From: Giardia intestinalis
Taxonomy: Eukaryota
Direction: 5' to 3' (one strand)
DNA length: 64,000 nt
Assembly (NCBI GenBank): GCA_000002435.2
Contig: CM018793.1
Part shown: positions 1-64,000 of the stretch, piece after piece
Position numbering within the stretch: position 1 is the stretch's first letter
Layout: each line of letters begins with the position of its first letter
Program-made: the position numbers and the translations under genes
The notes under the pieces: model-generated
The model's input: the letters and a program-made list of their open reading frames with translations, nothing else
Databases searched by the model: none
Told to the model about the DNA's origin: nothing

Positions 1-7
1 AATTCAC

Positions 8-607
8 TCAGGTAAAGCGTATCTGGCAGGTTTCCATCGCCCTGGCCCTGCAGTAGGGGCATTTGGCGTCTACACGCATTAGCAGCTCCGCGCAGGAGCT
101 GCAGACGCACAGATGCCCGCAGGGGACGAAGGCGTGCGTGCTCTGCTTATCTAAGCAGACGCAGCACTCCCCGTCGGGCAGCTGCACCCTCTTGACGGCT
201 TTGGGGCGGCGGCGGCGTAGGGCGGCTTGCTGTCTCCTGATTATCGTTTGAGCCTTGGCTAAATCGAAACCAAGGCTTCTCGCTGCCCCTTCCGCCCTAT
301 CAAGCTGCTCGTAGAGCTCAGATAGGGCGGTCCCCGCCGTTGTGTATTTGGCCAGGCGCTGCTCTAAAGAGCACTTCTCTTTCCTGGCCTGCGCGCGCTC
401 TGCCCAAAGCTTTTCGCGGAGCCTCTTCACTTTGAGGCCCCGACGCTTCGCCTGGCTGCTCGCCATTGCGAGCAGCTCTTCGGCCGATCGGAGGAGGTCC
501 AGCTCGTCCACCGTAGTGGAATCGAGCTGGAAATCCTCGTCCGGCGTTTGTGGGAAGCCCACAAAGCCGGGGAAGCCGATCATGCAGTCAAAAGGCGGAG
601 TAGTCAT
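8..607 (-). CDS. C-terminal C3HC4 RING-finger protein (E3 ligase-like) with a coiled-coil middle region
   Basis: 199-aa ORF. The C-terminus reads CCVCLDKQSTHAFVPCGHLCVCSSCAELLMRVDAKCPYCRA, which has C-x2-C...C-x-H-x2-C-x2-C...C-x2-C spacing. The region upstream of the ATG is A-rich. The stop lies inside AGTGAAT (reverse complement of nt 1-12). Confidence 0.7.
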   Translation of the reverse strand: MTTPPFDCMIGFPGFVGFPQTPDEDFQLDSTTVDELDLLRSAEELLAMASSQAKRRGLKVKRLREKLWAERAQARKEKCSLEQRLAKYTTAGTALSELYEQLDRAEGAARSLGFDLAKAQTIIRRQQAALRRRRPKAVKRVQLPDGECCVCLDKQSTHAFVPCGHLCVCSSCAELLMRVDAKCPYCRARAMETCQIRFT

Positions 608-702
608 CTGAACGGGACTTTTTCTCTATTTGCAATTTCAATTTAAAATGCTTCTCCGACGTTTATTATCCCTATACTCGTCAATATAGTGTAAATAAGA
701 AA

Positions 703-1191
703 ATGGGCAAGGTCATAAGAGCAGTAAACAGGACAAAGAAGGGCTATGTAGGCGCCCCGCGCAGCGCCCGCTCGACGGAGGTGGTAATTACGCTGCCTCC
801 GCGCGAGTACAGGCGCCTCAGACGCAGCCTCGGGATGACCCGCCCCCCGCCCGAGTTCGCCGAGAAGGGGCGCATTATAAGACACAATAAGCCCTCCCCG
901 GCGCGCAAACGGGCCAGGATAGCCGCCCTAGAGGCCCTGAGGGCGGCCAGGGAGGAGGAGCTCGCCCGCAAGCGCTTCCCGGAGGACAAGGAGTACATAC
1001 TGAGGATCCTCCGCAAGTGGCTGGGCGAGGCGGCGGCGCACGAGAACGCCCAGATCGTGGACTCCCGCGCCGTCTGCGGGCCGAGGGCCGTCCGCCGCAA
1101 GACCGCCGTCCGCCTCCTCCCTCTGGTGCGCCAGTGGCTGCTGGAGCCCCTCAAGGACCTCGTGGCGAGGCTTGAGGCGGCCGAGAAGTAA
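703..1191 (+). CDS. hypothetical basic protein (162 aa, Arg/Lys-rich)
   Basis: The ATG is preceded by gtaaataagaaa. The stop TAA is embedded in AGTAAAT. The competing overlapping ORFs look like GC-rich frame noise. Confidence 0.5.
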   Translation: MGKVIRAVNRTKKGYVGAPRSARSTEVVITLPPREYRRLRRSLGMTRPPPEFAEKGRIIRHNKPSPARKRARIAALEALRAAREEELARKRFPEDKEYILRILRKWLGEAAAHENAQIVDSRAVCGPRAVRRKTAVRLLPLVRQWLLEPLKDLVARLEAAEK

Positions 1192-1206
1192 ATTGCACCG
1201 TTTACT
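1187..1206. terminator. two-armed stop/poly(A) palindrome AGTAAA-N8-TTTACT shared by convergent genes
   Basis: Stops at 1189-1191 (+) and 1202-1204 (-). Each arm reads AGTAAAY on its own strand. Confidence 0.55.
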
Positions 1207-1675
1207 CGTCGTAGCCCTCCTCGAAGAGGTCCCAGGCATGGTAGAAGCTCTCCAGGGCCGCGCACTTGTCGACGTGCTCGAGCTTGAGCGCCCGCCGCTT
1301 CTCCGGGTCGGGCTCGCGCCAGAAGGCCATCGAGCTGATCTTCTGGAAGGCCCGGAGCGCCCGGATCTGGAGGCGACCGTCCCGGGGCGAGAGGACGGCG
1401 GGGAGCAGCTTCTGGCCGAGGAGCCCCTTCCGCGCCATGTACAGCTCGATCATCTCCGCCCGCCAGCGGGTGAGGCAGCGGATCTGGCCCGCGCGGCGCG
1501 CGCTCCGCCTTCTGAACGCGCGGAGGGGGAGCCTCCCGCGCGGGCACTTATCGCAGCGCAGCCAGAACAGGTGGTCCGAGTAGAACGTGATCAGCTCCCA
1601 GAGCTTCCCCTGGGAGACGGAGGCCGGCTGGGCCAGGATCTCGGGCACGAAGCCGAAGGGAGGGAGGTAGGGCAT
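1202..1675 (-). CDS. hypothetical protein (157 aa)
   Basis: The 308-aa ORF was trimmed to Met152 (MPYLPPFGF...) because that ATG follows gaaagaaaaagggcg and the longer form overlaps the next gene. The stop lies in AGTAAAC. Confidence 0.45.
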   Translation of the reverse strand: MPYLPPFGFVPEILAQPASVSQGKLWELITFYSDHLFWLRCDKCPRGRLPLRAFRRRSARRAGQIRCLTRWRAEMIELYMARKGLLGQKLLPAVLSPRDGRLQIRALRAFQKISSMAFWREPDPEKRRALKLEHVDKCAALESFYHAWDLFEEGYDE

Positions 1676-1775
1676 CGCCCTTTTTCTTTCCCGTCCGCAG
1701 AAGCCGATTTGAAGTGGTTTGCAACACATATGTTGCTTGGCCGTTCTGCAACACATATGCTGCCGCGAATAAATA
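1676..1775. promoter_or_regulatory. divergent promoter region with a duplicated GCAACACATATG(T/C)TGC inverted-repeat motif
   Basis: 100-bp spacer between divergent ATGs. The sequence is ttgcaacacatatgttgc...ctgcaacacatatgctgc. The first copy is GCAACA-cata-TGTTGC (6-bp arms). aataaataATG lies at the right end. Confidence 0.4.
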
Positions 1776-4205
1776 ATGACGCGGCGCATCCAGTGCGGAG
1801 GCTCCAGCCTCGAGATCGACCCGCTGACCGGCGAGCTCTCCTTCGAGGACTTCCTGAACACGGCAGAGCCGCCCGAGCAGGACCCGATGCCCGTCCCGAA
1901 GATCGACGTCGGAGGATCGCTGGAGATACTTAACAGCCCGATTGTCGAGGCTATCTTCGGCGACGTCCTTGATAAGCTAGATCTTTTCAAGAAAGATGTC
2001 GACGCGTTCATTGCGATGCTCAAGCAGAAGACGAAGAACGCGATCAATTGGGGGTTAGCGTTAGTCGGCGTGACGACTGTCTCGGGCCTCATGGTCGTCA
2101 TGGTGAGAGAGATCACCATGGCCATCAAGCGCTGGCAGCGAACGAGAGAGTATCAGGACAGTCAGCAGCCAGAAGCCCAGCCGAAGATGATCTCCAAGGA
2201 GAACATGGAGAAGAAGGACGAGATCAGCGAGATTAGCGGCGAAGATGTGGAACCGCCGAGTCTCGGGGAGTACGAGGAGCAGGTGTATGACGAGAACGGC
2301 AACGCCATGTTGAATCCTGACGGCTCGCCGTTGACAAAGACAGTCGTTATCCCCCTCGATCGGGACATCTCCGACCAGTACGACCCAATTCCCGAACCCG
2401 ATGACATCTCAGAAGAGGAAGAGGAGATAGAAGAGGACGAAGTGGAAGAGGAGCCGCCCATCAAGATAACTGATGAGCTGATCAGCGATATCTTCTGGGA
2501 GTTCGACAAGCAGCCCATCCTCAACGAAGAGAACTTCGAGTTCCTCTACGACAGCGGCGTTTACATCATTCACATCCCCCACGTATATATGAAGCGTACA
2601 TGCAAGTTGGGCGGCGACTATGCGGCCTATCCCTGCAAGATGATCGAAAGCATCATCGGACCTGCCTTATGGGACAGATACGGCCATACATTCAAACTGC
2701 GCTTTCCAAACTGCTCACATCAAGTATCTGGTCCCATGGGCACTGAAATCTGTTGTAAGTGTCATATGAATGATTCAGTTCATTGGAGGATACGCGTAAT
2801 ACCGGACGATCAGCCTATATGGTATAACAACGACTGCACGTGCGGCGCTAATTGCAGTTGTCGTTGCCATACCAAGACTCCAGAGAGCGTCTTCACCGTA
2901 ACATACAATTGCGTTTTTTGGTGTGTTCCCTGTGCCACAAGATGTATCTATACCCAGTACGAATCTGACTGTTGGACTCATTACAATTTTTCCACGGATC
3001 GGGGCTTTAGATCAGAAAGTGTCGCCGATAGTAACGGTTTTAGTTCTGCATATATAATACCCGCAGGTAAAAAAATCATACGTTATGAGAGCGAAAACAA
3101 GAACTACCCATATAACTCGCGCGAGTGCTGTGACTTCTGCAAGGTGATGAAGAATTACTTTTACGAAACCGAGGGCTACAAGCTGCACCGCACCAACACA
3201 GAGGTCTACATCTTCTTCTCCCGCGGCGAGAACTCGACAATCTTCGAGAAATGCAACGACCTCTTCAATGGCTATGTGTCCCAGAAGATCCACGACCTTC
3301 TTTCAGACTGGGACGCTGGCAACAATAAGATCATGAATCGACTCAGCATCGACTGTAAGTGCGATGTGAAGCGGCCGCGCTGCACGGACGTCTTCCGAGG
3401 CCTGGGAGAGGTCCATGCTGATACCGTTGGTTTCCTAAAAGGCCATGCCCAGAAGGTCAAATGGATATACCTCCCCGACTACGATTCAAATCTCGGCTTG
3501 CCTTGGTGGTATGACGACCCGCACGACTACCAATCGATCTCGAAGGTCTGCGCATTCGAGGGCTTCCTCGAGCGCAACATCCCCGAGCACGTCATCCGCT
3601 TCTACTCTTACCGCAGACTCACAGACAAGAAGTGGTTCGGGAACCTCTACAAGCAGATCTGCGATGCGATACTCTTGGATTACCCAGACATGCCTGCGGG
3701 CATTGGGGCTGCTGCGCAGAAGTGGAAGGACTTCAACGCATGGAAAGGCATTGATAAGATGCTCAGCGACGTCGTTCCGGTTAAACAGATATATCCCGAA
3801 CAGGTTTATCCTGAGACGCGGCTCTTCACTAGCAAGCCGGCCAACTGGAACCAGCTGAAGCAGCGCGGCGCGAGTTGGACCGGCGAAGTAGAGCCAGAGC
3901 TCGCGTCCTTCAAGCGCTACCTCGACCTCCTCAACAAGTACTACCCGGGCTGGTGGGAGTTCCGGGAGACGCAGGAGCTCGGCTGGTGGGACAATTTCTG
4001 GACCCAGATACCCGACCTCAGGGACCTTGAGCGGACCTCCATCTTCTACTACGAGGACCTCACCATTGACGAGACCCACTATGAGATATACGGCGAACCT
4101 CCTTGGTGGCGCAGTTTCTGGGGGCCGACGATACGAGACAAGGCGCCCGACCCGGAGAGGCCGCGCACATACGAGGAAACAGTTGAAGTGGCAAGTCGAT
4201 ATTAG
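1776..4205 (+). CDS. membrane-anchored protein with an acidic linker, a Cys-rich central domain and a Trp-rich C-terminus (809 aa)
   Basis: A single hydrophobic span, WGLALVGVTTVSGLMVVMV, lies near aa 92-115. An EEEEEIEEDEVEEE tract follows. CxC/CxxC clusters are dense (CTCGANCSCRCH, CVFWCVPCATRC). The C-terminus has PGWWEF..GWWDNFW..PPWWRSFW. The stop lies in TAGTGAAT. Confidence 0.7.
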   Translation: MTRRIQCGGSSLEIDPLTGELSFEDFLNTAEPPEQDPMPVPKIDVGGSLEILNSPIVEAIFGDVLDKLDLFKKDVDAFIAMLKQKTKNAINWGLALVGVTTVSGLMVVMVREITMAIKRWQRTREYQDSQQPEAQPKMISKENMEKKDEISEISGEDVEPPSLGEYEEQVYDENGNAMLNPDGSPLTKTVVIPLDRDISDQYDPIPEPDDISEEEEEIEEDEVEEEPPIKITDELISDIFWEFDKQPILNEENFEFLYDSGVYIIHIPHVYMKRTCKLGGDYAAYPCKMIESIIGPALWDRYGHTFKLRFPNCSHQVSGPMGTEICCKCHMNDSVHWRIRVIPDDQPIWYNNDCTCGANCSCRCHTKTPESVFTVTYNCVFWCVPCATRCIYTQYESDCWTHYNFSTDRGFRSESVADSNGFSSAYIIPAGKKIIRYESENKNYPYNSRECCDFCKVMKNYFYETEGYKLHRTNTEVYIFFSRGENSTIFEKCNDLFNGYVSQKIHDLLSDWDAGNNKIMNRLSIDCKCDVKRPRCTDVFRGLGEVHADTVGFLKGHAQKVKWIYLPDYDSNLGLPWWYDDPHDYQSISKVCAFEGFLERNIPEHVIRFYSYRRLTDKKWFGNLYKQICDAILLDYPDMPAGIGAAAQKWKDFNAWKGIDKMLSDVVPVKQIYPEQVYPETRLFTSKPANWNQLKQRGASWTGEVEPELASFKRYLDLLNKYYPGWWEFRETQELGWWDNFWTQIPDLRDLERTSIFYYEDLTIDETHYEIYGEPPWWRSFWGPTIRDKAPDPERPRTYEETVEVASRY

Positions 4206-4215
4206 TGAATTTACT
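4204..4215. terminator. stop/poly(A) palindrome AGTGAATTTACT shared by convergent genes
   Basis: Stops at 4203-4205 (+) and 4214-4216 (-). Arms are AGTGAAT (+) and AGTAAAT (-). Confidence 0.55.
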
Positions 4216-7090
4216 AATAACTGATGTTTATAGCCGGGTTCTTTGCCCAGTACCAGATCTTCACCCGGTTACCTGAGCCAAGGGATCTCGAATTCGACCA
4301 TGTTAATCGTAGGTTAATGTACGAATCGCTAGTATAGTCCGACCACGAGACTATGATTGTGTCATATGTACTAACGCGACAATCATACGCCTGGATCGAG
4401 ACAATGTCGTCATTGGATCTGCTCTGCATGTCGCTCGGAAAGTCCGCGAGATTCAGTCGCATGAACCCGTTGCCGTCGGTCGTCTGACTCGGCACAAAGC
4501 TCTTCAGCAGACACGGCGTCTTGAGGGCGTTGCATATCCGCTCTGAGTAGCTGCACAGCGTCTCACAGTCAGTAATCCGGCTCAGCTGATTAGAGAGCTG
4601 AGAGGTGTTCTGAGCGATAGAAGCCAGAGCACCCGTGATCTTACCAGCTTGCTGACTGACGTTGTTCGAGATGACCTGCACCTGGTTGTAGAGCTGGTTA
4701 TAACAACTAATGTGCGAGTTCAGAGACGATTGGACACCGCTAATGCGATTCGTGTTCCCTAAGACAGAGTCCCAAATGCCGCGCTCATTCGACTCAAGCG
4801 CATTGATGCGAGTCTCCAGAGCAGGCACATTTCCAACATTGCCATCAAGACGAGTAAGGCTCTCTCGAATCTCGCTGATGCTCTGGTCGACTGCTGTCAT
4901 GTGGCGGTCATGTGCATCTAAGGCGTCCTGCGTAGAGTCTCTCAAGCTCTCTAGTCGACCGTTTATCTCTCTCGCTGAATTGTTAACTGCATCGATAGTA
5001 GTCGCGAACTCTGTCGTTGTCCTCTCTAACGAACCTATCTTCACCTCAGATGCTTCCACTGTCCTGCTCATCCGAGACAGCGATGAAGAGAAGGCTGCAT
5101 TGTCTGTCTCAAAGACGCCTACCTTTTCAGCGAGCCTTCGGATGATCTCGTCCTGTGCAGCAAGGCGTTCTTCAAAAGCGCTTGCCTTTGCGCGCTCCTC
5201 TTCTAACTGTCTCTCAAGAGAGTCGATACGCGCTGCCGTTAATTGAGCGCCCACCTTTGCCTCGACCTTCTGCTGGTCGATGAGCTCTCTGAGATAGTTG
5301 TACGCGCCCTCGAGGTCTCTCTTGATCGTCATAGCATCGATCAGACCTCCCTCGAAGTCGGGAACTGAGATGTCGTTCCGCTCAAAGAACTGTGCGACAA
5401 TGGTCATCAGAATCTCCATGCGGTTCCGGAACTCCATGAGACTGTCCTGGTTACCCTCGAGCACGCTCACGCGGTCCTTCGTTTCATCTAACTGAACGCG
5501 GTCATCGTCAGTGTGACTCGTCAAGTCCCGAATACGCTCTTCAGCTCGCTTTACTTCCAAATGGGTCAAGGTCATATCATCGTTTATGTGTGAGAACTCA
5601 TCCCAAATGAACTGGAAGCGTTTATAAAGATCATCAGTCAGAAACTTGTATATCTTGCCGAACTTATAGTCATGCTGGTCGAGGCGGTACTTCGCTTCCA
5701 CTGCATATGTAAGGGCTACCGCAGCGACGACGCCAAGACACGCGTCTATCACATATCCGGTAATCAAGTTAATCAGATTCAGCTTCCGGAAAAGACCGCC
5801 CCCTGCGGCGATAATAGTATCAAACTCGCCGAGCTTATCCTTCATCAGATCTTCCTTCGTGAACGTCTTCTTCTTGATGAGATCGATCTGGCCCTCGGCG
5901 CGCTTGATGCGAGCCTCTAGAGTCTTCCGCTGCTTCTCGAGACGGTTGATCTTTGAATCGGCTTTCATTGCGTGCTTAGCAAGATAACGCGTTTGATGTG
6001 AGATGCGTCCCTTGCTAAGCTTCTTGAGACTCTTAATGGCTGTAACGTTACCGCCGATCTTGTAGTACTTTCCGAGGTGCTTGCGAAGACCATTGTCCTC
6101 GTCGCCGTCCTCATCGAAGCCCTGAAGCTGTCGATAGAGCCACATTGTCTGCTGGTTGAGCGAGGCGGCCATGAAGTCTGCACGAGACACGCGACCATCG
6201 GGAGAGAGCTTCTGATTGCTGCGACCAGCAAGCGACCCGCCGACCATCTGATAGATATACTGGATCTGCTCGATGACCGGTTGGCTCTTCAAATCGTCTT
6301 CGCTAATAGCGCCCGTCACGCCCTTGATGGAGATATCAGCATCTCTTGCAGCTCGCAGCCCAAACGTCTCAGGCTTCTTTATCTTACGTGGCTTCTTCGG
6401 CTCCTTTGGCTTCCTCTCCTTCTTGAGCTTCTTCTTCTTATCTGTAAGCGGCAGAAGGTCCTCCCGAAAAGCATAGTTGCCCCTTACCATCCACGTGACA
6501 GCAAGGATCTTCTGAACAATCGTCAGGTCGCGCAAATAGTCGAGCTTGTTCGGCGCATTCATATAGTCCTCCGGCTGGAAGTTGTTGTTGAAGCCGACCA
6601 TTGGGACCGACTTGACCTTCGGCTTCGAGAGAGTCTGCCCGGTTAGAGACATCGTATAGAGATCCGCAGGCACAGTCTTGAAGCCCAGTATCTCCTCCAT
6701 GAACTTCACTAGAAACGCTAGACACGGACCCTTCACCGGAGACTCTCCGTCGAAGGCATTGCCGTTCCAGTTCTTGATTTCATAGTTCTCATGATTACAA
6801 TAGTACTTGATGCACTTCTTTCGCTGAGCGGGGTCAAGAAGCTGCACGGCGCAGTGTATTGTCTTCCCGCCAAAGTACCCCGATATGCAGTGAGTCTTGC
6901 TGAGATTCAGGTTAGACCCAAACAGAGCTTTGCGTTCGTCAGGCACTAAGGCACACTGCATCACGTAGTCTTTGATGAGGTTATAATGATACGATGAGAG
7001 TGCGCTGACCTTATCTGCGAACGACTGCATCGACTCTGTCGTCATGAAGACGCCGTCGAGCTGCTCCCTGCGGATGATGAGGTTGTTCAT
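4214..7090 (-). CDS. large protein (958 aa): N-terminal domain, basic KKKKLKKERKPKEPKKPRKIKKPE tract, one central hydrophobic span, long coiled coil and a beta-rich C-terminal head (fibre/spike-like architecture)
   Basis: Uninterrupted 958-aa ORF. The hydrophobic segment is LINLITGYVIDACLGVVAAVALTYAV. About 350 aa of heptad-like sequence follow (RIDSLERQLEEERAK, KIGSLERTTTEF, ETRINALESNERG). The terminal ~100 aa are rich in S/T/Y/W (VSWSDYTSDSYINLRLTWSNS...KIWYWAKNPAINISY). Confidence 0.75.
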   Translation of the reverse strand: MNNLIIRREQLDGVFMTTESMQSFADKVSALSSYHYNLIKDYVMQCALVPDERKALFGSNLNLSKTHCISGYFGGKTIHCAVQLLDPAQRKKCIKYYCNHENYEIKNWNGNAFDGESPVKGPCLAFLVKFMEEILGFKTVPADLYTMSLTGQTLSKPKVKSVPMVGFNNNFQPEDYMNAPNKLDYLRDLTIVQKILAVTWMVRGNYAFREDLLPLTDKKKKLKKERKPKEPKKPRKIKKPETFGLRAARDADISIKGVTGAISEDDLKSQPVIEQIQYIYQMVGGSLAGRSNQKLSPDGRVSRADFMAASLNQQTMWLYRQLQGFDEDGDEDNGLRKHLGKYYKIGGNVTAIKSLKKLSKGRISHQTRYLAKHAMKADSKINRLEKQRKTLEARIKRAEGQIDLIKKKTFTKEDLMKDKLGEFDTIIAAGGGLFRKLNLINLITGYVIDACLGVVAAVALTYAVEAKYRLDQHDYKFGKIYKFLTDDLYKRFQFIWDEFSHINDDMTLTHLEVKRAEERIRDLTSHTDDDRVQLDETKDRVSVLEGNQDSLMEFRNRMEILMTIVAQFFERNDISVPDFEGGLIDAMTIKRDLEGAYNYLRELIDQQKVEAKVGAQLTAARIDSLERQLEEERAKASAFEERLAAQDEIIRRLAEKVGVFETDNAAFSSSLSRMSRTVEASEVKIGSLERTTTEFATTIDAVNNSAREINGRLESLRDSTQDALDAHDRHMTAVDQSISEIRESLTRLDGNVGNVPALETRINALESNERGIWDSVLGNTNRISGVQSSLNSHISCYNQLYNQVQVISNNVSQQAGKITGALASIAQNTSQLSNQLSRITDCETLCSYSERICNALKTPCLLKSFVPSQTTDGNGFMRLNLADFPSDMQSRSNDDIVSIQAYDCRVSTYDTIIVSWSDYTSDSYINLRLTWSNSRSLGSGNRVKIWYWAKNPAINISY

Positions 7091-7159
7091 TATTTATTTT
7101 CCCCACTCACACCAACCATTTGAAAGTGGAATCTGTTCTGAGAAAATAAAATGACGTAA
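7091..7159. promoter_or_regulatory. conserved bidirectional intergenic cassette (copy C1) with a 2-codon uORF ATG-ACG-TAA abutting the polB ATG
   Basis: The sequence is tatttattttcc...CCAACCATTTGAAAGTGGAATCT...GAGAAAATAAAATGACGTAAATG. Related cassettes lie at 11795-11867, 18294-18365 and 19231-19343, with an orphan at 20700-20747. Confidence 0.5.
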
Positions 7160-10100
7160 ATGGCAACCACTAGGGAACTCCTGACCATGCATCCCCAGCA
7201 GATGTCCGAGGACCAGCTCGCCCAGCTCAAGACGTCGCTCGAGACGCTCAACTACACCCAGCTCCGACAATACGTGCTCGGCCGCGTCAAGCCCCTCATC
7301 GAGAACGTCCGCAAGCACATCCAGGAGGACCCCGTCGGCTCGGTAGATCAAGTCCTCGACTTCCAGGACGGCTTCTGGTCCAAGGACCTGATCCAGCGCG
7401 TCCGCTGGAACCTCGCCCAGTTCAGGGTAAACGAGAAGAACCCCCGCAGAGTGCCGACCAGCAGAGCGAAGGAGGCGCTGGAGCTGAACTACATGACCGA
7501 CTACTCCTTCCGGCGCATCGTCTACCCGATCGTCGCAGACCTCGCCAAGGCTCTTTATCTCCGCGCAGAGGAAGCTAACCGCCGCAACACCGACGCTTCG
7601 GTGCGCTATGTCCCGCTTCTTGTCATGTTCAACCAGCAGAACACGTTCGGCTATCCGCCCCGCGTCGCCTTCCTCGTGACGCCTGCCGTCATCACGTTCC
7701 TCCGCGGATGGAAGGTCTTCGCCGACGGAGACGACGCCCACCAGCACTACCTCAACGCGGTCACGAGGGACGCGGCGCAGATCCACGGCGTCCAGTCCGC
7801 AGAGCCTGGCGAGATGCTCTACTGCTTCAACTGGGACCCCATTTTCGCCGGCACAGAGAGCGACCCCGAGAACCCCCGCAACGCCATGTTCTCCTTCGGG
7901 ACGATGTACGAGCCCGTCTTCATCTTCCAGATCCAGATCATCCGCACCAGAGAGGGCCAGCGGAAGCTCATCCACCGCAGGGGAGGTATGGCGCCCTTCA
8001 CGAACGACTCGTTCTTCGACCTCACGCGCTACCAGATCGAGAAGACAGGCGAGGGCTTCAAGAACAGCAAGGACACGTGTTTCCTCTACGCCCTCAAGCA
8101 GAGCGGCGTGCTGAGCGACGACGAGATACGGGCCGCCGCCTTCCACATCAACCAGGCCTCTGTCACCTTCGCGATGATCGACGCCATCGGCAAGCAGCTC
8201 TTCGTCTGCTTCCACATGCACATGGCAGACAGGGTCGTCCTCAAGGGCGCGCAGAAGAACCGCAAGGTTCCGCCGGGCGTCGCGATCCGGAACATCCACC
8301 TGGGCTTCGACTTCAACCACTACTACATCTTCGACGAGAAGCTCCCCTACAGCAAGACGTACGTGAACAACGCAGCCGTCATGATGGAGCACCACACATA
8401 CCCCGCGAACACGAACCTGCGCGAGGTCAACGTCAGAGACACCTTCCACCCGCAGACCAGGGAGCCGACGAAGAAGGTCGTCTTCGGCTACCACCGCGAC
8501 GACGACCCCCATACATGCTCGAGTCGGGACCTCATCCTCTCGCTCCACAAGCAGGGCCTCCTCAAGCCCATCCGCTCCGACAGCCTGCTGGCCATCAAGG
8601 AGTCCTTCATCCGCGAAGAGCACTACGAGGAGGACGCGCTCAACTACTGCGAGGACCAGCTGAAGGAGATCACGCCGAAGAAGAAGACCCAGTCGCCCAA
8701 GGACGTCTGGTTCGCAGACTTCGAGACGACGACCGACGGGGACCAGCACCACCCGTTCCTCCTCTGCTTCCACGGGATCAACAACGTCACGGGGACGTAC
8801 TGGGCGAAGGACTACAACAGCATCGGGGACATGGTCCGAGCGGCCTTCAACCGCCTCGCGATGCTCAACCGGCCCCAGCTGGTGTACTTCCACAACCTCA
8901 ACTACGACGGGGCCTTCGTCCTCCCGTACTTCGACGTCAAGAAGGACAGCATCGTCACCCTCGGGGCGAGCAAGATCATCGCGTTCACGATCCATGTCCG
9001 GCTGAGCGACGACCGGAAGAACAAGCCGATCCCGATCCACTTCCGGGACTCCTACGCCCTGATCACGGCTCCCCTCAGCAAGTTCGGCAAGATGTTCAAC
9101 CTCAACGTGCACAAGGAGGTCCTCCCGTACTCGTTCTACACCCAGGACAACGTCAAGAAGCTGTGCCAGGGCTTCAAGCCGACGCTCGAGGAGTACCTCT
9201 CGTACGAGATCGAGAGCAGGAGGGAGGAGCTCGAGCAGCTGCTCCGTACGCTGCCGGAGATGCTGGTAATAGACAGGGTCGACGCCTTCAAGTACGCCCA
9301 CTACTACTGCGCAAGAGACTGCCACGTGCTCAAGGACGGGGTGATGGGCTTCAGACGCCAGCTCCTCGAGGTCACGGGCATCGACGCCTTCACATCCATG
9401 ACGCTCCCGAGCATTGCCTACAACTTCCTCATCAACGAGAAGTGCTTCGAGGGCTGCTTCAACCTCAACACGGCGCCGCTCCTCTTCGTACGCCAGTGCG
9501 TGACGGGCGGGCGCTGCATGCTCCGGTGCAACGAGAAGCAGTACGTCGAGGGCGAGGTCATGGACTTCGACGCCGTCTCGCTGTATCCGTCTGCCATGGC
9601 GCGCCTCCACACCCTCATGGGCCACCCGAAGATCGTCGACCCCGAGAAGCACGACCTCGGCTGGCTCCTCCGGCAGGACGGCTGCTTCCTCGAGATCGAC
9701 ATCGAGGTCGTCCCGAAGCAGCTCGACTTCCCCCTCATCAACAGGCAGACGGAGAAGGGGAGGCACTTCTCGAACGAGCCGGGCCCGATGTTCGCCGACA
9801 ACATCACGATCGAGGACATCATCGAGTACCACAAGGTCCCGATGAACCGGATCAGGGTCCTCCGGGGCTACTACTACGACGAGGGCAAGAACACGAACAT
9901 CCAGGCCGTCATCCGGAAGATCTTCGAAGCGCGGCTCAAGTTCAAGGCGGAGGGCAACCCGCTCGAGAGCATCTACAAGCTCATCATGAACAGCTGCTAC
10001 GGGAAGAGCATCCTCAAGCCCGTCTACAAGCGGATGAACACGGTCGACCACGCGGGCCTTGAGAGAGAGCTCCTCGACAACTCGGCCGATGTCCTCTGCT

Positions 10101-10756
10101 GGGAGCCGCTCTACGACGGCGGCCGCTTCCTCCTCAAGCAGAGCAAGCCCCTTCTGGAGGCGAACAGCTTCCCGACGTTCGGGGTCCAGGTGCTCTCGAT
10201 GAGCAAGCGCATCATGACGGAGGTGATGGCGACGGCCCAGGACCACGGGCTCCCGATCTACTACACAGACACGGACAGCATCCACATCGACAAGGCGTCC
10301 ATCGAGCCCCTCCGGAACTACTTCCACGCGCGCTTCCAGCGGGAGCTCATCGGGAAGAACCTCGGCCAGTTCCACTCAGACTTCCCCGACAGCCCCTCCG
10401 GGGAGATGTTCGTCAGCCGCTACTTCATCGGCGTCGGCAAGAAGGCATACCTCGACATCCTCCAGGACAGCCAGAACAACATGAGCTACCACGCGCGCCT
10501 CAAGGGCATCCCCGAGCAGGCGATCCTCAACGAGGCCCGGCAGCGCTGCTCCCACAACTTCCTCGGCGGGCTCTACAACCTCTACGCGGACCTCTACAAC
10601 GGCGTGCCCCAGACCTTCAACCTCATCTACGACGGCGCGGTGCGCTTCGTGCGAGACGCCAGCCTCGCCTACCGCTGCAGGGACGACTTCAAGCGGAGAG
10701 TCATCTTCGAGAGGGAGCCCGATGAGCCCCTGAACATATCAAAGCTGATGCAGTAA
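7160..10756 (+). CDS. family-B DNA polymerase of the protein-primed type (pPolB), 1198 aa, with a ~500-aa N-terminal extension
   Basis: Exo I is VWFADFETTTDG (aa ~517-527). Exo II is FHNLNYDGAF (aa ~577-586). Exo III is YYCARDCHVL (aa ~715-724). Motif A is DFDAVSLYPSAM (aa 802-813). Motif B is KLIMNSCYGKS (aa 940-950). Motif C is YYTDTDSIH (aa 1034-1042). A KKAY motif lies at aa ~1094-1097. The stop lies in AGTAAAT. Confidence 0.92.
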   Translation: MATTRELLTMHPQQMSEDQLAQLKTSLETLNYTQLRQYVLGRVKPLIENVRKHIQEDPVGSVDQVLDFQDGFWSKDLIQRVRWNLAQFRVNEKNPRRVPTSRAKEALELNYMTDYSFRRIVYPIVADLAKALYLRAEEANRRNTDASVRYVPLLVMFNQQNTFGYPPRVAFLVTPAVITFLRGWKVFADGDDAHQHYLNAVTRDAAQIHGVQSAEPGEMLYCFNWDPIFAGTESDPENPRNAMFSFGTMYEPVFIFQIQIIRTREGQRKLIHRRGGMAPFTNDSFFDLTRYQIEKTGEGFKNSKDTCFLYALKQSGVLSDDEIRAAAFHINQASVTFAMIDAIGKQLFVCFHMHMADRVVLKGAQKNRKVPPGVAIRNIHLGFDFNHYYIFDEKLPYSKTYVNNAAVMMEHHTYPANTNLREVNVRDTFHPQTREPTKKVVFGYHRDDDPHTCSSRDLILSLHKQGLLKPIRSDSLLAIKESFIREEHYEEDALNYCEDQLKEITPKKKTQSPKDVWFADFETTTDGDQHHPFLLCFHGINNVTGTYWAKDYNSIGDMVRAAFNRLAMLNRPQLVYFHNLNYDGAFVLPYFDVKKDSIVTLGASKIIAFTIHVRLSDDRKNKPIPIHFRDSYALITAPLSKFGKMFNLNVHKEVLPYSFYTQDNVKKLCQGFKPTLEEYLSYEIESRREELEQLLRTLPEMLVIDRVDAFKYAHYYCARDCHVLKDGVMGFRRQLLEVTGIDAFTSMTLPSIAYNFLINEKCFEGCFNLNTAPLLFVRQCVTGGRCMLRCNEKQYVEGEVMDFDAVSLYPSAMARLHTLMGHPKIVDPEKHDLGWLLRQDGCFLEIDIEVVPKQLDFPLINRQTEKGRHFSNEPGPMFADNITIEDIIEYHKVPMNRIRVLRGYYYDEGKNTNIQAVIRKIFEARLKFKAEGNPLESIYKLIMNSCYGKSILKPVYKRMNTVDHAGLERELLDNSADVLCWEPLYDGGRFLLKQSKPLLEANSFPTFGVQVLSMSKRIMTEVMATAQDHGLPIYYTDTDSIHIDKASIEPLRNYFHARFQRELIGKNLGQFHSDFPDSPSGEMFVSRYFIGVGKKAYLDILQDSQNNMSYHARLKGIPEQAILNEARQRCSHNFLGGLYNLYADLYNGVPQTFNLIYDGAVRFVRDASLAYRCRDDFKRRVIFEREPDEPLNISKLMQ

Positions 10757-10763
10757 ATTTACT
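10752..10763. terminator. perfect 12-bp stop/poly(A) palindrome AGTAAATTTACT
   Basis: Stops at 10754-10756 (+) and 10763-10765 (-). Confidence 0.6.
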
Positions 10764-11794
10764 TAGCGCTCCATAATCTCCTTGAACCTCCCAAAGGTTA
10801 GAGGCTCAGCATTGAAGAACTTCTTCTTCCTTGCCCACGCAGAGAGACGATCGAAGAAAGCCTCAGACGATATCTGCTTGTCCCCAATGGTAAAGCTGTA
10901 ACGACGATCATGATACTCATCAATATCGAACCAGGCGTCTGTGATCGCAAACTGACGCGTAACAGCAGCTGCCTTTATCAAACAGTACTGGCCACCGCTC
11001 CATATGGTTCCCACATGACCCGGCTCTATCGCGACAACTGGGTTGTAAATGCCCTTATGCTCGAGGAGGAACTCGTTCGTCTGCCTGATCGTGTCAAGCG
11101 CATCGACCTCGCACAGACGATGAGGATCATCCGAGGCCCTGTCCTTGATGTGGTCCTCACAGACAGCCGGGTCGATAGCGAAGCGCACATGGAAGGCCGG
11201 AAGGATGCCTGCGCGGAGCATGTAGTGGTCGATCAGGTAGTGGAGGTACTGGCCTTGCTCCTTCGTGATGTAGCCGTCACTCATCTTGAAGAGGATGAAC
11301 GCGCTAGTAGACGGCAGCCAGCGGTCGAAGATGATGAAGTCGTACTGCTGATACTCTTCGGCAAAACGGCAATGAAGAAGCTGCTTCCCCAGTGCATGGA
11401 CCACCTGCTCCTGGAACTGGAAAGCAAGCTCCCTGGGGTTCTTGTAGTACTCCTCGAGGGTGATGCCTCCGTTCTGTCCAAAGTGGTTGTCTGCCACGGC
11501 CTCCTCGATGATGGTAGCTTCGAAGCCTTGGTCGATCAGGTACTTCTTGAGATGCTTGCAGAAGGTGGACTTGCCTGCGCCGATGGGACCGTCAACAACG
11601 ATGATGCGAGGATCAATGACAACAGGCGGCACAACTCTCGAACTGAAATCGCTGAGCTTCCATACGAGGTTATCGTCCATGTTGATCCCGATGTCAACTG
11701 ACTCCAGAAAGTCTTCGACTGGCCAGTGTGATGATTTACTATCGATGAGGCCTGGCTCAGCTGGCTGGTTCTGGGGCTCGTAGTACTGGCTCAT
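10763..11794 (-). CDS. deoxynucleoside kinase family protein (dNK/dCK-like P-loop kinase) with N- and C-terminal extensions
   Basis: The start was trimmed to MSQYYEPQNQ, which follows ggaaaataaa. The P-loop is VVDGPIGAGKST. Other dNK-like motifs are IIEEAV, LEEYYKNPRELAFQFQ and IIFDRWLPSTSAF (ERS-like), plus the lid-like HIKDRASDD. Order and spacing resemble Drosophila dNK and dCK/dGK. Confidence 0.75.
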   Translation of the reverse strand: MSQYYEPQNQPAEPGLIDSKSSHWPVEDFLESVDIGINMDDNLVWKLSDFSSRVVPPVVIDPRIIVVDGPIGAGKSTFCKHLKKYLIDQGFEATIIEEAVADNHFGQNGGITLEEYYKNPRELAFQFQEQVVHALGKQLLHCRFAEEYQQYDFIIFDRWLPSTSAFILFKMSDGYITKEQGQYLHYLIDHYMLRAGILPAFHVRFAIDPAVCEDHIKDRASDDPHRLCEVDALDTIRQTNEFLLEHKGIYNPVVAIEPGHVGTIWSGGQYCLIKAAAVTRQFAITDAWFDIDEYHDRRYSFTIGDKQISSEAFFDRLSAWARKKKFFNAEPLTFGRFKEIMER

Positions 11795-11867
11795 TTTATT
11801 TTCCCAGTAGTGCACGTCTCAAGAGCCAAACCATTTTAAAGTGAATTCTCCCCACGGAAATAAAAGT
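11795..11867. promoter_or_regulatory. conserved bidirectional intergenic cassette (copy C2)
   Basis: The sequence is tttattttcc...GCCAAACCATTTTAAAGTGAATTCTCCCC..GGAAATAAAAGTATG. Confidence 0.5.
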
Positions 11868-12122
11868 ATGGCTGGCCACCTTCTCAACAGCAACGGGACC
11901 GCGAAGAACGAGAACAAGCTCTACACCCAGAAGCCGACGCCCTTCTACGACGCGGGCACGGTGCCGGTCCGTCTGTCCTCGGTACCCTTCGAGAGCCGCA
12001 ACGAGCCGATCCGCGTCCAGATCGACGAGCCGCCCAAGCAGCGCCCGCGAGCTGGTCTAGTGCGCACCCGCAAGAGGATGATCCCGAGGAACCGCTGGAA
12101 GAGGAACGGGAACAAGCAGTAA
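11868..12122 (+). CDS. small basic protein (84 aa), island-specific
   Basis: The start was trimmed to MAGHLL, which follows GGAAATAAAAGT. The C-terminus is basic (RAGLVRTRKRMIPRNRWKRNGNKQ). A paralog lies at 18366-18617. The stop lies in AGTAAAC. Confidence 0.55.
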   Translation: MAGHLLNSNGTAKNENKLYTQKPTPFYDAGTVPVRLSSVPFESRNEPIRVQIDEPPKQRPRAGLVRTRKRMIPRNRWKRNGNKQ

Positions 12123-12131
12123 ACGTTTACT
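12118..12131. terminator. perfect 14-bp stop/poly(A) palindrome AGTAAACGTTTACT
   Basis: Stops at 12120-12122 (+) and 12127-12129 (-). Confidence 0.6.
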
Positions 12132-12723
12132 TCGAGATCTCCTCGAGGAAGCGGTTGAAGGTGTTCGTCTCGGTGGAGGCGTTGAGGAAGCGCTGGATGC
12201 CGTCAGCCCACGCCTGGGCGCTCTCGTCGCTGATGCTGAGACAGGTGGCTGTGTACGTGCGCTTGTTCTTGGGAAGCCTCGAGAGCCTCACGAACTCGTC
12301 TCCGGTCTCCTCGTAGAGATAGAAGGCAGAGCGTGCTCCATCAGAAGCGCGTCTGCAGAAAGCGGTGTAGTGAGGGGCTTGCACGAACTCGTCCTCGGGT
12401 CGCTTGACGAAGCGGAAGACGACGCCCTGCTGGTTGAGCCACTTGCAGAACCAGGAGGTGACTCGCTGATAGTCCTCAGTACCCTCAGCGCACTCTGCGG
12501 TGACTCGACCGAGCAGTCTTCCGACCTGGCCGCAAAAGGACTTAAACGCGGGACTGGACGGGGCGGGAGGATTTGCCACTGGCAGAACGGGCTCGGCGTC
12601 GGCGGTCTGTCGCTGTCGGGTTCTAGAGGCAGACTTCCTATGAGTGGGCTCTCTGGAGGAAGGAATGACATCTTGAAGGAAGGGGTCCTCGGCGAAGTGC
12701 TCTGGTATGAATCCATCTGCCAT
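12127..12723 (-). CDS. hypothetical protein (198 aa), island-specific
   Basis: The protein begins MADGFIPEHF and the ATG follows aggaaaataaaataagc. A paralog lies at 18622-19230, with the C-terminal ~130 aa well conserved. Confidence 0.6.
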   Translation of the reverse strand: MADGFIPEHFAEDPFLQDVIPSSREPTHRKSASRTRQRQTADAEPVLPVANPPAPSSPAFKSFCGQVGRLLGRVTAECAEGTEDYQRVTSWFCKWLNQQGVVFRFVKRPEDEFVQAPHYTAFCRRASDGARSAFYLYEETGDEFVRLSRLPKNKRTYTATCLSISDESAQAWADGIQRFLNASTETNTFNRFLEEISK

Positions 12724-12754
12724 GCTTATTTTATTTTCCTGGGAGCCCTGTAAC

Positions 12755-12826
12755 CAGATCAGATCAGAATTGATTCCTGATCAATTCGGACGAAGCGACG
12801 ACTCCAGAAAAAAAAATAACGCTGAC
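12755..12826. repeat. partial copy of the 5' part of repeat module R (GATCA/GAATTGAT iteron-like array plus A9-TAACGCTGAC)
   Basis: Patchy match to 13702-13792 and 19809-19905. It includes the 8-bp inverted repeat GAATTGAT-tcctg-ATCAATTC. Confidence 0.6.
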
Positions 12827-12839
12827 GTGAATTCGATGT

Positions 12840-13679
12840 TTACTTTGCAAACAGCTTTACGATGTCTTCCTTGTCTCCGGCAATGGCCAACGCAAAAACC
12901 CTACCATTATTGATGTCCTTCTCCTTATCTGCCAACAAAGCAGCACAAGCAGCATGGCCATTTCTCACAGCCCACTCGAAAGCAGTACCACGGGCGTTAT
13001 TGCATAACCTGGCCTCCTTATCTAACAACAGCTTGACGATGTCTGCGTAACCACAGGATGCTGCTAGCATGAGAGCGGTCCAGCCGTCGTTATCCTTCAT
13101 GCCTGCCTCCTTCTCCGCTAATAGGTTAGCGCACTTAGTGTGACCCTTACACGCAGCCCACATGAGAGCAGTCCTACCATCTTTATTCTTCATGCCGGCC
13201 TCCTTCTCTAACAACAGCTTAACGCTGTATGCGGAATCCTTGGATGCTGCTATTATGAGAGCCGACCCGCAGCATCTCGCACATATACCGGCCTCCTTCT
13301 TCACTAGCAGGTCAACGCACTTAAAATTAAACTTACTCACAGCCCACATGAGGGCGGTCCTACCGATGACATCCTTCATACCAGCCTCCTTCTCTAACAG
13401 CAGCTTAACGCAGTCTGTATAGCCTTCGGATGCTGCTATCATGAGAGCCGTCAAGCCGTGTCCATCACTCATACCAGCCTCCTTCTCCACTAGCAGGTTA
13501 GCGCAGTTAGTATGACCCTCCCTCGCAGCCCACATGAGGGCAGTCCAGCTGTTGAAATCCCTCAGGCCAGCCTCCTTGTCTACTAGTTCCCTGACGACAT
13601 CGATGTTACCTTGCGCTGCTGCTTCTATGAGATCCCTAAAACCATATCCTGGCGACTTGTATTCTCGATAAGCCTTCAT
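12840..13679 (-). CDS. ankyrin-repeat protein (279 aa, ~8 repeats of the TALMWAA..GH..CV.LL..KEAG type)
   Basis: A regular ~33-aa ANK periodicity runs through the whole ORF. The start is ggaaaataaaatATG. The stop lies in AAGTAAAC. Confidence 0.88.
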   Translation of the reverse strand: MKAYREYKSPGYGFRDLIEAAAQGNIDVVRELVDKEAGLRDFNSWTALMWAAREGHTNCANLLVEKEAGMSDGHGLTALMIAASEGYTDCVKLLLEKEAGMKDVIGRTALMWAVSKFNFKCVDLLVKKEAGICARCCGSALIIAASKDSAYSVKLLLEKEAGMKNKDGRTALMWAACKGHTKCANLLAEKEAGMKDNDGWTALMLAASCGYADIVKLLLDKEARLCNNARGTAFEWAVRNGHAACAALLADKEKDINNGRVFALAIAGDKEDIVKLFAK

Positions 13680-13701
13680 ATTTTATTTTCCTCCCCGCCC
13701 T

Positions 13702-14161
13702 GAATCAATTAATCAGATCAGAATCAATTCGTCAGAATGGTTTGCACTTCCTGACTGCCGCCTCCCAGAAAAAAAAAATAACGCTGGCCTGCTTTCTGCT
13801 TTCGGGCTGTCTGTATGTCGCACTTCGGTGTCGTGCGGGCCCGGGGGCAGGGAGCAGACCAGGCTGGCCGGCAGCTGAACCGGGCGCGAACGCATCACAC
13901 ACATCCAAGGACAACGCGGTCTCCTCCCGGCGTGCACGGCACCACGCTGGGCGGTTCCGGGGGGAGGCCGCGATTTTTTTTGAAAATTTACAGGTTTTTT
14001 ATTCTGTTGAAAAGTAGGTAAACGAGCGCCAGCGTGTGGGAGCCTAGTGGGCGGACCGGCACACGCAGACGCACTTGTGGGGGACGCTTTCGTTTTTTTG
14101 GGCCCAGCCCCGTGCAGGCCCAAAAAAACGAAAGTGGGCACCACAAGGATATATACTACTG
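13702..14161. repeat. repeat module R, copy A (~460 bp)
   Basis: Colinear with 19809-20231. The order is a GAATCA array, A10-TAACGCT, a conserved core GTATGTCGCAC..GGTGTCGTGCGGGC, ~190 bp of GC-rich sequence, T8 and an AT-rich tract, an 18-bp-stem hairpin (14087-14134), then GGATATATACTACTG. Homology stops abruptly after this last motif. Confidence 0.85.
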
Positions 14162-17100
14162 ACGCCCGCCGTCATCACGTTCCTCCGCGGCTGGAAGGTC
14201 TTCGCAGACGGCGACGACGCGCACCGGCACTACCTCAACGCGGTTACGAAGGACGCGGCGCAGATCCACGGCGTCCAGTCTGCAGAGCCCGGCGAGATGC
14301 TCTACTGCTTCAACTGGGACCCGGTCTTCGGGGGCACTGAGAGCGACCCCGAGAACCCCCACAACGCGCTCTTCTCGTTCGGGACGATGTACGAACCCGT
14401 CTTCTTCTTCCAGATCCAGATCGTGCGCATGAAGGATGGCCAGCGGAAGTTCATCCACCGGCGCGGCGGCCTGGCCCCCTTCACGAACGACTCGTTCTTC
14501 GACCTCAACCGCTACCAGATCGAGCGGACAGGCGAAGGCTTTCGGAACAGCAAGGACACGTGCTTCCTCTACGCTCTCAAGCAGAGCGGGCAGCTGAACG
14601 ACGAGGAGATCAAGGCCGCGGCGCTCCACATCAACCAGGCGGCGGTCACGTTCGCGATGGTCGACGCGATCGGCAAGCAGCTCTTCATCTGCTTCCACAT
14701 GCACATGCCGGACAGGGTCGTCCTCCGGGGCGCACAGAAGGGCCGCAAGCTCCCGCCCGGCGTCGCACTCCGGAACATCCAGATAGGCTTCGACTTCAAC
14801 CACTACTACATCTTCGACGAGAAGCTCCCCTACAGCAAGGCGTACGTGAACCACGCGTCCGTGATGATGGAGCACAACGCGTACCCGGAGAACGCGAACG
14901 TCCGCGAGGTCAGCGTCCGGAACACCTTCCACCCGGAGACCCGGGAGCCGATGCAGAAGGTCGTCTTCGGCTACCACCGCGACGACGACCCCCACACGTG
15001 CACGAGCCGCGACCTCCTCCTCTCGCTCCACAAGCAGGGCCTCCTCCGCCCGATCCGCTCAGACGACCTCCTCGCCGTCAAGGAGTCCTTCATCCGCGAG
15101 GAACACTACGCGGAGGACAACCTCGAGTTCTGCGAGAACCAACTCAAGAAGATCGAGCCCAAGAAGAAGCAGGCCCCGCCGAAGGACGTCTGGTTCGCGG
15201 ACTTCGAGACGACGACCGACGGGGACCAGCACCACCCGTTCCTCCTCTGCTTCCACGGGGCGAACAATGTGACGGGGACTACTGGGCGAAGGACTACACA
15301 GCATCGGGGACATGGTCCAGCGGCCTTCCCGCCTCGCGACCTCAACCGGCCCCAGCTGGTTACTTCACAACCTCAACTACGACGGGGCCTTCGTCCTCCC
15401 GTACTTCGACGTCAAAAGGACAGCATCGTCACCCTCGGGGCGAGCAAGATCATCGCGTTCACATCCACATCCGACTGAGCGACGACCGGAAGAACAAGCC
15501 GATCCCGATCCACTTCCGGGACTCCTACGCCCTGATCACGGCGCCCCTCAGCAAGTTCGGGAAGATGTTCAACCTCGACGTCCACAAGGAGGTCCTCCCG
15601 TACTCGTTCTACACGCAGGAGAACGTCCGCAAGCTCGCAGAGGGCTACCGGCCGACCCTCGAGGAGTACCTCTCGTACGAGATGGAGAGCAGACGGACCG
15701 AGCTCGAGCAGCTGGTCCGCATGCTGCCGGGGATGCTCGTCGAGGACCGCGTCGATGCGCTCCGCTACGCCCACTACTACTGCGCGCGGGACTGTCACGT
15801 GCTCAAGGAGGGCGTCCTCCGCTTCCGGCAGCAGCTCCTCGAGGTCACCGGGATCGACGCGTTCACGTCCATGACTCTCCCGAGCGTCGCGTACAACTAC
15901 CTCATCAACGAGAAGTGCTTCGAGGGCTGCTTCAACCTCAACACGGCTCCGCTTCTCTTCGTGCGCCAGTGCGTGACGGGCGGGCGCTGCATGCTCCGGA
16001 ACAACGAGAAGCAGTACGTCGAGGGCGAGATCATGGACTTCGACGCGGTCTCCCTGTACCCGTCCGCAATGGCGCGCATCTACACCCTCAAGGGCCACCC
16101 GAAGGTCGTCGACCCCGAGAAGCACGACCTCGGCTGGCTCCTCCGCCAGGACGGCTGCTTCCTCGAGATAGACATTCAGATCGTCCCGAAGACCCTCGAC
16201 TTCCCCCTCATCAACCGCCAGACGGAGAAGGGCCGCCACTTCTCAAACGAGCCAGGCCCGATGTTCGCGGACAACATCACGATCGAGGACATCATCGAGT
16301 ACCACAAGGTCCCGATGAACCGAATCCGCGTCCTCCGGGGCTACTACTACGACGAGGGGAAGAACTTCGCCATCCAGACCGTTATCCGGAAGCTCTTCGA
16401 TACGCGCCTCAAGTTCAAGGCGGAGGGCAACCCCCTTGAGAGCATCTACAAGCTCATCATGAACAGCTGCTACGGGAAAAGCATCCTCAAGCCCGTCTTC
16501 AAGCGGATGAACACCGTCGACCGGGCCGGGCTCGAGCGGGAGCTCCTCGACAACTCCGCCGACATCCTCTGCTGGGAGCCGCTCTACGACGGCGGCCGCT
16601 TCCTCCTCAAGCAGAGCCGCCCGCTCCTCATGGCGAACAGCTTCCCGACGTTCGGCGTCCAGGTCCTCTCGATGAGCAAGCGCATCATGACGGAGGTGAT
16701 GGCAACGGCCCAGGACCACGCGCTCCCGATCTACTACACGGACACCGACAGCATCCACATCGACAAGCGGTCAATAGAGCCGCTCCGGAACTACTTCCAC
16801 GCGCGCTTCCACCGCGAGCTCATCGGCAAGAACCTCGGCCAGTTCCACTCGGACTTCCCCGACAGCCCCTCCGGCGAGATGTTCGTCAGCCGCTTCTTCG
16901 TCGGCGTCGGCAAGAAGGCGTACCTCGACATCCTCCAGGACAGCCAGGGCCACATGAGCTACCACGCGCGCCTCAAGGGCATCCCCGAGCAGGCGATCCT
17001 CAACGAGGCCCGCCAGCGCTGCGCCCAGAACTTCCTCGGCGGGCTCTACAACCTCTACGCCGACCTCTACAACGGCGTCCCCCAGACCTTCAACCTCATC

Positions 17101-17229
17101 TACGACGGCGCCGTCCGCTTCGTCCGCGACGCGCACCTCGCCTACCGCTGCCGCGACGACTTCAAGCGCCGCGTCATCTTCGAGAAGGAGCCCGACGCGC
17201 CCCTGAACGTCGTCAAGCTCATGCAGTGA
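14162..17229 (+). pseudogene. second pPolB copy, 5'-truncated (starts at the equivalent of aa ~173) and frame-broken around Exo II
   Basis: The 14075-15478 frame and the 14560-17229 frame together are colinear with polB aa ~173-1198. Motifs A, B, C and KKAY are intact (DFDAVSLYPSAM, KLIMNSCYGKS, YYTDTDS). A net 10 nt are missing between 15274 and 15474. There is no ATG or promoter at the 5' junction with module R. Confidence 0.85.
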
Positions 17230-17236
17230 ATTTACT
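17225..17236. terminator. stop/poly(A) palindrome AGTGAATTTACT
   Basis: Stops at 17227-17229 (+) and 17232-17234 (-). Confidence 0.55.
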
Positions 17237-18293
17237 CCATGCTGCTCTCCTCGTCGCGCGCAAGGACCTCCTGGAACTCATCAAACGACAAGGCCATCAT
17301 CTGCATGCGGCGCTTGAACGGATTGACGAACCTCCCATATGCGGTCCAATCGCAGAGCTCGTTGAAGAAGACAAACGCGTTGATCCTGCGCATCCCGATC
17401 TGGACGAAGTAGCGGCGGTCCTCGCCGAGGAAGAGAGTATTCTCGACAACGTACTGGCGCGTCACCCTCGCGGCCGCGACGAGCGAGAACTGGTTCCCCG
17501 CCGAGAAGGCCTTGCTCCACTCGGTGTCCGCTGGATGGTTCAGGTTGAAGACCGGCGTGTAGACGCCCTTGTGCTTGAGGAGGAACTCGTTCGTCTTACT
17601 CACGACCCCGAGCGCGTCCTCCTCGCACTGGCGGTGTTCCTCCTCAGCAGCGCGCTGGACGATACGCTGCGCACAGATCAGCGGGTCCGTCGCAAAGCGG
17701 ACGTGTGTCGCCGGAAGGATCCCCGCGTACGACATGTAGACGTCGATCAGGTAGTGGAGGTACATCGCCTGGCGGCCCGTAATATGGCCCTCCTGCACCT
17801 GGAAAAGGACGAACGCACTCGTCGAGGGCAGCCAGCGGTCGAAGATGACGAGGTCGTAGTCCTTGTACTTGTCCGTGAAGCGGTACTCGAGGAGCTGGTC
17901 TGCGAGAGCATGTGTGACGGCGAGCTGGAAGCGGTACGCGTTGGCGTGCGGGTCCCTGTAATACTCGTCGAGCGTGATCCCGTACGCGCTGAAGCACTCG
18001 AGCCCCACAACCTCCTCGATGACCACTGCCTTCAGCCCGCTGTCCTGGGCGTGCTCGACAAGGCGGCGGCAGAAGAGGGACTTGCCGGCCCCGATGGGTC
18101 CGTCGACGACAATCATGCGCGGATCGACGCACGCCGGCGGGATGACGGATGCGTGCCGCGCCAGGCTCAACCCGCGAAGAGTGGACAGCTTCGAGTTCAC
18201 CTCGAGCAGCTCCTCGGACACGTCGTAGTAGAGGCTCGAGTGGCGGACAAGCTCGGTCCCGGGCTGGTTCTGGGGCTCGTAGTACAGGCTCAT
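17232..18293 (-). CDS. deoxynucleoside kinase family protein, divergent paralog of 10763-11794
   Basis: The start was trimmed to MSLYYEPQNQ, which follows ggaaataaa. The P-loop is VVDGPIGAGKSL. Also present are LDEYYRDPHANAYRFQ, VIFDRWLPSTSAF and HYLIDVYM. The ORF is intact. Roughly half its residues are shared with copy 1. Confidence 0.72.
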   Translation of the reverse strand: MSLYYEPQNQPGTELVRHSSLYYDVSEELLEVNSKLSTLRGLSLARHASVIPPACVDPRMIVVDGPIGAGKSLFCRRLVEHAQDSGLKAVVIEEVVGLECFSAYGITLDEYYRDPHANAYRFQLAVTHALADQLLEYRFTDKYKDYDLVIFDRWLPSTSAFVLFQVQEGHITGRQAMYLHYLIDVYMSYAGILPATHVRFATDPLICAQRIVQRAAEEEHRQCEEDALGVVSKTNEFLLKHKGVYTPVFNLNHPADTEWSKAFSAGNQFSLVAAARVTRQYVVENTLFLGEDRRYFVQIGMRRINAFVFFNELCDWTAYGRFVNPFKRRMQMMALSFDEFQEVLARDEESSME

Positions 18294-18365
18294 TTTATTT
18301 CCTGGCGGCCTCCCCAATAAATGCCAAAGCATTTGAAAGTGAATTCTCCCGCCAAAAATAAAAGT
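18294..18365. promoter_or_regulatory. conserved bidirectional intergenic cassette (copy C3)
   Basis: The sequence is tttatttcc...GCCAAAGCATTTGAAAGTGAATTCTCCCGCCAAAAATAAAAGTATG. Confidence 0.5.
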
Positions 18366-18617
18366 ATGGCAGGCCACCTCCTCAGCAGCAAGGGGACCAC
18401 GAAAAACGAGAACAAGCTCTTCACCCAGAAGCCGACGCCCTTCTACGACGCAGGCACCGTCCCGGTCCGCCTCGCGTCCGTGCCCTTCGAGAACCGCAAC
18501 GAGCCGATTCGCGTCCAGATCGACGAGCCGCCCAAGCCCCGCCCTCGCGCAGGCCTCGTCCGCACCCGCAAGAGGCTGATCCCGAGGAACCGCTGGAAGA
18601 AGAACACGTACCAGTAA
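18366..18617 (+). CDS. small basic protein (83 aa), paralog of 11868-12122
   Basis: The protein reads MAGHLLSSKGTTKNENKLFTQKPTPFYDAGTVPVRL... About 70 of its first 79 residues are identical to copy 1. Confidence 0.55.
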   Translation: MAGHLLSSKGTTKNENKLFTQKPTPFYDAGTVPVRLASVPFENRNEPIRVQIDEPPKPRPRAGLVRTRKRLIPRNRWKKNTYQ

Positions 18618-18626
18618 ATGTTTACT
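18613..18626. terminator. stop/poly(A) palindrome AGTAAA-tg-TTTACT
   Basis: Stops at 18615-18617 (+) and 18622-18624 (-). Confidence 0.55.
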
Positions 18627-19230
18627 TCGAGATCTCCTCGAGGAAGCGAGCGAACGTGCCCGGCTCGGTCGAGGCGTTGAGGAAGCACTGGATGCCCTCT
18701 GCCCACTGCAGCGCCTGCTCGTCGGTGAGGCACGGACTTGTCGCCGTGTACGAGCGCTTGAACTTCGGGAGCCGCGACAGCCTCACTAACTCCTCCCCGG
18801 TCTCCTCTAAGAGGTAGAAGGCAGAGCGCACTCCATCTGATGCTCGCCTGCAGAAGGCGGTGTAGTGGGGCGCGCGCACGAACTCGTCCTCGGGCCTCTT
18901 GACGAAGCGGAAGATGACCCCGAGCTGGTTGAGCCACTGGCAGAACCAGGCCGTGACTCGCTCGTAGTCCTCCGTGCCCTCGGCGCAGTCGGCAGTAATG
19001 CGGCCCAGTAGTCTTCCCACCTGGCCACAGAAGCTCTTGAAGGGCGGGCCGGCGCGGGCGGATGTCTGCTGTGCGGGCTCGGGGTGCGAAGTCTGCTGAA
19101 CGGGGTCGGGGTCGGCGTGCGCTCGAGCCTTGAGGGGGCTTCGCTTGCGAGAGGATCCTCGAGGAGGGAGGGCGATGTCTTGCGTGAAGAGGTCCTCGGT
19201 GTAATGCTCAGGAATGATGCCATCTGCCAT
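18622..19230 (-). CDS. hypothetical protein (202 aa), paralog of 12127-12723
   Basis: The start was trimmed to MADGIIPEHY, matching copy 1. The core FKSFCGQVGRLLGR.TA.CAEGTEDY.RVT.WFC.WLNQ.GV.FRFVKRPEDEFV.APHYTAFCRRASDG is shared. Confidence 0.6.
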   Translation of the reverse strand: MADGIIPEHYTEDLFTQDIALPPRGSSRKRSPLKARAHADPDPVQQTSHPEPAQQTSARAGPPFKSFCGQVGRLLGRITADCAEGTEDYERVTAWFCQWLNQLGVIFRFVKRPEDEFVRAPHYTAFCRRASDGVRSAFYLLEETGEELVRLSRLPKFKRSYTATSPCLTDEQALQWAEGIQCFLNASTEPGTFARFLEEISK

Positions 19231-19343
19231 GCGTCCTTTTATTTTCTTGACGCTCCTATCATAAAGACGCAAACCATTTCAAATCCACTTCTACCAAACA
19301 ATATTAAATTCACTTCCTTCCGGCGTCTGCAGAAAAAAAAAAA

Positions 19344-19787
19344 ATGCTGGACCTCCGCAAGCTTAACAAGGAGGACTTCGAGCAGGCCATAGCCACCTTC
19401 ATCGAGCGTGCTCTTGACCTCGAACGGCCGGAAGATCTGAACAAAGACGAGCCGATTTATAACAGAAGCTATCTCCAGATCGACCCCGTCACGCACGGAG
19501 AGTATAACCTCACCCCGGCCGTTCTCTGGTCGCTGATAGTTATGACACTGACCTCCTATGGCCTTACAATGTTTACTGAGGACGACTGTCTTTGCGTGCA
19601 ATATGGCAAAATATACAAGTTTCCCATCGAGCCGGCAGACGAAGACGTTCTCAGAGAGATACACTATGCCATACACGTTGAAGCGACAGAAGACTTGGAA
19701 CTCTTCCCCCAGACCGAAGAGGAGATCGTGGCAGCGTTCAAACAGATACTTGGCGGACAGATAGAATTCCACATCCGACCCAAGTAA
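19344..19787 (+). CDS. hypothetical acidic protein (147 aa), found only in unit 2
   Basis: The ATG directly follows an ~11-nt A-run. The stop lies in AAGTAAAC. No paralog is present in unit 1. It occupies the slot held by the ankyrin gene in unit 1. Confidence 0.5.
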   Translation: MLDLRKLNKEDFEQAIATFIERALDLERPEDLNKDEPIYNRSYLQIDPVTHGEYNLTPAVLWSLIVMTLTSYGLTMFTEDDCLCVQYGKIYKFPIEPADEDVLREIHYAIHVEATEDLELFPQTEEEIVAAFKQILGGQIEFHIRPK

Positions 19788-19808
19788 ACCTGCGCTCCTC
19801 GGTCATGC

Positions 19809-20231
19809 GAATCAATTCCCGAATCAGAATCAAATCAAAATCAATTCGTCACAATTAATTGCACGAGGGGTCTCACAGGGCTCAGAAAAAAAAAATTACG
19901 CTGACCTGCCGGGCTGTCTGTATGTCGCACCTCGGTGTCGTGCGGGCCCGACAGGCTGGCTGGCTGGCCGGCAGCTGAACTGAGCCTCGAACGTACCACA
20001 CCCACAACGCGTCTCCTCCCGGCGTGCACAGTTCACGCTGGGCGGTTCCGGGGGGAGGCGCGTTTTTTTTAGAAAAATTACAGGTTTTTTATTCTATCAA
20101 AAATCATAATGTTTGGACGGGAGATTGCAGCAGGGAGAACAAAATCGCGGCGGTCGTTTTCGTTTTTTTGGGTAAGGCCCCCGGCCGGCCCAAAAAAACG
20201 AAAGCGGGCGCCTCGAGGATATATACTACTG
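19809..20231. repeat. repeat module R, copy B (~423 bp)
   Basis: Same element order as copy A: GAATCA array, A10-TTACGCT, GTATGTCGCACCTCGGTGTCGTGCGGGC, GC-rich core, T8, hairpin at 20158-20203, GGATATATACTACTG. Confidence 0.85.
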
Positions 20232-20359
20232 GCGTGCTCCCTGTAGAGGTGATCGCGCTCTCTACGTTGATCGAGCACGATATTGTACAACTTCTTCACT
20301 TTGAGGTTGCGGCGCCTTATTTGGGTTCTAGCTCGTTCAAAGAGCTCCCCGTCGGTTCT

Positions 20360-20445
20360 AACAGGCCCCAGCTCGTCCACTTCCACAGCCTCAACTACGA
20401 CGGGGCTTTCATCCTTCGACATCAAGGAGGACTCCATCGTCACCG
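20360..20445 (+). pseudogene. third, isolated pPolB fragment covering only the Exo II region
   Basis: It translates to RPQLVHFHSLNYDGAFI....DSIVT, compared with polB NRPQLVYFHNLNYDGAFVLPYFDVKKDSIVT. The flanks are unrelated to polB. Confidence 0.65.
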
Positions 20446-20699
20446 CACGAGGCACCCCGCAGGTCCGGGAGGGCCCGAGCATCGGCCAATCCACGACAGC
20501 ACCAACGATGGCGAAGCAGACCCACAACCATCCCACACTCTGGGCCGGACTCCCGCCCCGCGGGCCCTACTCTGCCCCGCCGCCGCTGGCCCTGCGCCCT
20601 GGGTCGGAGCGGCGGCCCGCGCCCCCGCAAGCCTCTCGGCCGCCGGAGATGCCGCGGCGCCACGCGCTGGGCCGCCCCGGGACCCGGCGCCGTCTTCCA

Positions 20700-20800
20700 A
20701 AAAACCCAAACCATTGCAAATCGGAATCTCTCCCGGAAAATAAAATGACGCCGGCGCTGCCGGTATGTCGCACCGAGGTGTCGTGCGGGCGCCTGGAAGG
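20700..20800. repeat. orphan copy of the polB-type promoter cassette fused to the R-module core
   Basis: The sequence is ACCCAAACCATTGCAAATCGGAATCTCTCCCGGAAAATAAAATGACG (compare 7112-7156), followed by GGTATGTCGCACCGAGGTGTCGTGCGGGC (compare 13812-13840). Confidence 0.6.
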
Positions 20801-20864
20801 CCTTTCCTCAAGCCCCTCTGCGGAGGGCAGGGCAAGAGCCTGCGCGGCCTGCCCTGGGCGCTGT

Positions 20865-21098
20865 TTACTTCGGCTGGCTCCCGTGGGAGAGCACAACCGA
20901 GACCTTGCGGCAAGCCCTCCCCTGGCCGAGCGTGAACCTGACAGTGAGCTGGTCCAGGCGCATCACAGCGCGGAACGCGGCTCGAACGGTGCGGGGGAGG
21001 GCTCGAACGGCTCGAGCGATGCAGAGGAGCCTCGAGAAGATCCCGGGCGGCCTCGGGGGGTGCTCCAGAGGCGGCGTCGGAATGGTGGCATCAGACAT
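20865..21098 (-). CDS. possible small ORF (77 aa). It is the only ORF in the GC-rich block with both a host-type initiator and a poly(A) motif.
   Basis: The ATG follows ggaaataaaaagcagcgacc. The stop TAA lies inside AAGTAAAC. It sits in very GC-rich sequence where random ORFs abound. Confidence 0.3.
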   Translation of the reverse strand: MSDATIPTPPLEHPPRPPGIFSRLLCIARAVRALPRTVRAAFRAVMRLDQLTVRFTLGQGRACRKVSVVLSHGSQPK

Positions 21099-24000
21099 GG
21101 TCGCTGCTTTTTATTTCCGGACACCAGGTCAACCCGAGGCCGAATCAAAATCAATTCGGAATCTGTCCGCCAAATAGTTTAGACGAGAAGTCAGACAGGC
21201 CCGAAAAGACGCGACCCGCCGCCGGTGTGCTTCGCCGCGGCGCCGCGCGAGTGGATGCACCAGTCGACCCGAGCGGCGAGAACCAGGCGGGGCAGACGGC
21301 TGGCGTGGGGTAGGAGGGCCCAGGCGCAGATGTGGGTGGCCGCCTCCCCCTAACGCTCTGCACTGTGGCTCCACCGCGCCCGAGGCAAGCAGATGGGCAG
21401 GTGGGCGCACCGACGCGCGGCGCCTGGGCCAAGACCAGGAGGTGAGGCACTAATCCTGCTAGAATAGCTATACGCCGAACCCAACGGAACGCTCGACTCC
21501 ACCTCCTTGGAAAGCACCCGACCACCCAAAAGTGGAAGAGGCCGCCGCTAAGATAGGCACTATGTTGCCCGCAGGCAGCGGCCTCAGCTACAGCACACAG
21601 AACCAAACACAACGCACGCCTTAGCCGCTGGCTCCCCCACCGGGCCATACCTGACGGCGCCCTGGCTAGCTTTGAGGTGCAAGGAAACAACTAGCTTCAC
21701 TCCTGTACACCCTCCCCAGACCAGCCGCCTATCAATCCGCTCGGCTCGCCACAGACGCTCAGTCTGTGTCGGCGCAGCCGTTGAGCTCCGCATTCACAAG
21801 AGTGGATACCAAGCACCACGCAGGCACTAAGGAGGATGGCTCCGTGCAACTGGACCTTGAGCGCAGGACGGCACAGCGTCATCCAGACGGGCTCATAGAG
21901 GTCGACGTCGTCCTGATGACCCGTTTTTGCGGGAGGAAGCCCGGCTACGTGAGATAGACATAGGCCATCCTCACACACGGACACAGTGCTTACCCTCTCA
22001 CCTTGTGGTGCTCCATGTGGCTTCCCATCTATTCATGAAGCCCGCCATGATAACACCTAGTGCACCAACGTCGGTCTTGTGCGCCCACCTGCGGCGCCCT
22101 CTATGGATCCGAGACGCTCTGGTCCCTCGCATTGTGTCGCTCAAACTGCTGGCTCCTCGAGTCTGTGTGCCCCCAGGGGCTCGGTCGAACCAAGAACAAC
22201 GAATCTCAGGCTTGCCCATGAGCTGGAACACGTCCAGGAGCCAGGCACCGTGCAAGCGGCTACCGCTCCCCAGGCGTCAGCTCCAGACTGTGGGGAGGTT
22301 CGCCCGGACACCCGCTGGCCCAGGGGTGGCGGCCCGCCAGGCTCCCAGCCCCCGGATCAATGTCCAAGGGCGGCCGCACAGCAGAAGACCGCCCCGGTGC
22401 CACGGCCGGCGACAGACAACTATTTACAGTGACGCTGCGGCTGCAGAGGCGGGGCCTCGGAGCGCCGGCCTGCCGACACGCTCCGCCGGCTCAGAGAGAG
22501 AGCCCTGGACCCGGCGCGGCTCCGCGAATAGGAGATGCAGCCGTCCTGCTTGGCGCTCTGCAGCAGGGCTATGTTCTCCTCGAAGGACATGGGCGGCGCA
22601 ACGGCCCCGGCCCTTATCACGACCGGCGGGGCATCCCTTAGCCTTGGGCCAACCGGGCGCCGCCCATGAGCCTCGCTGTCAGGTGATGTAGCGTCTTCAG
22701 GCCCCAACGACGCTCGTCACTGTCTCATCGTGCTTTGTGACTTAACTCGTGTGGCCCTTGGCTTGTCCTTGCCACAGAATGCACTCTTGAAGTCGGATGA
22801 GCGGAAACTGATGGTCGACTGTAGCTCGCTGCAACGTTTGTGTGTCGACCACCTACCCAGCCACGCTCAGAGATCAATGACCCGGCCAACTCTTCTTGGA
22901 CAACAAAAAGGCCACCGGCAGACTCGAAATCCTTGTGGACGACACAGGGAAGGGATCCTCGCTGGCATCGATCTTGTCGGGGTCGTGGAGGTAGGTAAGG
23001 ATGATGACGATCTGCTCCATGATGGAGAGCACTGTATCGGTAGGGTTACCGGTTCTTGCACAATCGGCAACCACATCTTGAGGCACCGATCCCAGCGGTC
23101 CATAACGATGACATGGAGTGGGCGTCTCTGAGCACCCGGTAGTGCCTAATGGCATCTAGGTGTCAGCGTCTGGAAATGGTGGCCAGCGCGACCCAGTGGC
23201 CTCCGTGAGCTTCCCACTCTGAGCCTTGGGTAGCTACCTATCACATGGACAGTACCAAAGCTGCCCACATCAAGCACCCCTCCTCGCATCGATGCAGCTC
23301 GTCAAGAGCGAACACGGAATATCGGGTGCGCCGTCCCCAGCCATGACGGTGTCAACGGCGCTGTGCAGAGCACGCTCGGGGGCAGGGGAGTGGCCACCCC
23401 TTTTCCCGGTTGCTGGCTGGCTGGCGAAGTATACGAGGCGCACCCGCTTGTCAGGCAGCTGTCTGAGATGAGGGCATTCCCGGCCCGGAGAGGCCCCTGC
23501 TTAGAACAGGTCACCAATTGTGTAGTAGAAGGAGCACGATCCTTGACATCCTTCCGTGCCAGACTGAAGGAACAAGCTCTGATGCGCTCCTTGCATTTTC
23601 TATTATCATAAACAGTGCTCGATAAGGTAGACGGTATCCCTAAGGAGACACACCGATGCGCTGTGCGAGTCGTCAACCACTTTCCGATCAATCTTATATG
23701 GGTGCGTCTCAGTATGGCCCATATGTTCGCAACATCACAACCGCCGCAGTTGCTATTTACAAAAAGTGGGCCATCAGTGAATGAAGCCAACAAACCCTGG
23801 ACTGTGAGGGAGACGCCTTTTCACGCCTGTCTCATGCCAGTACTTTGGGCCCTCGAATACTTATTGCCGCAAACCAAGCCAATCTATCGGCGTGTCAGGC
23901 GTATCGTTGCGACCATAAGGCTCAGTTTCTTTCATAATTAGCCCTGCTACCATCCACATCGCTGCGAGTGTCCCGCAATAGACTTGAGTAGGAAGCGCTT

Positions 24001-24297
24001 TAAACCCTTGACAAAAGCCCGCAGGCGGCACTAAACGCGCAGTTGATAAGCAAAATGGCCTTAGCCCCAGTAGTCTGTACAGCGCTGGTTGCGCCACGTA
24101 GCAGGCTTTCGGAGCACCCGTCTTCCCCTTCTTCCACAAGGGGTCCCGCTGTTGGTCATGGTGTTCTGAAATTGGACTGTTTTAGGCACATCCAGAATAC
24201 TCACACCCACCCTACTAGCGCACCTAATGCCTGTGCCGGATGAAATAGTGAGCGCGATCCATTTAACCTCAGTTTTCTGCGTTCAAAGTAAAAATTA

Positions 24298-25077
24298 ATG
24301 TGGAGCTGGGAGAGATCGCACTTTCACCACCATCATCACTACTGTCACCACCATAGTGTCCCTGAGTATGGGGTGCTTGGGGGTTTTGGCGGGCTCATCG
24401 GAGGACTCATAGGGGGCGCCATCGGGGCTAATCTGGGTCGCAAAAAAGAGAGAAAAGAGAAAGAAGTTATAGTCCAGCAGCAGCAGATCTCGCCCCCGCA
24501 GCAGAGTAAAGACAAGGAGGTTCACATCCACATTAACCAGTACACCCCGCCAAATAACGCTGCTCCCTCTCCAGCGGCAAACAATGCTAGCAAGCAAGCT
24601 GGGAGCAGTGCAGAGCCGTCTACACAACACATAGAGGCAGGGCTAGCGTCACTGGAGAAGCTTATGTATCTCGGCAACATAGAGGCGGCTAGGCTGCAAA
24701 TGCCGGCATTCAAGAAGTGGTACTTCTCCGAGCGCGAGAAGTTCACCGACCTCAATCTGCTGGGGGTGTACGACACGCGGCTACTGACTGTAGACATGTG
24801 GCTGGTTAACGATGCCGCAAGGGTTGTTAAGGCGCCACAAGGCCCCTTTACGGAGAACGATGCCAAGAAGGTTATGGAGCGCCTGGTAACCAAGGATGGC
24901 CAGCAACAGTTTGTGCAACTGTTCCAACCCGCCCCCATAATGGAGGGTGATAAGCACGAAGACAAAAGCTCAGAGGAACCACTCTTCCTGCGAAGCCTGA
25001 GGAACGCCAATCTCGCCCCCCGCAGCTCTGTTTCAGCCGACCCCATGCAGGCCTACCCGGGCCTAAGAATGAAGTGA
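24298..25077 (+). CDS. hypothetical protein (259 aa) with a His-rich N-terminus and a Gly-zipper-like segment
   Basis: The start is aaaaattaATG. The protein contains HFHHHHHYCHHH and GGFGGLIGGLIGGAIGANLG. Confidence 0.5.
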   Translation: MWSWERSHFHHHHHYCHHHSVPEYGVLGGFGGLIGGLIGGAIGANLGRKKERKEKEVIVQQQQISPPQQSKDKEVHIHINQYTPPNNAAPSPAANNASKQAGSSAEPSTQHIEAGLASLEKLMYLGNIEAARLQMPAFKKWYFSEREKFTDLNLLGVYDTRLLTVDMWLVNDAARVVKAPQGPFTENDAKKVMERLVTKDGQQQFVQLFQPAPIMEGDKHEDKSSEEPLFLRSLRNANLAPRSSVSADPMQAYPGLRMK

Positions 25078-25106
25078 CCCTGTACGCGATCGTGCAAGGA
25101 CTCTCT

Positions 25107-26000
25107 TTACTGTTCAACCAGGGCGGTGACCGTGTTTCCAAACAAGTTTTCTGGTTCTAGGGAGGCTACGTCCCGGCGCACTTTATAGTGCGGGTTGTCC
25201 CCCGCCTTTAGCCATGAAAAGTCGCGAACGGTGAAGCACTGGGTCTCGTCTAGCACTGGGTCCAAACCCGACTGCAGTAAACGCTTGTTGAACTCAGGAT
25301 CTAACTTGCCGAGGAGGGCCGTGTGTGCCTCAATGGTGGCACGTGTGAGCGGCGCAAACTGCAGATCAAGGCTGTGCTCAATGATAGGGGAACTTCCGAC
25401 AGCCACGACAAACGTCGAGGACGCTGTGTGGTGGATCCGCAGCTGATGGCAGGAAGCGATGACCACCAGCCCGCGACAGCGCTCCATGTGTAATGCTCCA
25501 GACACGCTGCTGCAAAAGATCATGCAGCCATCACAATCATCGACGTACAATGTAGATAATTGGGTTGGGAGGACTATTCGCGCGTTGACGCACTTGCGCA
25601 GAGTATAGTCCGTGCCTTCTTTGTCCGGCTCGAGTCGAAAGCTAGCGTCAACAATGTCGCAGGTAACGTTTTCATCGATGTACTGAATCACGGGAGCGCT
25701 CGGGGTTTCTACCGCGCTGTCCTTCTTGATATATTTCCTGCTAGAAAAGGCGAAAGCCTTGCGGGGGACCTTGAGCTGCCTCGCTGCAGCCAAATTGTAA
25801 GCCAGCTTAGTCAGCTGGATATTTGTGACGCGCCTGTCATAAGCGCTCAGAGAAGACGTTATTTGTGCCCGGCGCTCATATGCGCGTAGCTGGGCTGCCA
25901 GACCCCGGAGCACCGCCTCTGCCTCGTCCCTGTCTGTGATGGCTCTAAGCTCTCCCAAGGCAGCGTTAAACGCGTCCACCTCTGCGTTCGCTAGGGTCAT
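25107..26000 (-). CDS. tubulin-folding cofactor C (TBCC / C-CAP-like beta-helix domain) protein
   Basis: CHQLRIHHTASSTFVVAVGSSPIIEHSLDLQFAPL and VRDFSWL align with human TBCC CQQLRIHSTKDTRIFLQVTSRAIVEDCSGIQFAPY and VDDFNWL. The start was trimmed from a GTG to the first ATG (MTLANAE). Confidence 0.75.
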   Translation of the reverse strand: MTLANAEVDAFNAALGELRAITDRDEAEAVLRGLAAQLRAYERRAQITSSLSAYDRRVTNIQLTKLAYNLAAARQLKVPRKAFAFSSRKYIKKDSAVETPSAPVIQYIDENVTCDIVDASFRLEPDKEGTDYTLRKCVNARIVLPTQLSTLYVDDCDGCMIFCSSVSGALHMERCRGLVVIASCHQLRIHHTASSTFVVAVGSSPIIEHSLDLQFAPLTRATIEAHTALLGKLDPEFNKRLLQSGLDPVLDETQCFTVRDFSWLKAGDNPHYKVRRDVASLEPENLFGNTVTALVEQ

Positions 26001-26070
26001 CGGGGTCGACGAGCGCAAGGAAAATAAAACGGGTAAAGGCACAATTCACTGAGCCTGACAAAAGCCTGTC

Positions 26071-26877
26071 TTAGAAGACAAACTTCTCCTCCTGGTCGTC
26101 CTCTGGACGAATGAAGGTCGAGATCTTCTTCATGTTGTTCTGGAGACCGTCGAGGACAGAGCCCATGGTCCTCACAATCTCGTCGTAGCTGGTCTTGCGG
26201 GTCGCAATCAGCTCAGCAACGACGCCGGCGAGAACCTTGCACTCTGCAGACAGCGAGACGACACCGTCGCGTGCGATGGACTCATAGTGCCTGCTCAGGA
26301 TCTCGGAGTCGCGGAGGTACTCGTCGATGCTCTGCTCACGGTCTGCACGCGCACGGTCATTCATGTCGGTGGCATGCTTGAGGTCGCGGTCCACCTTGCT
26401 GTAGATCTCTGTCGCCAGCGCCATCCTGGTATTGCGCTCGTTGGTGAGATTGCCAATAAAGGCGCCAAAGGACTCCTCGGCACTGGTCTTGAAGTAGCGG
26501 ATAGACTCCAGCAGATCGTCGTGCTCCTGGGCGATCTTCGCCATGGCGTGTCTGCACTTGTGGGCGAGGTCGGAGAAGTTGTCATTGTTCTCCTTCGTGT
26601 GGAGGCTCACAGAGGCCCCGAGCGCATCTCTTGTGTCCATTATGCGGGTGGTGAACTTCTTGCGGATGTCATCGAGGCGCTTGGTCGCTCGCTCGGTCTC
26701 CAACTGGAGGATCTTGTCAAGGTGCTCAATCCCGTTCTGGATGAGCTCGAACCTCTCGAGGTCAACCTGCTTGGTCTCGTCAACCTGCCTCTTGAAGTCC
26801 TCGTGAAAGTCGGTCACACGGCTGTTGATCTTTGCGAGGCGGTCCTTGAGAGAAAACGACGTGGAGACGGTGGTCAT
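26071..26877 (-). CDS. SF-assemblin / giardin-family coiled-coil cytoskeletal protein
   Basis: NSRVTDFHEDFKRQVDETKQVDLERFELIQNGIEHLDKILQLETERATKR parallels the beta-giardin N-terminus NQRVSRFHDKMENEIEVRRVDDDTRVKMIKDAIAHLDRLIQTESRKR. The start was trimmed to MTTVSTSF, which follows an A7 run. Confidence 0.7.
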   Translation of the reverse strand: MTTVSTSFSLKDRLAKINSRVTDFHEDFKRQVDETKQVDLERFELIQNGIEHLDKILQLETERATKRLDDIRKKFTTRIMDTRDALGASVSLHTKENNDNFSDLAHKCRHAMAKIAQEHDDLLESIRYFKTSAEESFGAFIGNLTNERNTRMALATEIYSKVDRDLKHATDMNDRARADREQSIDEYLRDSEILSRHYESIARDGVVSLSAECKVLAGVVAELIATRKTSYDEIVRTMGSVLDGLQNNMKKISTFIRPEDDQEEKFVF

Positions 26878-27214
26878 TTTTTTCTGGCGCAAAAGCGGAC
26901 TATTAATAATTATGAAACAGAGGGCAGAAGGCGCGCATTTGGCCCTGACCATGCACCTGCAGCGTGGCCGGTAGTGCTAGGCGTCTCCTTGCCGTCGAAG
27001 GGTCTGGCTTAGGAATCCGCATCGGCACTCTGCCCGCGGCCAGCCTTTCAGAGCACCAAAATTAGTTTAAGGAACAATCGTCAGCGGAAATCCGTCCATC
27101 GAACAAGGAAAGATCAAGGGTGCATAGCCACTAGCACTACGGTGCAGGATGTTGTGGTAAATTTCCGATTTCACGTGTCTGGACAGGCAGCAGCTTCTGG
27201 GCTCCATCTAAAAA

Positions 27215-30181
27215 ATGCTCCTCTCTCTTCCTGTCCAACCTCTCAGACTACGGCACCTCAAGAGTCACCAGTTGCTCGTGCAGGTCCAGAAGTACTGGGA
27301 GGCAAAGAAAAAGTCGCGTGCAGATGAAGAGTGCCGGTTCTGCGATGCAGCGCGAGACTCCGCTGAAATTTTAGAACAGGAGCATCTTGAGTCAGATACT
27401 GCACTCCGAGAGTATCAGCGGTATTGCGCCATGACAAGCTCTGTCCACTCTTTAACGACCTGGAACAACAATACCCTCTTGCAGCTTACAACCAAGAATC
27501 ACCCAAATGTGTGGCAGTTTTGTGCTACAGATAGCGCTTCCTATCAAAGCACATGTCTCTACAATGATATATTCAGCTCCTTTTACAGTTCTTTCGCCAT
27601 TTTATTCAATGCTTGCTGTGCACAGGCCTCTGCTGGCACTGGTCCCTTAAACGCCGTTCTTCCTCACAAGAGATTCCTGTTCAAAACTATTCTTGAGCTT
27701 TCTAGCATTATCCGTGACTCCTTTGCATGCTACCTCCCCGATGAGCTTTTGAGCACCGAACTCGCCCGCTGCCTCCACAGCGACGCATTTGATGCTCTGT
27801 TTTCTCTTGTTGACCTTTCGATGATAGAGCTACTACTTGCAATTGACATTGATAGGATTGAACAAGGCGGTCCTTCAGATATGCAAAGCTTTTTGTCCGT
27901 TACTTTTCTCTACACAGATATATCTACCTCTTTGCAACAGCAGCTCTTGAGCATCCACGACAAAGATCCTATCTTCCTTGCTATTCAGCAGGATCTTGCT
28001 GTTCGAACACCACTTTTTCTTGCATATACCTACTGTTCCTTTGCGAAAGCAATGATGACATCAGACAGTCTGCCGTTGGCAGGTACATATGCACAAAAAG
28101 CGTACAGCTTCCTGGAGCGGTTCCCCTCCAAGAACAGTGCACCCACCGCTACGATAGATCCAAATCTGGTATCGCCGCCAGAAGATATCAGATTGTTTGT
28201 CCAGCGCTTGCGGAGTGAGATTAACGAAATCGTAGAAAGGTGTGGCACAACAGAATTAGCGGACGTGCCATCTCCCCCGCCTCTGTCTATAGAGCGTGTT
28301 CGTGAGATGCTGCTGGCAGACGATGCAGACTATGAAGTACTCGAGCACTATCGACTTCTTCTAAGCTGGGATCACGAGAAGAAACGACTTGTATTCACAC
28401 CGCCTATGAAGGACTCCACTGGATCGTTCGACATGGAAGGTGATGACATTGATTTTGAGAGCATGCAAGGAGGCTCTCGGTCTATCCAAAAGGGGCTTGA
28501 CTTAGATAACGAGGACCTTCCAGACTTTAAATCAAACCCCTCCGAGCCCACTGATAAGCAGGAGTCTGCTGGTTTGGATGCAGAAGAGAAAGCTGTGGAG
28601 GACCCATCTTCGGATGCTCATCATTCGGACCGGGCTTCGTCCAAAAGCTCTCAACCATCTATGGTGTACATCGAACATACGCCGACCATGAATGGGCTCT
28701 CAGTGAAAGGAGAGCACTCTCTGGATGTGATGGAGACCCCGTCAATAGAGCTACCCACCCTTGCTATTGAAAAGCCAAGCAAAATACCAACTCCCACCTT
28801 TACGAGCAGTTATGTTGACCGCATGGCCACAGAGGATATTCCTTCGGATCCTACATACAAAACAAAGCTACCTGCACTGGAAGGCATGCCGCTCCCCAGG
28901 TCTATGCCTGCTGTTATCAAGCCAGAGTGCTGCGATAAGCGAGATAACCTCGATCCCTCGCTACCCCTTGATCTCTTGTCAGATAGCTCCAGTTCCTTAC
29001 CATTTAATTACGAATCCAAGCCAACGGAGAGTGATGTCCTAGATGTACCTCCTGCACCAGCTCAGCCTTCAGTAATGTCGACATTTGATCATGGAGATCT
29101 CCATACTCCAGAAGACCAGGAGAAGGTGAGCGCGAAAGAGAGCTCGCAGCATCCTGCTGAAGCGCTACAGTCACACGATTTGCAGGATACACACAAGCCT
29201 TCGGGCGACCCAGAGGAGGCCTCTCACGAGCTCTATCTTGGAGCGCCTTCAGATGTCGTGGCCATTGATCGGGATGCGGTCTTTCCAAACGACTCTCCTT
29301 CTGTTGAGAATTGTCCGCCATCGACAGACAAGCTCTCTGGAGACGATGACCTTGACAGTATGACCACTAAAGACTTGATATGCAGTAACGGTGTACATGA
29401 TTCGTTTGAGCACGATTCTATGGAAGAAAAGGAGCCAGAAGATGATGGCAACAGACCGACAGCTTTACTCGATGAGATTGCAATTGGCATGCAACAATCG
29501 ACGCAGAGCGGATGTTTCATGGATAACTCCTCCAGGATAACTGAACCGGTGCGAGAGACAGAGCTAGAACTAGACATGATCGTCAATGAAATGAATATCG
29601 CGCAGAGTGACGACTCTCTGAAGATAAGCTCACATACCAGCATTCATAGTAGTGGGAATGAGCCTGCAATTTCACGGGTGTCTCCCAGCTTGGTTAAGCC
29701 TGGCTCAGCGGTTACATTATCTGCGCCGCCTAACGTTAATTCATCAACAGTTGCAGTCGATGTCAATGCAGTGTTAGCAGAAAAGATAAACCCAGAGGAG
29801 GCCATGAATGTAGCCGCGCCGGTGTTTATGGCAAACATGCGCTCCACTTCATTAGGGCCCACGTCAACCTTGATAGAGAACGCGCTGTCGTACTGCGAAG
29901 AGGTTTCCCTTCACCACTCTGTCACTTCGAGCAACGTTAACAATATAGTTCTTTCCATTGGTTCTGGTGCCAGTTTCTCCACGTCTGCTGATTCTATTAA
30001 GAAGTTTCTGTCTGATTCTCAGACAAGCCTGGGGATGAATCAATCCGTCTCTCTTGGTCACAGTTACATTGACAAAGCACGCATACGCACAAGACTTCGT
30101 CTTCTACAATCGCGTGCCGAGCGAGCAATTCTCATTGCCCTGCTAATTACCTTTGTAATAGCAATAGTATGCACACTATAA
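27215..30181 (+). CDS. hypothetical tail-anchored protein (988 aa) with a Ser/Asp/Pro-rich disordered middle
   Basis: The start is ctaaaaaATG. The C-terminal hydrophobic segment is AILIALLITFVIAIVCTL. Confidence 0.6.
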   Translation: MLLSLPVQPLRLRHLKSHQLLVQVQKYWEAKKKSRADEECRFCDAARDSAEILEQEHLESDTALREYQRYCAMTSSVHSLTTWNNNTLLQLTTKNHPNVWQFCATDSASYQSTCLYNDIFSSFYSSFAILFNACCAQASAGTGPLNAVLPHKRFLFKTILELSSIIRDSFACYLPDELLSTELARCLHSDAFDALFSLVDLSMIELLLAIDIDRIEQGGPSDMQSFLSVTFLYTDISTSLQQQLLSIHDKDPIFLAIQQDLAVRTPLFLAYTYCSFAKAMMTSDSLPLAGTYAQKAYSFLERFPSKNSAPTATIDPNLVSPPEDIRLFVQRLRSEINEIVERCGTTELADVPSPPPLSIERVREMLLADDADYEVLEHYRLLLSWDHEKKRLVFTPPMKDSTGSFDMEGDDIDFESMQGGSRSIQKGLDLDNEDLPDFKSNPSEPTDKQESAGLDAEEKAVEDPSSDAHHSDRASSKSSQPSMVYIEHTPTMNGLSVKGEHSLDVMETPSIELPTLAIEKPSKIPTPTFTSSYVDRMATEDIPSDPTYKTKLPALEGMPLPRSMPAVIKPECCDKRDNLDPSLPLDLLSDSSSSLPFNYESKPTESDVLDVPPAPAQPSVMSTFDHGDLHTPEDQEKVSAKESSQHPAEALQSHDLQDTHKPSGDPEEASHELYLGAPSDVVAIDRDAVFPNDSPSVENCPPSTDKLSGDDDLDSMTTKDLICSNGVHDSFEHDSMEEKEPEDDGNRPTALLDEIAIGMQQSTQSGCFMDNSSRITEPVRETELELDMIVNEMNIAQSDDSLKISSHTSIHSSGNEPAISRVSPSLVKPGSAVTLSAPPNVNSSTVAVDVNAVLAEKINPEEAMNVAAPVFMANMRSTSLGPTSTLIENALSYCEEVSLHHSVTSSNVNNIVLSIGSGASFSTSADSIKKFLSDSQTSLGMNQSVSLGHSYIDKARIRTRLRLLQSRAERAILIALLITFVIAIVCTL

Positions 30182-30223
30182 TCGTGATTGTAAATCGCCC
30201 CGTTCACACTAAAAGCTGGCTCC

Positions 30224-32332
30224 CTACTCGCCAGAAAAGGTGAAGGCCCCCACTTGCACATGGCCTCGACCTTCGGGAACGTAATGGAGAATGGGAATCC
30301 CATTCTCAAGCCTGTCAAAGTAGTAGAAGCCCCACCTTTCCAGCTGCAGAGTCTCCTTCGGCTTGACGTATTGTAGTATATTCCCCTGGACGTATGCATC
30401 GAACGTCTTGAAGGAACTCTTGTTAACGAAGTCTCTGAAGTCGTCATCAGGCCCAAGAATGTCCTTGGTTATTAGGTGACCGAAGTAGCACGTCCGCACA
30501 CGCTTCACTGTCCTTGACTTCCCGACCCACGTGATCTTCAAGGTGCCTGAGTAGTCTGTATCCTCAGGAACATGCCTTAGGGCCAGTGTCTGGGCGCCGT
30601 AGTCAACGGCCTCGATCTGCATGTTACCCCACGTCATAAGAGTGAGTTTATCGCCGACCTTCAAGCCCTGGTCCTCCATCTGCTTAAAGTCCGAAGAGTC
30701 GATGAGAACCTCGGGACGATAGAGGACCTGCTTTGTGCCCAAGTCTGCATTCTTTGCATGCAGTGGGACATCCCGCAGCGCGTAGAACGCATGCTTCGGC
30801 GTGAAGTTCACGATTCGGGCAGTGACAGCGTCATCTGAGTGGACGGCGTGGAACCTCTTAGCAATGGGCTCTATGAATTGCTTATTCACGGCCCAGATCT
30901 TCGACCACTCCTGATAGTTGTTGCGGCGCGACGGGCCCTGATCCAATATGAACTTCCGCAAGGCATCGGGGCGCAGTCCTCTGCGCATGAGACCCTGGAC
31001 GGTGGGAAAACGCGGATCGAACCAGCCTTCCACGAGTCCTTCCTCCACAAACCACTGCAGATGACGCTTGCTCATGATACTGTATTGCATACGAAGACGC
31101 GAGAAATCGTATAGCTCAGGCTTGCGTAGGCCTAGCTTATCGCAGAACCACCAGTACTGGTTGTTTCTATCTAGAAACTCCGTGGTGCGAAGGGCGTGCG
31201 TGATTCCTTCCACAGAGTCGACAATCGGACACGCAAAGTCATAGGTTGGATAGACCTTGTATTTTGTCCCGGTCCTGTGGTGCTCGTCCTTGACGTTCAC
31301 CCTGTAGATCACTGGGTCGCGCATGCACTTGTTAGGATCGTCGATGGATATCTTTGCCCGCAAGCACGTCAACTGGCCTTCCTCGCTGCCCTTTTTCATC
31401 TCCTCCCACAGACGGAGAGACTCTCCAACAGCTGTATCACGAAAGTCGGATGCAACTCCATCAAATCGCCTCTTCTGCATCTCTTCTGACGGGGTTTTGT
31501 CGCAGTACGCCAGCCCGTCGAGAATGAGCTTCTCCGCCAACTGGAGCATCAAGTCAAAGTGGTCAGAAGTATAGGAAAAGGAATCGAAGTCGAGCTGCAG
31601 AGACTTCATATCACGCTTCAAATTTTCGACAAACTCCGGGTTTTCGCGCCCGGGATTAGTGTCGTCCATGCGAAAGTGCAGGCGACCCTTATATGCGCGA
31701 GCAAAGTAATGATTGAGCATGGCCGCCTTTGCGTGACCAATGTGCAGGTACCCGGACGGCTCGGGCGGGAAGCGAGTGCAGACCTTTCCGAGCTCCGCGT
31801 TGTTAAGCACAGGCCCGTCTTTCGGCAGAAGAGACCGGGTGTAGTTCTTCACAGCCATGCTTGTCTGCCCGCGGGCAACCTTAAGGGCAACATCTGAAGC
31901 GTATGCCTCAAGCAGAGAAGCTGTCCTAGGGTGTCCGGCGAGGACATCAGCGTGAGGAGCGCCGACGATGATATAGTCAAGCTCCTTGTGTCCTGTTGAG
32001 ACAGGCGTATCCTGCGCTATTGCAGAGACTATCGTCTCTAGCATATCGGGCTGCGCTGGCTGGTCGATTAAATAGAGAAGAGGAAGAACGGCGGTAGAAA
32101 TAAGCATCTCGACCTCAACAGGCATAGACGGCCAAAGGATCCTAAAAAGCTCCAGATAGCCCGTCGTGAGGACGCCGTCGGGCGCCTTGTACGTTGGTTC
32201 GGTCAAATCGGCCTCAGCAACGTAGTTTGCGTGGACGCCCCCCACGTAGGCCAGGAGAGCTAGTGACACGGGGGCCCGATCGGCGCGAAACGTGATGGTT
32301 GCGGCTGGTGTCTTGTCCTTCTTCGCGCACAT
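30224..32332 (-). CDS. glutamyl-tRNA synthetase (class I Glu/Gln-RS, closer to the eukaryotic GluRS pattern) with an N-terminal extension
   Basis: RFPPEPSGYLHIGHAKAAMLNHYFA...RMDDTNP carries the HIGH motif. IMSKR is the KMSKS-like motif. Confidence 0.85.
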   Translation of the reverse strand: MCAKKDKTPAATITFRADRAPVSLALLAYVGGVHANYVAEADLTEPTYKAPDGVLTTGYLELFRILWPSMPVEVEMLISTAVLPLLYLIDQPAQPDMLETIVSAIAQDTPVSTGHKELDYIIVGAPHADVLAGHPRTASLLEAYASDVALKVARGQTSMAVKNYTRSLLPKDGPVLNNAELGKVCTRFPPEPSGYLHIGHAKAAMLNHYFARAYKGRLHFRMDDTNPGRENPEFVENLKRDMKSLQLDFDSFSYTSDHFDLMLQLAEKLILDGLAYCDKTPSEEMQKRRFDGVASDFRDTAVGESLRLWEEMKKGSEEGQLTCLRAKISIDDPNKCMRDPVIYRVNVKDEHHRTGTKYKVYPTYDFACPIVDSVEGITHALRTTEFLDRNNQYWWFCDKLGLRKPELYDFSRLRMQYSIMSKRHLQWFVEEGLVEGWFDPRFPTVQGLMRRGLRPDALRKFILDQGPSRRNNYQEWSKIWAVNKQFIEPIAKRFHAVHSDDAVTARIVNFTPKHAFYALRDVPLHAKNADLGTKQVLYRPEVLIDSSDFKQMEDQGLKVGDKLTLMTWGNMQIEAVDYGAQTLALRHVPEDTDYSGTLKITWVGKSRTVKRVRTCYFGHLITKDILGPDDDFRDFVNKSSFKTFDAYVQGNILQYVKPKETLQLERWGFYYFDRLENGIPILHYVPEGRGHVQVGAFTFSGE

Positions 32333-32365
32333 TTTTATTTACTAGGGAACAGCAGTGCGGGTGCA

Positions 32366-33898
32366 TCAGAGCTTGTTTGCTACAAGGTACTTGGCTGTGG
32401 AGACGAGCCGTCGATAGTCTTTGACCACCTTGTTGATGGCCTTCAGGAAGTCGGCCTCGGAGATCAGACGTCTTTTATCACGCAAACAGTACATGCCTGC
32501 CTCTGTACATATTGAGCGTATCTCGGCTCCGCTGGCGTTGGGGCTGAGGCGCGCAAGAAGCTTGACGCGGATGTTCTTTTCTACGCTCATCTTCCGGAGG
32601 TAGATCTCGTATATTTCTTCACGGCCCTTCTGGTCCGGCAAGCCAAACTCTATCTTCTTATCAATTCTCCCTGGACGCGTCAGTGCAGCATCCAGGATGT
32701 CTGGCCTGTTGCTCGCCATGATCACCTTCACATTTCCCCTCTGCTTGAACCCGTCCAGCTGCGTGATTAGCTCAAGCATCGTCCTCTGTACCCCAGTGTC
32801 TCCTGTCTCACTTGCATTAACTGATCTCTTCAGCCCCCACGAATCTACTTCGTCAAAGAAGAGGATCGCTGACTTCTTTGTCCTCGCCAAGCTGAAGATC
32901 TCACGAACTAGTCGTGCTCCCTCGCTGGAGTATTTCGAGATGAGCTCCGAGCCCAGAATACGAATGAAAGTGGACTCTGTACGGTTGGCCACTGCACGGG
33001 CTGTGAGGGTCTTGCCGCTGCCCGGAGAGCCGTAGAACAAGAGGCCCTTGCAAGGCTCTATGCCCAGGTTTGTGAATCTCTGAGGATGGAGCAGCGGAAG
33101 CTCTAGAGACTCGCGTATCAGCTTCAGCTGCTTAGCGCAACCGCCAATGTCTCTGTACGTTAGGTTAGGTCTATCATCAACCTGCATAAGGGAAACAAGA
33201 GGGTCAATCAAAGGCGGCAGAGGAAAACGGATGGCATACTTGGAGCGGTCGCAGGCCACGCGCATGCCCTCCTCAAGGTCTGCTGGCGCTATGTTTTCAT
33301 CTTTGCTGACAACGTAGTTGAGGTGCCCAAAAAGATCGATGCATGCACGCCACACAGGCTGTGTGCCCCCAAACCGCCTTGACTGGTCGGAAAAGAGCTG
33401 AGGAACCCCCAGGTCGCCTCCGTCAAGCGTGTGCAGATCAGCGGAGGCGGATGTGTCAGAGTCAGGGGGTCTGGGGATCTTGCTCGCCGCTTCCTGAAGT
33501 GCAGCCCCTGGGTCATGCGAAGAGGCAGGTCCGCCTTGCTGTGGAGCGACTCCGGTAGGTGTTATAACTGTGTTGTCATAGCCCAGTATGTTGGTAATTG
33601 TTGCTATTTGCAATGCCATGAAGTTGCGTACAATCGCTGCATCTCCCTCAATGTCCCATTGGCTTGGAGGCGCTAGGCCACAGTCAAGATCCTCGAGGCC
33701 GGAGTTTGTCTTAATGGTGTTGGCTAGGCGCGTTATGGACGTCTCTAGCTTTTCCAGCTCAGATGAATAGGGCCCCTTCCCGATCTGTTTGAGAAGGTCC
33801 AACTCGCTCTGATCGAGAGTTGGCATATTGGCTACAAACTCATCCATATCCGATTCTGTGTCGTCTCTGTATCGCCTCTTCTGGGCCTGTGGGGGCAT
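32366..33898 (-). CDS. RPT1: 26S proteasome regulatory AAA-ATPase subunit Rpt1 (PSMC2/S7-like)
   Basis: LGIEPCKGLLFYGSPGSGKTLTARAVANRTESTFIRILGSELISKY, MSVEKNIRVKLLARLSPNASGAEIRSICTEAGM and NKVVKDY closely parallel human PSMC2. Confidence 0.9.
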   Translation of the reverse strand: MPPQAQKRRYRDDTESDMDEFVANMPTLDQSELDLLKQIGKGPYSSELEKLETSITRLANTIKTNSGLEDLDCGLAPPSQWDIEGDAAIVRNFMALQIATITNILGYDNTVITPTGVAPQQGGPASSHDPGAALQEAASKIPRPPDSDTSASADLHTLDGGDLGVPQLFSDQSRRFGGTQPVWRACIDLFGHLNYVVSKDENIAPADLEEGMRVACDRSKYAIRFPLPPLIDPLVSLMQVDDRPNLTYRDIGGCAKQLKLIRESLELPLLHPQRFTNLGIEPCKGLLFYGSPGSGKTLTARAVANRTESTFIRILGSELISKYSSEGARLVREIFSLARTKKSAILFFDEVDSWGLKRSVNASETGDTGVQRTMLELITQLDGFKQRGNVKVIMASNRPDILDAALTRPGRIDKKIEFGLPDQKGREEIYEIYLRKMSVEKNIRVKLLARLSPNASGAEIRSICTEAGMYCLRDKRRLISEADFLKAINKVVKDYRRLVSTAKYLVANKL

Positions 33899-34031
33899 GA
33901 TATTTTTTTATTGTTGGTTCCATCGGGATCTACAGTTCTTGACATGGAACTTTTGCACCATGCACAAAGCGTGCCAGTGTGTTAGGACCCGAAAAATAAA
34001 TTCCATCTGCGTTGAAAATTCAGAACCCCTT

Positions 34032-36605
34032 ATGTCTCTAACGGCCGTAAGCGATCTTCTTAAGGAAAGCGATGCCATGCTGGATGAGGTCCTGCGGATC
34101 AGAACCATTATTCAGCAGTCCAAAGACGCGTCTGCAGCAGAGCTTCTACGCCGCGTTCGCTATGAGGCGGCAGCCGCCCAGTTCATTCCCTCAGATACCA
34201 TAACCACGCAGCAACTGGAGGAAAATGCTAGGCTCTTGAAGGAGCAAGCGGAGGTCTCCAGTGACGCCTTTGATGATCTTAGGCTCACAGATGAGGAGGT
34301 GCACCAATTTGAGCTTGAGCTTCAGGAGAGAGCAGCAGAGGGCATCGATAAAGTTCCGAAGAGCAATCCTACCGGTGGACCGCCTAAACCCGGCTCTCGG
34401 CGTGGCCAACGAAATGTGAAGGGGTCTTCGGGTAAGCCACATCTCCAGGGTAAGTCCCGGGGTAGTGATCGCCTCCAGAAAGGGACTAGCCAGCCTCAGG
34501 GACCGTCCCGTGTACTAAGCGCTGATAGCTCCATGTCAGCAGAGCAAAGCGATTCGTCGCACAACTGTGGAGACTCAGCAGTTCTTCTCTCTGTCATTCT
34601 GCAAGAAGGCACCTCTTATGCACCAGAGAACCCTGACGGGGACCGCTGTGATGCAAACAGCGGAGTGCTCTCAGAGACGCAGGATCTTGATGAGATGCTT
34701 GACGGCCTTCTGGAGTACCACGAGAAACTGGAAAACGACCGTGTGGACGGGTGTCGGGGTCGGGTTTTCCAGACAGAATTGCCAACCATCCTGGAGTCTC
34801 AGACATCGTCCCCAGGCGCTTCCCAGTACACTGCATCTGAGGCATCCCTTCTTCCAGATCCAACATACAACCCCAATAACATCTACAATCCGAACTTTAC
34901 AGTACTATTAACTGAAAAAGAAAACGACAAAGTTGAGAAACTTTTGGCAGAGGATCTCCCCACTGAAAATGCGTTTCGGCTTTCAAACGAAGACATCCGC
35001 CGCGATGCCGAGATATGCGCACAGCTGTCCATGCTTGTTCCGCTGGACCGTAGCGACATGATCTATGCCCCAACCTTCACAACAGAAGCCTCTGCCGACG
35101 AAACCGTAGAGACGGCCTCTAAGCGGCCATCACGTCCTTACACGCACAACTCGTCCTCAACGCTCGTGACTTTGTCAGAGCCTTCCCATATGACGGAGCG
35201 AGGGCGGGAACTTTGGGCCAAGCATACCAGAGGCCTGTCACTGGGCGAGCCACTGGACATCTTTGTTCCTCGCCTCAAGTCTGGAGTCCCTGACTATTTG
35301 AAGGAGCAGCGGCGAGACAACATCTTGGTCCAATATTACTCTGCGATTTCACAGTGCTTGAACGAGCTTAAAAAAGACAGAAGCCTCATCCACATGACAG
35401 GAGAGAGAGTGAAAGAACTCCTCACGGACTTCTATATGACCCCAACAAACTTTGAACTAGTAGGAGACCTCCACAAAGCCATGGATAGTGTTGCGTCGAG
35501 CTCTCTTCCCTTGCGCAGTATAGGAGACGATGAGACCCCCCTAACACCTCAACTCATCCAGAAACCTGAAGACCTTGTACGGAACATCCTTCCTCCAGAA
35601 GATCGTGAAAAGCTAGACGACATTCTCTCAAGGGTGCGTAGCGATGCGTTGGAAGTTATTGAAACAGATGAGTATTACAAAGATCTGGATCTGACGGAGT
35701 ATATTAAGACGGCCACGGCTTTGCAGGACTTGAATGCCGATCCTGAATCCTCTCCTAAAAGCTACACAGCATATTCACGTGCACTAGATGTTGATGATAA
35801 TCCAGGGATACAGGATCCACTTCTTCTTAAGATCTACCGTGAGAGGCAGGCCGCTGCTCAAAACGCCGATAATATCGAGAACAGCAGCTGCGACTACAGC
35901 AGCATCAGTGATGATTATGATTTCGAAGATTATAAATCTAACCAACTTCTAACAGACCAAGAAATTAAGCGCGAGACCAAGAAGTTATTAGATGGAAAAG
36001 ATCAGGAGGGAGGGAAGTTGTATACGATATTGCAAGACGGAACAGGCCTAAACACCGAAGTAATGTCAGGGGCTGCAGGCCCTACCATAGCCCACTTCTC
36101 TCTGCACCAGGGCACTGACGTCAGCACTGCAGGGCTGGGAGGCACAACGGCAACATCTGAGGCAACTGATAGGACTGCCAACAAGACCAAGATCAAAACC
36201 AAAAAGCAGCTCACGAACACTGAACTGTTGGCCAAAAAGAGCAAAAATCTTAGCAACAAGTTCCAAGAGATAATAAACCGTTCTAAGCCATCAGAGATGA
36301 CTGCAGAGCTTAACCGCGTCTACGAGGATCTCCAGCCAGATGACGTAGACAAGATCCTTTCGGGTCCACAGGCCAATCAGCATATCCAGACACTCAAAAG
36401 GCAAGGGATAGCTTTACTGGATCTAGAGCCGGTCGGCACGGAGTGTTCAGGTCAGTCGATGACGACCCAGAACACGTCTGCATCGTCAACTGTGCTTGGA
36501 GCCTCATCTGGAAGAAGCTCTGCCAAGCCTGTCCTGGCAAAGTCGGGCACAAAGGCGTCGTCTTCAAAAGTTCATAGCAGAATTCCGCAAATACAAGATC
36601 ACTAG
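34032..36605 (+). CDS. hypothetical protein (857 aa), largely disordered and acidic
   Basis: The 925-aa ORF was trimmed to Met69 (MSLTAVSDLL) because the longer form overlaps the Rpt1 start on the other strand. gaaaaataaa lies upstream. Confidence 0.5.
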   Translation: MSLTAVSDLLKESDAMLDEVLRIRTIIQQSKDASAAELLRRVRYEAAAAQFIPSDTITTQQLEENARLLKEQAEVSSDAFDDLRLTDEEVHQFELELQERAAEGIDKVPKSNPTGGPPKPGSRRGQRNVKGSSGKPHLQGKSRGSDRLQKGTSQPQGPSRVLSADSSMSAEQSDSSHNCGDSAVLLSVILQEGTSYAPENPDGDRCDANSGVLSETQDLDEMLDGLLEYHEKLENDRVDGCRGRVFQTELPTILESQTSSPGASQYTASEASLLPDPTYNPNNIYNPNFTVLLTEKENDKVEKLLAEDLPTENAFRLSNEDIRRDAEICAQLSMLVPLDRSDMIYAPTFTTEASADETVETASKRPSRPYTHNSSSTLVTLSEPSHMTERGRELWAKHTRGLSLGEPLDIFVPRLKSGVPDYLKEQRRDNILVQYYSAISQCLNELKKDRSLIHMTGERVKELLTDFYMTPTNFELVGDLHKAMDSVASSSLPLRSIGDDETPLTPQLIQKPEDLVRNILPPEDREKLDDILSRVRSDALEVIETDEYYKDLDLTEYIKTATALQDLNADPESSPKSYTAYSRALDVDDNPGIQDPLLLKIYRERQAAAQNADNIENSSCDYSSISDDYDFEDYKSNQLLTDQEIKRETKKLLDGKDQEGGKLYTILQDGTGLNTEVMSGAAGPTIAHFSLHQGTDVSTAGLGGTTATSEATDRTANKTKIKTKKQLTNTELLAKKSKNLSNKFQEIINRSKPSEMTAELNRVYEDLQPDDVDKILSGPQANQHIQTLKRQGIALLDLEPVGTECSGQSMTTQNTSASSTVLGASSGRSSAKPVLAKSGTKASSSKVHSRIPQIQDH

Positions 36606-36625
36606 AGGCTAGCGCGTGTCTACTA

Positions 36626-37753
36626 CTACTTCTTCATGCCAAGAACTCGGAGTATCGCGTCATCTCCCCCCACAACCGTGACCTTGGCCTCCTCATTGAT
36701 TCCTATCTTATTAATCCCACCTCTGCACACAGGAACCCTAAGGACTACCTCTTCTAGTTCATTGTTCCAGATCGTGAGTGTTCCGTCAGAGTGCCCGCAA
36801 TATATCAAGAAGGTTTTCTCCACGAATCGATGCGCAATAGACATGATTGGAACCTTATCAGTAATGGTTACATGGTTGAGTTTAGAGATATCTCCTTCAT
36901 AGTTTTCATAAATAGCGAGAGTTCCATCTGAGTGGCCTACGAAGAGAAGATCATCGTCGGCAGTGAATGCAGTGACTCGCCCGCAATTGTTACTTGGAAA
37001 TGCTAAGTAGTCGGAGCAAGAAGAGGCAACCGCTGCTGCATCAGTCGACCCCCCTGGATTGACAAAGATAGTCTGACCATCGGCGCCACCGAAAACACAC
37101 ATGCTACCGAATGGATAGCACGCAATGACAGATTGTGTAAAGGCCTTCTTCTTCCAGAGGATGTCTCCGTTGCTCTTGTCGAGGACGAAGATACCTCCGT
37201 CTCGGGCGCCTATGCCCACATACTTTCCCCCAAAAATGCAGCAGGTCATTAGATTGGGCGCCGCCTTCATCTTTGGCAGGACAGACGTTTGCCAAACGAG
37301 CCTTGTTTGGTGCATGAGGCAGACCGTTGCATGGGACCCTCCGAAGACACTCTCTTGGGTTTCCCTGTCGAAGAACCCGTTGGCGATCGATCCCATCTGA
37401 ACCTGTTCCGTCCCCTTTGCGCCACCCTTCGCCCACGAGATGACACGCCCGTCCAGGCCTGCGCTGAGAATGTCGCCCGACCGGAGAATCGCAACAAAGG
37501 TGACCCACTCCACGTGACCGCCCTGCTTAAACAGTGTCCTGACGTGCTTCCCGTTGGGCAGGGTAAATACACGGATACTGTGATCTCCAGAAGCGCTGGC
37601 AACAAGCCATGGATCGGTACCATAGTTGTGCTGCTCCCAGTGAAAGTCGAAGAGGGCCCCATGACCCTCGTCGTGACCCCTGCATTCCAAAACGTGGGTG
37701 AAGAAGGGGTTCTGCGGCATGTCAACGCGGACAGTCTCAAAGCCCCCACTCAT
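36626..37753 (-). CDS. WD40-like beta-propeller protein (375 aa)
   Basis: Repeated GH/GD...D-G-x-I/V-x-W/V units, for example ASGDHSIRVF, GLDGRVISW, GHSDGTLAIY, GHSDGTLTIW and GGDDAILRV. Confidence 0.65.
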   Translation of the reverse strand: MSGGFETVRVDMPQNPFFTHVLECRGHDEGHGALFDFHWEQHNYGTDPWLVASASGDHSIRVFTLPNGKHVRTLFKQGGHVEWVTFVAILRSGDILSAGLDGRVISWAKGGAKGTEQVQMGSIANGFFDRETQESVFGGSHATVCLMHQTRLVWQTSVLPKMKAAPNLMTCCIFGGKYVGIGARDGGIFVLDKSNGDILWKKKAFTQSVIACYPFGSMCVFGGADGQTIFVNPGGSTDAAAVASSCSDYLAFPSNNCGRVTAFTADDDLLFVGHSDGTLAIYENYEGDISKLNHVTITDKVPIMSIAHRFVEKTFLIYCGHSDGTLTIWNNELEEVVLRVPVCRGGINKIGINEEAKVTVVGGDDAILRVLGMKK

Positions 37754-37792
37754 TTTTTACTTTTGTCCATCACTCTGCTCTACGCCTCTGAC

Positions 37793-38452
37793 TTACTCCT
37801 CCCGTCCAGAAATGGCCATGAGGATAATCATTCCGAAAAGCAGAACCTTCGCCCATTTGTGCTCTTGTAAAAGAATCGTCATGTATCCCAGGCCCGGAAG
37901 ATTGATTAGCATTTTCCCGACCAACTCATACGGCTCAAGGTACACTCTCCCCGTAGTATAAAGGAACGTGTCCTTGACTTTGTTTGCGTCTCCCTTTGTG
38001 ATGAATGCCAGTCTGCGACAGGGACTGGGCAGTGCTGGAGGGTTTGCAGCTTTTGCAATACTGGAAGGACCGTGATGCAACACGACTCCAGTAGCGTCTA
38101 CTACAGTGCTATTCACGTCACAAGGAAAGTCGTTGTCGATAATGACACGTCTCTCGGTAACTCTGTGGGATATCGGGATAGCCCTATGCATCAGCGAATA
38201 CCCCACGATGTCTCCGACTTCTATTCCCAGATTGTGGTTGGTGCTCTTAATTGCTGAGATGTCTCCTCGCATGAACCCGGGCACCATGGACCCCGTCAGA
38301 ACTACTATGCCCGGCATATCGTTGTTTAGAAAAAGCTTGAGGAGGTTCCAGTGCATGTAAGCTGTGCATATGGAAAGGACGAACTTCAGTATGTAGTAAA
38401 GAACGTCGAAAACAGAGAGCGAGCGCACGCGCTGGAGGGTCTTGGAGAGCAT
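37793..38452 (-). CDS. SEC11: signal peptidase complex catalytic subunit SEC11
   Basis: VVLTGSMVPGFMRGD (compare VVLSGSMEPAFQRGD), GDIVGY...IPISHRV, ITKGDANKVKD and LPGLGYMTIL. It carries a ~45-aa insertion relative to yeast Sec11. Confidence 0.88.
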   Translation of the reverse strand: MLSKTLQRVRSLSVFDVLYYILKFVLSICTAYMHWNLLKLFLNNDMPGIVVLTGSMVPGFMRGDISAIKSTNHNLGIEVGDIVGYSLMHRAIPISHRVTERRVIIDNDFPCDVNSTVVDATGVVLHHGPSSIAKAANPPALPSPCRRLAFITKGDANKVKDTFLYTTGRVYLEPYELVGKMLINLPGLGYMTILLQEHKWAKVLLFGMIILMAISGREE

Positions 38453-38478
38453 AGTTTTTAAATTGGAAGCCTTACCAA

Positions 38479-40056
38479 CTAGGTCTTTGTAGCGGATTCC
38501 TCGTACTTTGCCGCATGTGGTCCGCGAAGGAATAGTTCACAGAGGTTCTGAATAGTGAACTCTGCTCCTCTAGTATCATCACTGTCCAAATTGAGGATAA
38601 TGCTACAGTCGCTAATCATATCCGTAGAGGTCAGACAATGAGACACGCAGAAGATCTGGTCAATTTCGTGACTGAGTCGATTGTAGACACTACTATTTAG
38701 AGTTAGTCGCACCCATACAGTGTATCGGTTGGCCGTCAAAGCTAGTGACCAGTCCAGATACTTAAGGATTGCCTCTTGGATGTCTGTCAGACACGTCTGA
38801 GGCGGCAGAGTTAAGAGCTCGTTTGCGTTGGCAAACAATGTGGTTTCTATCTCTGGCAGGAAGAACGTTTGGGGAAGAGATGGCCTATCTCCAGAGTGGG
38901 TAGTGGAGTAAAATGTATTAGCCGATGCCTTAAGCAACGATTCGCGGGAAGGCAAAAGAGTTTGGCTAAGAGAGCTATTTAGAGTGATGGCTTGAAGGTC
39001 GCCAACGTAAGGTAGGGTAATCGAGGACGTCACCTCATCGCATGCCTGGTTCAATGCTTTCCCCACATCTTGGCAACGAGAGAGAAGGCCCGCATATTCC
39101 TTCAGCGTGTATATAGGTATATTTGTGAGAAGAGCAAAGATCACAATAGGGCTTATCCAGAGCTCCACGGCATCCACCAAACACAACATCGCGTCTCTGT
39201 TGGCCATCACTAGACTCCAGTTATATGCAAGCTGTGCAAACAAATCGAAGAGCCGCCGGATCAGAACGTACTTACCCTTTAGGGAGTCTCCATACCAGCC
39301 AGTCGACCCCGCAGTTGATGCATTTGTGCCTCCAAGCAGTCGCGGAAGTATCTCATCCAATTCTGAGGTGTCCTGGCACGTGGTAAGAATGTAGAGGGTG
39401 TCGCACTTGGGCTGCAAAACAGTCAGTGACAAGCTAGACTCATCGAGAACAGATGAAAAGGAGTTCTCCTGTGCTGTTGGTGTGAAGGGGTTCTGTCTTA
39501 GAATGAAGCTAGGGTGCATCCGAAACCGAGCAGAGGCCAGGACTTTGCTAACGGAGGGCTGCTCCAGGACTGTCTTGGATAAATCGGAGAGACACATGCT
39601 TGCCTGATTGGCGTCCTTGATGCTAATGATTGCGGAAGATACGGTAGCAAACTCTTCGTGCCGGACGCCAACAGGATCCGCGTCCGCTGTAGAAAAACGT
39701 GCAGAGGGCTGCCAATTATTACCAGATACTGACAGGTGAGTGTGCTGCGATACGTCTCGCTCGTGCTTATCTAAATAAAACGCTACAGTGTATGTGCCAC
39801 GCTGGCTTGCCGAGATGCTAAATGGAGGTTTAAATGCAAAGCTGTCCGTGGATATACGGCTCCACGTGCCATTGACGGGCTTAAAATACATGGACTTTGG
39901 ATAGCTTTCGAGGTAGACCTTCCCATCGTTCATGCGAAACGTCACCTGTAGAAGAGCATTTGGAGGAAACCAGCGAGGAGCTATGTCATGCAGAAACCCG
40001 GTCTTCAAGCTGCCGGTCTCCCACTTCTTGTTTTTGTGCCGAAAGATAATACGCAT
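38479..40056 (-). CDS. hypothetical protein (525 aa)
   Basis: Long uninterrupted ORF of host-like composition. No recognisable motif. Confidence 0.55.
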   Translation of the reverse strand: MRIIFRHKNKKWETGSLKTGFLHDIAPRWFPPNALLQVTFRMNDGKVYLESYPKSMYFKPVNGTWSRISTDSFAFKPPFSISASQRGTYTVAFYLDKHERDVSQHTHLSVSGNNWQPSARFSTADADPVGVRHEEFATVSSAIISIKDANQASMCLSDLSKTVLEQPSVSKVLASARFRMHPSFILRQNPFTPTAQENSFSSVLDESSLSLTVLQPKCDTLYILTTCQDTSELDEILPRLLGGTNASTAGSTGWYGDSLKGKYVLIRRLFDLFAQLAYNWSLVMANRDAMLCLVDAVELWISPIVIFALLTNIPIYTLKEYAGLLSRCQDVGKALNQACDEVTSSITLPYVGDLQAITLNSSLSQTLLPSRESLLKASANTFYSTTHSGDRPSLPQTFFLPEIETTLFANANELLTLPPQTCLTDIQEAILKYLDWSLALTANRYTVWVRLTLNSSVYNRLSHEIDQIFCVSHCLTSTDMISDCSIILNLDSDDTRGAEFTIQNLCELFLRGPHAAKYEESATKT

Positions 40057-40063
40057 ACCCTCT

Positions 40064-42358
40064 TTAATTTACCACCGTTGGGGTTACAACGATGCGGTCA
40101 GCCAATAGCCGAAGACTCGCCATTAGCCGTCTGCTGTGACCAAGGTTTTCCCGAGAGACCCGTGCCTTCTTTCTGTACATCACAAGAGAAGAGTAGAGCA
40201 CCTTCAACGACTCCGCAACAATCTCGTTGGCTACAAAGAACAAGGAGGTATTTTCGATTAGAGATAAATAGTCTTGCAATGTATCACATGCAATGCTAGC
40301 GATCTCCGCGTCTGCATCAAAGGACGCTTGTTGCCTTTGCACAGCACGTATTGTACGAAATACGTACTTTAGCCGCAGAAGAGAAAAGCCCTTGCCGCCT
40401 CCCTTGTTTCTCTCATTAGTTAGCGAACCGAGAGAGTCGAAAAATAAAGACCACAATCTACGAAGAAGAGCGCCCAGTGTGTAGCTATCAATCACTTCAG
40501 GATGCTTGATAATCTCCTCTATGGAAAGCTTTCCAATCAGAATGGCCATTAGGACCGCAAATTTGTGGTGTCGAATGCCAGATGCTTTCGGTTCTGCGGC
40601 ACTGTAGTGTTCGAACTGAGCCGTCTGTCGCTGACCCACATTGAGGGCAGGGTGTGTTGAGTGTTGGATGTCTCCTAGAGCCCCATCATTGAGCATCATG
40701 AAATCTATCCCGGCGTCGTCCAGGATCAACCCCGTGGTGTTGTCGCGACCTATCAAGAAGTCAAGCCCAATCATGTCGTCGATCAACTCGTCATTATTGG
40801 CCATGTCTTCTCTAAAGCGGTCTCCCGGACCGGCAGCATTAGCATATGTAGTTCCTAGATCGACGAAAAACTTGTGCATGTCCGTTATCGGCTCGGAGGC
40901 CGTGATGTTATAGAGCTTACGTTGAACGTTAATGATTGCAGTACTGAGACGCTTCACATCCCTAGCCTCCTTGTCCCCGAGGACGTATCCATACCACCCC
41001 CCGTAGAACCGTATGTCCCCTACGCCCATGCGGGCAGCGGTGGCCAAGAGGGAGTGGATCAGGAAGTCAAATAGATAGAGCAGGCATCCTGGACAAGAGT
41101 TGTTGTAAGAGTAGATGTGCAGAGGCAGCAGGTCTTTCAGATACGCTGGAGGAACACCGTAGTGGCAACATCCCTGGGTCACCTCCAAGGATAGCACCTG
41201 TGCCTCCTGCGCAAGGCTGTTGGCACGATTGAATGTTGCACTGAAACCGTTCCAATCCACTATGTAAAGGGACCGTGAGATGGACGAAAGGATGGTGTGC
41301 ATAAGTCTCACATCCTCAACGTAAAAGCAAGGAATTTGATCTCTGTAACGGTCTGGTACGTAGGAGCGCTTGTGGAAGAACCTTTTCCTGGCCATTTCTG
41401 CGGAACTCTGGCCTGGCTTGGCTTCTCCTAATCGACTGAAGAGCTCTGTACGTCTCCTGGCTTCGGCTCCGCTTTCTCCAAACTGAACTGCAATTGCATT
41501 GATATTGGTTGCATCCATAACATCGCTCTCTGCAGCTAAAATCTCAGCTACGCGTCTTGCTAATAAGTCATAGGTTTGCGCCCCAAAGCCAATGGAGAGC
41601 GATGCAGACACGGGCAGAAGCATGTCTGGTCGCTCCAAGATGTCTATTGGTCGTGAGACAAGTGCGCCGTGAAAGACTGCCACAAATCTTATCATTGCGA
41701 TGGACGGAAGGACCAGGTAGTAAATCATATGATAGTTCACGGCGATGGTGGACGGCGCATTCCGTACGAGAAGGTTGAGTAGCCATGCGACGCACGAGAA
41801 GAGGATTGTCCAGCGTATGGCAGCACTGAGAATAAAGATCAGGGTGACCTTGATCGAGTGGCGCAGACCCGCATAGATGCCGATGTAATATGGAGACGTG
41901 AGTCGCAGGGTACCCTTTGCGTGTACTATAGAGCGAAGAAAGAGAGTGAAGAGAACCGTGACAAGTGCATATACAAGAGCGTCTGTGCTTTCGAGCCAAG
42001 TCAAGTCCACAGGTGAGAAGCGCGAGGCCAGCGTAAAGACATCACTATTGGGGCTTGTGTAGGCAACTCTCGGCTCCAGATGCAAAAGCTCGAGTGTGAA
42101 TAGAAACCCGAAAACCAGAACGAGTGGGGTGCCCAGGGAATTGTTCCGAGAGTAGTAAAGGCATGATGTGAGGAAGGGTGACAGGAAGAGGAACAAGGTG
42201 GTAACAGGCGTCCGGTCGTAGACCTGGGGCATGCAGGCGTAAAAGACCATCGAGAGAAACGTATTACAGAGGATCGTCACAAACGCGCATCGGAATGTCC
42301 ACGTCCGCATGAACGAGCGAATGCTGTCGTTGGTGCTACATATAAACGATGGCAGCAT
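40064..42358 (-). CDS. multi-pass membrane protein (764 aa): N-terminal TM bundle plus a large soluble C-terminal domain
   Basis: At least six hydrophobic spans lie in the first ~250 aa. No family assignment is possible by eye. Confidence 0.6.
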   Translation of the reverse strand: MLPSFICSTNDSIRSFMRTWTFRCAFVTILCNTFLSMVFYACMPQVYDRTPVTTLFLFLSPFLTSCLYYSRNNSLGTPLVLVFGFLFTLELLHLEPRVAYTSPNSDVFTLASRFSPVDLTWLESTDALVYALVTVLFTLFLRSIVHAKGTLRLTSPYYIGIYAGLRHSIKVTLIFILSAAIRWTILFSCVAWLLNLLVRNAPSTIAVNYHMIYYLVLPSIAMIRFVAVFHGALVSRPIDILERPDMLLPVSASLSIGFGAQTYDLLARRVAEILAAESDVMDATNINAIAVQFGESGAEARRRTELFSRLGEAKPGQSSAEMARKRFFHKRSYVPDRYRDQIPCFYVEDVRLMHTILSSISRSLYIVDWNGFSATFNRANSLAQEAQVLSLEVTQGCCHYGVPPAYLKDLLPLHIYSYNNSCPGCLLYLFDFLIHSLLATAARMGVGDIRFYGGWYGYVLGDKEARDVKRLSTAIINVQRKLYNITASEPITDMHKFFVDLGTTYANAAGPGDRFREDMANNDELIDDMIGLDFLIGRDNTTGLILDDAGIDFMMLNDGALGDIQHSTHPALNVGQRQTAQFEHYSAAEPKASGIRHHKFAVLMAILIGKLSIEEIIKHPEVIDSYTLGALLRRLWSLFFDSLGSLTNERNKGGGKGFSLLRLKYVFRTIRAVQRQQASFDADAEIASIACDTLQDYLSLIENTSLFFVANEIVAESLKVLYSSLVMYRKKARVSRENLGHSRRLMASLRLLADRIVVTPTVVN

Positions 42359-42612
42359 TAGGGGCCCAACGACGCCGACTCAGCAAAATTTACTGACTGA
42401 AATCAAAACTGATAAACCAAGCCCCGCACCAACCAAGAAGGGGGACACCGGGCTATCCAGAAGCATTGCCAGGCGCACAGAAAAGGATATGCACAAAGGA
42501 ATTTTCTTTGCTCAATAGGAAGAGACGCGTTGCTTCGTGCTGACAGGCTTATAAAGCAGCTGACGCGTTCCTCGTGTCTTACACAGAAACCTCTGTCTCT
42601 CTGCCGGATCAC

Positions 42613-43476
42613 TCATTGAATACTGCTCCCTTTCAATGAAGCCCCTGGGATCTGAGCAAACTCAGGCCAATACCCCCGATCCAAAGCGCAGAGAACGCAG
42701 ATTGGAAGATCGGCTGGTCCAAGAGAAGAGGGGATTCTAGATGGAGGTTGGTTCACAGGACCAAGCGGACTCAGGGATCGCAGAGTCTTTTGTATAGTTG
42801 TGGAGGTAATTGTCGGTATCCTGCTCACCGTGCGCCTTTCTTTTTCCAGAGGTGGAAGTGCTTGCCACCTGTGAGAGGATAAAGCGTGAAACTCAGCTGT
42901 TAGATTCGGAAATAAAACGGGTGCTGCAGGAGTAATGGATGGCCTACGGGAGGCATTGAAACTTTGCTGTGTACTCCTGTTCGTCATCGTGCAAGGCTGA
43001 GAAGAACGACAGAGTAGGGTAGGGTACGTTGTAATCAGCTCTGCCTCCATCGAGCCGGTGCGCTCATGATGGATAAAGTCTCTTTGTAAACACTGCCCAG
43101 AGGTATCCTCATGTGGTGCTTGTGGTCCTGCATTCATGGTAACTAACTTCGAGGATGTGCTCCGGCCAAATGTTTTGAAATTGCTGGGATCAACTCTAGA
43201 ATAGCCTAAGACTTCTTCTATGCAGGCGATGGACTTTCCAAAGAGCTCCTCAGAGGCAGGATCCTCAAGAGAAAGGATCCGTTCAGAAAGGTCTGGCCGG
43301 GCAAGAAGCTCGGATGCCGCTTCCGTGAGCATGAGCTTTTTTCTCTGCTTGGATGCGATTTTGGGATCGACATGGCGGAATACAAGTCTCGCGTCGTCAT
43401 GGCTCTTAGAGATATCGGAGATCAAGTCTGTAGAGAAGGATACCTTCGTATCTGGTTTGCTATTCAACGGGCCCAC
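42613..43476 (-). CDS. hypothetical protein. The annotated start is GTG. The gene either starts at Met49 (43332) or continues the upstream ORF.
   Basis: The first in-frame ATG follows cagagaaaaaagctc. See the finding on the 43476/43482 junction. Confidence 0.4.
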   Translation of the reverse strand: MGPLNSKPDTKVSFSTDLISDISKSHDDARLVFRHVDPKIASKQRKKLMLTEAASELLARPDLSERILSLEDPASEELFGKSIACIEEVLGYSRVDPSNFKTFGRSTSSKLVTMNAGPQAPHEDTSGQCLQRDFIHHERTGSMEAELITTYPTLLCRSSQPCTMTNRSTQQSFNASRRPSITPAAPVLFPNLTAEFHALSSHRWQALPPLEKERRTVSRIPTITSTTIQKTLRSLSPLGPVNQPPSRIPSSLGPADLPICVLCALDRGYWPEFAQIPGASLKGSSIQ

Positions 43477-43481
43477 TGCTT

Positions 43482-44150
43482 TTATATTTGTGGCAAATCA
43501 TCTGATGTATCTGTGTATGTAGCGAGGGTGGCACTGAGAACGGTAGAAAGTTTACGAAGACTATACAATTTGCTGACCGTCCTTCCCCTCAAGCACTGAT
43601 GTGAAAGCTCTGCCGATCTAACGGGCCGTCCGTGAAGCAGCGGTCCTAGAATGATGGCCCTGTTGATCCCCTGGACAGCAGCAGCGCGGGCCAACGGGGA
43701 CTCTTCTACTTGGCTTATGCTGGGCACCTCTGCTGGGCACAGGCTGCCATTGAGTGGCATGGGTGAGACGGCCAGCCCGATACTGACAGCCTGCTCACTG
43801 GGTTGCATATCGTGATCAAGTATGCGTATGACAGCAGACTCATTGGAGTCAGCAGACCCCCTCTCTACGGGAGTACATCCTATGTCGATAGTCTCACCGG
43901 CGGAACTACCTCTCAAGTGTATATTCTCAGCGGCTTTGGCAGCAATTTCAATAGTAGGAGCTGTGGCAGAACGCGATGTGTGCCTCTTGTCTTCAATCGC
44001 TTTGGAAGTCATAGCAGGTACTGGTTCCCATAATGCTGTGTCGAGGGGAGTGAGCTGGATGCAGCTTTCTTCCTCAATAGTAACTAGGCGTGGCTCCTGT
44101 GCTTGTGGAATGCCTACGAGAGGGGATAGCAAGGGTCTTTTAGTCCTCAT
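43482..44150 (-). CDS. hypothetical protein (222 aa)
   Basis: The ATG is separated by the 7-nt spacer AAAATAA from the divergent gene at 44158. No AGTRAAY follows its stop. Confidence 0.45.
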   Translation of the reverse strand: MRTKRPLLSPLVGIPQAQEPRLVTIEEESCIQLTPLDTALWEPVPAMTSKAIEDKRHTSRSATAPTIEIAAKAAENIHLRGSSAGETIDIGCTPVERGSADSNESAVIRILDHDMQPSEQAVSIGLAVSPMPLNGSLCPAEVPSISQVEESPLARAAAVQGINRAIILGPLLHGRPVRSAELSHQCLRGRTVSKLYSLRKLSTVLSATLATYTDTSDDLPQI

Positions 44151-44157
44151 AAAATAA

Positions 44158-45312
44158 ATGGGCGAAACGGATATTTTGCCATCACGGCAGGCTTCCCCAA
44201 GGGCGAGTGCAGAAGCCTCTGCGCAGCTCTATAAGCCGTGGGAGTACTTGAAACGCGCACAGGCCCTCCAGCCGAACCTACAAGAGACCAGCCCGTGTCA
44301 GCGAGGGCCTTACAATCTAGCCTCCGAGGATCCCGGAGACAGAATACCCCTGTCTAAACATGATCGGCTAGTGACAAGCCCGCAGAAAATCGATGATGCA
44401 GACGGGGTCGCGCTTCCGGTTCTCCGTCAACCGCCTTCCGTCAAGGAAGGTGTGGCTGGGCGGTCTAAGAAGCGATCTTCCAGCTTGGCTACAGTACGGG
44501 CTACAGCCGGAACTGCCGACTACTCCTCAGCAGAGCCTCGCAGCGGTAAGCGTGCGCCTTACCAGAACCTAAACCCCATTCGGTATCGACTTTTCCTTGA
44601 CCAACTATCGTTCCGCAAGAAGACGAACAGTGTTCCAGAGCCCAGCCTGCTCTTGTCTCCACTCGAAACCAGCCTTCTCTCCAACGACAAGCAAAGACTC
44701 CCCGCCGCAAAGCCATGGATTGGATTCCGCTACAACCTGAAACGATCGGATCCGGTAGTCTTCTCCCCTGTTCTCGTCACTAACAGTGATTTATTGGATT
44801 ATGACGGCGCCCCTAGCCTGGCAGACTCACATCGATATAAGATGTTCACTCAGAGCGGGAGCAAATCCATGACAGTCAGCGCTCCGGTCCTGCAGACGAC
44901 TCCCTTAAACTCCTCAACTATCCTTTCTAAGGCTGATGAGTCTCTTCTCTGTGGCTATAACACCATTAGTGCATGCAAGAAAATGCTTGCGCGGTCATTT
45001 TCCAAGCGATCCTCCAGTACAGTCACCCACCGAAGCCTGTCTACCGGTCTAGCAGACGCAGAACAGACCAAGAGTACGACCAACAGCCCGTACGACTCAA
45101 TTTTGCTGGAATTTGCAGACGATGTTGTTCCATTTGCTGAATCATCCAATCACACTCCTCACCAACGGGCCCTAATCAAGGCTCAAGAGCAGCGAATACA
45201 ACACCTAGTAGATACGCAGCCCGATGTGCTAGCAGAGGCCGAGCCCCCCTCCTTTGCCAGCTACTACGTGCGATCAAGAAGGGGGTCCACGGGGATCAAC
45301 AGCGTAAGTTAG
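44158..45312 (+). CDS. hypothetical Ser/Pro-rich protein (384 aa)
   Basis: The start is aaaataaATG. The ORF is long with host-like composition. Confidence 0.5.
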   Translation: MGETDILPSRQASPRASAEASAQLYKPWEYLKRAQALQPNLQETSPCQRGPYNLASEDPGDRIPLSKHDRLVTSPQKIDDADGVALPVLRQPPSVKEGVAGRSKKRSSSLATVRATAGTADYSSAEPRSGKRAPYQNLNPIRYRLFLDQLSFRKKTNSVPEPSLLLSPLETSLLSNDKQRLPAAKPWIGFRYNLKRSDPVVFSPVLVTNSDLLDYDGAPSLADSHRYKMFTQSGSKSMTVSAPVLQTTPLNSSTILSKADESLLCGYNTISACKKMLARSFSKRSSSTVTHRSLSTGLADAEQTKSTTNSPYDSILLEFADDVVPFAESSNHTPHQRALIKAQEQRIQHLVDTQPDVLAEAEPPSFASYYVRSRRGSTGINSVS

Positions 45313-45449
45313 CGCAATTGCCGGCCCATGGAGTCAGCAGCCCTCTCGGTAAATTATTTTCCTCGTGTTTAGGCTTTACTACTAATCATCACATTTGACC
45401 TACACCTTTGATAGGGTTTAAAACATATTCTTTTGTTTGACAATCATAA

Positions 45450-48400
45450 ATGTCGGGCACTCGTCTTCGGACCGCACCGTCGTACACCCCTGAAGATTTG
45501 GCGAGCGTGATTGCCGGGACCGCCAGTGACGCTGTGATCAAGGCGGTCCTGAACACGGCCGTTGCCAAGCGAGAGCTAGATGTCCTCGAGAGGCTCCGCG
45601 CTGAGGGCCCATTCAGCATCCAGCGCTGCGCAGAGCGCCGTCTGAAGGTTCCGGCCATTGCCAAGCTGATCAGGAACTCGGGCGCGGCTCCTCCTCCCTC
45701 TCTGCCATCGTTCGATTCCTTCACCGGTAACTTTAATCCTTCTATCTTCAAGAGAGCCGTCAAGTCGTTTTACAGGCAGACCCGCCAGCTTCCGTGTGAG
45801 GCGCTTTACAGCGTGTACTTCATCCAGGGCAGCTTTGCCGTTTTCCCCCGTTGCTTTGAGGCGGGCTTCCAGGCCTTTATGCTCAATAAGCTGAGCCTTG
45901 CTTTAGATGACTACAGGGCGAAGTTCACCCTTGACGAGACCCAGACAGCCGAGTCGTCAGATGCGTTGGTGAGGCTCAGAAACATCTGTGCCTACTACGA
46001 GAAGCTGTACTCTCTGGAAGGTATTCGCATCTACTGCTCAGCCCCATCTCAAGGCGTTCCCCTGTCAAGGGAGCAGAGGAAGGCTTGTTCTAGACAGGAA
46101 TTCGCCAACTTCAAAGACCCCCTGGCGGTCAGACAATGCAAGTATCCCCACGAGCTTATCCTGGAGAAGCTTCCCACCAAGGCATTTCTGACGATTCTTT
46201 CGGGATCCTCTTATCCGTCGATTCCCTTCGTTAAGCAGGCAGCCTCGATGAACCCCGTGAAGACTCTTCTGCTGCTCGGCGTCTTGAGCGAGCCCAACGG
46301 CACCGAGGCCCCACGGGTCAACTTCTCCATCTTCGACATGCGCCTCCGCGATGACCTTGTTGTCTATGCGGCCAACGATAGAGGCTTCAAGCTGGCCTAT
46401 TCGTATCACAACCTGACACACTGGTGGATAAACACTTATCTGATTGAGCTTCTGGACACGGGGTTGATGAAGAATCTCGTCAACTCGGGCTACTTCGACC
46501 TCGAAACTGTCTTTGTGCTTACCTTTATGAAGCATCGGGACCCCACTGAAATAGGGCCATCTCTCGACCTCCTTACCTCGTACTTTGCGAAAGTATCACA
46601 GGGGCTCATTCCATTCTTTTCTGGTGACATGATCGAGGTGGATCGGACTCTCCGGGGAGGGGAAAAGGCGGACCCCCATCACGTGCTCGATAAGATGGTC
46701 TCCTCAACCGCGAAGCTGCTTCTCATTTTCCTGGAGTATATGGTCTGCTGGACGCTCGGGATCGGCCGGAAACAGCTTCTTTCGGAGCAAGACCTTGCAG
46801 CTCTGAAGCCGGAGGAGGTTTACACGTGTGTCTCGACCAGTACCATTCTGTCGGCCTTCATGGCGAAGACAAAGAGCTTAGCAAGCGCGCAGTCTGCGTT
46901 CACACTCTACATCCTTGCCCACCAAGTAGCGGTGCTTCACAAGGCCCAGGGAATGGACTGCCCGAAGATCATTTCTAATCTGTCTCTCCAGCAGTACATA
47001 GAGAAGTCGCACCTCCTGACAAACAAGGATGCGCATATCCGCTCTTCTGTTCTTGTCTCTCTCTGCAGACACTGTGAAGCCTTTGCGTCCATGGCCCGCA
47101 TCACGGCTTCGTGCAAGCAGCTACACAAGGTCTTCCTGGACGAGGCTCACGAGACAGCCACATACATCAGGTCCATTGTCGACAAGTTCCTAAAGGACAA
47201 GGAAGCCTTGAGCAACGCTTCCAACTATCTTAACTCGAGATTTGATTCTGATGAGGCCGTTTATAACCTTTTCTATGTTGCGCGGCTCCACGACGTGCTG
47301 TTCCGACTCTGCCCTGAGAAGGCGTCGACTGAGTTTTTCACGAGAGCCTTGAGGGTCTACTTGCGGTTCTCAGGGGATGGTTCGATCAGCATCTCTGATA
47401 GTTACTCTGTCCTCTGTAAAATCTCTACCAGATGGCAGGAAAAGCTTCAGGGAACAATGGATCCCAGCTACAAGTATACTCCGACGCACTACCCGAGCGG
47501 CTGTCTTGTGTCAGTAGAGTATCCGCACCACGTTGACCAGCTGACCTACGACACCTTGTCCAGTGAGATACGGAGTGCCTTGTCGTGTGAAGATCTTTCC
47601 TTGCTCTCCCCTGTGGACATGTCTCGCTACATTGCCCCACGGATTGAGCCGTCCGCCTTCTACGTCGGTCCTGGGTACATGTACAGACGGCACCATCCTG
47701 TCGTTGCAGTCCCACTCCTGTCAGCCTCTTCGGCAGACTCAGTCCTGCTTTCGGTTCCTCTTCGCGTGGCGCCTCGTGACCCGACAAAGAAGGCCGCTAC
47801 GCCATCCCTCAGCGAGAAGACAGAAAAGATTCTCCAGGGCTTGTCCTATTTGCTATTCCGGGACAGGTTTGCCGGCCTGAAGAAGAGCCTGCAACATCTC
47901 GTTCTCCACAAAGACGTCTTGGCTCCTGCCGTGAACGGAGGGGCGCCAGTTGCCGAGAGACTCTTCCAGTATGTGCAGTCTCTTCACAGTTATGTCACGC
48001 GCCTTCTGGGAACTCTGGCTAGAGTTCCAATCTACGACAAGAGCATGCTTATTTGTCACAACAAGGATTTGACAGAGGAACAGGCGCTTTCCCTCGCTAC
48101 AAGAGCCTCCGCGATTGTCCTGAATTATTCCAACAGAAACCTCAAGGACCTGCAGAGTGTTCTTGAAAAGTACATCTCAGTCTTCTTTGAGACTACCCTC
48201 TCCATTAAGAGCGTCAGCGAGCACATCGTGAAGCCAATTTCACTTTTGATTCCGTCGAATGACATGAAGGTATCGCTGCAGCGTAAGCACAATCAACTTC
48301 TTAGGGCGCAGGACCCGTACTTCGCCTCTCCTCCGACAAATGTCCAGATCAGGTTCGACTTCAAGGGCACAGAGGAGTACTACAAAACTCTGATGAGCCT

Positions 48401-51164
48401 CCCCATCATTTCTAAGAACTTGAGGTCTCAGATGAGCACAGACACGGTCACTGCCGTCATCCAGTTTTCCTTGGTTCAGCTTCTTACGGACGACCTCCTC
48501 CCGGTCACCAAGGGAGTCTTCGCTAATTCCTTCAGAGAGAATTTGCTTTTGTACCTGAACTACACAACCCTCTACACAACCCAGAAGAGGCTTGCTGACG
48601 TCATATCTCGCGGGTACGGCACGTTCTTCAGCAACGTCCATGCACACAAGCAGTATGAGAAGGCCTGGAGCTCCCTCGTCAAGAACGTGAGTATAAAGCT
48701 TGACGACTTTGTGAAGGTCCGCGAAGCTATGATTAGCCACAACCACAGGGACTACGTAGAGAACATCTGCAAAGTGCGTACATCCAAGACTTTCATGGGC
48801 GATTGTGAGCATATCTTCTACAAAGCGCTCTGCTTGATGATCGACGACAGAAATCTGAAAGTGGTTGACCAGCTGTCCGACGAGGCTAGGAAATACTTGC
48901 ATCCGTTCGACCCCGACCAGCCCCAGGCACAGCGCGCCTTCGACACAGAAGGATTCAATAGGCTATTTGGGTGGATGATCCTCCTGTGTGAGTGCATCAT
49001 CAGCTATAGCGTTCTCGAGGAGGACGTCCTGGACTCCCCTGACCTTGGCTTCCTTTGTACAAAGCTGGACGACATAGAGAAGATCTTGGGTGCAGCCGGG
49101 CTGCTTTGCAAGGAAAAGGCTTGCACTTTGAACATCGGGGCGTTCATGACTTCTCTCAGGAGCATCTCTACAGGCAGTGGCCTCGCGGTTGCGCACCGGT
49201 CCCTCCTGATCATGCTGTCTACCTCGGTTGTGGTGACTGCCCACCTGGCGCCTGTCCCAGCCGAAAGGTCCAACGTCGATCTTAAGCCTCTGCAGCCCAG
49301 CTTCGTCAAATATGTGAAGGAGCACATCAGGGTGTACATGAGACACGCTTGCCCTGCCCCGGTTCCAATGAAGATGGCGCGGACGGGCATGGCGGCCAGA
49401 GCCTGTGCAGTAGATTCAGCCCAGCCTATGATGCTCTGCGCTGCATCGAATCGTGTTGTCCCAGAACGAGAGACGAAGCGCAAGAAGCTCGTTCGTGGCG
49501 GACGAGGAAATCAGCGTGTCTTTAAGCATGTGGACTATCTGGTTTCGATCATGGCTCGCTTTTATCGTGCCGCCAGCATGAAGCTAGCGATCACTGCGGG
49601 TGTTCTGCTCATTTCCAGCAACACAAATGCCTTTGTCTCCCCGCTGATCTCGATTTTACAGGCATCCGTTTTGAATGAGTCGGATGTCACCTCCGTGATC
49701 GAGTCGTTGGAGGCCATCACGGCCAAGTCCTTCTCCGTGGCATCTATGTCTATGATCGTCAAGATCATCACGCTCCCCGTTCTCCTGCAGCACCCGCGGG
49801 CTCCGGAGTTCTTGTTCAAGAAGGTCGTCTTCTCCCACTTCGACGTCGACCTTCTGCTTATCCGGTGCTGCATCATGCAGTTTAATACCGACCGCGCCAT
49901 GGAGGTCATCGAGCACTACATAGATAGGATCTCCAAGGGCTACCATAATGCGTGTGCAAATCCTGGCAAAGATGATGGAATTGTGGAGTCGCTCAAGATT
50001 GGAGCAACGGACAATATCACAGAGATCCCGCAGGATGATGACCTCGTTGCGTTGCCGAAGAACGTCGAGACCGCCCTGCGCTATATGGCCATTATTCCTA
50101 CCATGCTGAACCCGGAGATCCGTCCCCGTGGCTTCAGCGGGGACATCCTTCCCAAGAGCGACCAGGAGAAGTATCCCCTCATCGTCACCAAGGAGTCGAA
50201 GCGTGACGCCTTCATTGAGCCCGAGCGGATCCTCCGCCTCGTTCAGCTCACTGAGTTCTTGATAGATCTGCCCAATCCATTTAAGACGGGCCAAGTCGCC
50301 GAAATCAAGATGGCGTGGTTCGTCAACGCTGTTACACACGGCTACTTTAAGAAGTCTGTCATGGACACGGCGTTCACGTTTCTGGACAATTGCAACGGTA
50401 AGAGCCTGAAGTACCTGATACCAGGAGCATCCGAGGCGGAGCTCCGCTACCTCCATGAGAACATATCGGCGATCTCTGAAGCGAGTGTCCTCTGCGTCGC
50501 AAGCCTTGTTAGGGCTGGCGAGAAAGAAAAGGAGGACTTCGCCGCCGACAGGTTCATCAACAACATGAAGTTCATCGTCAGCACGGCCACCTCAGAACCG
50601 GATTACCGCGTAGACTCGTGCATCTTCACCTACTTCGATCTTGCTCGGGAACTGGTTCAGCGCCAGCAGGATGCCCACGGGTATTGCTGCGACGCGTGCG
50701 GCGGCGATCGCGTGCCGCATACAGAGTGCACGCTCTACAAGGACATGTGCTTTATGGTCCGACTGATTGAGTGGGCTGCTGAATACAGGACCTCGTTGCC
50801 GGACTTTGTTAAGTTCCGGACTCTCTACAAGAGTCTTCCCATAGACGAGATTGACGCGATGGGCTCGTTCGCCCTCGCGATCGTCAAGAACCACGAGGCC
50901 CCGGGTGAGTCTTCCTGCCTTAATGCCGTAAGCGCTGAATTGGCCAAGTTCGCGACCGCGGCCATCGCCATGGGCGTAAACATTCGTGTGGATAGGTCGT
51001 ACGTGAGTGTCTACACGCCTGTCGTCTATTCCGATGCACCTCTATTCACTCGCGGGATCTTTGCCAAAACCTTCAACCTGCATGACGCTATGAGTGACAT
51101 CTTAGCTCAAATGACTCTTGAGGAGAGGAGCAAGCTGTTTGCATACCTCTGTTACTGTTTGTAG
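45450..51164 (+). CDS. very large hypothetical protein (1904 aa), probably helical-repeat
   Basis: Uninterrupted 5.7-kb ORF. The start is caatcataaATG. The stop lies in TAGTGAAT. Confidence 0.7.
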   Translation: MSGTRLRTAPSYTPEDLASVIAGTASDAVIKAVLNTAVAKRELDVLERLRAEGPFSIQRCAERRLKVPAIAKLIRNSGAAPPPSLPSFDSFTGNFNPSIFKRAVKSFYRQTRQLPCEALYSVYFIQGSFAVFPRCFEAGFQAFMLNKLSLALDDYRAKFTLDETQTAESSDALVRLRNICAYYEKLYSLEGIRIYCSAPSQGVPLSREQRKACSRQEFANFKDPLAVRQCKYPHELILEKLPTKAFLTILSGSSYPSIPFVKQAASMNPVKTLLLLGVLSEPNGTEAPRVNFSIFDMRLRDDLVVYAANDRGFKLAYSYHNLTHWWINTYLIELLDTGLMKNLVNSGYFDLETVFVLTFMKHRDPTEIGPSLDLLTSYFAKVSQGLIPFFSGDMIEVDRTLRGGEKADPHHVLDKMVSSTAKLLLIFLEYMVCWTLGIGRKQLLSEQDLAALKPEEVYTCVSTSTILSAFMAKTKSLASAQSAFTLYILAHQVAVLHKAQGMDCPKIISNLSLQQYIEKSHLLTNKDAHIRSSVLVSLCRHCEAFASMARITASCKQLHKVFLDEAHETATYIRSIVDKFLKDKEALSNASNYLNSRFDSDEAVYNLFYVARLHDVLFRLCPEKASTEFFTRALRVYLRFSGDGSISISDSYSVLCKISTRWQEKLQGTMDPSYKYTPTHYPSGCLVSVEYPHHVDQLTYDTLSSEIRSALSCEDLSLLSPVDMSRYIAPRIEPSAFYVGPGYMYRRHHPVVAVPLLSASSADSVLLSVPLRVAPRDPTKKAATPSLSEKTEKILQGLSYLLFRDRFAGLKKSLQHLVLHKDVLAPAVNGGAPVAERLFQYVQSLHSYVTRLLGTLARVPIYDKSMLICHNKDLTEEQALSLATRASAIVLNYSNRNLKDLQSVLEKYISVFFETTLSIKSVSEHIVKPISLLIPSNDMKVSLQRKHNQLLRAQDPYFASPPTNVQIRFDFKGTEEYYKTLMSLPIISKNLRSQMSTDTVTAVIQFSLVQLLTDDLLPVTKGVFANSFRENLLLYLNYTTLYTTQKRLADVISRGYGTFFSNVHAHKQYEKAWSSLVKNVSIKLDDFVKVREAMISHNHRDYVENICKVRTSKTFMGDCEHIFYKALCLMIDDRNLKVVDQLSDEARKYLHPFDPDQPQAQRAFDTEGFNRLFGWMILLCECIISYSVLEEDVLDSPDLGFLCTKLDDIEKILGAAGLLCKEKACTLNIGAFMTSLRSISTGSGLAVAHRSLLIMLSTSVVVTAHLAPVPAERSNVDLKPLQPSFVKYVKEHIRVYMRHACPAPVPMKMARTGMAARACAVDSAQPMMLCAASNRVVPERETKRKKLVRGGRGNQRVFKHVDYLVSIMARFYRAASMKLAITAGVLLISSNTNAFVSPLISILQASVLNESDVTSVIESLEAITAKSFSVASMSMIVKIITLPVLLQHPRAPEFLFKKVVFSHFDVDLLLIRCCIMQFNTDRAMEVIEHYIDRISKGYHNACANPGKDDGIVESLKIGATDNITEIPQDDDLVALPKNVETALRYMAIIPTMLNPEIRPRGFSGDILPKSDQEKYPLIVTKESKRDAFIEPERILRLVQLTEFLIDLPNPFKTGQVAEIKMAWFVNAVTHGYFKKSVMDTAFTFLDNCNGKSLKYLIPGASEAELRYLHENISAISEASVLCVASLVRAGEKEKEDFAADRFINNMKFIVSTATSEPDYRVDSCIFTYFDLARELVQRQQDAHGYCCDACGGDRVPHTECTLYKDMCFMVRLIEWAAEYRTSLPDFVKFRTLYKSLPIDEIDAMGSFALAIVKNHEAPGESSCLNAVSAELAKFATAAIAMGVNIRVDRSYVSVYTPVVYSDAPLFTRGIFAKTFNLHDAMSDILAQMTLEERSKLFAYLCYCL

Positions 51165-51170
51165 TGAATC

Positions 51171-53501
51171 CTATGGTTCGTCGCTGGAGTAGTAGTCCGA
51201 GCTTTCTTCCTCGGAGCTCGAGACCCAGCCCCTGTAGCGCCACACAGCTGGGTTCTTCTTCCTTCTGCCGCCTGTCTTGCGTCGTGCTGCCTTGGATGTT
51301 TTGGCTATGTCGACCAGCTGGATGGCGAGCTGTGCATAATCTTTGTCGTAGATAGGCAGCCTGTGCCCTTGTTCGTCTGTGGCCGGTTTGCTGTGCGCCA
51401 TCTGATCTAGTAGCGCTCCTCTATCCACGTGGCCGTGTGGCTGTTCTCCTCCTGGAGCTGAAACAGCAGCAGGCGACAGTAGTGGAGGTGGCGAGGTGTC
51501 TCTGAGCCTTTTCCGCGATCTGGTATGCCGCGGCGCCTCAGGAGTGTTCAATTGCTGCTGAATCTCTGTGTCTGCACCCAGCTCTGCCTTCAGCAACTCC
51601 AGGTCTAAGTCTGCTTCTGTAAAAAAGAGAGGAGAGGGCGGTACAAAGTGATAGTCGTAGAGCCGCCTACTAAGCACGAAGCACGGCACCATAGCAAGCT
51701 TTCTACCGCTGCCATTCACTTCTTCGCTGGCTGCAGAGGCACCCAAGAAGAGCTGCATGACATCTTTATAGCTGGAGTGCTTGACAACAGGCTTCTTCGG
51801 GGCAGCAAAGTAGCGATGATTAACGCCCGACTCTGCCGTGGAGCTATTAAGCCGCGTCTTGTAAACATAGTAAAGGCGCTTGTACTGCTCCTTTGCTAGC
51901 TGCTGCTCCCTTTGGAGAGAGGCCAGGGACAGCTTTACAATATCCTGTATGTACTTACGCTCGGACTCGCCTATGTATGTCTTGCAGCATGTTGGCGGCA
52001 GGGTCAAAAAGAGATACTGATAGAACGCTCCGAATGCACAAAGCATGTCCCCATGGGGAGACCACGACACACAAGTTAGAAAAGCTGTTTGGTAGCTCTC
52101 TCCCTTGAACACGGCTATGCAAGAAAAGTCCTGGGTAGTATAAAAGTGAACGTCACAGCCTGCGACGATGGCAAAGATCATGCTGTAAGGAAGCCCAGAG
52201 TAGTTTGGAATTCCCGGACACAGCTCATAAAGATGTGGTGAGAAGGCAACGTCTACAGACGGAAAGCGGTGTCCGGGCAAGACAATGTCAGGAGCCATGG
52301 ACTTGTCTCTGTCCAGGAGAAGAGACTGACGAGACAGGACATACGAGCAGAAGGTGTACCCCAGTATATCGTCTTCCCGGTTGTCTGGTACAACTGGGAG
52401 GAATCCGCAGGTAGCAACAAGGAACGACCCGTCTGGAGAGTATGCACAGCCGCGTCGGTAGAGAGATATGGCGTACATGGTCCGCAAAGAGCGCCGTTCC
52501 TGATTCATGGCCTTTTCAGGTCCACGTTCCAGAAAAAGACTGACAGTGGAGGGAGAGGTGGCGTGTTCAGAAAGACTCTTGGATCCTTGGGTAAGCAAAG
52601 CCATCTGAGCCCTGGCAAGTTCTTCAGGCTGTTGAGGTGGATTTATTATTCCCCCACTATCATCTCGCAAGAAGCAATCTCTGAGATATCTTTCATATTC
52701 ACCGGGAGTAGTCATGCGCCCGAAGGCTAGGAACTCTCCCAGAAGCTTTATATCCACTGAAGACACTTTGGATCTGAGAGAGTAGGACGCGTGTCCGTTC
52801 TTAGTGCGTGTTCGAAGAATGAGAAATAGGGACGACAGAGATTGAGCAGCTAGGATGGATCCACAAGGGGACCACGATATGCTCAGGAGTTGTGACGAGC
52901 TAACTTTGACTGTTTGTGGATTTGAGTCCCGCGGACGCTCGTCGCTGACTGAGTTGTAAAAGAGGTTGTCTGTACAAACTGGGATAATAGTGATCGTTCC
53001 GTTTCCTCCAGCGAGTGCAATCGACGTTCCATCCGGAGACCACACGATGCTCGTGGGCCAAGTATCTATCAAGAAGCGTCGGAAGTGCGTCAGCATATTG
53101 CCCTCGGAGTCAGACAGCACAGAAAAATCACTGGGGAGGATGGCAGCAGAAGTAGGCACTAGGTTAGGAAGAGTTTCAAGGCCCTGGATCTCGGCCGTGC
53201 TCGGCCGGAAGTGGTAGACCAAGAGCTTGTATGATTCAGAGTCACAGCCCGCCACAGCCAAAAATCTGCCGCTGGGAGAGAAGCGCAAGGCCTCGACAGA
53301 GTTCAGAGGGAGTACCTCTTCGAGGGAGACCTCAAACATGTTCTCGTCTGGGCCGCACTGAGAGCGTCTGCACACAAACTTGACCGCTCCAGACTCCTTG
53401 TATATTCCACCGGCAGCTAGGACGCAGAGCTGCGGGTGAAAATCTATGTGCTTTGCAATGATGTTGTCCTTGGGATCCAGCCCAAGGTTGTAGGCGTCCA
53501 T
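51171..53501 (-). CDS. WD40-repeat protein (776 aa) with a basic/acidic C-terminal tail. A HIRA/CAF-1 p60-like layout is possible.
   Basis: Contains FSPSGRFLAVAG, VWSPDGTSIALAGGNGTITI, SWSPCGSILAA, YSPDGSFLVA and SWSPHGDMLCA. Confidence 0.6.
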   Translation of the reverse strand: MDAYNLGLDPKDNIIAKHIDFHPQLCVLAAGGIYKESGAVKFVCRRSQCGPDENMFEVSLEEVLPLNSVEALRFSPSGRFLAVAGCDSESYKLLVYHFRPSTAEIQGLETLPNLVPTSAAILPSDFSVLSDSEGNMLTHFRRFLIDTWPTSIVWSPDGTSIALAGGNGTITIIPVCTDNLFYNSVSDERPRDSNPQTVKVSSSQLLSISWSPCGSILAAQSLSSLFLILRTRTKNGHASYSLRSKVSSVDIKLLGEFLAFGRMTTPGEYERYLRDCFLRDDSGGIINPPQQPEELARAQMALLTQGSKSLSEHATSPSTVSLFLERGPEKAMNQERRSLRTMYAISLYRRGCAYSPDGSFLVATCGFLPVVPDNREDDILGYTFCSYVLSRQSLLLDRDKSMAPDIVLPGHRFPSVDVAFSPHLYELCPGIPNYSGLPYSMIFAIVAGCDVHFYTTQDFSCIAVFKGESYQTAFLTCVSWSPHGDMLCAFGAFYQYLFLTLPPTCCKTYIGESERKYIQDIVKLSLASLQREQQLAKEQYKRLYYVYKTRLNSSTAESGVNHRYFAAPKKPVVKHSSYKDVMQLFLGASAASEEVNGSGRKLAMVPCFVLSRRLYDYHFVPPSPLFFTEADLDLELLKAELGADTEIQQQLNTPEAPRHTRSRKRLRDTSPPPLLSPAAVSAPGGEQPHGHVDRGALLDQMAHSKPATDEQGHRLPIYDKDYAQLAIQLVDIAKTSKAARRKTGGRRKKNPAVWRYRGWVSSSEEESSDYYSSDEP

Positions 53502-54007
53502 CGAAATTTTTAAAATGGCACCCCAATGAGGTCATCGAGGCACAACGGCTTCACTGGCTGTCATCGCTCTATGTGGGGACGTGTCCCGCCACAGCTGCCA
53601 AAACTCTAGCTCTCCGTGCCAACCAGCTTTTGAGGTAAAGAGTGACTTGACAGGAGCTAAGAACTGGGACAAAAGATGGTCTACGTTGGTCAATAACTAA
53701 TCCGTATAAGAATATAATCAAGGTAGGCAGAGTGTTGAGCCTCCAAGAAAGCTGTCGGAATGGAGCACTACTGTAGATCTAATGACGCGTGTTCCTATAC
53801 CCGGCGCACGACGCCTGGTGGCAACAGTTGACCGCGTCTAACTGTGTTGCAAAATTTATAAGGAAAAGATGTTGATACATATTCAGTTTAAGTTGGTACG
53901 CTGTTGTGGCTGTAGTCCCATGCAGTTATTAATTAGATGGCTGAGATAATCATAATTGACCCAAAACCTTTTAACTGAAATTCCCATTCCAAATAATTAA
54001 ACTGGCC

Positions 54008-57000
54008 ATGCTTTTTGCGGCGTTGGCGGTCCTGTTTAGCTCTGCGTCCTCTCCGGGATGCATAGATCCTACACAGAACCCAGACGGCGAGTACGAGTGC
54101 CAGCACGGAGGCGTCTGCACGAGGTTCGAGACGCTTCTCAGCTCCGGCTTTATCTGCGACTGTCCTCGCGGGTCCTTCGGCCGCGCATGTAACTTCTGCG
54201 ACCGGTCATTCATGCTCATCAATGATCGGTGTGTCAGCCCCGCTTGCGTCCTTGATGGTGTGAGCGTTTGCGGGGGCAGCGGCGAGTGCCTCTACACCGA
54301 GGACACAGACTCATGGTCGTGTTCGTGCAGAGATGGATTCGTTAACATCGCAGGGACGTGCGTCTCCTCCTCATGCATTAATCCAGAGAGTCCGGATCTC
54401 ATTTGCAGCGGCAACGGCAGCTGTAGGTCTCTTCCAGGTGGGGAAACAGGCGATGACTATCTCTGCGACTGTAACGATCTCCACTTGGGCGACCATTGTG
54501 AGGCATGTAATCGCAGAACGTCTAAGCCCGTGACTACAAACGGGGTGACAGAGTGTGTTTCCCTGGAATGCTTTACTGAAGATGAGGAGCTACCCTGCGG
54601 CGGTCACGGACACTGTGGCAGCTACCCTGTCGATGGGAAACTCTCCTATACTTGCATGTGCGGGTTTGGATACTCTCTCGTGAACAAGACATGTGTAGCA
54701 TCATCGTGTATTTTTGAATACAGTAACGGACATCATGTCTGCGGCTACGACGACTCCTTCAAGACGGCGTGCGTAGAAAGTGCCCAAGGTGAGTGGTCCT
54801 GTAGATGCCCGTCCGACACTACATTCATGGACGGCTATGGCTGTGTTTCTAGCCAGTGCATCGAGAATAGTGGCGAGCCTCCATGCGGTGGCGTTGGTGG
54901 ATGTTATGTATTCCAGATTAGCGGTGAGACGAAGACGTACAAGTGTCAATGCCCGCATTACACTGTTGGAAACTTTTGCAAGACTTGTTCTCCTAACGAG
55001 GCAACGAACATAGACGGTGTTTGCGTTCCTAATGATTGTATTTATGGCAACACATCGTGTAATGACCACGGGGTGTGTCATAGTCTTTTAGTTCATAGCT
55101 TCTGCGAATGTGAGTCGGAATTTGACACTGTTGATGAGATGAAGCACTACTGCGGGATACCGGAGTGCCATGACCCCAACACAAAGATGCTTTGCTCCGG
55201 GGCTGGTGCGTGTAACGAGCAAACGCGGGTCTGCGTGTGCATCAACGGTTTTCAGTATCAATCATATGGCGGCTGTGTTCCTGATAAACTAATTAACGAG
55301 AATGGTGTTTGCAATGGGCGCGGAACGGCCTCCCTGAAGGACCCGTGGGACCTTCCTGCCAACGAAAAGCTTAATGCCACAAACCCCGAGCATTGGATCT
55401 GCGTGTGTGGTACTCTATACACTGGCGAAACTTGTGACCAATGCAACCCATCAACATCCTTCACGCCAACAGCTTCCCCACCAGAATCACAACCTACGGG
55501 TGCTCCTCCTCAACTACCAACTTGCACGCCTCGTGATTGTTATAATGATGGGTATGAGTTGAAGGATCCTGATCCTCCTGTCGATCCTAATCAGCCGTCT
55601 GATCCTACTTATATCGATCAGCCTACTAAGCTATGCACGAATCCTTTACAGGAGAATAACAGTCCCTTGGGTACGTGTGAGAGCTACAAGATAGAGGACG
55701 AAGACATGTTCATATGCACCTCGAACGATCCGAATCAGTACCAGCAGGCCTATAATTCTTCCTCCATCTATCCCGTCGCCTGTACGACACCGGGACAGCA
55801 TTACGTTCGCCAAAATTTCATGTGCGGGCTTCTACAGGGCAAAACAGCTCCTCTTGAGATCAGGATGGTTAGCTGTAGCACTACCGAAACCAACGGTTAC
55901 AACTGTACGTGCAATGGAGAGTACAACTGGGTTAGCAGGACGATCAATGGCGTGATACACTACAGCTGTATGCACGACGAGTGTCTTAACGATGGGGCTA
56001 CTTCCGGGTCTTCAGACATTAACGACTATTGCTCCGGGCTGGGCGATTGCATACTGGATCTTACTGGAACAACTCACACTTGCGCCTGCAGCGCCAACGC
56101 CGTGTTCTACAAGAATAAGTGCATTCCAAGAGCGTGTGTTTCTGGGTGGAAAGATGAGCAGACGCCAATCATATGCGGCGGCCGTGGAACCTGCACACAC
56201 TGGGGAGACGGCGACTGGGGCTGCAAGTGCATGGATGTCGATCACTATACTTACGTGAGCGGGGGCTGCTATCCGAATTCTTGTGTCTATCTCTGGCAAA
56301 ATCCTACCGATGGCGCCTCATACATCCAACTCTGCGGTGGTGATAGCGTGGTTGCAGGGGGCACGTGCATCGTTGACGAGGCTGATCCTTCGAAGTCCTA
56401 TTGTGAGTGCAATGCCGACTTCGTGAGATATGGGCAGACGTGTGTGCATAAGAAGTGCACATCTGTGGATTATCACAACGACTTTCAGGTAACCCCCGAC
56501 TCCATCTGTTCTGGAAACGGCTACTGTCTGTTCAACTCCCGTACCAATATGTCCACCTGCTTCTGCACGAAGGGGACTGCCTACGGTCCATTTTGCTCCG
56601 TCGAACCATGCATTACGAATATTGAGTATGAGTTTGGAGATACTTGGGGTGAGATAACTCTGAATTGCGGAAGGCCTGGGGCCGGCGTTTGTAACATCAC
56701 TGGGGAGTCCACCGGCGAATGCTCATGCAATCCCGATTATGAGCTTTTGCCACCAACTTCTGAGCATCCAGAACTGGCCAAAATTTGCGTCAATACAGGG
56801 TGCATCGACAATGGAGTATACTGTGGCGGAGACCTGGCCGCAGTTTGTGGTATATCCAGAGCCGTGGCTACGTGCCTATGCAGCCAGGCATTCGAGGCCG
56901 TGAACAACACATGTGTGCCGAAGATGTGCTATGCGCCGAATCCAGACGGGATGATGGCCGTCTGTGGCGGCGTGGGAACGTGCGAAAAGGAATCAGGCTC

Positions 57001-60000
57001 TAATGTGTACTCTTGCAAGTGCCCCACGAGCGGCTACACAGCTGCTCAGATGAAATATAACGGTAACACAGTCTGGACTTGCGCCCCGCAGAGCTGCGTC
57101 AATGGCACAGACAGTAGCGCCACAGTGTGTGGAGGAACTACTGGGGGGTCTTGCGTAGGCTCCGGCGGGCAGTATCGCTGTTCATGTAGTGACGGATTCT
57201 TCCTTATCACCCCCACCCAGTGCGTCAGCAACAATTGCCTCTCGCAGAATATGAATGGTCAGATTTCCGTTTGCAGCGGGGTAGGAACGTGTTCTGAGAG
57301 TACAATGGGCATGTTCACTGAGTACTACTGTACTGGCTGTACTACTGGTTTCAAAGCTATAGATGGAAAATGCGTCAGCGAGAGCTGCTACTTCCAAATC
57401 GATTCCCTGAGCAAGTACTACGTTTGTGGAAAGCTGGGCAACTTCGGCGAGTGCGTGGGGACGGGTTCGGGATTCACCTGCTCTTGCTCCTACGGCTTTT
57501 TCCTAGCCGAGAAATACTGCGTCCCTAATCAGTGCACAGATAACCGCAGACACCCGGCAGAGTGTGGGGGCCATGGCGAATGCAAGCTTAAGAGCCTGGC
57601 CGAGTTCACCTGCGTTTGTAATGCCAACTATGAAACTGTCGACACCGATGAGCTTGGACTTCACTATTGTGTCGCCCAAGCTTGCATGGTGAAGGATAAC
57701 GGAGTTGTTACATCCATATGTAATGGTCATGGCTTGTGCAGGAAAGATAGGTGTTCCTGTTATGAAGGATATGCAGACGATCCATCTGCATCAACTAATG
57801 ATCCAACAGGAAACTGTACGGTTTGTGCTACTGGTTATAAAGAGTATCCTGCTCCTAACACTCTCACCGCCATCGCAGCCAACGCAAACTGCGTCAAAAA
57901 TAACTGCGGCCGGTCGACTCAAGACGATGACTGCGGCGGGTCCACTGTTGCCAATAATCCCTCCTGTGTGTACTCGTCTAAGACTTCGACCTATGAGTGC
58001 TCTTGCAAGACAGGCCACTACTCTAACAATGGAATTTGTAAGGTCTCCAGCTGTACGGACGGCGACTCCACTGTAGAGTGCGGTGGCTCTCAATTTGGCA
58101 CGTGTGATAACACAAACAATATATGCACGTGCGTCTCTGGGATGGTTTTGGTCAAGCCGTACCTTTGTGTCTCCCCGCGCTGCATCTCCAACAGTGCAAC
58201 GAACGAGGTCTGCAATGGGCACGGAACCTGCGCAATAAATCCTCGCACGCAGATAGCCGCCTGTAGGTGTACTGACGACTACGTTACAGCCAGGGACGGT
58301 CTGTGCTACCTCAGCACTTGCTTCAACGATCCCGAGCATTCTCAGCCAGTGGTTTGTGACGGTGCTGACAACAGCTGCAATACAGGAGGTGAATGCTCTT
58401 GCACACCGCCGTTCGTTAAATTCGCTGGCCAGAACGGGTGCGTGCATAGCAATTGTATCCAGAACGGGGTCGTTTGTGGAGGTCGCGGCGTGTGCCGTGC
58501 AAACCTTCTTTACACGCAGTACTCGTGTTTCTGCAATGATGAGTACATCCTAGCGTCAGACGGAACATGCCAGCCTAGGTCCTGCTCCCGAGACGGGGTG
58601 ACCGTCTGCGACAACAACGGCACCTGCGAGGCGGATGCAAGTGGCTCGACATATAGCTGTAAGTGCAATGGTACAACTATACTCTACATGAATGGCTGCG
58701 TTCCACGCGCCTGTTTCCCGCAATACAATCCTCGAGCATCTCTTTGCGGAGGAAATGGTCTATGTGATATGTCATCTGGGATGTGCCAATGCAATAGCGA
58801 CGCGTCGCTTACGGACGAACTTCTCTGCCAGCCAACCGACTGCGTTAATCCTCAGTACTCGGCAACAGTGTGCACGAATAACGGAGTGTGCAATTCTGTC
58901 AGCAACGTTTGTTTGTGTGTCGAGGGAAGCTCTGGGAAGTACTGTGAGTCGTGTGCCTCCGGATATAAGAAGTACACTAGTAACGACGAGTACAACGGCA
59001 GGTGCGTCAAGGACTCCTGCGGAAGCAAGAATTGTGGGACCCCAGGAAAATGCATCTTCGACTCCGACATCATCGAATATCGCTGCCTATGCAATGACGG
59101 GTTCTACTACAGCACATCCGAGCAGGAGTGCCGCCGATGCCTCATGGATAACTGCGTTACCTGCAACGGGGAGTCTTCATGCGCCGTTTGCGAGGATGGC
59201 TATTATTCCAACGGAGGGCGCTGCAGGGAGTGCGACGATGATTGTCGGACCTGCTCAGGACCAGAGGAGAGCCATTGCTTGAGTTGCATGCCGGGGAAGG
59301 TCCATAGCACAGGGGTCGGTCCCGCAAATTGCATTGACGAGTGCAAGGAGAATGAGGACGGATGCGCGACGTGTGGCTCGGTGATTGCGGGAAGCAGGTA
59401 TTGCTCCGTCTGTCGTGGACAGACCAGCTTCCCTCTCGAGGGTACCTGCCATGCGAAGACCTCCCGGGCCGGCGACGCCTGCGAGAGCGTCGTGGCAGGC
59501 AGGTGCACCAGGTGCTTGGGAAACTACTTCCTTTACGAAGGCGGATGTTATAGTAGCAGTCGTCTTCCTGGGAGCCAAGTGTGTTCCGTGGTTCTCGGGG
59601 GCAACTGCCTGAAGTGTGCCGACGGGTACTATAAGGCCGGGAGCGACGTCGAGCACGCATGCGTGTCATGCGATGGTCTGATGGAAGGATGCACTAAGTG
59701 CATGGCAAGCGGTTGCACAGAGTGCAAGGCTGGGTACTATCCAGACACTTCCAATGGACGGTGCATGGAGTGCGCCAGCCCATGCAAGACGTGTAACGGC
59801 GCTGGCGGTCGGTGCACATCCTGCGCGAAAGGATATTTCGCTCAGTTCATGGCCGATGATCTGAACAACTACGGTGAGTGCCGGAATTGTAGCAACACCA
59901 CCGCAGACAACGGGCTGGTTGGTGTGAGGAATTGCAAGGAGTGCGTCGTTTTTGCAGTCGGATCCCTTTCGCAACCGGAGATGGTCCACTGTAGCGAATT

Positions 60001-60238
60001 CTCCTCCGTCAAGTCGTCGGCCGGCGTCATAGCGGGCTCTGTCATAGCAGTGCTTCTTGTGCTAGGCGGAGTCATCGGGTTCTGTGTCTGGTGGTTCCTG
60101 GTCCGCGGCAAGAAGGGTCAGGCAGCTCAGAAAGGACGACGTGGAAAGTCCTATTCTGGCCGAAAGTATGTGCGGACTGTTTCCGATCCTGACAGCACGT
60201 CGTTGCTATCCACAGACATGACTAACTCGCTTCTTTAG
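54008..60238 (+). CDS. high-cysteine membrane protein (2076 aa) of the EGF-like/CXXC-repeat, VSP-related family
   Basis: The signal-like N-terminus is MLFAALAVLFSSASS. Dozens of C-x-C/CxxC/GxC units run throughout, and the distal part has furin-like CxxCxxGYY repeats. A single C-terminal TM, AGVIAGSVIAVLLVLGGVIGFCVWWFLV, is followed by a basic tail that does not match the VSP CRGKA ending. Confidence 0.85.
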   Translation: MLFAALAVLFSSASSPGCIDPTQNPDGEYECQHGGVCTRFETLLSSGFICDCPRGSFGRACNFCDRSFMLINDRCVSPACVLDGVSVCGGSGECLYTEDTDSWSCSCRDGFVNIAGTCVSSSCINPESPDLICSGNGSCRSLPGGETGDDYLCDCNDLHLGDHCEACNRRTSKPVTTNGVTECVSLECFTEDEELPCGGHGHCGSYPVDGKLSYTCMCGFGYSLVNKTCVASSCIFEYSNGHHVCGYDDSFKTACVESAQGEWSCRCPSDTTFMDGYGCVSSQCIENSGEPPCGGVGGCYVFQISGETKTYKCQCPHYTVGNFCKTCSPNEATNIDGVCVPNDCIYGNTSCNDHGVCHSLLVHSFCECESEFDTVDEMKHYCGIPECHDPNTKMLCSGAGACNEQTRVCVCINGFQYQSYGGCVPDKLINENGVCNGRGTASLKDPWDLPANEKLNATNPEHWICVCGTLYTGETCDQCNPSTSFTPTASPPESQPTGAPPQLPTCTPRDCYNDGYELKDPDPPVDPNQPSDPTYIDQPTKLCTNPLQENNSPLGTCESYKIEDEDMFICTSNDPNQYQQAYNSSSIYPVACTTPGQHYVRQNFMCGLLQGKTAPLEIRMVSCSTTETNGYNCTCNGEYNWVSRTINGVIHYSCMHDECLNDGATSGSSDINDYCSGLGDCILDLTGTTHTCACSANAVFYKNKCIPRACVSGWKDEQTPIICGGRGTCTHWGDGDWGCKCMDVDHYTYVSGGCYPNSCVYLWQNPTDGASYIQLCGGDSVVAGGTCIVDEADPSKSYCECNADFVRYGQTCVHKKCTSVDYHNDFQVTPDSICSGNGYCLFNSRTNMSTCFCTKGTAYGPFCSVEPCITNIEYEFGDTWGEITLNCGRPGAGVCNITGESTGECSCNPDYELLPPTSEHPELAKICVNTGCIDNGVYCGGDLAAVCGISRAVATCLCSQAFEAVNNTCVPKMCYAPNPDGMMAVCGGVGTCEKESGSNVYSCKCPTSGYTAAQMKYNGNTVWTCAPQSCVNGTDSSATVCGGTTGGSCVGSGGQYRCSCSDGFFLITPTQCVSNNCLSQNMNGQISVCSGVGTCSESTMGMFTEYYCTGCTTGFKAIDGKCVSESCYFQIDSLSKYYVCGKLGNFGECVGTGSGFTCSCSYGFFLAEKYCVPNQCTDNRRHPAECGGHGECKLKSLAEFTCVCNANYETVDTDELGLHYCVAQACMVKDNGVVTSICNGHGLCRKDRCSCYEGYADDPSASTNDPTGNCTVCATGYKEYPAPNTLTAIAANANCVKNNCGRSTQDDDCGGSTVANNPSCVYSSKTSTYECSCKTGHYSNNGICKVSSCTDGDSTVECGGSQFGTCDNTNNICTCVSGMVLVKPYLCVSPRCISNSATNEVCNGHGTCAINPRTQIAACRCTDDYVTARDGLCYLSTCFNDPEHSQPVVCDGADNSCNTGGECSCTPPFVKFAGQNGCVHSNCIQNGVVCGGRGVCRANLLYTQYSCFCNDEYILASDGTCQPRSCSRDGVTVCDNNGTCEADASGSTYSCKCNGTTILYMNGCVPRACFPQYNPRASLCGGNGLCDMSSGMCQCNSDASLTDELLCQPTDCVNPQYSATVCTNNGVCNSVSNVCLCVEGSSGKYCESCASGYKKYTSNDEYNGRCVKDSCGSKNCGTPGKCIFDSDIIEYRCLCNDGFYYSTSEQECRRCLMDNCVTCNGESSCAVCEDGYYSNGGRCRECDDDCRTCSGPEESHCLSCMPGKVHSTGVGPANCIDECKENEDGCATCGSVIAGSRYCSVCRGQTSFPLEGTCHAKTSRAGDACESVVAGRCTRCLGNYFLYEGGCYSSSRLPGSQVCSVVLGGNCLKCADGYYKAGSDVEHACVSCDGLMEGCTKCMASGCTECKAGYYPDTSNGRCMECASPCKTCNGAGGRCTSCAKGYFAQFMADDLNNYGECRNCSNTTADNGLVGVRNCKECVVFAVGSLSQPEMVHCSEFSSVKSSAGVIAGSVIAVLLVLGGVIGFCVWWFLVRGKKGQAAQKGRRGKSYSGRKYVRTVSDPDSTSLLSTDMTNSLL

Positions 60239-60278
60239 AGTGAATTCCTATCTACCGCTGTTTACTATCCGAACAAAA

Positions 60279-60710
60279 ATGGTCAACGACGAGGGGACGG
60301 CTCTCCTCTATGCTAAAGAGGCATCCGAGTCGACGAGAAGAACGCAAATCTATAGTATGGAGCCGTACGCGTCTCCAGGCGAGATACCGTTCCAGGAGCA
60401 GGCGTCTCCATGGCCAAACACCGGTTCTCTTATCCACCTGAGCCCAAGTGTTGAGCCTGTGAAGAAGAATGAGTATGCCCTTCAGCCTGGCATGCCGCTC
60501 TGCACGATACTGTTTGTCATGGGCTGTCTACTCCCTCCAGTGCTCTGGCTAGTCGGCCCTATATTAAGTGCTAGCCCTACTGTGCACCCGGATGTGCGCA
60601 CCAGGTTCTTCTACGCGACAGTGGCTTCCCTGGCATTCACAAGCATGCTTGCACTGGCAGCCCTAGTGACAAGTTTCATTCTCTACAACCAGACGGTCTC
60701 ATCTGAGTAA
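60279..60710 (+). CDS. small membrane protein (143 aa, two hydrophobic spans)
   Basis: The start was trimmed to MVNDEG, which follows gaacaaaa. Its 3' end overlaps the convergent gene by 12 nt. Confidence 0.45.
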   Translation: MVNDEGTALLYAKEASESTRRTQIYSMEPYASPGEIPFQEQASPWPNTGSLIHLSPSVEPVKKNEYALQPGMPLCTILFVMGCLLPPVLWLVGPILSASPTVHPDVRTRFFYATVASLAFTSMLALAALVTSFILYNQTVSSE

Positions 60711-63700
60711 AGCGGCATTTTTGTTGAACCATTCAATGAAATCTGCCCATTCATGACACTCAGTGTAGTAGTAACTTCTACGGTAGCGAATGACGACTCC
60801 ATCGACAACAATATAAAGGCGGAGCTCTCGGACAGGGCCAGTTGGGAGGAGCTTGAAGAGGACGGTATAGGAATGGTTGCTCAGTTTCTCAATAAAGACG
60901 CGGTAGCCAGGTTTTGATGATTGAAGAAGCGTCTGTTTGGCTTGCTCCTTTGCAGGCTCGCCCTCCTCGTCTTTTCCGCTCACAAAGTAGCTGCTTCGCG
61001 CGATGGAGCGCAGAAAGTTATTAATCGGTCGGACAAAGTCTCGTATGATGCTCTCCAAAGAGTCAAAAACACGCTCGTTGGGAAAGGAAAGGGCCTCGTC
61101 GGGTAAGACCAGCTGCCTGATCACCAGTTTCTTGCTCACTGCCAGAGAGTTGCGTTGCCCGTTTGGAAGGAGAGGTTTGTAGCGCTCATCCTCCTGAATA
61201 GTGAAGTACATTAGCGACCTTGTGGTCTGCTGAGCCTCGGGGACACACATCACTAAGCGCAGCTTGTTGGGCCCGTTTCTGTGCGGTACAAAAATGAATG
61301 GTCGCTCGTCCACCTCTCGTTGAGCGTTCAGATACTCATATATCTTGCTCCCAAAGATATTCCTGAAATAAGGGTCGCTGATCTCTCTGCGAACGATGCT
61401 TGGGCGGAGGTCCTGCTGCTGTCGGTGAAGATGGTCTGCGTATCGCTGGGAGCCAATAAAAAGAAGGACAGGAATGTAAGTGAAGTAGTTCCAGTGGGCC
61501 TCCCTGCAGAGAAAGACAAGAGGCATGTGTGTCTCCACCGTTAGCCTGTCTAAGAACACTTGGTCAGCCCTTTCTAGTGGGTCAGAAATGTCACTGTACT
61601 CTGCCAAAATAGATGCCAGCTCAGTCCGGAGCTGCGGATGTCGGTCCTCGATAGTGCCGATATTGTTCAAGAAGTAACTCAGATAGTTAGCGAATAGCTC
61701 ATCAATCCTAAACGCGTTACTGAAAAAGCCTCTGTCGCCAAATAGCTCATTCAGCTGCGTCTGCAGGGCCTTGTTCAAAAGGTCCCGATACAAGCTCCCA
61801 ATAATGGTCCCGGACGACCCGGATAGAAGAGTGTACAGAGCAAGCCTAGTGAACGTTCTACACTGGGTTTGCCTCGTTTCGCCAGGATCAGATATGCCTA
61901 CGTCTGACAGTGCTCTGAGGAGATGCATTAGTGCCTCGCTGATGGAGACGGGTTTCTCCAAAAATGAGGCGAATTTCTTTGGCATCTTGTCGATTCTATT
62001 AAAGTACGTATTGGTTATAGAGGTGCTTAGCTTGCTGTACCTATAGCATTGTTCTGTACTCAAAATTGCATCCAGAAGACGAAGCTGTAGCTTATTCATG
62101 TGAAGCTGAGGAAGACAGTCCACTACCTTGACCTGCCTGTCAAACGCTGCGTCTTCGTCACGGGAGAGCGTGACCACAAGGGAAAGGACATTTTGATGAA
62201 GATCTATGCCAAAAAGGTAAGCATCAAACTCTGTTTCGATGGCACCCTCAGTTTCCAGTGTGGAAAGATCAGACAGCAAGGAAACCTGGCCTGTAAGACC
62301 TTCGTAACGGCTCACGCGCACCCGCTTCATCACAGAGTTGGTAATCCACTGAGCTGCAGGACAGAACACCTTGAATGCCCTATACCGCGAAAAAACTGCA
62401 GGGTTGGATTCCCCAGATAAAGATATGAAGATTATCTCCTTGCTGTACTCAATGAACGGCCGTCCCGCATCGATAAGCTCCATTGTGGGATAACGGAGCT
62501 GGTGATAGCGCGTTGCTTGGGTAATGACATCCAGTACTTGGGAGAGAACGGGCCGAATATTCTCGGCAGAGCACAGAAGATCCCGCAAAAGAGGATCTAT
62601 TGTCATAAGTTGGGAGCATAGGAAAATGAACCCCTCTGTGAAGTCCTTCTTCCCGCTACCAAGCTCATCACCGGAACTGCTTCTTGCAGTTCGATTGAGC
62701 CGCCCAACCAAGTACTTTACCAGCTCCTGCTGAAGAACGGATGCCGACCCTCCTGCGACAGAGGAGTGCTCCACGTAGTCGTCGCCAATGCTAGACACAT
62801 ACGTCTCTTTAAATCCCTTGTAAAAAGCCAGCAATAGGTTTTCAACAGGCTCTTCGTCACCAAGTTTGTCTAGTTCTCGGTCCATTCCTTTGTAGAGAGT
62901 ACAGATCTTTTTATAGTCATCGAGCTCCTCAAGATACAGTTGCAGCGCTTTGTTGTCCCCACTCTGCTTTATAGATAAATACCTGTAAAGCTCTTTGGCA
63001 AATAGAAGCCTAGACGGTTGAGGATTTAGATCCTTTAGTGGCACGCCCTCTGCTATGCTTGGCTGTATTCTTCCTAGCCAGTTTGGAGCCTCTTCCAAGG
63101 CAAGCTGATTGATCGAGCTGAAAAATTGGCGATGATTTTCTTCAGCCTTATTATGCAACTCGTTACGAAGACCGTCCAGCGCAGATCTTAAATCAGTGCC
63201 TCTGTTAAATAAAGGGTCAGCAATCAAACTACTACATGATGCCTTAAACAGCAGGCTTGTTAATATTAGTGCAAGGTTCCTAGCGGCACAATAGTCTGTC
63301 TGATACAAACCCATCTTGAGGGTCAAGTTGTGTAGAAAATCATCAAGCTTTTTGGAACCTTTAAACAAGCAAAACTTGAGGAAAAGACTAGCAACTAGTT
63401 GGGTCTCTTTACCAGATAGAGACACCATGTCATGATAGGTGAGCCCCATAAATTCCTTCAGCTCCAAACTGCTCAGGTAGTTAGTAAGGTTTTCAGGCCA
63501 GAAGATGGCATCTGAGTACAGAGTCTGCGGCTGGGTCCTTTCCGTCAAGCTTTCATTTGTGTAGCCATCCTCCTCATCCTGCACACTATTAGAAAATGCA
63601 TTGATGGAGACACTATGATAAAGCTGGGTGTAGTACAACTCCAACGAATTTTGTATCAGCATAGTACGATCGATAGCGTGTCGGTACCTGTTAAATGAAA

Positions 63701-63938
63701 AATCTTTAATTCGTGGCCCAATCCAACGTAGAAGCAGTGTAGTTACAATATTAGGATTCTCAGCAGTGTAGGCAGCAGAGTATGCTCCACCCGGGTAGCT
63801 CAATATCACGTCATGTGTGATCGAACACCCGTGGGCCAACGCGACGTTAACCAACTCGATGTATTTGCAGACTCTTTTCATGACATTCGTGGGGGTGTAC
63901 TTTGGATTGGTAAAGAAATCTATTAAGCTCTTCTTCAT
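60699..63938 (-). CDS. large hypothetical protein (1079 aa)
   Basis: Uninterrupted 3.2-kb ORF with no recognisable motif. The window ends 62 nt upstream of its ATG. Confidence 0.65.
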   Translation of the reverse strand: MKKSLIDFFTNPKYTPTNVMKRVCKYIELVNVALAHGCSITHDVILSYPGGAYSAAYTAENPNIVTTLLLRWIGPRIKDFSFNRYRHAIDRTMLIQNSLELYYTQLYHSVSINAFSNSVQDEEDGYTNESLTERTQPQTLYSDAIFWPENLTNYLSSLELKEFMGLTYHDMVSLSGKETQLVASLFLKFCLFKGSKKLDDFLHNLTLKMGLYQTDYCAARNLALILTSLLFKASCSSLIADPLFNRGTDLRSALDGLRNELHNKAEENHRQFFSSINQLALEEAPNWLGRIQPSIAEGVPLKDLNPQPSRLLFAKELYRYLSIKQSGDNKALQLYLEELDDYKKICTLYKGMDRELDKLGDEEPVENLLLAFYKGFKETYVSSIGDDYVEHSSVAGGSASVLQQELVKYLVGRLNRTARSSSGDELGSGKKDFTEGFIFLCSQLMTIDPLLRDLLCSAENIRPVLSQVLDVITQATRYHQLRYPTMELIDAGRPFIEYSKEIIFISLSGESNPAVFSRYRAFKVFCPAAQWITNSVMKRVRVSRYEGLTGQVSLLSDLSTLETEGAIETEFDAYLFGIDLHQNVLSLVVTLSRDEDAAFDRQVKVVDCLPQLHMNKLQLRLLDAILSTEQCYRYSKLSTSITNTYFNRIDKMPKKFASFLEKPVSISEALMHLLRALSDVGISDPGETRQTQCRTFTRLALYTLLSGSSGTIIGSLYRDLLNKALQTQLNELFGDRGFFSNAFRIDELFANYLSYFLNNIGTIEDRHPQLRTELASILAEYSDISDPLERADQVFLDRLTVETHMPLVFLCREAHWNYFTYIPVLLFIGSQRYADHLHRQQQDLRPSIVRREISDPYFRNIFGSKIYEYLNAQREVDERPFIFVPHRNGPNKLRLVMCVPEAQQTTRSLMYFTIQEDERYKPLLPNGQRNSLAVSKKLVIRQLVLPDEALSFPNERVFDSLESIIRDFVRPINNFLRSIARSSYFVSGKDEEGEPAKEQAKQTLLQSSKPGYRVFIEKLSNHSYTVLFKLLPTGPVRELRLYIVVDGVVIRYRRSYYYTECHEWADFIEWFNKNAALLR

Positions 63939-64000
63939 GTAAATCCGTGTCAGCTTAGTGAAGTAGACATTTGCTATAAGATACCGAGTAGCGTCTGCAG

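What the first reader, a model, noticed from the sequence alone, without database searches (positions are those of the whole stretch)
10763..11794. Element-borne deoxynucleoside kinases paired with the polymerase in a host lineage that lacks ribonucleotide reductase
Seen: two intact but divergent dNK-family genes (10763-11794 and 17232-18293) each lie tail-to-tail with a polB copy. Each has a ~70-aa N-terminal and a ~110-aa C-terminal extension around the kinase core. Established: Giardia lacks ribonucleotide reductase and de novo dNTP synthesis and depends entirely on deoxynucleoside salvage kinases. Large DNA viruses commonly carry their own TK/dNK. Inference: the element carries a dedicated dNTP-supply enzyme matched to the host's metabolic bottleneck, and the two paralogs may have different base specificities. 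Alternatively, the host's own salvage kinases and these genes share an origin, in either direction of transfer.
Basis: partly seen in the sequence, partly recalled or inferred. Interest (0 to 1): 0.65.

Follow-up and report, generated by a model that had tools for sequence, protein, structure and literature searches.

The report
Virus-derived nucleoside kinases in Giardia
Two extra, very divergent deoxynucleoside-kinase genes in the Giardia WB chromosome sit next to a protein-primed DNA polymerase inside the fixed remnant of a Polinton-like DNA virus, so a parasite that cannot make its own DNA building blocks appears to have DNA viruses that carry their own salvage-type kinase.

Summary
ORFs 10763-11794(-) and 17232-18293(-) are intact dNK-family genes (Pfam PF01712, dNK fold), 47% identical. 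Each lies 2-6 nt tail-to-tail from a pPolB copy. The second pPolB is a 5'-truncated, frameshifted pseudogene.

They are not Giardia's canonical salvage kinases (GL50803_17451 dAK, GL50803_4558). They are already annotated as 'Deoxynucleoside kinase' (KAE8305705.1; KAE8305708.1/GL50803_32674), but no paper found in the searched library studies them.

The locus is a rearranged, tandemly duplicated endogenous remnant of a Polinton-like element, with no integrase, ATPase, capsid gene or terminal repeats left. It sits at the same chromosomal site in at least four Giardia lineages, and polB1 and both kinases are under purifying selection.

The closest free relative is an 18.9-kb linear contig with 238-nt terminal inverted repeats. 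It encodes pPolB (54% identical), an A32-type ATPase and a weak integrase match. A sister contig carries the kinase that is sister to the Giardia pair, and a second element lineage also pairs pPolB with a dNK.

Catalytic residues are conserved, but the third LID arginine is lost. The dNTP-supply role is plausible but untested. Different base specificities, and common origin with the host's characterised dAK, are not supported.

The parts
10763..11794 (-). dNK1: intact dNK-family gene, 343 aa (KAE8305705.1 / XP_001707489.1 / A8BF61)
   Evidence: Pfam PF01712 at 1.4e-15. AlphaFold model has the dNK fold. Exact match to the annotated WB protein. dN/dS is 0.14 against the assemblage-E-like ortholog.
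17232..18293 (-). dNK2: intact dNK-family paralog, 353 aa (KAE8305708.1 / GL50803_32674)
   Evidence: Pfam PF01712 at 1e-10. 100% identical to P0003. dN/dS is 0.31 against the L010 ortholog.
7160..10756 (+). polB1: intact protein-primed family B polymerase, 1198 aa, with an N-terminal domain of about 560 aa of unknown function
   Evidence: Pfam PF03175 at 5e-37, residues 569-974. Motifs FADFETT, NLNYDG, YCARD, DAVSLYPS, KLIMNSCYGK and YTDTDS are readable in the translation. 54% identical to the L024 pPolB. dN/dS is 0.12-0.23.
14135..17229 (+). polB2: 5'-truncated, frameshifted pseudogene copy of polB
   Evidence: tblastn places residues 165-610 in one frame and 545-1198 in another, at 77-83% identity. 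It is 89% nucleotide-identical to 7677-10763.
20360..20444 (+). third polB scrap (unit C)
12127..12723 (-). orf198 (GL50803_60433): conserved unit gene of unknown function, with a paralog at 18622-19230(-)
   Evidence: An ortholog lies next to the dNK in L009, L010 and L108.
11868..12122 (+). small basic ORF divergent from dNK1, with a paralog at 18321-18617(+)
   Evidence: The translations are nearly identical between the two units. It is called as a gene in L009, L010 and L108.
4214..7090 (-). GL50803_16686 coiled-coil protein, a homolog of the terminal 918-aa gene of the free element L024
   Evidence: 43% identity over 209 aa to L024. The L010 ortholog is 33% identical over 731 aa, E 1e-105.
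1776..4205 (+). GL50803_3666: its N-terminal ~200 aa is homologous to the 244-aa gene of L024 and L013, and it is convergent with the coiled-coil gene as in L024
13699..14164 (.). junction J between tandem units, with a 31-nt-arm hairpin at 14074-14147. A second copy, J', lies at 19818-20234.

Best explanation
The two ORFs are paralogous cargo genes of an endogenised Polinton-like (protein-primed polymerase) virus element. The remnant occupies about 1.8-20.4 kb of the window. It has lost its morphogenetic and integration genes, has been rearranged, and has been tandemly duplicated into units of polB-dNK-small ORF-orf198. It is now inherited vertically at a fixed chromosomal site.

The kinases descend from a virus-borne dNK lineage. 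As an inference, such a kinase phosphorylates salvaged deoxynucleosides so that the element's own polymerase has dNTPs in a host without ribonucleotide reductase. In the endogenous state the two copies are kept by purifying selection and may add to host salvage.

Shown: identity, fold, conserved catalytic residues, viral relatives, synteny and selection. Inferred: kinase activity, substrate, and benefit to element or host.
For: - dNK family and fold.
- K33, E52, Y70, Q81 and D/E104-R105 equivalents are conserved in every member.
- The genes are distinct from the canonical kinases.
- L024 is a complete 18,931-nt linear contig with a 238-nt TIR. It encodes pPolB 54% identical to polB1, an A32-type ATPase, and homologs of GL50803_16686 and GL50803_3666 in the same convergent arrangement.
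- L013 is syntenic with L024 but carries a dNK. In an NJ tree that dNK is sister to the Giardia pair, with 98% bootstrap.
- A second element lineage (L015, L021) also links pPolB and dNK.
- The same chromosomal site is occupied in L009, L010 and L108.
- dN/dS is 0.12-0.33.
- Giardia lacks de novo dNTP synthesis (PMC11662666).
Against: - The LID motif RxxxRxR is degenerate. It reads RIVQRAA in dNK2 and HIKDRAS in dNK1, so full kinase activity is uncertain.
- L024 manages without a dNK, and L012 has the dNK without the pPolB. The pairing is therefore not obligatory.
- The window holds no integrase, ATPase, capsid gene or TIR.
- No expression or enzymatic data were found.
- The capsid protein of the free relatives could not be confirmed.
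- The hosts of L013 and L024 are not identified.
Confidence: 0.6

Rival explanations
1. Domesticated host enzymes. The virus-derived kinases now serve the parasite's own deoxynucleoside salvage, for example the still unassigned dC/dG kinase activity, and no longer have anything to do with an element.
For: - The locus is fixed and syntenic in several lineages.
- Selection is purifying.
- Codon use is host-extreme: GC3 is 0.88 in dNK2 and 0.94 in polB1, against 0.45 overall GC in L024.
- The paper on Giardia dAK states that the dC/dG kinase is not yet identified.
Against: - The intact pPolB is conserved alongside them, which host salvage does not explain.
- The LID is degenerate.
- GL50803_4558 remains the obvious candidate for dC/dG.
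Confidence: 0.25
2. Pseudo-kinase or accessory factor. The proteins keep nucleotide or nucleoside binding but have lost efficient catalysis. They act as a structural or regulatory partner of the pPolB.
For: - The third LID arginine is lost in the whole type I clade, and the first is also lost in dNK1.
- The N-terminal motif YYEPQNQP is conserved and specific to the endogenous copies, and the extensions are long.
- The tail-to-tail linkage to polB is tight.
Against: - All other catalytic and substrate residues are invariant.
- A conserved HR dipeptide six residues downstream could replace the lost arginine.
Confidence: 0.12
3. They are the canonical single-copy host salvage kinases, and the polB is incidental.
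For: Both are annotated as 'Deoxynucleoside kinase' and sit in conserved synteny.
Against: - The canonical genes are GL50803_17451 and GL50803_4558.
- dNK2 is GL50803_32674 and gives no phmmer hit to 8PUU at E<=10.
- Identity to 8PUU in the structural alignment is only 16-17%.
- pPolB is adjacent in every G. duodenalis-type lineage examined.
Confidence: 0.02

Closest known systems
Non-TK1 deoxyribonucleoside kinases (Pfam PF01712: Drosophila dNK, TK2, dCK, dGK, bacterial dAK/dGK)
   Same: The fold, P-loop, catalytic Glu, Tyr/Gln substrate contacts and D/E-R motif are the same. The pocket is hydrophobic (V/L/T), as in Drosophila dNK, rather than the Arg/Asp pair of dCK and dGK.
   Different: Sequence identity is only 16-22%. 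The W57 equivalent is absent and the third LID arginine is lost. There is an N-terminal extension of about 60 aa and a C-terminal extension of 55-80 aa.
Giardia intestinalis deoxyadenosine kinase (GL50803_17451, PDB 8PUU)
   Same: Same organism and same fold. Both have N- and C-terminal extensions, which in dAK drive tetramerisation. It is the top Foldseek hit, by a small margin.
   Different: Identity is 16-17% and it is a different gene. dAK is bacterial-like, and the family profile prefers Drosophila dNK. dAK is not next to a pPolB.
Thymidine or deoxynucleoside kinases encoded by large DNA viruses (herpesviruses, poxviruses, nucleocytoviruses, nudiviruses)
   Same: A virus-carried salvage kinase next to the virus's own replication genes. 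The best matches in the viral structure library are such kinases.
   Different: Here the carrier is a small element of about 19-27 kb with a protein-primed polymerase. The copies studied are endogenous and vertically inherited.
Polintons/Mavericks and Polinton-like viruses
   Same: pPolB of the PF03175 type. The free relative L024 is 18.9 kb with TIRs, an A32-type ATPase and a weak rve match. A Giardia pPolB already appears in a published pPolB tree (PMC4642659).
   Different: The window copy lacks integrase, ATPase, capsid gene, protease and TIRs. A double jelly-roll capsid protein was not demonstrated even in the relatives. To my knowledge a dNK is not a usual Polinton gene.

Membership tests
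dNK family (PF01712) | Profile match above the curated threshold | tested here: met
   58.1 and 42.1 bits against a cut-off of 27
dNK family (PF01712) | dNK/NMP-kinase fold | tested here: met
   AlphaFold model with pLDDT 76. Foldseek hits to 8PUU, 1J90 and dCK at E of 1e-7 to 1e-5.
dNK family (PF01712) | P-loop Lys, catalytic Glu, Tyr and Gln substrate contacts, D/E-R motif | tested here: met
   All are conserved in dNK1, dNK2 and every family member.
dNK family (PF01712) | LID motif RxxxRxR | tested here: not met
   dNK2 reads RIVQRAA and dNK1 reads HIKDRAS. Only the middle Arg is invariant.
dNK family (PF01712) | Deoxynucleoside phosphorylation activity | not testable with these tools
   Needs an enzyme assay.
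Canonical Giardia salvage kinases (GL50803_17451, GL50803_4558) | Being one of those two genes or a close paralog | tested here: not met
   The identifiers differ. There is no phmmer hit of dNK2 to 8PUU at E<=10. Structural-alignment identity is 16-17%.
Polinton/Maverick-like element | Protein-primed family B polymerase | tested here: met
   PF03175 at 5e-37
Polinton/Maverick-like element | Terminal inverted repeats | tested here: not met
   No inverted repeat of 40 nt or more in window 1-27000. The relative L024 has one of 238 nt.
Polinton/Maverick-like element | rve-type integrase | tested here: not met
   None was found in the window by Pfam or by tblastn with the L024 candidate. L024 has only a sub-threshold rve match (23.5 bits against a cut-off of 32.6).
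Polinton/Maverick-like element | A32/FtsK-type packaging ATPase | tested here: not met
   Absent from the window. Present in L013 and L024 (26.5 and 25 bits against a cut-off of 22.8, with Walker A and B motifs).
Polinton/Maverick-like element | Double jelly-roll major capsid protein | tested here: inconclusive
   None in the window. The model of the candidate from the relatives was too poor to search (pLDDT 45).

The most novel reading that the evidence does not exclude
Giardia is host to a so far undescribed family of small linear DNA viruses or elements with protein-primed polymerases. These carry their own deoxynucleoside kinase because the host has no ribonucleotide reductase. The chromosomal copies still exchange sequence with circulating elements, which would explain the near-identical flanks around a diverged dNK1. 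The copies also contribute a real, drug-relevant nucleoside kinase activity that current models of Giardia salvage (three kinases) omit.
Probability: 0.2. Interest if true: 0.8.

Novelty: new member of a known kind. Interest (0 to 1): 0.6.

Why it matters
Giardia depends wholly on deoxynucleoside kinases for DNA synthesis, and these enzymes are being pursued as drug targets and as activators of nucleoside analogs. The current literature counts three kinases (PMC11662666). Two further conserved dNK-family genes would change that inventory if they are active.

No paper in the searched library describes a DNA virus or DNA transposon of Giardia. This locus, and the complete TIR-bounded relatives found here, give concrete sequences with which to look for one.

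Tried and rejected
- IMG/VR scan with the family alignment found only two weak, generic matches.
- The JGI metagenome scan returned only generic kinases and no family member.
- The AlphaFold model of the capsid candidate failed (pLDDT 45), so no fold search was run on it.
- PHROGs and Pfam gave nothing for most element ORFs.
- PDB sequence searches with polB1 and the L024 integrase candidate found nothing.
- No TIRs were found in the partial contigs L012, L013 and L015.
- orf198 is not detectably related to the 198-aa ORF of L024.
- Gene conversion from dNK2 was rejected as the cause of dNK1 divergence. Matches were 40 against 43 sites, and interspersed.
- Similarity between junction J and the ends of L023 and L024 is limited to words of 14-15 nt (E 0.04-0.17). 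It was treated as a lead only.
- Literature searches found no description of the locus.
- The sequences of GL50803_4558 and GL50803_17451 could not be obtained, so they are missing from the tree.

Full report
**Observation**

The window is from the 4.02-Mb chromosome contig of Giardia intestinalis WB. The translated ORFs match annotated WB proteins exactly.
- ORF 10763-11794(-) encodes 343 aa (KAE8305705.1).
- ORF 17232-18293(-) encodes 353 aa (KAE8305708.1, GL50803_32674).

Both pass Pfam PF01712 above threshold and are 47% identical. An AlphaFold model of dNK1 (pLDDT 76) matches solved dNK structures.

polB1 (7160-10756, +, 1198 aa, PF03175) ends 6 nt from the dNK1 stop. A second copy ends 2 nt from the dNK2 stop. 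That second copy lacks the first 164 codons and is split over two frames, so it is a pseudogene. A third scrap lies at 20360-20444.

**Not the canonical kinases**

The Giardia salvage literature names GL50803_17451 (dAK, PDB 8PUU), GL50803_4558 and the thymidine kinase, and counts three kinases in the genome (PMC11662666).
- dNK2 gives no phmmer hit to 8PUU at E<=10.
- Identity to 8PUU in the structural alignment is 16-17%.
- A profile of the family scores Drosophila dNK at 2e-11 and 8PUU at only 1.9e-6.

**Structure of the locus**

Self-comparison shows tandem units.
- Unit A holds polB1, dNK1, a small basic ORF, orf198 and an ankyrin gene.
- Junction J (13699-14164) follows unit A.
- Unit B holds polB2, dNK2, the same small ORF and orf198.
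- Junction J' (19818-20234) follows unit B.
- Unit C is the polB scrap.

Between units, polB is 89% identical at the nucleotide level, orf198 78% and the kinases 68%. Ordinary host genes start at about 25.1 kb. No integrase, ATPase, capsid-like gene or long inverted repeat is present.

**Synteny**

The same arrangement occurs in three other lineages: GL50803_3666 homolog, coiled-coil gene, pPolB, then dNK tail-to-tail, then orf198.
- L009 is an assemblage-E-like contig, 91% nucleotide-identical to the window.
- L010 is more distant, with flanking genes at dS 1.2-1.75.
- L108 is a long-read contig whose flanking proteins are only 47-50% identical to WB.

The locus is therefore old and fixed.

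dN/dS is 0.12-0.23 for polB, 0.14 for dNK1 and 0.31 for dNK2. The polB1 translation shows the exonuclease and polymerase motifs.

**Relatives outside the chromosome**

An exhaustive profile search found a tight clade of 14 cluster representatives (E<1e-30), followed by a drop to generic kinases.

L013, from a human gut metagenome, carries the closest non-duodenalis kinase (38-43% identity). Next to it lie a homolog of the GL50803_3666 N-terminus and an A32-type ATPase with Walker A and B motifs.

L024 is a polished 18,931-nt contig with a 238-nt terminal inverted repeat at 99.6% identity. It encodes:
- a pPolB 54% identical to polB1 over the full length;
- the same ATPase (86% identical to that of L013);
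- a weak rve match;
- homologs of GL50803_16686 and GL50803_3666 in the same convergent arrangement as in the window.

L013 and L024 are collinear, except that L013 has the dNK between two small ORFs where L024 has none. Two 'hypothetical' genes upstream of polB1 are therefore also element-derived, and the remnant spans at least 1776-20450.

**A second element lineage**

L015, L021, L012 and L023 share five or six large ORFs of unknown function plus a dNK. Their GC content runs from 0.39 to 0.64.
- L015 and L021 also carry a pPolB near the kinase.
- L012 is collinear with L021 but lacks the pPolB.
- Contigs of this type recur at 24-27 kb in many samples.
- A frameshifted copy is annotated in assemblage E (GLP15_2179), on the chromosomal contig that also holds the ortholog of GL50803_4447.

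G. muris has a solitary divergent member (TNJ27341.1) with no pPolB within 10 kb.

**Phylogeny and residues**

A neighbour-joining tree (200 bootstraps) gives three results:
- the family is distinct from the generic kinases;
- dNK1-type and dNK2-type form one clade (100%);
- the L013 kinase is sister to that clade (98%).

The equivalents of K33, E52, Y70, Q81 and E104-R105 of Drosophila dNK are conserved in all members.

The LID motif RxxxRxR is intact in the second lineage and partly retained in G. muris, where the first Arg is Asn. In the L013-plus-Giardia clade the third Arg is lost, and in dNK1 the first is lost as well.

Pocket positions 84, 88 and 110 are V, L and T in both paralogs. This gives no hint of different specificities.

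**Interpretation**

The kinases are cargo of a virus-type pPolB element, and that pairing has arisen or been kept in two lineages associated with Giardia. This fits a dNTP-supply role in a host that lacks de novo synthesis.

The pairing is not obligatory, and activity has not been shown. In WB the genes are part of a fixed endogenous remnant under purifying selection. A present-day host function is therefore a serious rival.

**Unexplained**

Between WB and L009 the flanks of dNK1 are 97-100% identical, intergenic DNA included. The dNK1 coding region alone is 70-93% identical (dS 0.70 against 0.08 for polB and 0.02 for orf198). Conversion from dNK2 is excluded.

**Literature**

Apart from a Giardia leaf in a pPolB tree (PMC4642659), no paper in the searched library describes this locus.

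Noticed in passing
window 10720-11800, compared with L009: A sharp island of divergence coincides with the dNK1 coding region (70-93% identity). Both flanks, including intergenic DNA, are 97-100% identical between assemblage A and an E-like lineage. It is not due to conversion from dNK2.
   Followed up: partly
L024:1-18931: A complete linear element of 18.9 kb with a 238-nt terminal inverted repeat and a palindromic tip (nt 3-68). It encodes pPolB, an A32-type ATPase, a weak rve match and homologs of two Giardia 'hypothetical' genes. This is a candidate DNA virus or Polinton of Giardia or a relative.
   Followed up: partly
L021, L012, L015, L023: A second family of elements shares 5-6 large unknown ORFs plus a dNK, with GC from 0.39 to 0.64 and recurrent contigs of 24-27 kb. 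pPolB is present in L021 but absent at the same site in the collinear L012. A frameshifted copy is annotated in assemblage E as GLP15_2179.
   Followed up: partly
window 14074-14147 and 20145-20216: Each unit junction holds a hairpin with arms of about 30 nt built on T7/A7 tracts. The outer arm bases differ between the two copies but stay complementary. Truncated polB copies are joined directly after it. The end of contig L023 has phased A-tracts and shares the word GCAGGCCCAAAAAA.
   Followed up: partly
window 7160-10756: polB1 has GC3 of 0.94 and only 16% T on the coding strand, far above neighbouring host genes (0.49-0.71). This leaves a 1093-aa open frame on the opposite strand (7094-10375). 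The free relative L024 has 45% GC.
   Followed up: partly
window 1776-7090: GL50803_3666 and GL50803_16686 are annotated as hypothetical proteins. They are homologs of two adjacent genes at the left end of L024, so they are probably element-derived rather than ordinary host genes.
   Followed up: yes
window 11868-12122(+) and 18321-18617(+): A small, very basic ORF lies divergent from each dNK. It is almost identical in the two units and is also called as a gene in other lineages. Its function is unknown.
   Followed up: no
L022:10001-10738 (G. muris CM016928.1): G. muris has a solitary, very divergent member of this kinase family (TNJ27341.1, 245 aa). It lies directly downstream of an ankyrin-RING gene, with no pPolB within 10 kb.
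   Followed up: partly
window 12840-13679: An ankyrin-repeat gene with 93-nt tandem repeats (13012-13582) is present in unit A only, between orf198 and junction J.
   Followed up: no
L106:4456-9481: A further lineage (pPolB 63% identical to polB1, GC 0.65) has the coiled-coil gene divergent from pPolB. Its dNK starts about 1.1 kb downstream on the same strand, so the tail-to-tail orientation is not universal.
   Followed up: no

What the first reader, a model, noticed from the sequence alone, without database searches (positions are those of the whole stretch)
12724..13792. Variable cargo slot next to module R: an ankyrin gene in unit 1, an unrelated 147-aa ORF in unit 2
Seen: different genes sit between the ~200-aa ORF and the R core. 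Unit 1 carries a minus-strand ankyrin-repeat gene (12840-13679), bracketed by two patchy copies of the R 5' segment (12755-12826 and 13702-13792). Both copies have a GATCA/GAATCA array plus A9-10-TAACGCTG. Unit 2 instead carries a plus-strand 147-aa ORF (19344-19787) with only one R 5' segment. The ankyrin repeats are of the host-typical TALMWAA kind. Inference: a host-derived gene was captured or exchanged at a recombination-prone slot. Ankyrin proteins are frequent host-interaction cargo in large DNA viruses (established for poxviruses and giant viruses).
Basis: partly seen in the sequence, partly recalled or inferred. Interest (0 to 1): 0.5.

Follow-up and report, generated by a model that had tools for sequence, protein, structure and literature searches.

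The report
Variable gene slot beside viral terminal repeat
The window comes from the Giardia intestinalis WB genome, and the finding is real: it is the variable gene position just inside the end repeat of an integrated ~26-kb Polinton/Maverick-like DNA virus, where one copy carries a Giardia-type ankyrin gene, a second carries an orphan gene and related copies carry nothing.

Summary
The window is Giardia intestinalis WB. Bases 1-14160 are the right ~14 kb of an integrated virus-like element of about 26 kb. It encodes a protein-primed PolB and a dNK, and further left (outside the window) an A32-type ATPase and a weak rve-like integrase. A 5'-truncated second copy follows at 14161-20230.

"Module R" is the element's terminal inverted repeat (TIR, ~420-460 bp). 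Inverted copies sit at the left ends of related elements. The "R 5' segment" is the innermost ~90 bp of the TIR.

The slot between the last core gene (198 aa) and the TIR has three states:
- an ankyrin gene (WB unit 1 and a 91%-identical metagenomic copy);
- an orphan 147-aa ORF (WB unit 2);
- empty (three other lineages).

Both cargo genes lie after a truncated inner-TIR relic that ends at the same A-run motif, and before a complete TIR. This points to end replacement or TIR regeneration by recombination, not simple insertion.

The ankyrin has the Giardia-specific 31-aa repeat and host-like codon usage. It is at most 45% identical to any known protein and is under purifying selection, so any capture from the host was old.

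This is a new member of a known kind and of moderate interest.

The parts
12127..12723 (-). 198-aa gene, the last conserved core gene of the right arm. It has a variable basic N-terminus and a conserved ~135-aa C-terminal domain; its function is unknown.
   Evidence: ORF. Only five homolog clusters exist, all in copies of this element (alignment A2). No Pfam, PHROG or fold match.
12724..12746 (-). Island-type promoter of the 198-aa gene (GGAAAATAAAATAAGC-ATG on the minus strand).
   Evidence: The same motif lies upstream of the other element genes in the window, but not of the host genes.
12755..12826 (+). Proximal "R 5' segment". It is a relic of the inner part of a terminal inverted repeat (GATCA/GAATTGATTC array plus A9-TAACGCTGAC), truncated right after the A-run motif.
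   Evidence: It shares the 20-nt string AATCAATTCGGACGAAGCGA with the empty-slot copy L005, where the same motif runs straight on into the R core.
12840..13679 (-). Ankyrin-repeat cargo gene (279 aa, nine 31-aa repeats of the Giardia Protein 21.1 type). The stop codon is embedded in AAGTAAAC, a match (from my own knowledge) to the Giardia poly(A) signal AGTRAAY.
   Evidence: The exact protein is also encoded in two other isolates' assemblies (L001, L002). The ortholog in L004 is 86% identical at the protein level, with dN/dS 0.19.
13680..13701 (-). Promoter of the ankyrin gene (GGAGGAAAATAAAAT-ATG). It abuts the inner edge of the terminal repeat.
   Evidence: The first inward gene at the left ends of L027 and L030 has the same TIR-then-promoter-then-ATG layout.
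13702..13792 (+). Distal "R 5' segment": the innermost part of the complete right TIR of unit 1 (array 13702-13735, A10-TAACGCTGGC 13769-13788).
   Evidence: Short-read contigs that carry the ankyrin gene break at 13705, as expected if the sequence outward of that point exists in a second copy.
13702..14160 (+). Module R of unit 1, which is the right terminal inverted repeat (~460 bp). It contains a conserved hairpin box at 13803-13843, a T-rich block at 13972-14013, a 20-bp-stem palindrome at 14085-14136 and the terminal motif GGATATATACTACT at 14147-14160.
   Evidence: 72% identical to R2. Inverted copies lie at the left ends of L027, L015 and L030. The sequence after the terminal motif is different at each of the five ends examined. 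Hairpin folding z scores are -6.4 to -7.7.
14161..17229 (+). Unit 2 PolB, truncated at about codon 173 and frameshifted (a pseudogene). It is joined directly to the end of unit 1 at the microhomology TGACG.
18622..19224 (-). Unit 2 ortholog of the 198-aa core gene (200 aa, 66% identical).
19225..19343 (+). Unit 2 proximal relic of the inner-TIR module: promoter, AAACCATTTCAAAT motif and an A12 run that ends in the ATG of the 147-aa ORF.
   Evidence: It has the same layout as the empty-slot spacer of L006.
19344..19787 (+). 147-aa cargo ORF (GL50803_00761), an orphan transcribed outward. Its codon statistics are coding-like, and its stop lies in AAGTAAAC.
   Evidence: It was the only hit to itself among 1.84 billion representative proteins. 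It always occurs in the unit 2 context, in 18 contigs.
19798..20230 (+). Module R of unit 2: a complete TIR (~430 bp). Its inner end (19798-19809, CTCGGTCATGCG) is the reverse complement of the start codon plus two codons of the first left-arm gene of L027.
   Evidence: 97% identical, inverted, to L027 1-411. The alignment shows homology running through CGCATGACCGAG, with an 18-nt deletion of the promoter.

Best explanation
The region is the right subterminal junction of an integrated linear-type virus-like element of about 26 kb in a Giardia intestinalis WB chromosome.

Shown here:
- The element encodes a protein-primed PolB, an A32-like packaging ATPase, a dNK and a weak rve-like integrase.
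- Module R is its terminal inverted repeat (TIR).
- From the outside inward, the TIR holds the terminal motif, a palindrome, a hairpin box, an A/T run (A9-10-TAACGCTG), a GAATCAATTC-type array, and then the promoter of the first inward gene.
- The space between the last core gene and the TIR is lineage-specific. It holds an ankyrin gene, an orphan 147-aa ORF, or nothing.
- In both occupied copies the order is: core gene, inner-TIR relic cut off right after the A-run, cargo, complete TIR.

Inferred mechanism:
- The cargo was not dropped into a fixed site. It arrived through recombination at the element's end.
- One route is that an end broken within its TIR at the A-run was healed with a terminal fragment (cargo plus TIR) from another element or from the other arm. 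The other route is that DNA inserted at the A-run was followed by regeneration of a full TIR by copying from the other end.
- The A-run behaves as a recurrent breakpoint.
- The slot is flanked by two promoter-like sequences that face into it: the A-run initiator of the relic and the GGAAAATAAAAT promoter borne at the TIR edge. An ORF in either orientation could therefore be expressed. The ankyrin uses the second; the 147-aa ORF uses the first.
- The ankyrin descends from the host's Protein 21.1 ankyrin family. It was captured long ago and has been kept under purifying selection, probably as a host-interaction factor. That function is inferred by analogy only.
For: Source genome: exact protein matches place the window in Giardia WB C6.

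Element gene content:
- PolB matches PF03175 at E 5e-37, and the dNK matches Pfam dNK.
- The left arm, from the overlapping contig L010, carries a Pox_A32 ATPase that scores 25.4 bits against a cut-off of 22.8, and an rve-like protein. Five of six orthologs of that protein hit rve weakly.

R is the TIR:
- L027 1-411 is R2 inverted, at 97% identity.
- L015 carries an inverted copy of the terminal 77 nt next to its left-arm genes.
- L030 mirrors the right end of L006.
- L031 mirrors L030 all the way to the promoter.
- The terminal motif is followed by a different sequence at each of five ends.

Slot states:
- ankyrin in WB unit 1 and L004;
- the 147-aa ORF in unit 2;
- empty in L005, L006/L007/L009 and L031.

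Same breakpoint in both occupied copies:
- The relics end at A9-TAACGCTGAC (12826) and at A12-TGCTGGAC (19355).
- The two copies bracketing the ankyrin gene are homologous (z 10.9) but only 69% identical.

End copying: unit 2's right TIR carries the start codon of a left-arm gene.

Mosaic history:
- Synonymous divergence (dS) between WB and L004 is 0.35 for the ankyrin, against 0.02-0.11 for neighbouring core genes. The identity profile along the two copies is mosaic.
- Between units 1 and 2, dNK is 47% identical and PolB 83%.

Host origin of the ankyrin: the 31-aa Giardia-type repeat, Giardia top hits, and GC3 of 0.57 with host-like codon usage. dN/dS is 0.19.

The TIR-proximal genes of the left arm also differ between lineages.
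Against: - The left end of WB unit 1 itself was not retrieved. That R1 is repeated there is inferred only from where assemblies break.
- No capsid or protease gene was identified, and the integrase match is below Pfam's threshold. The class assignment therefore rests on PolB, the ATPase and the TIRs.
- Only two cargo types were seen, so a "hot spot" rests on two events.
- The order of events (end replacement, or insertion followed by TIR regeneration) cannot be resolved from sequence.
- There is no expression evidence for either cargo gene.
- No donor paralog more than 45% identical was found for the ankyrin, so host origin rests on the repeat signature and composition.
- Higher dS in the ankyrin could partly reflect gene conversion among its own repeats.
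Confidence: 0.65

Rival explanations
1. Integron-like cassette site. Under this reading the A-run/TAACGCTG motif, with the adjacent array, is a recombination (att-like) site. Gene cassettes, each carrying its own copy of the ~90-bp segment, are inserted there by a site-specific or homology-driven recombinase.
For: Both cargo genes start or end exactly at the motif, and the motif is duplicated around each cargo. The motif and the array are conserved across diverged lineages.
Against: The duplicated copies are only 69% identical, and they differ in extent: the proximal one is truncated, while the distal one continues into the complete TIR. The two cargo genes have opposite orientations. No recombinase is encoded nearby; the only candidate is a weak rve-like gene about 17 kb away. 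The distal "copy" is simply the TIR, which exists with no cargo in empty-slot elements.
Confidence: 0.1
2. In-situ capture after endogenization. A host Protein 21.1-type gene was moved into the already integrated, decaying island by ordinary chromosomal rearrangement. Under this reading the slot has nothing to do with the element's biology.
For: The ankyrin has the host-type repeat signature and host-like codon usage. The locus is clearly a patchwork of truncated copies.
Against: The same arrangement occurs in a second lineage, L004, whose sequence after the element's end differs from WB's. The gene lies precisely between the relic and the TIR and uses the promoter at the TIR edge. It is under purifying selection. 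No host flanking DNA came with it. The best host paralog is 41% identical.
Confidence: 0.1
3. Differential loss. An ancestral element carried both cargo genes (or more) next to the TIR, and the present states are different deletions.
For: Subterminal deletions are common in linear replicons (my own knowledge). Unit 2 is visibly decayed.
Against: The empty-slot copies in three lineages are clean and mirror the left end down to the promoter, with no cargo remnants. The occupied copies carry duplicated inner-TIR material, which marks a gain. The two cargo genes share no flanking remnants of each other.
Confidence: 0.1
4. Chance or artefact. The bracketing similarity is only low-complexity A-runs and short repeats, or the arrangement is an assembly error.
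For: The A-run contributes much of the alignment score. blastn at E 1e-3 did not report the pair.
Against: Beyond the A-run, the array (GATCAGATCAGAAT.GATTC) and TAACGCTG are also shared. Three independent assemblies reproduce the arrangement: L001 and L002 at 100% identity, and L004 at about 91% identity overall.
Confidence: 0.03

Closest known systems
Polintons / Mavericks (polintoviruses) and related polinton-like viruses
   Same: A protein-primed family B polymerase (PF03175), an A32/FtsK-type packaging ATPase, an rve-like protein, terminal inverted repeats of a few hundred bp, a size of ~26 kb, integration in a protist chromosome, and lineage-specific accessory genes. The Giardia PolB was already placed among Polinton and PLV polymerases in a published tree (PMC4642659, Fig. 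6 legend).
   Different: No double-jelly-roll capsid, penton or adenain-like protease gene was recognised by sequence searches. The integrase match is sub-threshold. No target-site duplication was seen. The element has a dNK gene and a strongly structured palindrome near the terminus. None of my paper searches returned a description of the Giardia element itself.
Terminal variable regions of poxviruses (ankyrin/PRANC host-range genes; terminal transpositions that extend the ITR)
   Same: Accessory genes of the ankyrin-repeat type lie next to the inverted terminal repeat. Gene content at the ends varies between strains. There is evidence of copying from one end to the other, in the relic of a left-arm gene start at the right end.
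   Different: The genome is roughly ten times smaller and replication is presumably protein-primed rather than from hairpin ends. The ankyrin protein has no C-terminal F-box/PRANC domain; only Ank families match, and the tail after the last repeat is ~10 aa. The comparison with poxvirus biology comes from my own knowledge and was not tested here.
Adenovirus ITR repair and linear-plasmid end exchange
   Same: These are linear protein-primed replicons in which a damaged terminal repeat can be restored from the other end, so that the inner boundary of the repeat shifts. In adenovirus, repeated short cis-elements (packaging repeats) lie just inside the ITR; the GAATCAATTC array here has an analogous position.
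   Different: Nothing here shows replication as a free linear molecule. Any role of the array in packaging or origin function is speculation. This comparison also comes from my own knowledge.
Giardia Protein 21.1 / NEK-associated ankyrin family
   Same: The same 31-aa repeat with LLEKE(A/G)GM...G.TALM.AA...CV.LL. Every one of the best hits that carries a source name is a Giardia intestinalis or G. muris protein.
   Different: The best identity to a Giardia protein is 41%, and 45% to any hit. The protein is short (279 aa) and made of repeats only. The gene lies inside the element and uses the element's promoter type.

Membership tests
Polinton/Maverick | [quoted passage not shown] | tested here: met
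   PF03175 at E 5e-37, 128 bits, residues 569-974 of the 1198-aa ORF at 7160-10756.
Polinton/Maverick | Retrovirus-like (rve) integrase | tested here: inconclusive
   The 342-aa left-arm protein (L010:11396-12424, outside the window) hits PF00665 at E 5.9e-4 with 20.5 bits, below the cut-off of 32.6. Five of six orthologs hit rve weakly. Catalytic residues were not verified.
Polinton/Maverick | Terminal inverted repeats | tested here: met
   The left end of L027 is R2 inverted, 97% identical over 411 nt. L015 and L030 also carry inverted copies. The left end of the WB element itself was not retrieved.
Polinton/Maverick | FtsK/A32-type packaging ATPase | tested here: met
   PF04665 Pox_A32 at 25.4 bits against a cut-off of 22.8, on L010:16037-17065. 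The gene lies outside the window, on a contig that is 100% identical to window 1-7536.
Polinton/Maverick | Double-jelly-roll major capsid protein, minor capsid protein and adenain-like protease | tested here: inconclusive
   Pfam, PHROGs and PDB sequence searches of the large left-arm proteins and of the 958-aa and 809-aa proteins gave nothing relevant.
Polinton/Maverick | Short target-site duplication at the integration site | not testable with these tools
   The left junction of the WB copy lies outside the window and outside the retrieved contigs. The right end abuts another element copy.
Poxvirus-type ANK/PRANC host-range proteins | N-terminal ankyrin repeats plus a C-terminal F-box-like PRANC domain | tested here: not met
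   Only Ank-type families match. The repeats fill the protein to within ~10 residues of the C-terminus.
Giardia Protein 21.1 ankyrin family | 31-aa repeat with the LLEKE(A/G)GM ... TALM.AA signature, and closest relatives in Giardia | tested here: met
   The repeat register and motifs are shared with P0002, P0003 and P0005. Every one of the best hits that carries a source name is a Giardia protein. No tree was built.
Integron-like or site-specific cassette system | Adjacent recombinase and precise, near-identical attachment sites flanking each cassette | tested here: not met
   No recombinase is encoded near the slot. The flanking copies are 69% identical and unequal in extent.

The most novel reading that the evidence does not exclude
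The element is a live or recently live polintovirus of Giardia, and not only a fossil. Several lineages have all inspected ORFs intact. Relatives appear in many isolates and in ENA and Logan assemblies of unlabelled samples. Two contigs end at the same nucleotide inside the terminal motif. On this reading, the TIR-adjacent slots are expression sites, flanked by inward-facing promoters, where end-to-end copying repeatedly installs new genes. One of these is a domesticated copy of the host's own Protein 21.1 ankyrin scaffold, which the virus uses to interfere with the host's cytoskeletal or NEK signalling.
Probability: 0.25. Interest if true: 0.7.

Novelty: new member of a known kind. Interest (0 to 1): 0.4.

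Why it matters
From my own knowledge, Giardia is usually described as having very few mobile elements (three non-LTR retrotransposon families) and one dsRNA virus.

This locus shows a largely intact Polinton/Maverick-like DNA element of about 26 kb. Its genes are annotated in the reference genome as ordinary "hypothetical proteins" and a "putative DNA polymerase". The element differs between isolates and assemblages, and it exchanges modules.

The slot itself gives a concrete, sequence-level example of how small protein-primed elements gain accessory genes: through recombination at the inner edge of the terminal repeat. It also shows a host-family ankyrin being kept by such an element.

For Giardia genomics, the practical consequence is that these genes (GL50803_3666, _16686, _00761, the PolB copies and the unannotated ankyrin) should be treated as belonging to a mobile element. 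As a principle of virus evolution it is not new.

Tried and rejected
- Rfam at gathering threshold and tRNA scans of the whole window found nothing, so R is not a known RNA gene.
- A search for an inverted copy of the R end inside the window found none. The inverted copies turned up only in related contigs.
- The idea that R might be a non-coding RNA driven by the A-run was not pursued. The R 5' segments show no significant fold (z -1.7 and +1.2). The strong hairpins are better read as TIR elements.
- Structure prediction gave low-confidence models for the 198-aa protein (pLDDT 57.8) and the 147-aa protein (pLDDT 53). A Foldseek search of the first against BFVD gave no hit below E 0.001. No function was assigned to either.
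- PHROGs gave only coiled-coil-type hits for the 958-aa protein (tape-measure-like, judged non-specific) and nothing for the rest.
- PDB sequence searches of the 872-aa, 773-aa and 342-aa left-arm proteins gave nothing.
- Seven literature searches found no description of the Giardia element. The only trace is its PolB in the legend of a published tree.
- I considered and rejected the idea that the two bracketing copies are a target-site duplication. They are too long, too diverged and unequal in extent.
Full report
**1. Where the window comes from**

Ten window proteins were looked up by exact sequence. Nine are in the collection, and all nine are proteins of Giardia intestinalis WB clone C6 (ATCC 50803) on a 4.02-Mb chromosome.

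- The 147-aa ORF is GL50803_00761.
- The 1198-aa ORF is annotated "putative DNA polymerase".
- The two ORFs to its left are the hypothetical proteins GL50803_16686 and GL50803_3666.

The stretch from 8 to 22 kb has 57-63% G+C, against about 50% further right.

**2.

The minus-strand ORF at 12840-13679 is intact. It consists of ankyrin repeats (Ank_2, E 4e-61) in nine 31-aa units.

It is bracketed by 12755-12826 and 13702-13792. Each segment has a GATCA/GAATCA(ATTC) array and A9-10-TAACGCTG.

- The A-run motif is exact at 12808, 13770 and 19887, with 0.03 matches expected by chance.
- The two bracketing copies align at 52/75 identities (z 10.9), and 0 of 300 shuffles reach that score.
- They are truly patchy: blastn at E 1e-3 did not report the pair.

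Unit 2 has the plus-strand 147-aa ORF (19344-19787) in the same place.

One correction to the finding. Unit 2 also has a proximal relic. The spacer 19225-19343 ends in an A12 run that supplies the ORF's ATG (A12-ATG-CTGGAC, a 2-mismatch match to the motif). Its layout (promoter, AAACCATTT motif, A-run) equals the empty-slot spacer of a diverged relative.

**3. What the island is**

Within the window, unit 1 carries these genes:

- a protein-primed PolB (PF03175, E 5e-37);
- a deoxynucleoside-kinase-like gene;
- an 84-aa basic protein;
- the 198-aa gene;
- the ankyrin gene;
- then R.

Unit 2 repeats this order, but starts inside PolB at the position equivalent to 7677, and its PolB is frameshifted.

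The units are not simple duplicates. Protein identities between them are PolB 83%, dNK 47%, the 84-aa protein 89% and the 198-aa protein 66%.

A short-read contig that is 100% identical to window 1-7536 extends the element about 11 kb further left. That extension carries:

- genes of 209, 773, 872, 181, 129 and 445 aa;
- a 342-aa protein with a weak rve integrase match (E 5.9e-4, below threshold, seen in 5 of 6 orthologs);
- a Pox_A32-type packaging ATPase (25.4 bits against a cut-off of 22.8).

Window genes to the left of PolB therefore belong to the element as well: GL50803_16686, GL50803_3666 and a RING-finger protein. They are syntenic with PolB in every related contig, including one only 67-76% identical. 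From the positions in L010 and L027 I estimate a total length of about 26 kb.

All element genes in the window share a promoter, (G)GAAAATAAAAT, directly before the ATG. All but the RING-finger gene at the window's left edge have a stop embedded in AGTAAA. Divergent gene pairs share an AAACCATTTnAAA spacer. Host genes in the window lack the promoter motif.

No capsid or protease gene was recognised. The best description is therefore a Polinton/Maverick-like endogenous virus, with the class assignment resting on PolB, the ATPase and the TIRs.

Yutin et al. 2015 included a Giardia intestinalis sequence in their tree of protein-primed polymerases (PMC4642659). None of my paper searches returned a description of the element itself.

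**4. Module R is the terminal inverted repeat**

- R1 (13699-14164) and R2 (19818-20234) are 72% identical.
- Both end in GGATATATACTACT (14147-14160 and 20217-20230).
- After that motif the sequence differs at each of the five ends examined. After R1 comes unit 2's PolB, after R2 unrelated DNA, L004 has a third sequence, and two ends in L015 have others.

At the other end of related elements the same sequence is inverted.

- L027 1-411 is R2 reverse-complemented at 97% identity. It runs from the palindrome through the hairpin box, the T10 run and the array, and is followed by GGGAAAATAAAAAGGACGC-ATG of a 67-aa inward gene.
- L015 has the terminal 77 nt inverted next to its left-arm genes.
- In a third lineage, the left end of L030 mirrors the right end of L006.
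- L031's right end mirrors L030's left end up to the promoter.

The "R 5' segment" of the finding is therefore the innermost ~90 bp of the TIR.

Assembly behaviour agrees with this. Contigs from six WB-like isolates run straight through R2, so R2 is single-copy and unit 2 is a solitary truncated right arm. The two ankyrin-bearing contigs stop at 13705, the inner edge of R1, as expected if R1 has a second copy at unit 1's left end. That last point is an inference.

**5. The slot in other copies**

- L004 is about 91% identical to the window overall. It has the same arrangement: relic, ankyrin, TIR.
- L005 is 87% identical to unit 2. Its slot is empty: the promoter of the 195-aa gene is followed directly by GGAATCAATTCGGAATCAATTCGGACGAAGCGA...A10TAACGCTGAC, and this continues into the R core.
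- L006/L007/L009 (76% identical) and L031 are also empty.
- The 147-aa ORF occurs only in the unit 2 context, in 18 contigs.

The TIR-proximal genes on the left arm also differ between lineages: 67 + 123 aa, 102 + 65 aa, and 136 or 161 aa.

**6. How the cargo got there (inference)**

Both occupied copies have the same grammar: core gene, inner-TIR relic cut off just after the A-run (at 12826 and at about 19355), cargo, complete TIR.

- The proximal relic of unit 1 shares a 20-nt string with the empty-slot L005.
- The distal copy resembles the unit 2/L027 type (TTCGTCAsAAT..TTGCAC).
- The two are 69% identical and unequal in extent. They are not a target-site duplication.

Unit 2's right TIR keeps homology with the L027 left end through CGCATGACCGAG (window 19798-19809, reverse strand). 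That is the start codon and two codons of a left-arm gene, with the 18-nt promoter deleted. This is direct evidence that terminal sequence has been copied from one arm to the other.

Divergence between WB and L004 is mosaic.

- Identity runs at PolB 94-100% (most stretches 95% or more), dNK 81-90%, the 84-aa/198-aa block 97-100%, ankyrin 87-94%, and the 958-aa gene 67-85%.
- Synonymous divergence is 0.35 for the ankyrin gene, against 0.02-0.11 for its neighbours.

Together these results point to recombination at the ends. Either a broken end was healed with a cargo-plus-TIR fragment, or DNA inserted at the A-run was followed by regeneration of the TIR from the other end. In both cases the A-run acts as a recurrent breakpoint.

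The slot is bounded by two promoter-like sequences that face into it. The ankyrin gene uses the GGAAAATAAAAT promoter at the TIR edge. The 147-aa ORF starts at the A-run. That the A-run acts as an AT-rich Giardia initiator is my inference from general knowledge of Giardia promoters.

**7. The cargo genes**

The ankyrin:

- Its 31-aa repeats (LLEKEAGMxDxxGxTALMxAAxxGHxxCVxL) match the Giardia Protein 21.1/NEK type, not the canonical 33-aa repeat.
- Every one of the best hits that carries a source name is a Giardia protein.
- Its GC3 is 0.57, against 0.69-0.94 for the element's core genes on this arm. Its codon usage fits host genes (0.20 bits per codon) better than the element's core genes (0.07).
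- The best host paralog is only 41% identical.
- The WB and L004 orthologs differ with dN/dS 0.19.
- There is no PRANC/F-box domain.

Host-family origin is therefore supported, recent capture is not, and function is inferred only by analogy.

The 147-aa ORF:

- It is an orphan, with one hit (itself) among 1.84 billion representative proteins.
- Its codon statistics are coding-like, and better than those of the overlapping antisense ORF.
- Its structure model has low confidence.

**8. Verdict**

The finding is real, and the data extend it. It is the subterminal accessory-gene slot next to the TIR of a Polinton/Maverick-like endogenous virus of Giardia.

Variable, host-derived and often ankyrin-type genes next to terminal repeats are a familiar theme in linear DNA viruses. 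Accessory-gene variation is also known in Polintons and polinton-like viruses. The principle is therefore known.

Two things are new here: the Giardia instance, and the base-level view of the end-recombination scars.

Main gaps: the WB left terminus, the capsid genes, expression data, and a proper ankyrin phylogeny.

Noticed in passing
window 14074-14147 and 20145-20216; L006 1-85: A 17-20-bp-stem palindrome (..ACGTTTTTTTGGG...CCCAAAAAAACGT..) lies 10-30 nt from the element's terminus. It folds far better than shuffled sequence (z -6.4 to -7.7). In three lineages the stem is extended by different flanking sequences that still pair, which suggests selection for a hairpin, a cruciform or a symmetric binding site.
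   Followed up: partly
window 14158-14164 versus 7672-7685: The end of unit 1 (..ACTACTGACG) is joined to unit 2's PolB at codon ~173 (..GTGACGCCTGCC in the intact copy), through a 5-nt microhomology, TGACG. This could be microhomology-mediated joining of two linear copies, or a nested insertion of unit 1 into a resident copy's PolB.
   Followed up: no
window 14161-17229: Unit 2's PolB is 5'-truncated and frameshifted near 15270-15480. The dNK, 84-aa, 200-aa and 147-aa ORFs downstream remain open.
   Followed up: partly
window 20231-21200: Beyond R2 lies a patchwork of further element debris: a 90-nt PolB fragment (20360-20444), a promoter plus hairpin-box stretch (20700-20860) that resembles the TIR of the diverged L006 lineage (76% identity), and an inverted promoter with an AATCAATTC array (21100-21165). 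The stretch 21200-24300 is G+C-rich and I found no convincing gene in it.
   Followed up: partly
window 10763-11794 versus 17232-18290: The two dNK-like genes are only 47% identical at the protein level, while the flanking PolB and 84-aa genes are 83-89% identical. The same gene is also the divergent block between WB and L004. This looks like modular exchange or very fast evolution of the kinase.
   Followed up: partly
window 12108-12135, 10748-10775, 4196-4222, 1183-1212: Convergent element genes end in overlapping palindromic AGTAAA(N)TTTACT sequences, so that one short palindrome gives each strand a stop embedded in AGTAAA. From my own knowledge this matches the Giardia poly(A) signal AGTRAAY.
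   Followed up: no
window 8-607 (minus strand): The element encodes a 199-aa protein with a C3HC4 RING-finger match (precomputed Pfam hits shown). This could be a ubiquitin-ligase-type accessory gene.
   Followed up: no
L006 1-25 and L009 1-25 (ENA ERZ27257999 and Logan SRR14842396): Two assemblies of a diverged relative end at the same nucleotide inside the terminal motif. The first is a 24.3-kb contig. This could mark a free linear genome end, or simply a shared assembly break, and the two may derive from the same sample.
   Followed up: no
L014 (ENA ERZ27287779 k141_64424, 19.9 kb): A more distant relative (ATPase 61% identical) with its own protein-primed PolB (1148 aa), dNK/thymidylate-kinase-like gene and A32 ATPase in a different gene order. 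The family is therefore wider than the Giardia WB copies.
   Followed up: no
window 7536: All four retrieved short-read contigs of WB-like isolates that cover the left arm stop at exactly window position 7536. This is 141 nt before the point (7677) where the unit 1 / unit 2 PolB homology begins. The reason is unexplained.
   Followed up: no
L015 1506-1545 and 2147-2911: In this isolate a second, plus-strand copy of the terminal motif lies 1.3 kb outside the left TIR. A PDDEXK_2-family ORF lies between the two ends. This may be a solo end of another copy flanking a different mobile gene.
   Followed up: no

What the first reader, a model, noticed from the sequence alone, without database searches (positions are those of the whole stretch)
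13702..14161. Repeat module R has a razor-sharp 3' boundary joined to different internal points of element genes: candidate element terminus or origin
Seen: R-A (13702-14161) and R-B (19809-20231) are colinear. Both end ...GGATATATACTACTG, after which homology stops at once. R-A is joined to polB codon ~173. R-B is joined to a RING-like fragment and then a polB Exo II fragment. Read inward from that end, the sequence is CAGTAGTATATATCC..., an AGT-AGT triplet reiteration followed by an AT-rich run. Established: protein-primed replicons carry short terminal reiterations used for sliding-back or jumping-back. The adenovirus ITR starts CATCATCAATAATATACC, with the same triplet-repeat-then-ATATA(C/T)C layout. 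Inference (speculative): R is the terminal repeat/origin of a linear pPolB genome. On that view, the array records element ends joined to broken element interiors, by nested self-insertion or end-joining of linear copies. Both copies here are in direct orientation, so a TIR partner would have to lie left of the window.
Basis: partly seen in the sequence, partly recalled or inferred. Interest (0 to 1): 0.7.

Follow-up and report, generated by a model that had tools for sequence, protein, structure and literature searches.

The report
Giardia endogenous polinton-like virus genome end
The repeat is the end-piece (terminal inverted repeat) of a polinton/Maverick-like linear DNA virus integrated several times in a Giardia intestinalis chromosome, and its sharp edge is the physical end of that viral genome, the same end seen on free 19-20 kb viral genomes in metagenomes.

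Summary
R-A (13699-14161) and R-B (~19809-20231) are colinear, and both end in AGGATATATACTACTG, where homology stops. R-A abuts polB codon 173.

The window is Giardia intestinalis WB.
- A 19.9-kb metagenomic contig encoding a 55%-identical pPolB, an A32-type packaging ATPase and a weak rve-like integrase physically ends in ...TTATATACTACT.
- That end is preceded by the same subterminal palindrome as in R.
- A sister 18.9-kb long-read contig carries near-perfect 238-nt inverted repeats at both physical ends.
- Related Giardia contigs hold the predicted inverted partner (CAGTAGTATATATCC...) at the left end of the element, which extends left of the window.

The terminus is joined to different DNA at five junctions:
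- the polB interior;
- a fragment mosaic;
- unrelated sequence;
- both ends of a bacterial-like 1.3-kb filler.

The two units are different lineages, not a simple duplication. Copy 2 polB is a frameshifted pseudogene that is closer to another assemblage's polB.

Origin function, jumping-back on AGTAGT and the joining mechanism (integrase or end-joining) remain inferred.

R is a new member of a known kind: a polinton-type TIR. The Giardia context is noteworthy.

The parts
13699..14161 (.). R-A: complete terminal repeat (right TIR) of element copy 1, running from the promoter-proximal region of the terminal ank gene to the genome terminus.
   Evidence: Colinear with R-B. 93% identical to the L006 R, whose contig ends at the same base. 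Its architecture is shared with the ends of the free viral contigs.
13702..13747 (.). Inner TIR iterons (AATCA(A/G)(T/A)T-type repeats).
   Evidence: Repeat family D20. The same GAATTGATT iterons occur in 5-6 copies in the L013/L023 TIRs. A partial duplicate lies upstream of o198 at 12745-12790.
13766..13792 (.). A10 tract followed by TAACGCTGG.
   Evidence: Family D13, four copies in the window (12804, 13766, 19330, 19883). Also present in the L001 and L013 R copies.
13803..13843 (.). Conserved GC-rich core: CGGGCTGTCTGTATGTCGCAC..GTGTCGTGCGGGCCCG.
   Evidence: Family D11: 98% identical in R-B, and a third copy at 20753-20793. Duplicated in the L001 and L013 R copies.
13915..13980 (.). GC-rich hairpin followed by a T8 run.
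   Evidence: DNA fold -24.5 kcal/mol, z = -4.1. R-B equivalent -22.7 kcal/mol, z = -4.5. A G/C indel on both arms keeps the stem intact.
14074..14147 (.). Subterminal palindrome: 31-nt arms with an invariant T7GGG/CCCA7 core.
   Evidence: Inverted repeat I1. DNA fold -31.3 kcal/mol, z = -7.5. Of 26 pairs, 16 show changes on both sides across 7 termini; 92.8% of cells are paired, against 36-56% when the structure is slid.
14148..14161 (.). Terminal motif GATATATACTACT(G). Read inward it is 5'-(C)AGTAGTATATATC, the AGT-AGT reiteration at the genome end.
   Evidence: Identical in R-B. Contigs L006 and L007 end at ...ACTACT. It is the start of the inverted left TIR in L017/L020.
19809..20231 (.). 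R-B: terminal repeat of the older element copy 2 (palindrome 20145-20216, terminal motif 20217-20231).
7160..10756 (+). [quoted passage not shown]
   Evidence: Pfam PF03175, 128 bits. Exact match to XP_001707488. 98% aa identical to L006 and 55% to the free-virus polB.
14160..17229 (+). polB2: pseudogene lacking codons 1-172, joined directly to the R-A terminus.
   Evidence: 89% nt identity to polB1 and 91% to L004 polB. Eight small deletions between 15279 and 15462 break the reading frame.
10763..13679 (-). Right-arm genes of copy 1: dNK1 (10763-11815), o198 (12127-12723) and ankyrin (12840-13679).
   Evidence: Pfam dNK and Ank. dNK is 40% identical to the free-virus dNK.
17232..19787 (.). 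Right-arm genes of copy 2: dNK2 (17232-18377, minus), o216 (18622-19272, minus) and o147 (19344-19787, plus).
   Evidence: dNK2 is orthologous to the single dNK of L001/L004/L008/L013.
8..7090 (.). Further element genes left of polB: RING protein (8-607, minus), o809 (1776-4205, plus) and o958 (4214-7090, minus). The element continues left of the window.
   Evidence: o958 matches the free-virus terminal 918/1022-aa protein (30% over 740 aa, E 2e-86). The o809 N-terminus matches the viral 247-aa protein (E 2e-18). L014 shows rve-like, A32 and other viral homologues further left.
20288..20790 (.). Remnants of a third, oldest copy: RING-gene piece (20288-20371, minus), polB Exo II piece (20360-20444), polB-upstream-like piece (20709-20750) and R-core piece (20750-20790).

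Best explanation
R is the terminal inverted repeat of a polinton/Maverick-like linear dsDNA virus. The virus carries a pPolB, an A32-type packaging ATPase and a weak rve-like integrase, and it is endogenised in the Giardia intestinalis WB chromosome. The sharp 3' boundary ...ATATACTACT(G) is the physical terminus of the viral genome.

Reading from the inside of the element to its end, R contains:
- the promoter region of the terminal gene;
- AATCAATT-type iterons;
- an A10 tract;
- a GC-rich core;
- a GC hairpin with a T8 run;
- a 26-31-bp-arm subterminal palindrome with an invariant T7GGG/CCCA7 centre;
- 14 nt further on, the end 5'-AGTAGTATATA.

Inferred mechanism. In the free virus the two ends act as origins of protein-primed replication. 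Priming occurs on the internal AGT repeat, and translocation back to the terminal AGT (adenovirus/Bam35-style jumping-back) restores the end. The palindrome is an auxiliary origin, packaging or hairpin element.

The array in the window records successive invasions of one locus. The youngest copy (intact polB1, R-A) has its right terminus joined to codon 173 of the polB of an older copy (frameshifted polB2, R-B). That copy's terminus in turn abuts scraps of a still older copy. The termini are preserved to within 1 nt at every junction. This points to integrase-type or terminal-protein-protected joining rather than ragged breakage.
For: Shown:
- The host is Giardia WB, by exact protein matches.
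- pPolB matches PF03175 at 128 bits.
- R-A and R-B are colinear and share an identical 16-nt end.
- Free contig L007 ends at ...TTATATACTACT behind a homologous palindrome.
- The 18,931-bp contig_3874 has inverted repeats at both ends, 237 of 238 positions identical with one indel.
- The left TIR occurs in inverted orientation in the Giardia contigs L017 and L020, and L023 matches L013 at 244/246 positions.
- The palindrome covaries: 16 of 26 pairs are compensated and 92.8% of cells are paired. Fold z-scores range from -6.8 to -10.6.
- The A32 ATPase hit is above the Pfam cut-off, and all 6 members of the 336-342-aa family hit rve weakly.
- The window genes o958, o809 and dNK are homologous to free-virus genes.
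- The element extends left of the window, with rve-like and A32 genes.
- The units are not simple duplicates. polB2 is 91.1% identical to L004 polB but only 88.9% to polB1. dNK1 and dNK2 differ strongly: each is only about 45% identical to the other type's orthologue.
- The terminus is joined to five different sequences.

From the literature:
- Polintons are 13-25 kb with 100-1,500-bp TIRs and 5-8-bp TSDs (PMC10748475).
- Jumping-back on terminal repeats is established for adenovirus and Bam35 (PMC5175343).
Against: - The inverted partner is shown only in sister lineages.
- No capsid protein, protease or convincing DDE triad was identified by sequence.
- No TSD could be paired.
- Contig ends at ACTACT could reflect an assembly-graph branch at a polymorphic junction rather than a physical DNA end. 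L006 is a chromosomal contig.
- Four of five junctions have G after ACTACT, and three read G-N-C-G. The exact terminal nucleotide is therefore uncertain by 1 to a few nt.
- A terminal protein and origin activity are untested.
- The gene order of the endogenous element differs from that of the free genomes.
Confidence: 0.85

Rival explanations
1. This is an ordinary tandem segmental duplication of a about 6.5-kb host segment. R is just the intergenic region at the end of the duplicated block, and the 'boundary' is the duplication breakpoint.
For: The units 7677-14159 and 14160-20231 are head-to-tail and colinear. There is 1-2 nt of microhomology at the junction.
Against: - The same end nucleotide bounds R where it meets polB, a fragment mosaic, unrelated DNA in L001 and bacterial-like filler in L017. 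It is also the end of the contigs L006 and L007.
- An inverted copy exists at the other end of the element.
- The units are not sister copies. polB2 is closer to L004 polB (91.1%) than to polB1 (88.9%). The dNK genes differ strongly: each is only about 45% aa identical to the other type's orthologue.
Confidence: 0.03
2. R is a structured non-coding RNA gene or a regulatory (promoter/terminator) module of the host, conserved for that reason.
For: Two strong conserved hairpins lie next to T runs. The inner part of R is duplicated upstream of other minus-strand genes, which suggests promoter function.
Against: - There is no Rfam family at gathering threshold in the whole window.
- R occurs only at element ends, in inverted orientation at the two ends, and at the physical ends of free genomes.
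- Promoter function for the terminal gene is compatible with R being a TIR. In contig_3874 the TIR also runs up to the ATG of both terminal genes.
Confidence: 0.05
3. R is the terminus of the element, but the junctions arose through host non-homologous or microhomology-mediated joining of free linear viral DNA to chromosome breaks, or through one-sided homologous recombination plus end-joining. They did not arise through integrase-mediated nested transposition. This is a rival only for the joining step.
For: - T/TG (possibly TGACG) microhomology at the R-A/polB junction.
- A 1.3-kb bacterial-like filler is captured between two termini in L017.
- Fragment mosaics follow R-B.
- Copy 1 shares its left flank with the single-copy loci of other assemblages, as expected if its left side entered by homologous recombination.
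Against: - The termini are intact to within 1 nt at all five junctions, which is more typical of integrase or transposase chemistry.
- The element encodes an rve-like protein.
- From my own knowledge, not checked here: Giardia is reported to lack canonical Ku/Lig4 NHEJ.
Confidence: 0.4

Closest known systems
Polintons/Mavericks (polintoviruses) of eukaryotes
   Same: - A protein-primed family B polymerase.
- An A32/FtsK-type packaging ATPase.
- An rve-like protein.
- A linear genome of 19-20 kb, with TIRs of about 240-460 bp that begin 5'-AG.
- Integration into the host chromosome in several copies.
   Different: - The integrase match is below the Pfam threshold.
- No capsid proteins or protease were recognised by sequence.
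- No TSD was demonstrable.
- The copies sit nested or serially at a single locus, not dispersed.
- The endogenous copy is rearranged relative to the free genomes and carries dNK, ankyrin and RING genes.
- The host (Giardia) has no described polinton in the literature searched.
Adenovirus inverted terminal repeat / origin (CATCATCAATAATATACC...)
   Same: - A linear genome replicated by a pPolB.
- The terminus starts with a doubled trinucleotide followed by an AT-rich TATA-like block.
- A symmetric element lies just inside the core, where adenovirus has its NFI site (the adenovirus layout is from my own knowledge).
- The layout fits jumping-back priming (PMC5175343).
   Different: - No sequence homology was shown; the resemblance is one of layout only.
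- The repeat unit is AGT rather than CAT.
- The subterminal element is a long (26-31 bp arm) covarying palindrome rather than a short factor-binding site.
- The terminal protein is unknown. It may be the about 470-aa N-terminal region of polB upstream of Exo I (inference).
Tectivirus (PRD1, Bam35) and phi29-type protein-primed replicons
   Same: Short terminal reiterations are used for sliding-back or jumping-back, and the genomes have inverted terminal repeats. Bam35 ends in 3'-ATAATA (PMC5175343).
   Different: - These are bacterial hosts.
- Their TIRs are much shorter (6-110 bp; from my own knowledge).
- They have no integrase and no chromosomal arrays.
Endogenous polinton-like viruses and virophages of protists (Bellas et al. 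2023, PMC10120064)
   Same: Integrated mid-size dsDNA viral elements with TIRs in protist genomes, often multi-copy and decaying.
   Different: That survey lists Giardia genomes among those screened, but no Giardia element is described in its main text. In the window, copies accumulate at one syntenic locus that is conserved across assemblages, and the polB is intact and highly conserved.

Membership tests
Polinton/Maverick | [quoted passage not shown] | tested here: met
   PF03175 at 128 bits, E 5e-37, for window 7160-10756. The free-genome homologues are 55% identical.
Polinton/Maverick | Retrovirus-like (rve, DDE) integrase | tested here: inconclusive
   All 6 members of the 336-342-aa family hit PF00665, best E 6.6e-5, but below the gathering score (18.9 against 32.6 bits for L007). 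The PDB profile search found nothing. The gene lies left of the window (L014 11396-12424).
Polinton/Maverick | Terminal inverted repeats of 100-1,500 bp | tested here: met
   contig_3874 has inverted repeats with 237 of 238 positions identical and one indel. L013 and L023 match at 244/246 in inverted orientation. The L017 left TIR is the inverse of R. The definition is from PMC10748475.
Polinton/Maverick | 5-8-bp target site duplication | tested here: inconclusive
   The left and right flanks of one and the same copy were never both available. The flanks that were seen do not match one another: GACGCC, GGCGTG, GGCCTC, and ACGGTA (reverse complement).
Polinton/Maverick | Virion module (DJR major capsid protein, penton, A32-type ATPase, Ulp1-like protease) | tested here: inconclusive
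   The ATPase is met: PF04665 at 26.9 bits against a cut-off of 22.8, with precomputed PF04665 on P0089-P0096. No capsid or protease match was found in Pfam or PDB sequence searches.
Protein-primed linear replicon terminus (origin) | The physical DNA end coincides with the repeat boundary | tested here: met
   Contig L007 ends at ...ATATACTACT. contig_3874 begins 9 nt inside the same alignment. L006 ends at the same base. Caveat: a contig end is not direct proof of a molecular end.
Protein-primed linear replicon terminus (origin) | Short terminal sequence reiteration that allows sliding-back or jumping-back | tested here: met
   5'-AGTAGT at the very end in L007 and L006, and in all integrated copies.
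Protein-primed linear replicon terminus (origin) | [quoted passage not shown] | not testable with these tools
   This needs biochemistry or protease-dependent recovery of the ends.
Adenovirus ITR core origin | Conserved ATAATATACC core at nt 9-18 | tested here: not met
   The termini read AGTAGTATATA(T/A)C.... The layout is similar but the core sequence is different.
Simple tandem duplication | The two units are each other's closest relatives along their whole length | tested here: not met
   polB2 is closer to L004 polB (91.1%) than to polB1 (88.9%). dNK1 and dNK2 are each only about 45% aa identical to the other type's orthologue. One unit has ank where the other has o147.
Known structured RNA (Rfam) | Match to a curated covariance model | tested here: not met
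   There were 0 matches at gathering threshold in the 64-kb window.

The most novel reading that the evidence does not exclude
Giardia and close relatives are hosts to a still-active polinton-like DNA virus with free 19-20-kb linear genomes bearing AGTAGT termini. This virus repeatedly re-invades one chromosomal locus that already holds older copies. The endogenous polB is kept intact by selection, and the viral ends can capture foreign DNA, including bacterial DNA, into the parasite genome. It would be the first DNA virus of Giardia and a defined route for gene acquisition in a minimal eukaryotic genome.
Probability: 0.45. Interest if true: 0.8.

Novelty: new member of a known kind. Interest (0 to 1): 0.62.

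Why it matters
Giardia is a major human parasite with a streamlined genome. From my own knowledge, it has very few mobile elements (three non-LTR retrotransposon families) and only RNA viruses. Fixing the exact terminus of an endogenous polinton-like virus has four consequences.

1. It defines the element's limits: about 27 kb or more, extending left of the window.
2. It links the element to free linear genomes in gut metagenomes, which are a candidate DNA virus of Giardia-like hosts.
3. It gives a concrete, testable origin sequence, AGTAGT plus a covarying palindrome, for protein-primed replication in polintons. No polinton origin has been characterised experimentally, to my knowledge.
4. It exposes a locus where viral ends have joined to older copies and to bacterial DNA, which bears on how foreign genes enter this genome.

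Tried and rejected
- The Rfam scan of the whole window found nothing.
- IMG/VR scans with the free-virus polB and with a polB alignment found no relatives.
- The JGI metagenome scan gave only one distant (29%) polB on a 3.9-kb contig, which was of no use for termini.
- PDB profile searches for the rve-like family and for the 505-1000-aa capsid candidate found nothing meaningful.
- Pfam on the free-virus proteins gave only the A32 hit and a weak rve hit.
- I tried to reach the WB left TIR. The window RING protein gave Logan contigs that stop about 1.4 kb short. P0093 and P0089 gave sister-lineage contigs, which hold either the left TIR (L017/L020) or only its inner part (L021-L023).
- Structure prediction of capsid candidates was not possible, because only window proteins or proteins returned by the homologue search may be submitted.
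- I considered whether the island's dNK genes are the characterised Giardia dAK. The published primer is absent from the window, so this remains unresolved.
- L009 carries a truncated polB next to low-GC bacterial-looking DNA. It could be another capture or a chimeric contig, and was not resolved.
- The Kapitonov & Jurka 2006 paper is not held. The 5'-AG polinton terminus is therefore from my own memory only.
Full report
**What the window is.** The window is densely packed with intronless ORFs. Pfam finds a Giardia variant-specific surface protein, an SF-assemblin/giardin, TBCC and a Glu/Gln-tRNA synthetase. Exact-sequence look-ups place these proteins in Giardia intestinalis WB C6, on a 4.02-Mb chromosome. 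A GC-rich stretch (57-63%, apart from one 2-kb bin at 54%, against 46-55% over the rest of the window to its right) runs from about 8 to 24 kb. It holds these features:
- a protein-primed family B polymerase (polB1, 7160-10756; PF03175, 128 bits);
- a deoxynucleoside-kinase-like gene (dNK1);
- a 198-aa ORF (o198);
- an ankyrin gene (ank);
- R-A;
- a second, truncated polB (polB2);
- a second dNK-like gene (dNK2);
- two small ORFs (o216, o147);
- R-B.

**Checking the observation.** R-A (13699-14161) and R-B (about 19809-20231) align colinearly at 72% identity (E 4e-63). Both end in the identical 16-mer AGGATATATACTACTG. This 16-mer occurs only at these two places. Even with up to 3 mismatches allowed, only 0.14 matches are expected by chance. 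Similarity stops there.
- From 14160 the sequence is 89% identical to polB1 from 7677 onward, which is codon 173. T or TG is shared at the joint, so the junction is defined to within 1-2 nt.
- After R-B there is a weak minus-strand fragment of the RING-protein gene (20288-20371).
- Next comes an 85-nt polB Exo II fragment (20360-20444), then small pieces resembling the polB upstream region and the R core.

**Anatomy of R.** Running inward from the ank start codon, R contains:
- AATCAATT-type iterons (13702-13747);
- an A10-TAACGCTGG tract (13766-13792);
- a conserved GC-rich core (13803-13843);
- a GC hairpin followed by T8 (13915-13980; z = -4.1), in which a G/C indel on both arms between R-A and R-B keeps the stem intact;
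- an AT-rich stretch and a variable spacer;
- a palindrome with 31-nt arms and an invariant T7GGG/CCCA7 centre (14074-14147; -31.3 kcal/mol as DNA, z = -7.5);
- the 14-nt end GATATATACTACT(G).

The inner part of R (iterons plus A tract) is also duplicated upstream of o198 (12745-12830) and upstream of o147. This suggests it includes the promoter region of the terminal gene.

**Relatives elsewhere.** A homologue search with polB1 returned only 12 clusters. Fetching their contigs gave two kinds of locus.

*Giardia-like chromosomal contigs (L001, L004, L006, L008, L013).* Here polB sits in the same synteny, with o809 and o958 on its left and dNK plus an o198-like gene on its right.
- L001, from a long-read assembly, has a single unit. 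Its R equivalent ends ...CCCAAAAAAACGTAAATGAGCACCGTGCGGAATACATACTACTG and is then followed by unrelated sequence.
- L006 (polB 98% identical) carries an R that is 93% identical to R-A, and the contig ends exactly at ...ATATACTACT.

*Two contigs of 19,920 bp (L007) and 18,931 bp (contig_3874 = L012 + L010).* These carry no host genes.
- They encode a polB 55% identical to the window's and a dNK.
- They encode an A32-type packaging ATPase (PF04665, 26.9 bits, above the cut-off).
- They encode a 336-aa protein with a weak rve match, plus several ORFs of unknown function.
- L007 physically ends ...CCATCTATACTTTTTTGAAGGTATGTTCAAAAAAGTATAGATGGGCTGTGATTGTTATATACTACT. That is a T6/A6-centred palindrome followed by the same ATATACTACT.
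- contig_3874 has inverted repeats at both physical ends, 237 of 238 positions identical with one 1-nt indel, running up to the ATG of both terminal genes. Its left end aligns with the reverse complement of the L007 end from nucleotide 10 onward.
- contig_3874 comes from the same sample (ERZ27273579) as the Giardia-like chromosomal contig L013.
- Its genes are preceded by the same AAAATAAAAT-ATG arrangement as the window's genes.

**The element is larger than the window shows.** o958 is homologous to the 918/1022-aa terminal gene of the free genomes (30% over 740 aa, E 2e-86). The N-terminus of o809 matches their 247-aa gene, and both dNKs match their dNK. Looking up the window's RING protein gave WB-type contigs (L014-L016) that continue left of the window. 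They carry homologues of:
- the viral 201-aa and 326-aa proteins;
- the rve-like protein;
- the 508-aa protein;
- the A32 ATPase (60% identical to the viral one).

R-A and R-B are therefore at the right end of an element of about 27 kb or more.

**The predicted inverted partner.** In the contigs L017 and L020, from Giardia isolate sequencing runs, the left end of the element begins ...GGTTTACCGT|CAGTAGTATATATCCTCGCGGCGCCCATTTGCGGTTTTTTGGG...CCCAAAAAAACG. This is R's terminus and palindrome in inverted orientation. In another lineage, the inner 246 nt at the left end (L023) match the right-end R of L013 at 244/246 positions, in inverted orientation. The whole of R, not only its tip, is therefore the TIR.

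**Conservation of the palindrome.** I aligned seven termini: R-A, R-B, L006, L001, the L017 left TIR, L007 and contig_3874. A 26-pair helix is 92.8% paired, against 36-56% when the partner columns are slid. Sixteen pairs change on both sides, and none of 500 shuffles reaches the observed covariation. What is conserved is self-complementarity, the T/A-run centre and a fixed distance of 13-15 nt from the end. The arm sequences themselves vary.

**The array is not a simple duplication.**
- polB2 lacks codons 1-172 and carries eight small deletions that break the frame.
- polB2 is 91.1% identical to L004 polB but only 88.9% identical to polB1. polB1 is 97.6% identical to L006 polB and 86.0% to L004 polB.
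- dNK2 is the orthologue of the single dNK in L001, L004, L008 and L013. dNK1 occurs only with the L006/WB-type unit. The two types are far apart: each is only 45-47% aa identical to the other type's orthologue.
- Unit 2 is therefore the older, resident copy. Unit 1 is a different lineage whose right terminus is joined inside the resident polB.
- To the right of R-B only scraps of a third copy remain.
- The state of the polB copies degrades from left to right: intact, then frameshifted, then fragments. I infer that new copies successively invaded the same locus.

**Junction inventory.** After ...ATA(T/C)ATACTACT the sequence continues as follows:

| Terminus | Continuation | What it is |
|---|---|---|
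| R-A | GACGCC | polB2 |
| R-B | GGCGTG | fragment mosaic |
| L001 | GGCCTC | unrelated sequence |
| L017 left TIR (read outward) | GACGGT | filler |
| L017 1545 | TATATT | filler |
| L006, L007 | nothing | contig end |

- The L017 filler (1546-2883) has 29% GC, whereas the 11.4 kb of L017 to its right (2884 to the contig end) has 59%. It carries a 5'-truncated Rpn-family PD-(D/E)XK nuclease ORF that is 30-33% identical to genes on Clostridium plasmids. Bacterial-like DNA therefore appears to have been captured between two viral ends.
- The termini are intact to within 1 nt at every junction.
- Four of the five junctions start with G, and three read G-N-C-G. This could mean that the true end is one or a few nt longer, that there is a target preference, or chance. 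I could not decide among these.

**Mechanism (inferred).**
- A linear genome with TIRs, a pPolB and a terminal AGT-AGT reiteration fits protein-primed initiation on an internal repeat followed by translocation back to the end. This is established for adenovirus (CAT-CAT) and for Bam35 (PMC5175343).
The adenovirus core ATAATATACC is absent.
- The subterminal palindrome sits where adenovirus has its auxiliary NFI site (from my own knowledge). Its covariation favours a role as a hairpin or cruciform, or as a symmetric site that co-evolves with its binding protein.
- polB has about 470-520 conserved residues upstream of Exo I. This region is a candidate for a fused terminal-protein domain (inference).
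- The junctions could have been made by the rve-like integrase or by end-joining. This remains open. Intact termini favour the integrase. Microhomology, the captured filler and the fragment mosaics favour end-joining.

**Comparison with what is known.** Polintons/Mavericks are defined by a pPolB and a retrovirus-like integrase. They are 13-25 kb, with 100-1,500-bp TIRs and 5-8-bp TSDs (PMC5499653 abstract; PMC10748475).
- The polymerase, TIR and size criteria are met.
- The ATPase is present.
- The integrase match is only weak.
- Capsid genes and a TSD were not demonstrated.
- I therefore call the element polinton/Maverick-like rather than a proven member.

The Giardia pPolB has appeared in polymerase phylogenies (PMC4642659). 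Giardia genomes were among those screened by Bellas et al.. I found no description of a Giardia element, its termini or free relatives in the searchable literature.

**Verdict.** R is the TIR of an endogenous polinton-like virus, and its razor-sharp edge is the genome terminus. This is a new member of a known kind. It has added interest because of the host, the free-genome relatives, the serial self-targeted insertions and the captured bacterial DNA.

Noticed in passing
L017 1546-2883 (also L020 1-853): A 1,338-bp filler with 29% GC carries a 5'-truncated Rpn-family PD-(D/E)XK nuclease ORF, 30-33% aa identical to genes on Clostridium plasmids. It lies exactly between a right-type terminus (...ATATACTACT) and the inverted left TIR (CAGTAGTATAT...). 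This looks like bacterial DNA captured at viral ends in a Giardia isolate lineage.
   Followed up: partly
window 7160-10756 compared with 1776-7090: polB1 is 98% aa identical between WB and L006, whereas the adjacent o809 and o958 are only 77% and 72% identical. The endogenous polymerase seems to be under strong purifying selection, or was recently exchanged.
   Followed up: partly
window 10763-11815 (-) and 17232-18377 (-): There are two dNK-like genes inside the element. Each is only 45-47% aa identical to the other type's orthologue, and each is about 40-44% identical to the free-virus dNK. The published primer for the characterised Giardia deoxyadenosine kinase is not in the window, so their relation to the parasite's essential salvage kinases is unresolved.
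   Followed up: partly
L009 1-6110: A polB that starts at about codon 364 abuts DNA that is only 38-41% GC over its first 2 kb and looks bacterial (HTH_26, Zn-ribbon ORFs, a tRNA-like 5' end). This is either another capture at a broken element or a chimeric contig.
   Followed up: no
window 12840-13679 (-): The ankyrin gene has a 93-nt periodic internal repeat. It is present only in the WB/L006-type unit. It appears to be inserted into the inner TIR, duplicating the iteron and A-tract segment (12745-12830 and 13702-13792).
   Followed up: partly
window 19330-19787 (+): The o147 ORF starts inside an R-like A-run (CAGAAAAAAAAAAAATGCTGG). It has no homologue in the other unit, so it may be a young ORF born in TIR-derived sequence.
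   Followed up: no
termini: window 14161 and 20231; L001 16813; L017 2884: Four of five integrated junctions have G immediately after ACTACT, and three read G-N-C-G, whereas both contig ends stop at ACTACT. It is unresolved whether this reflects the true terminal nucleotides, a target preference or chance.
   Followed up: partly
window 54008-60238 (+): A 2,076-aa variant-specific surface protein gene (PF03302) with an EGF-like N-terminal region, unrelated to the finding.
   Followed up: no
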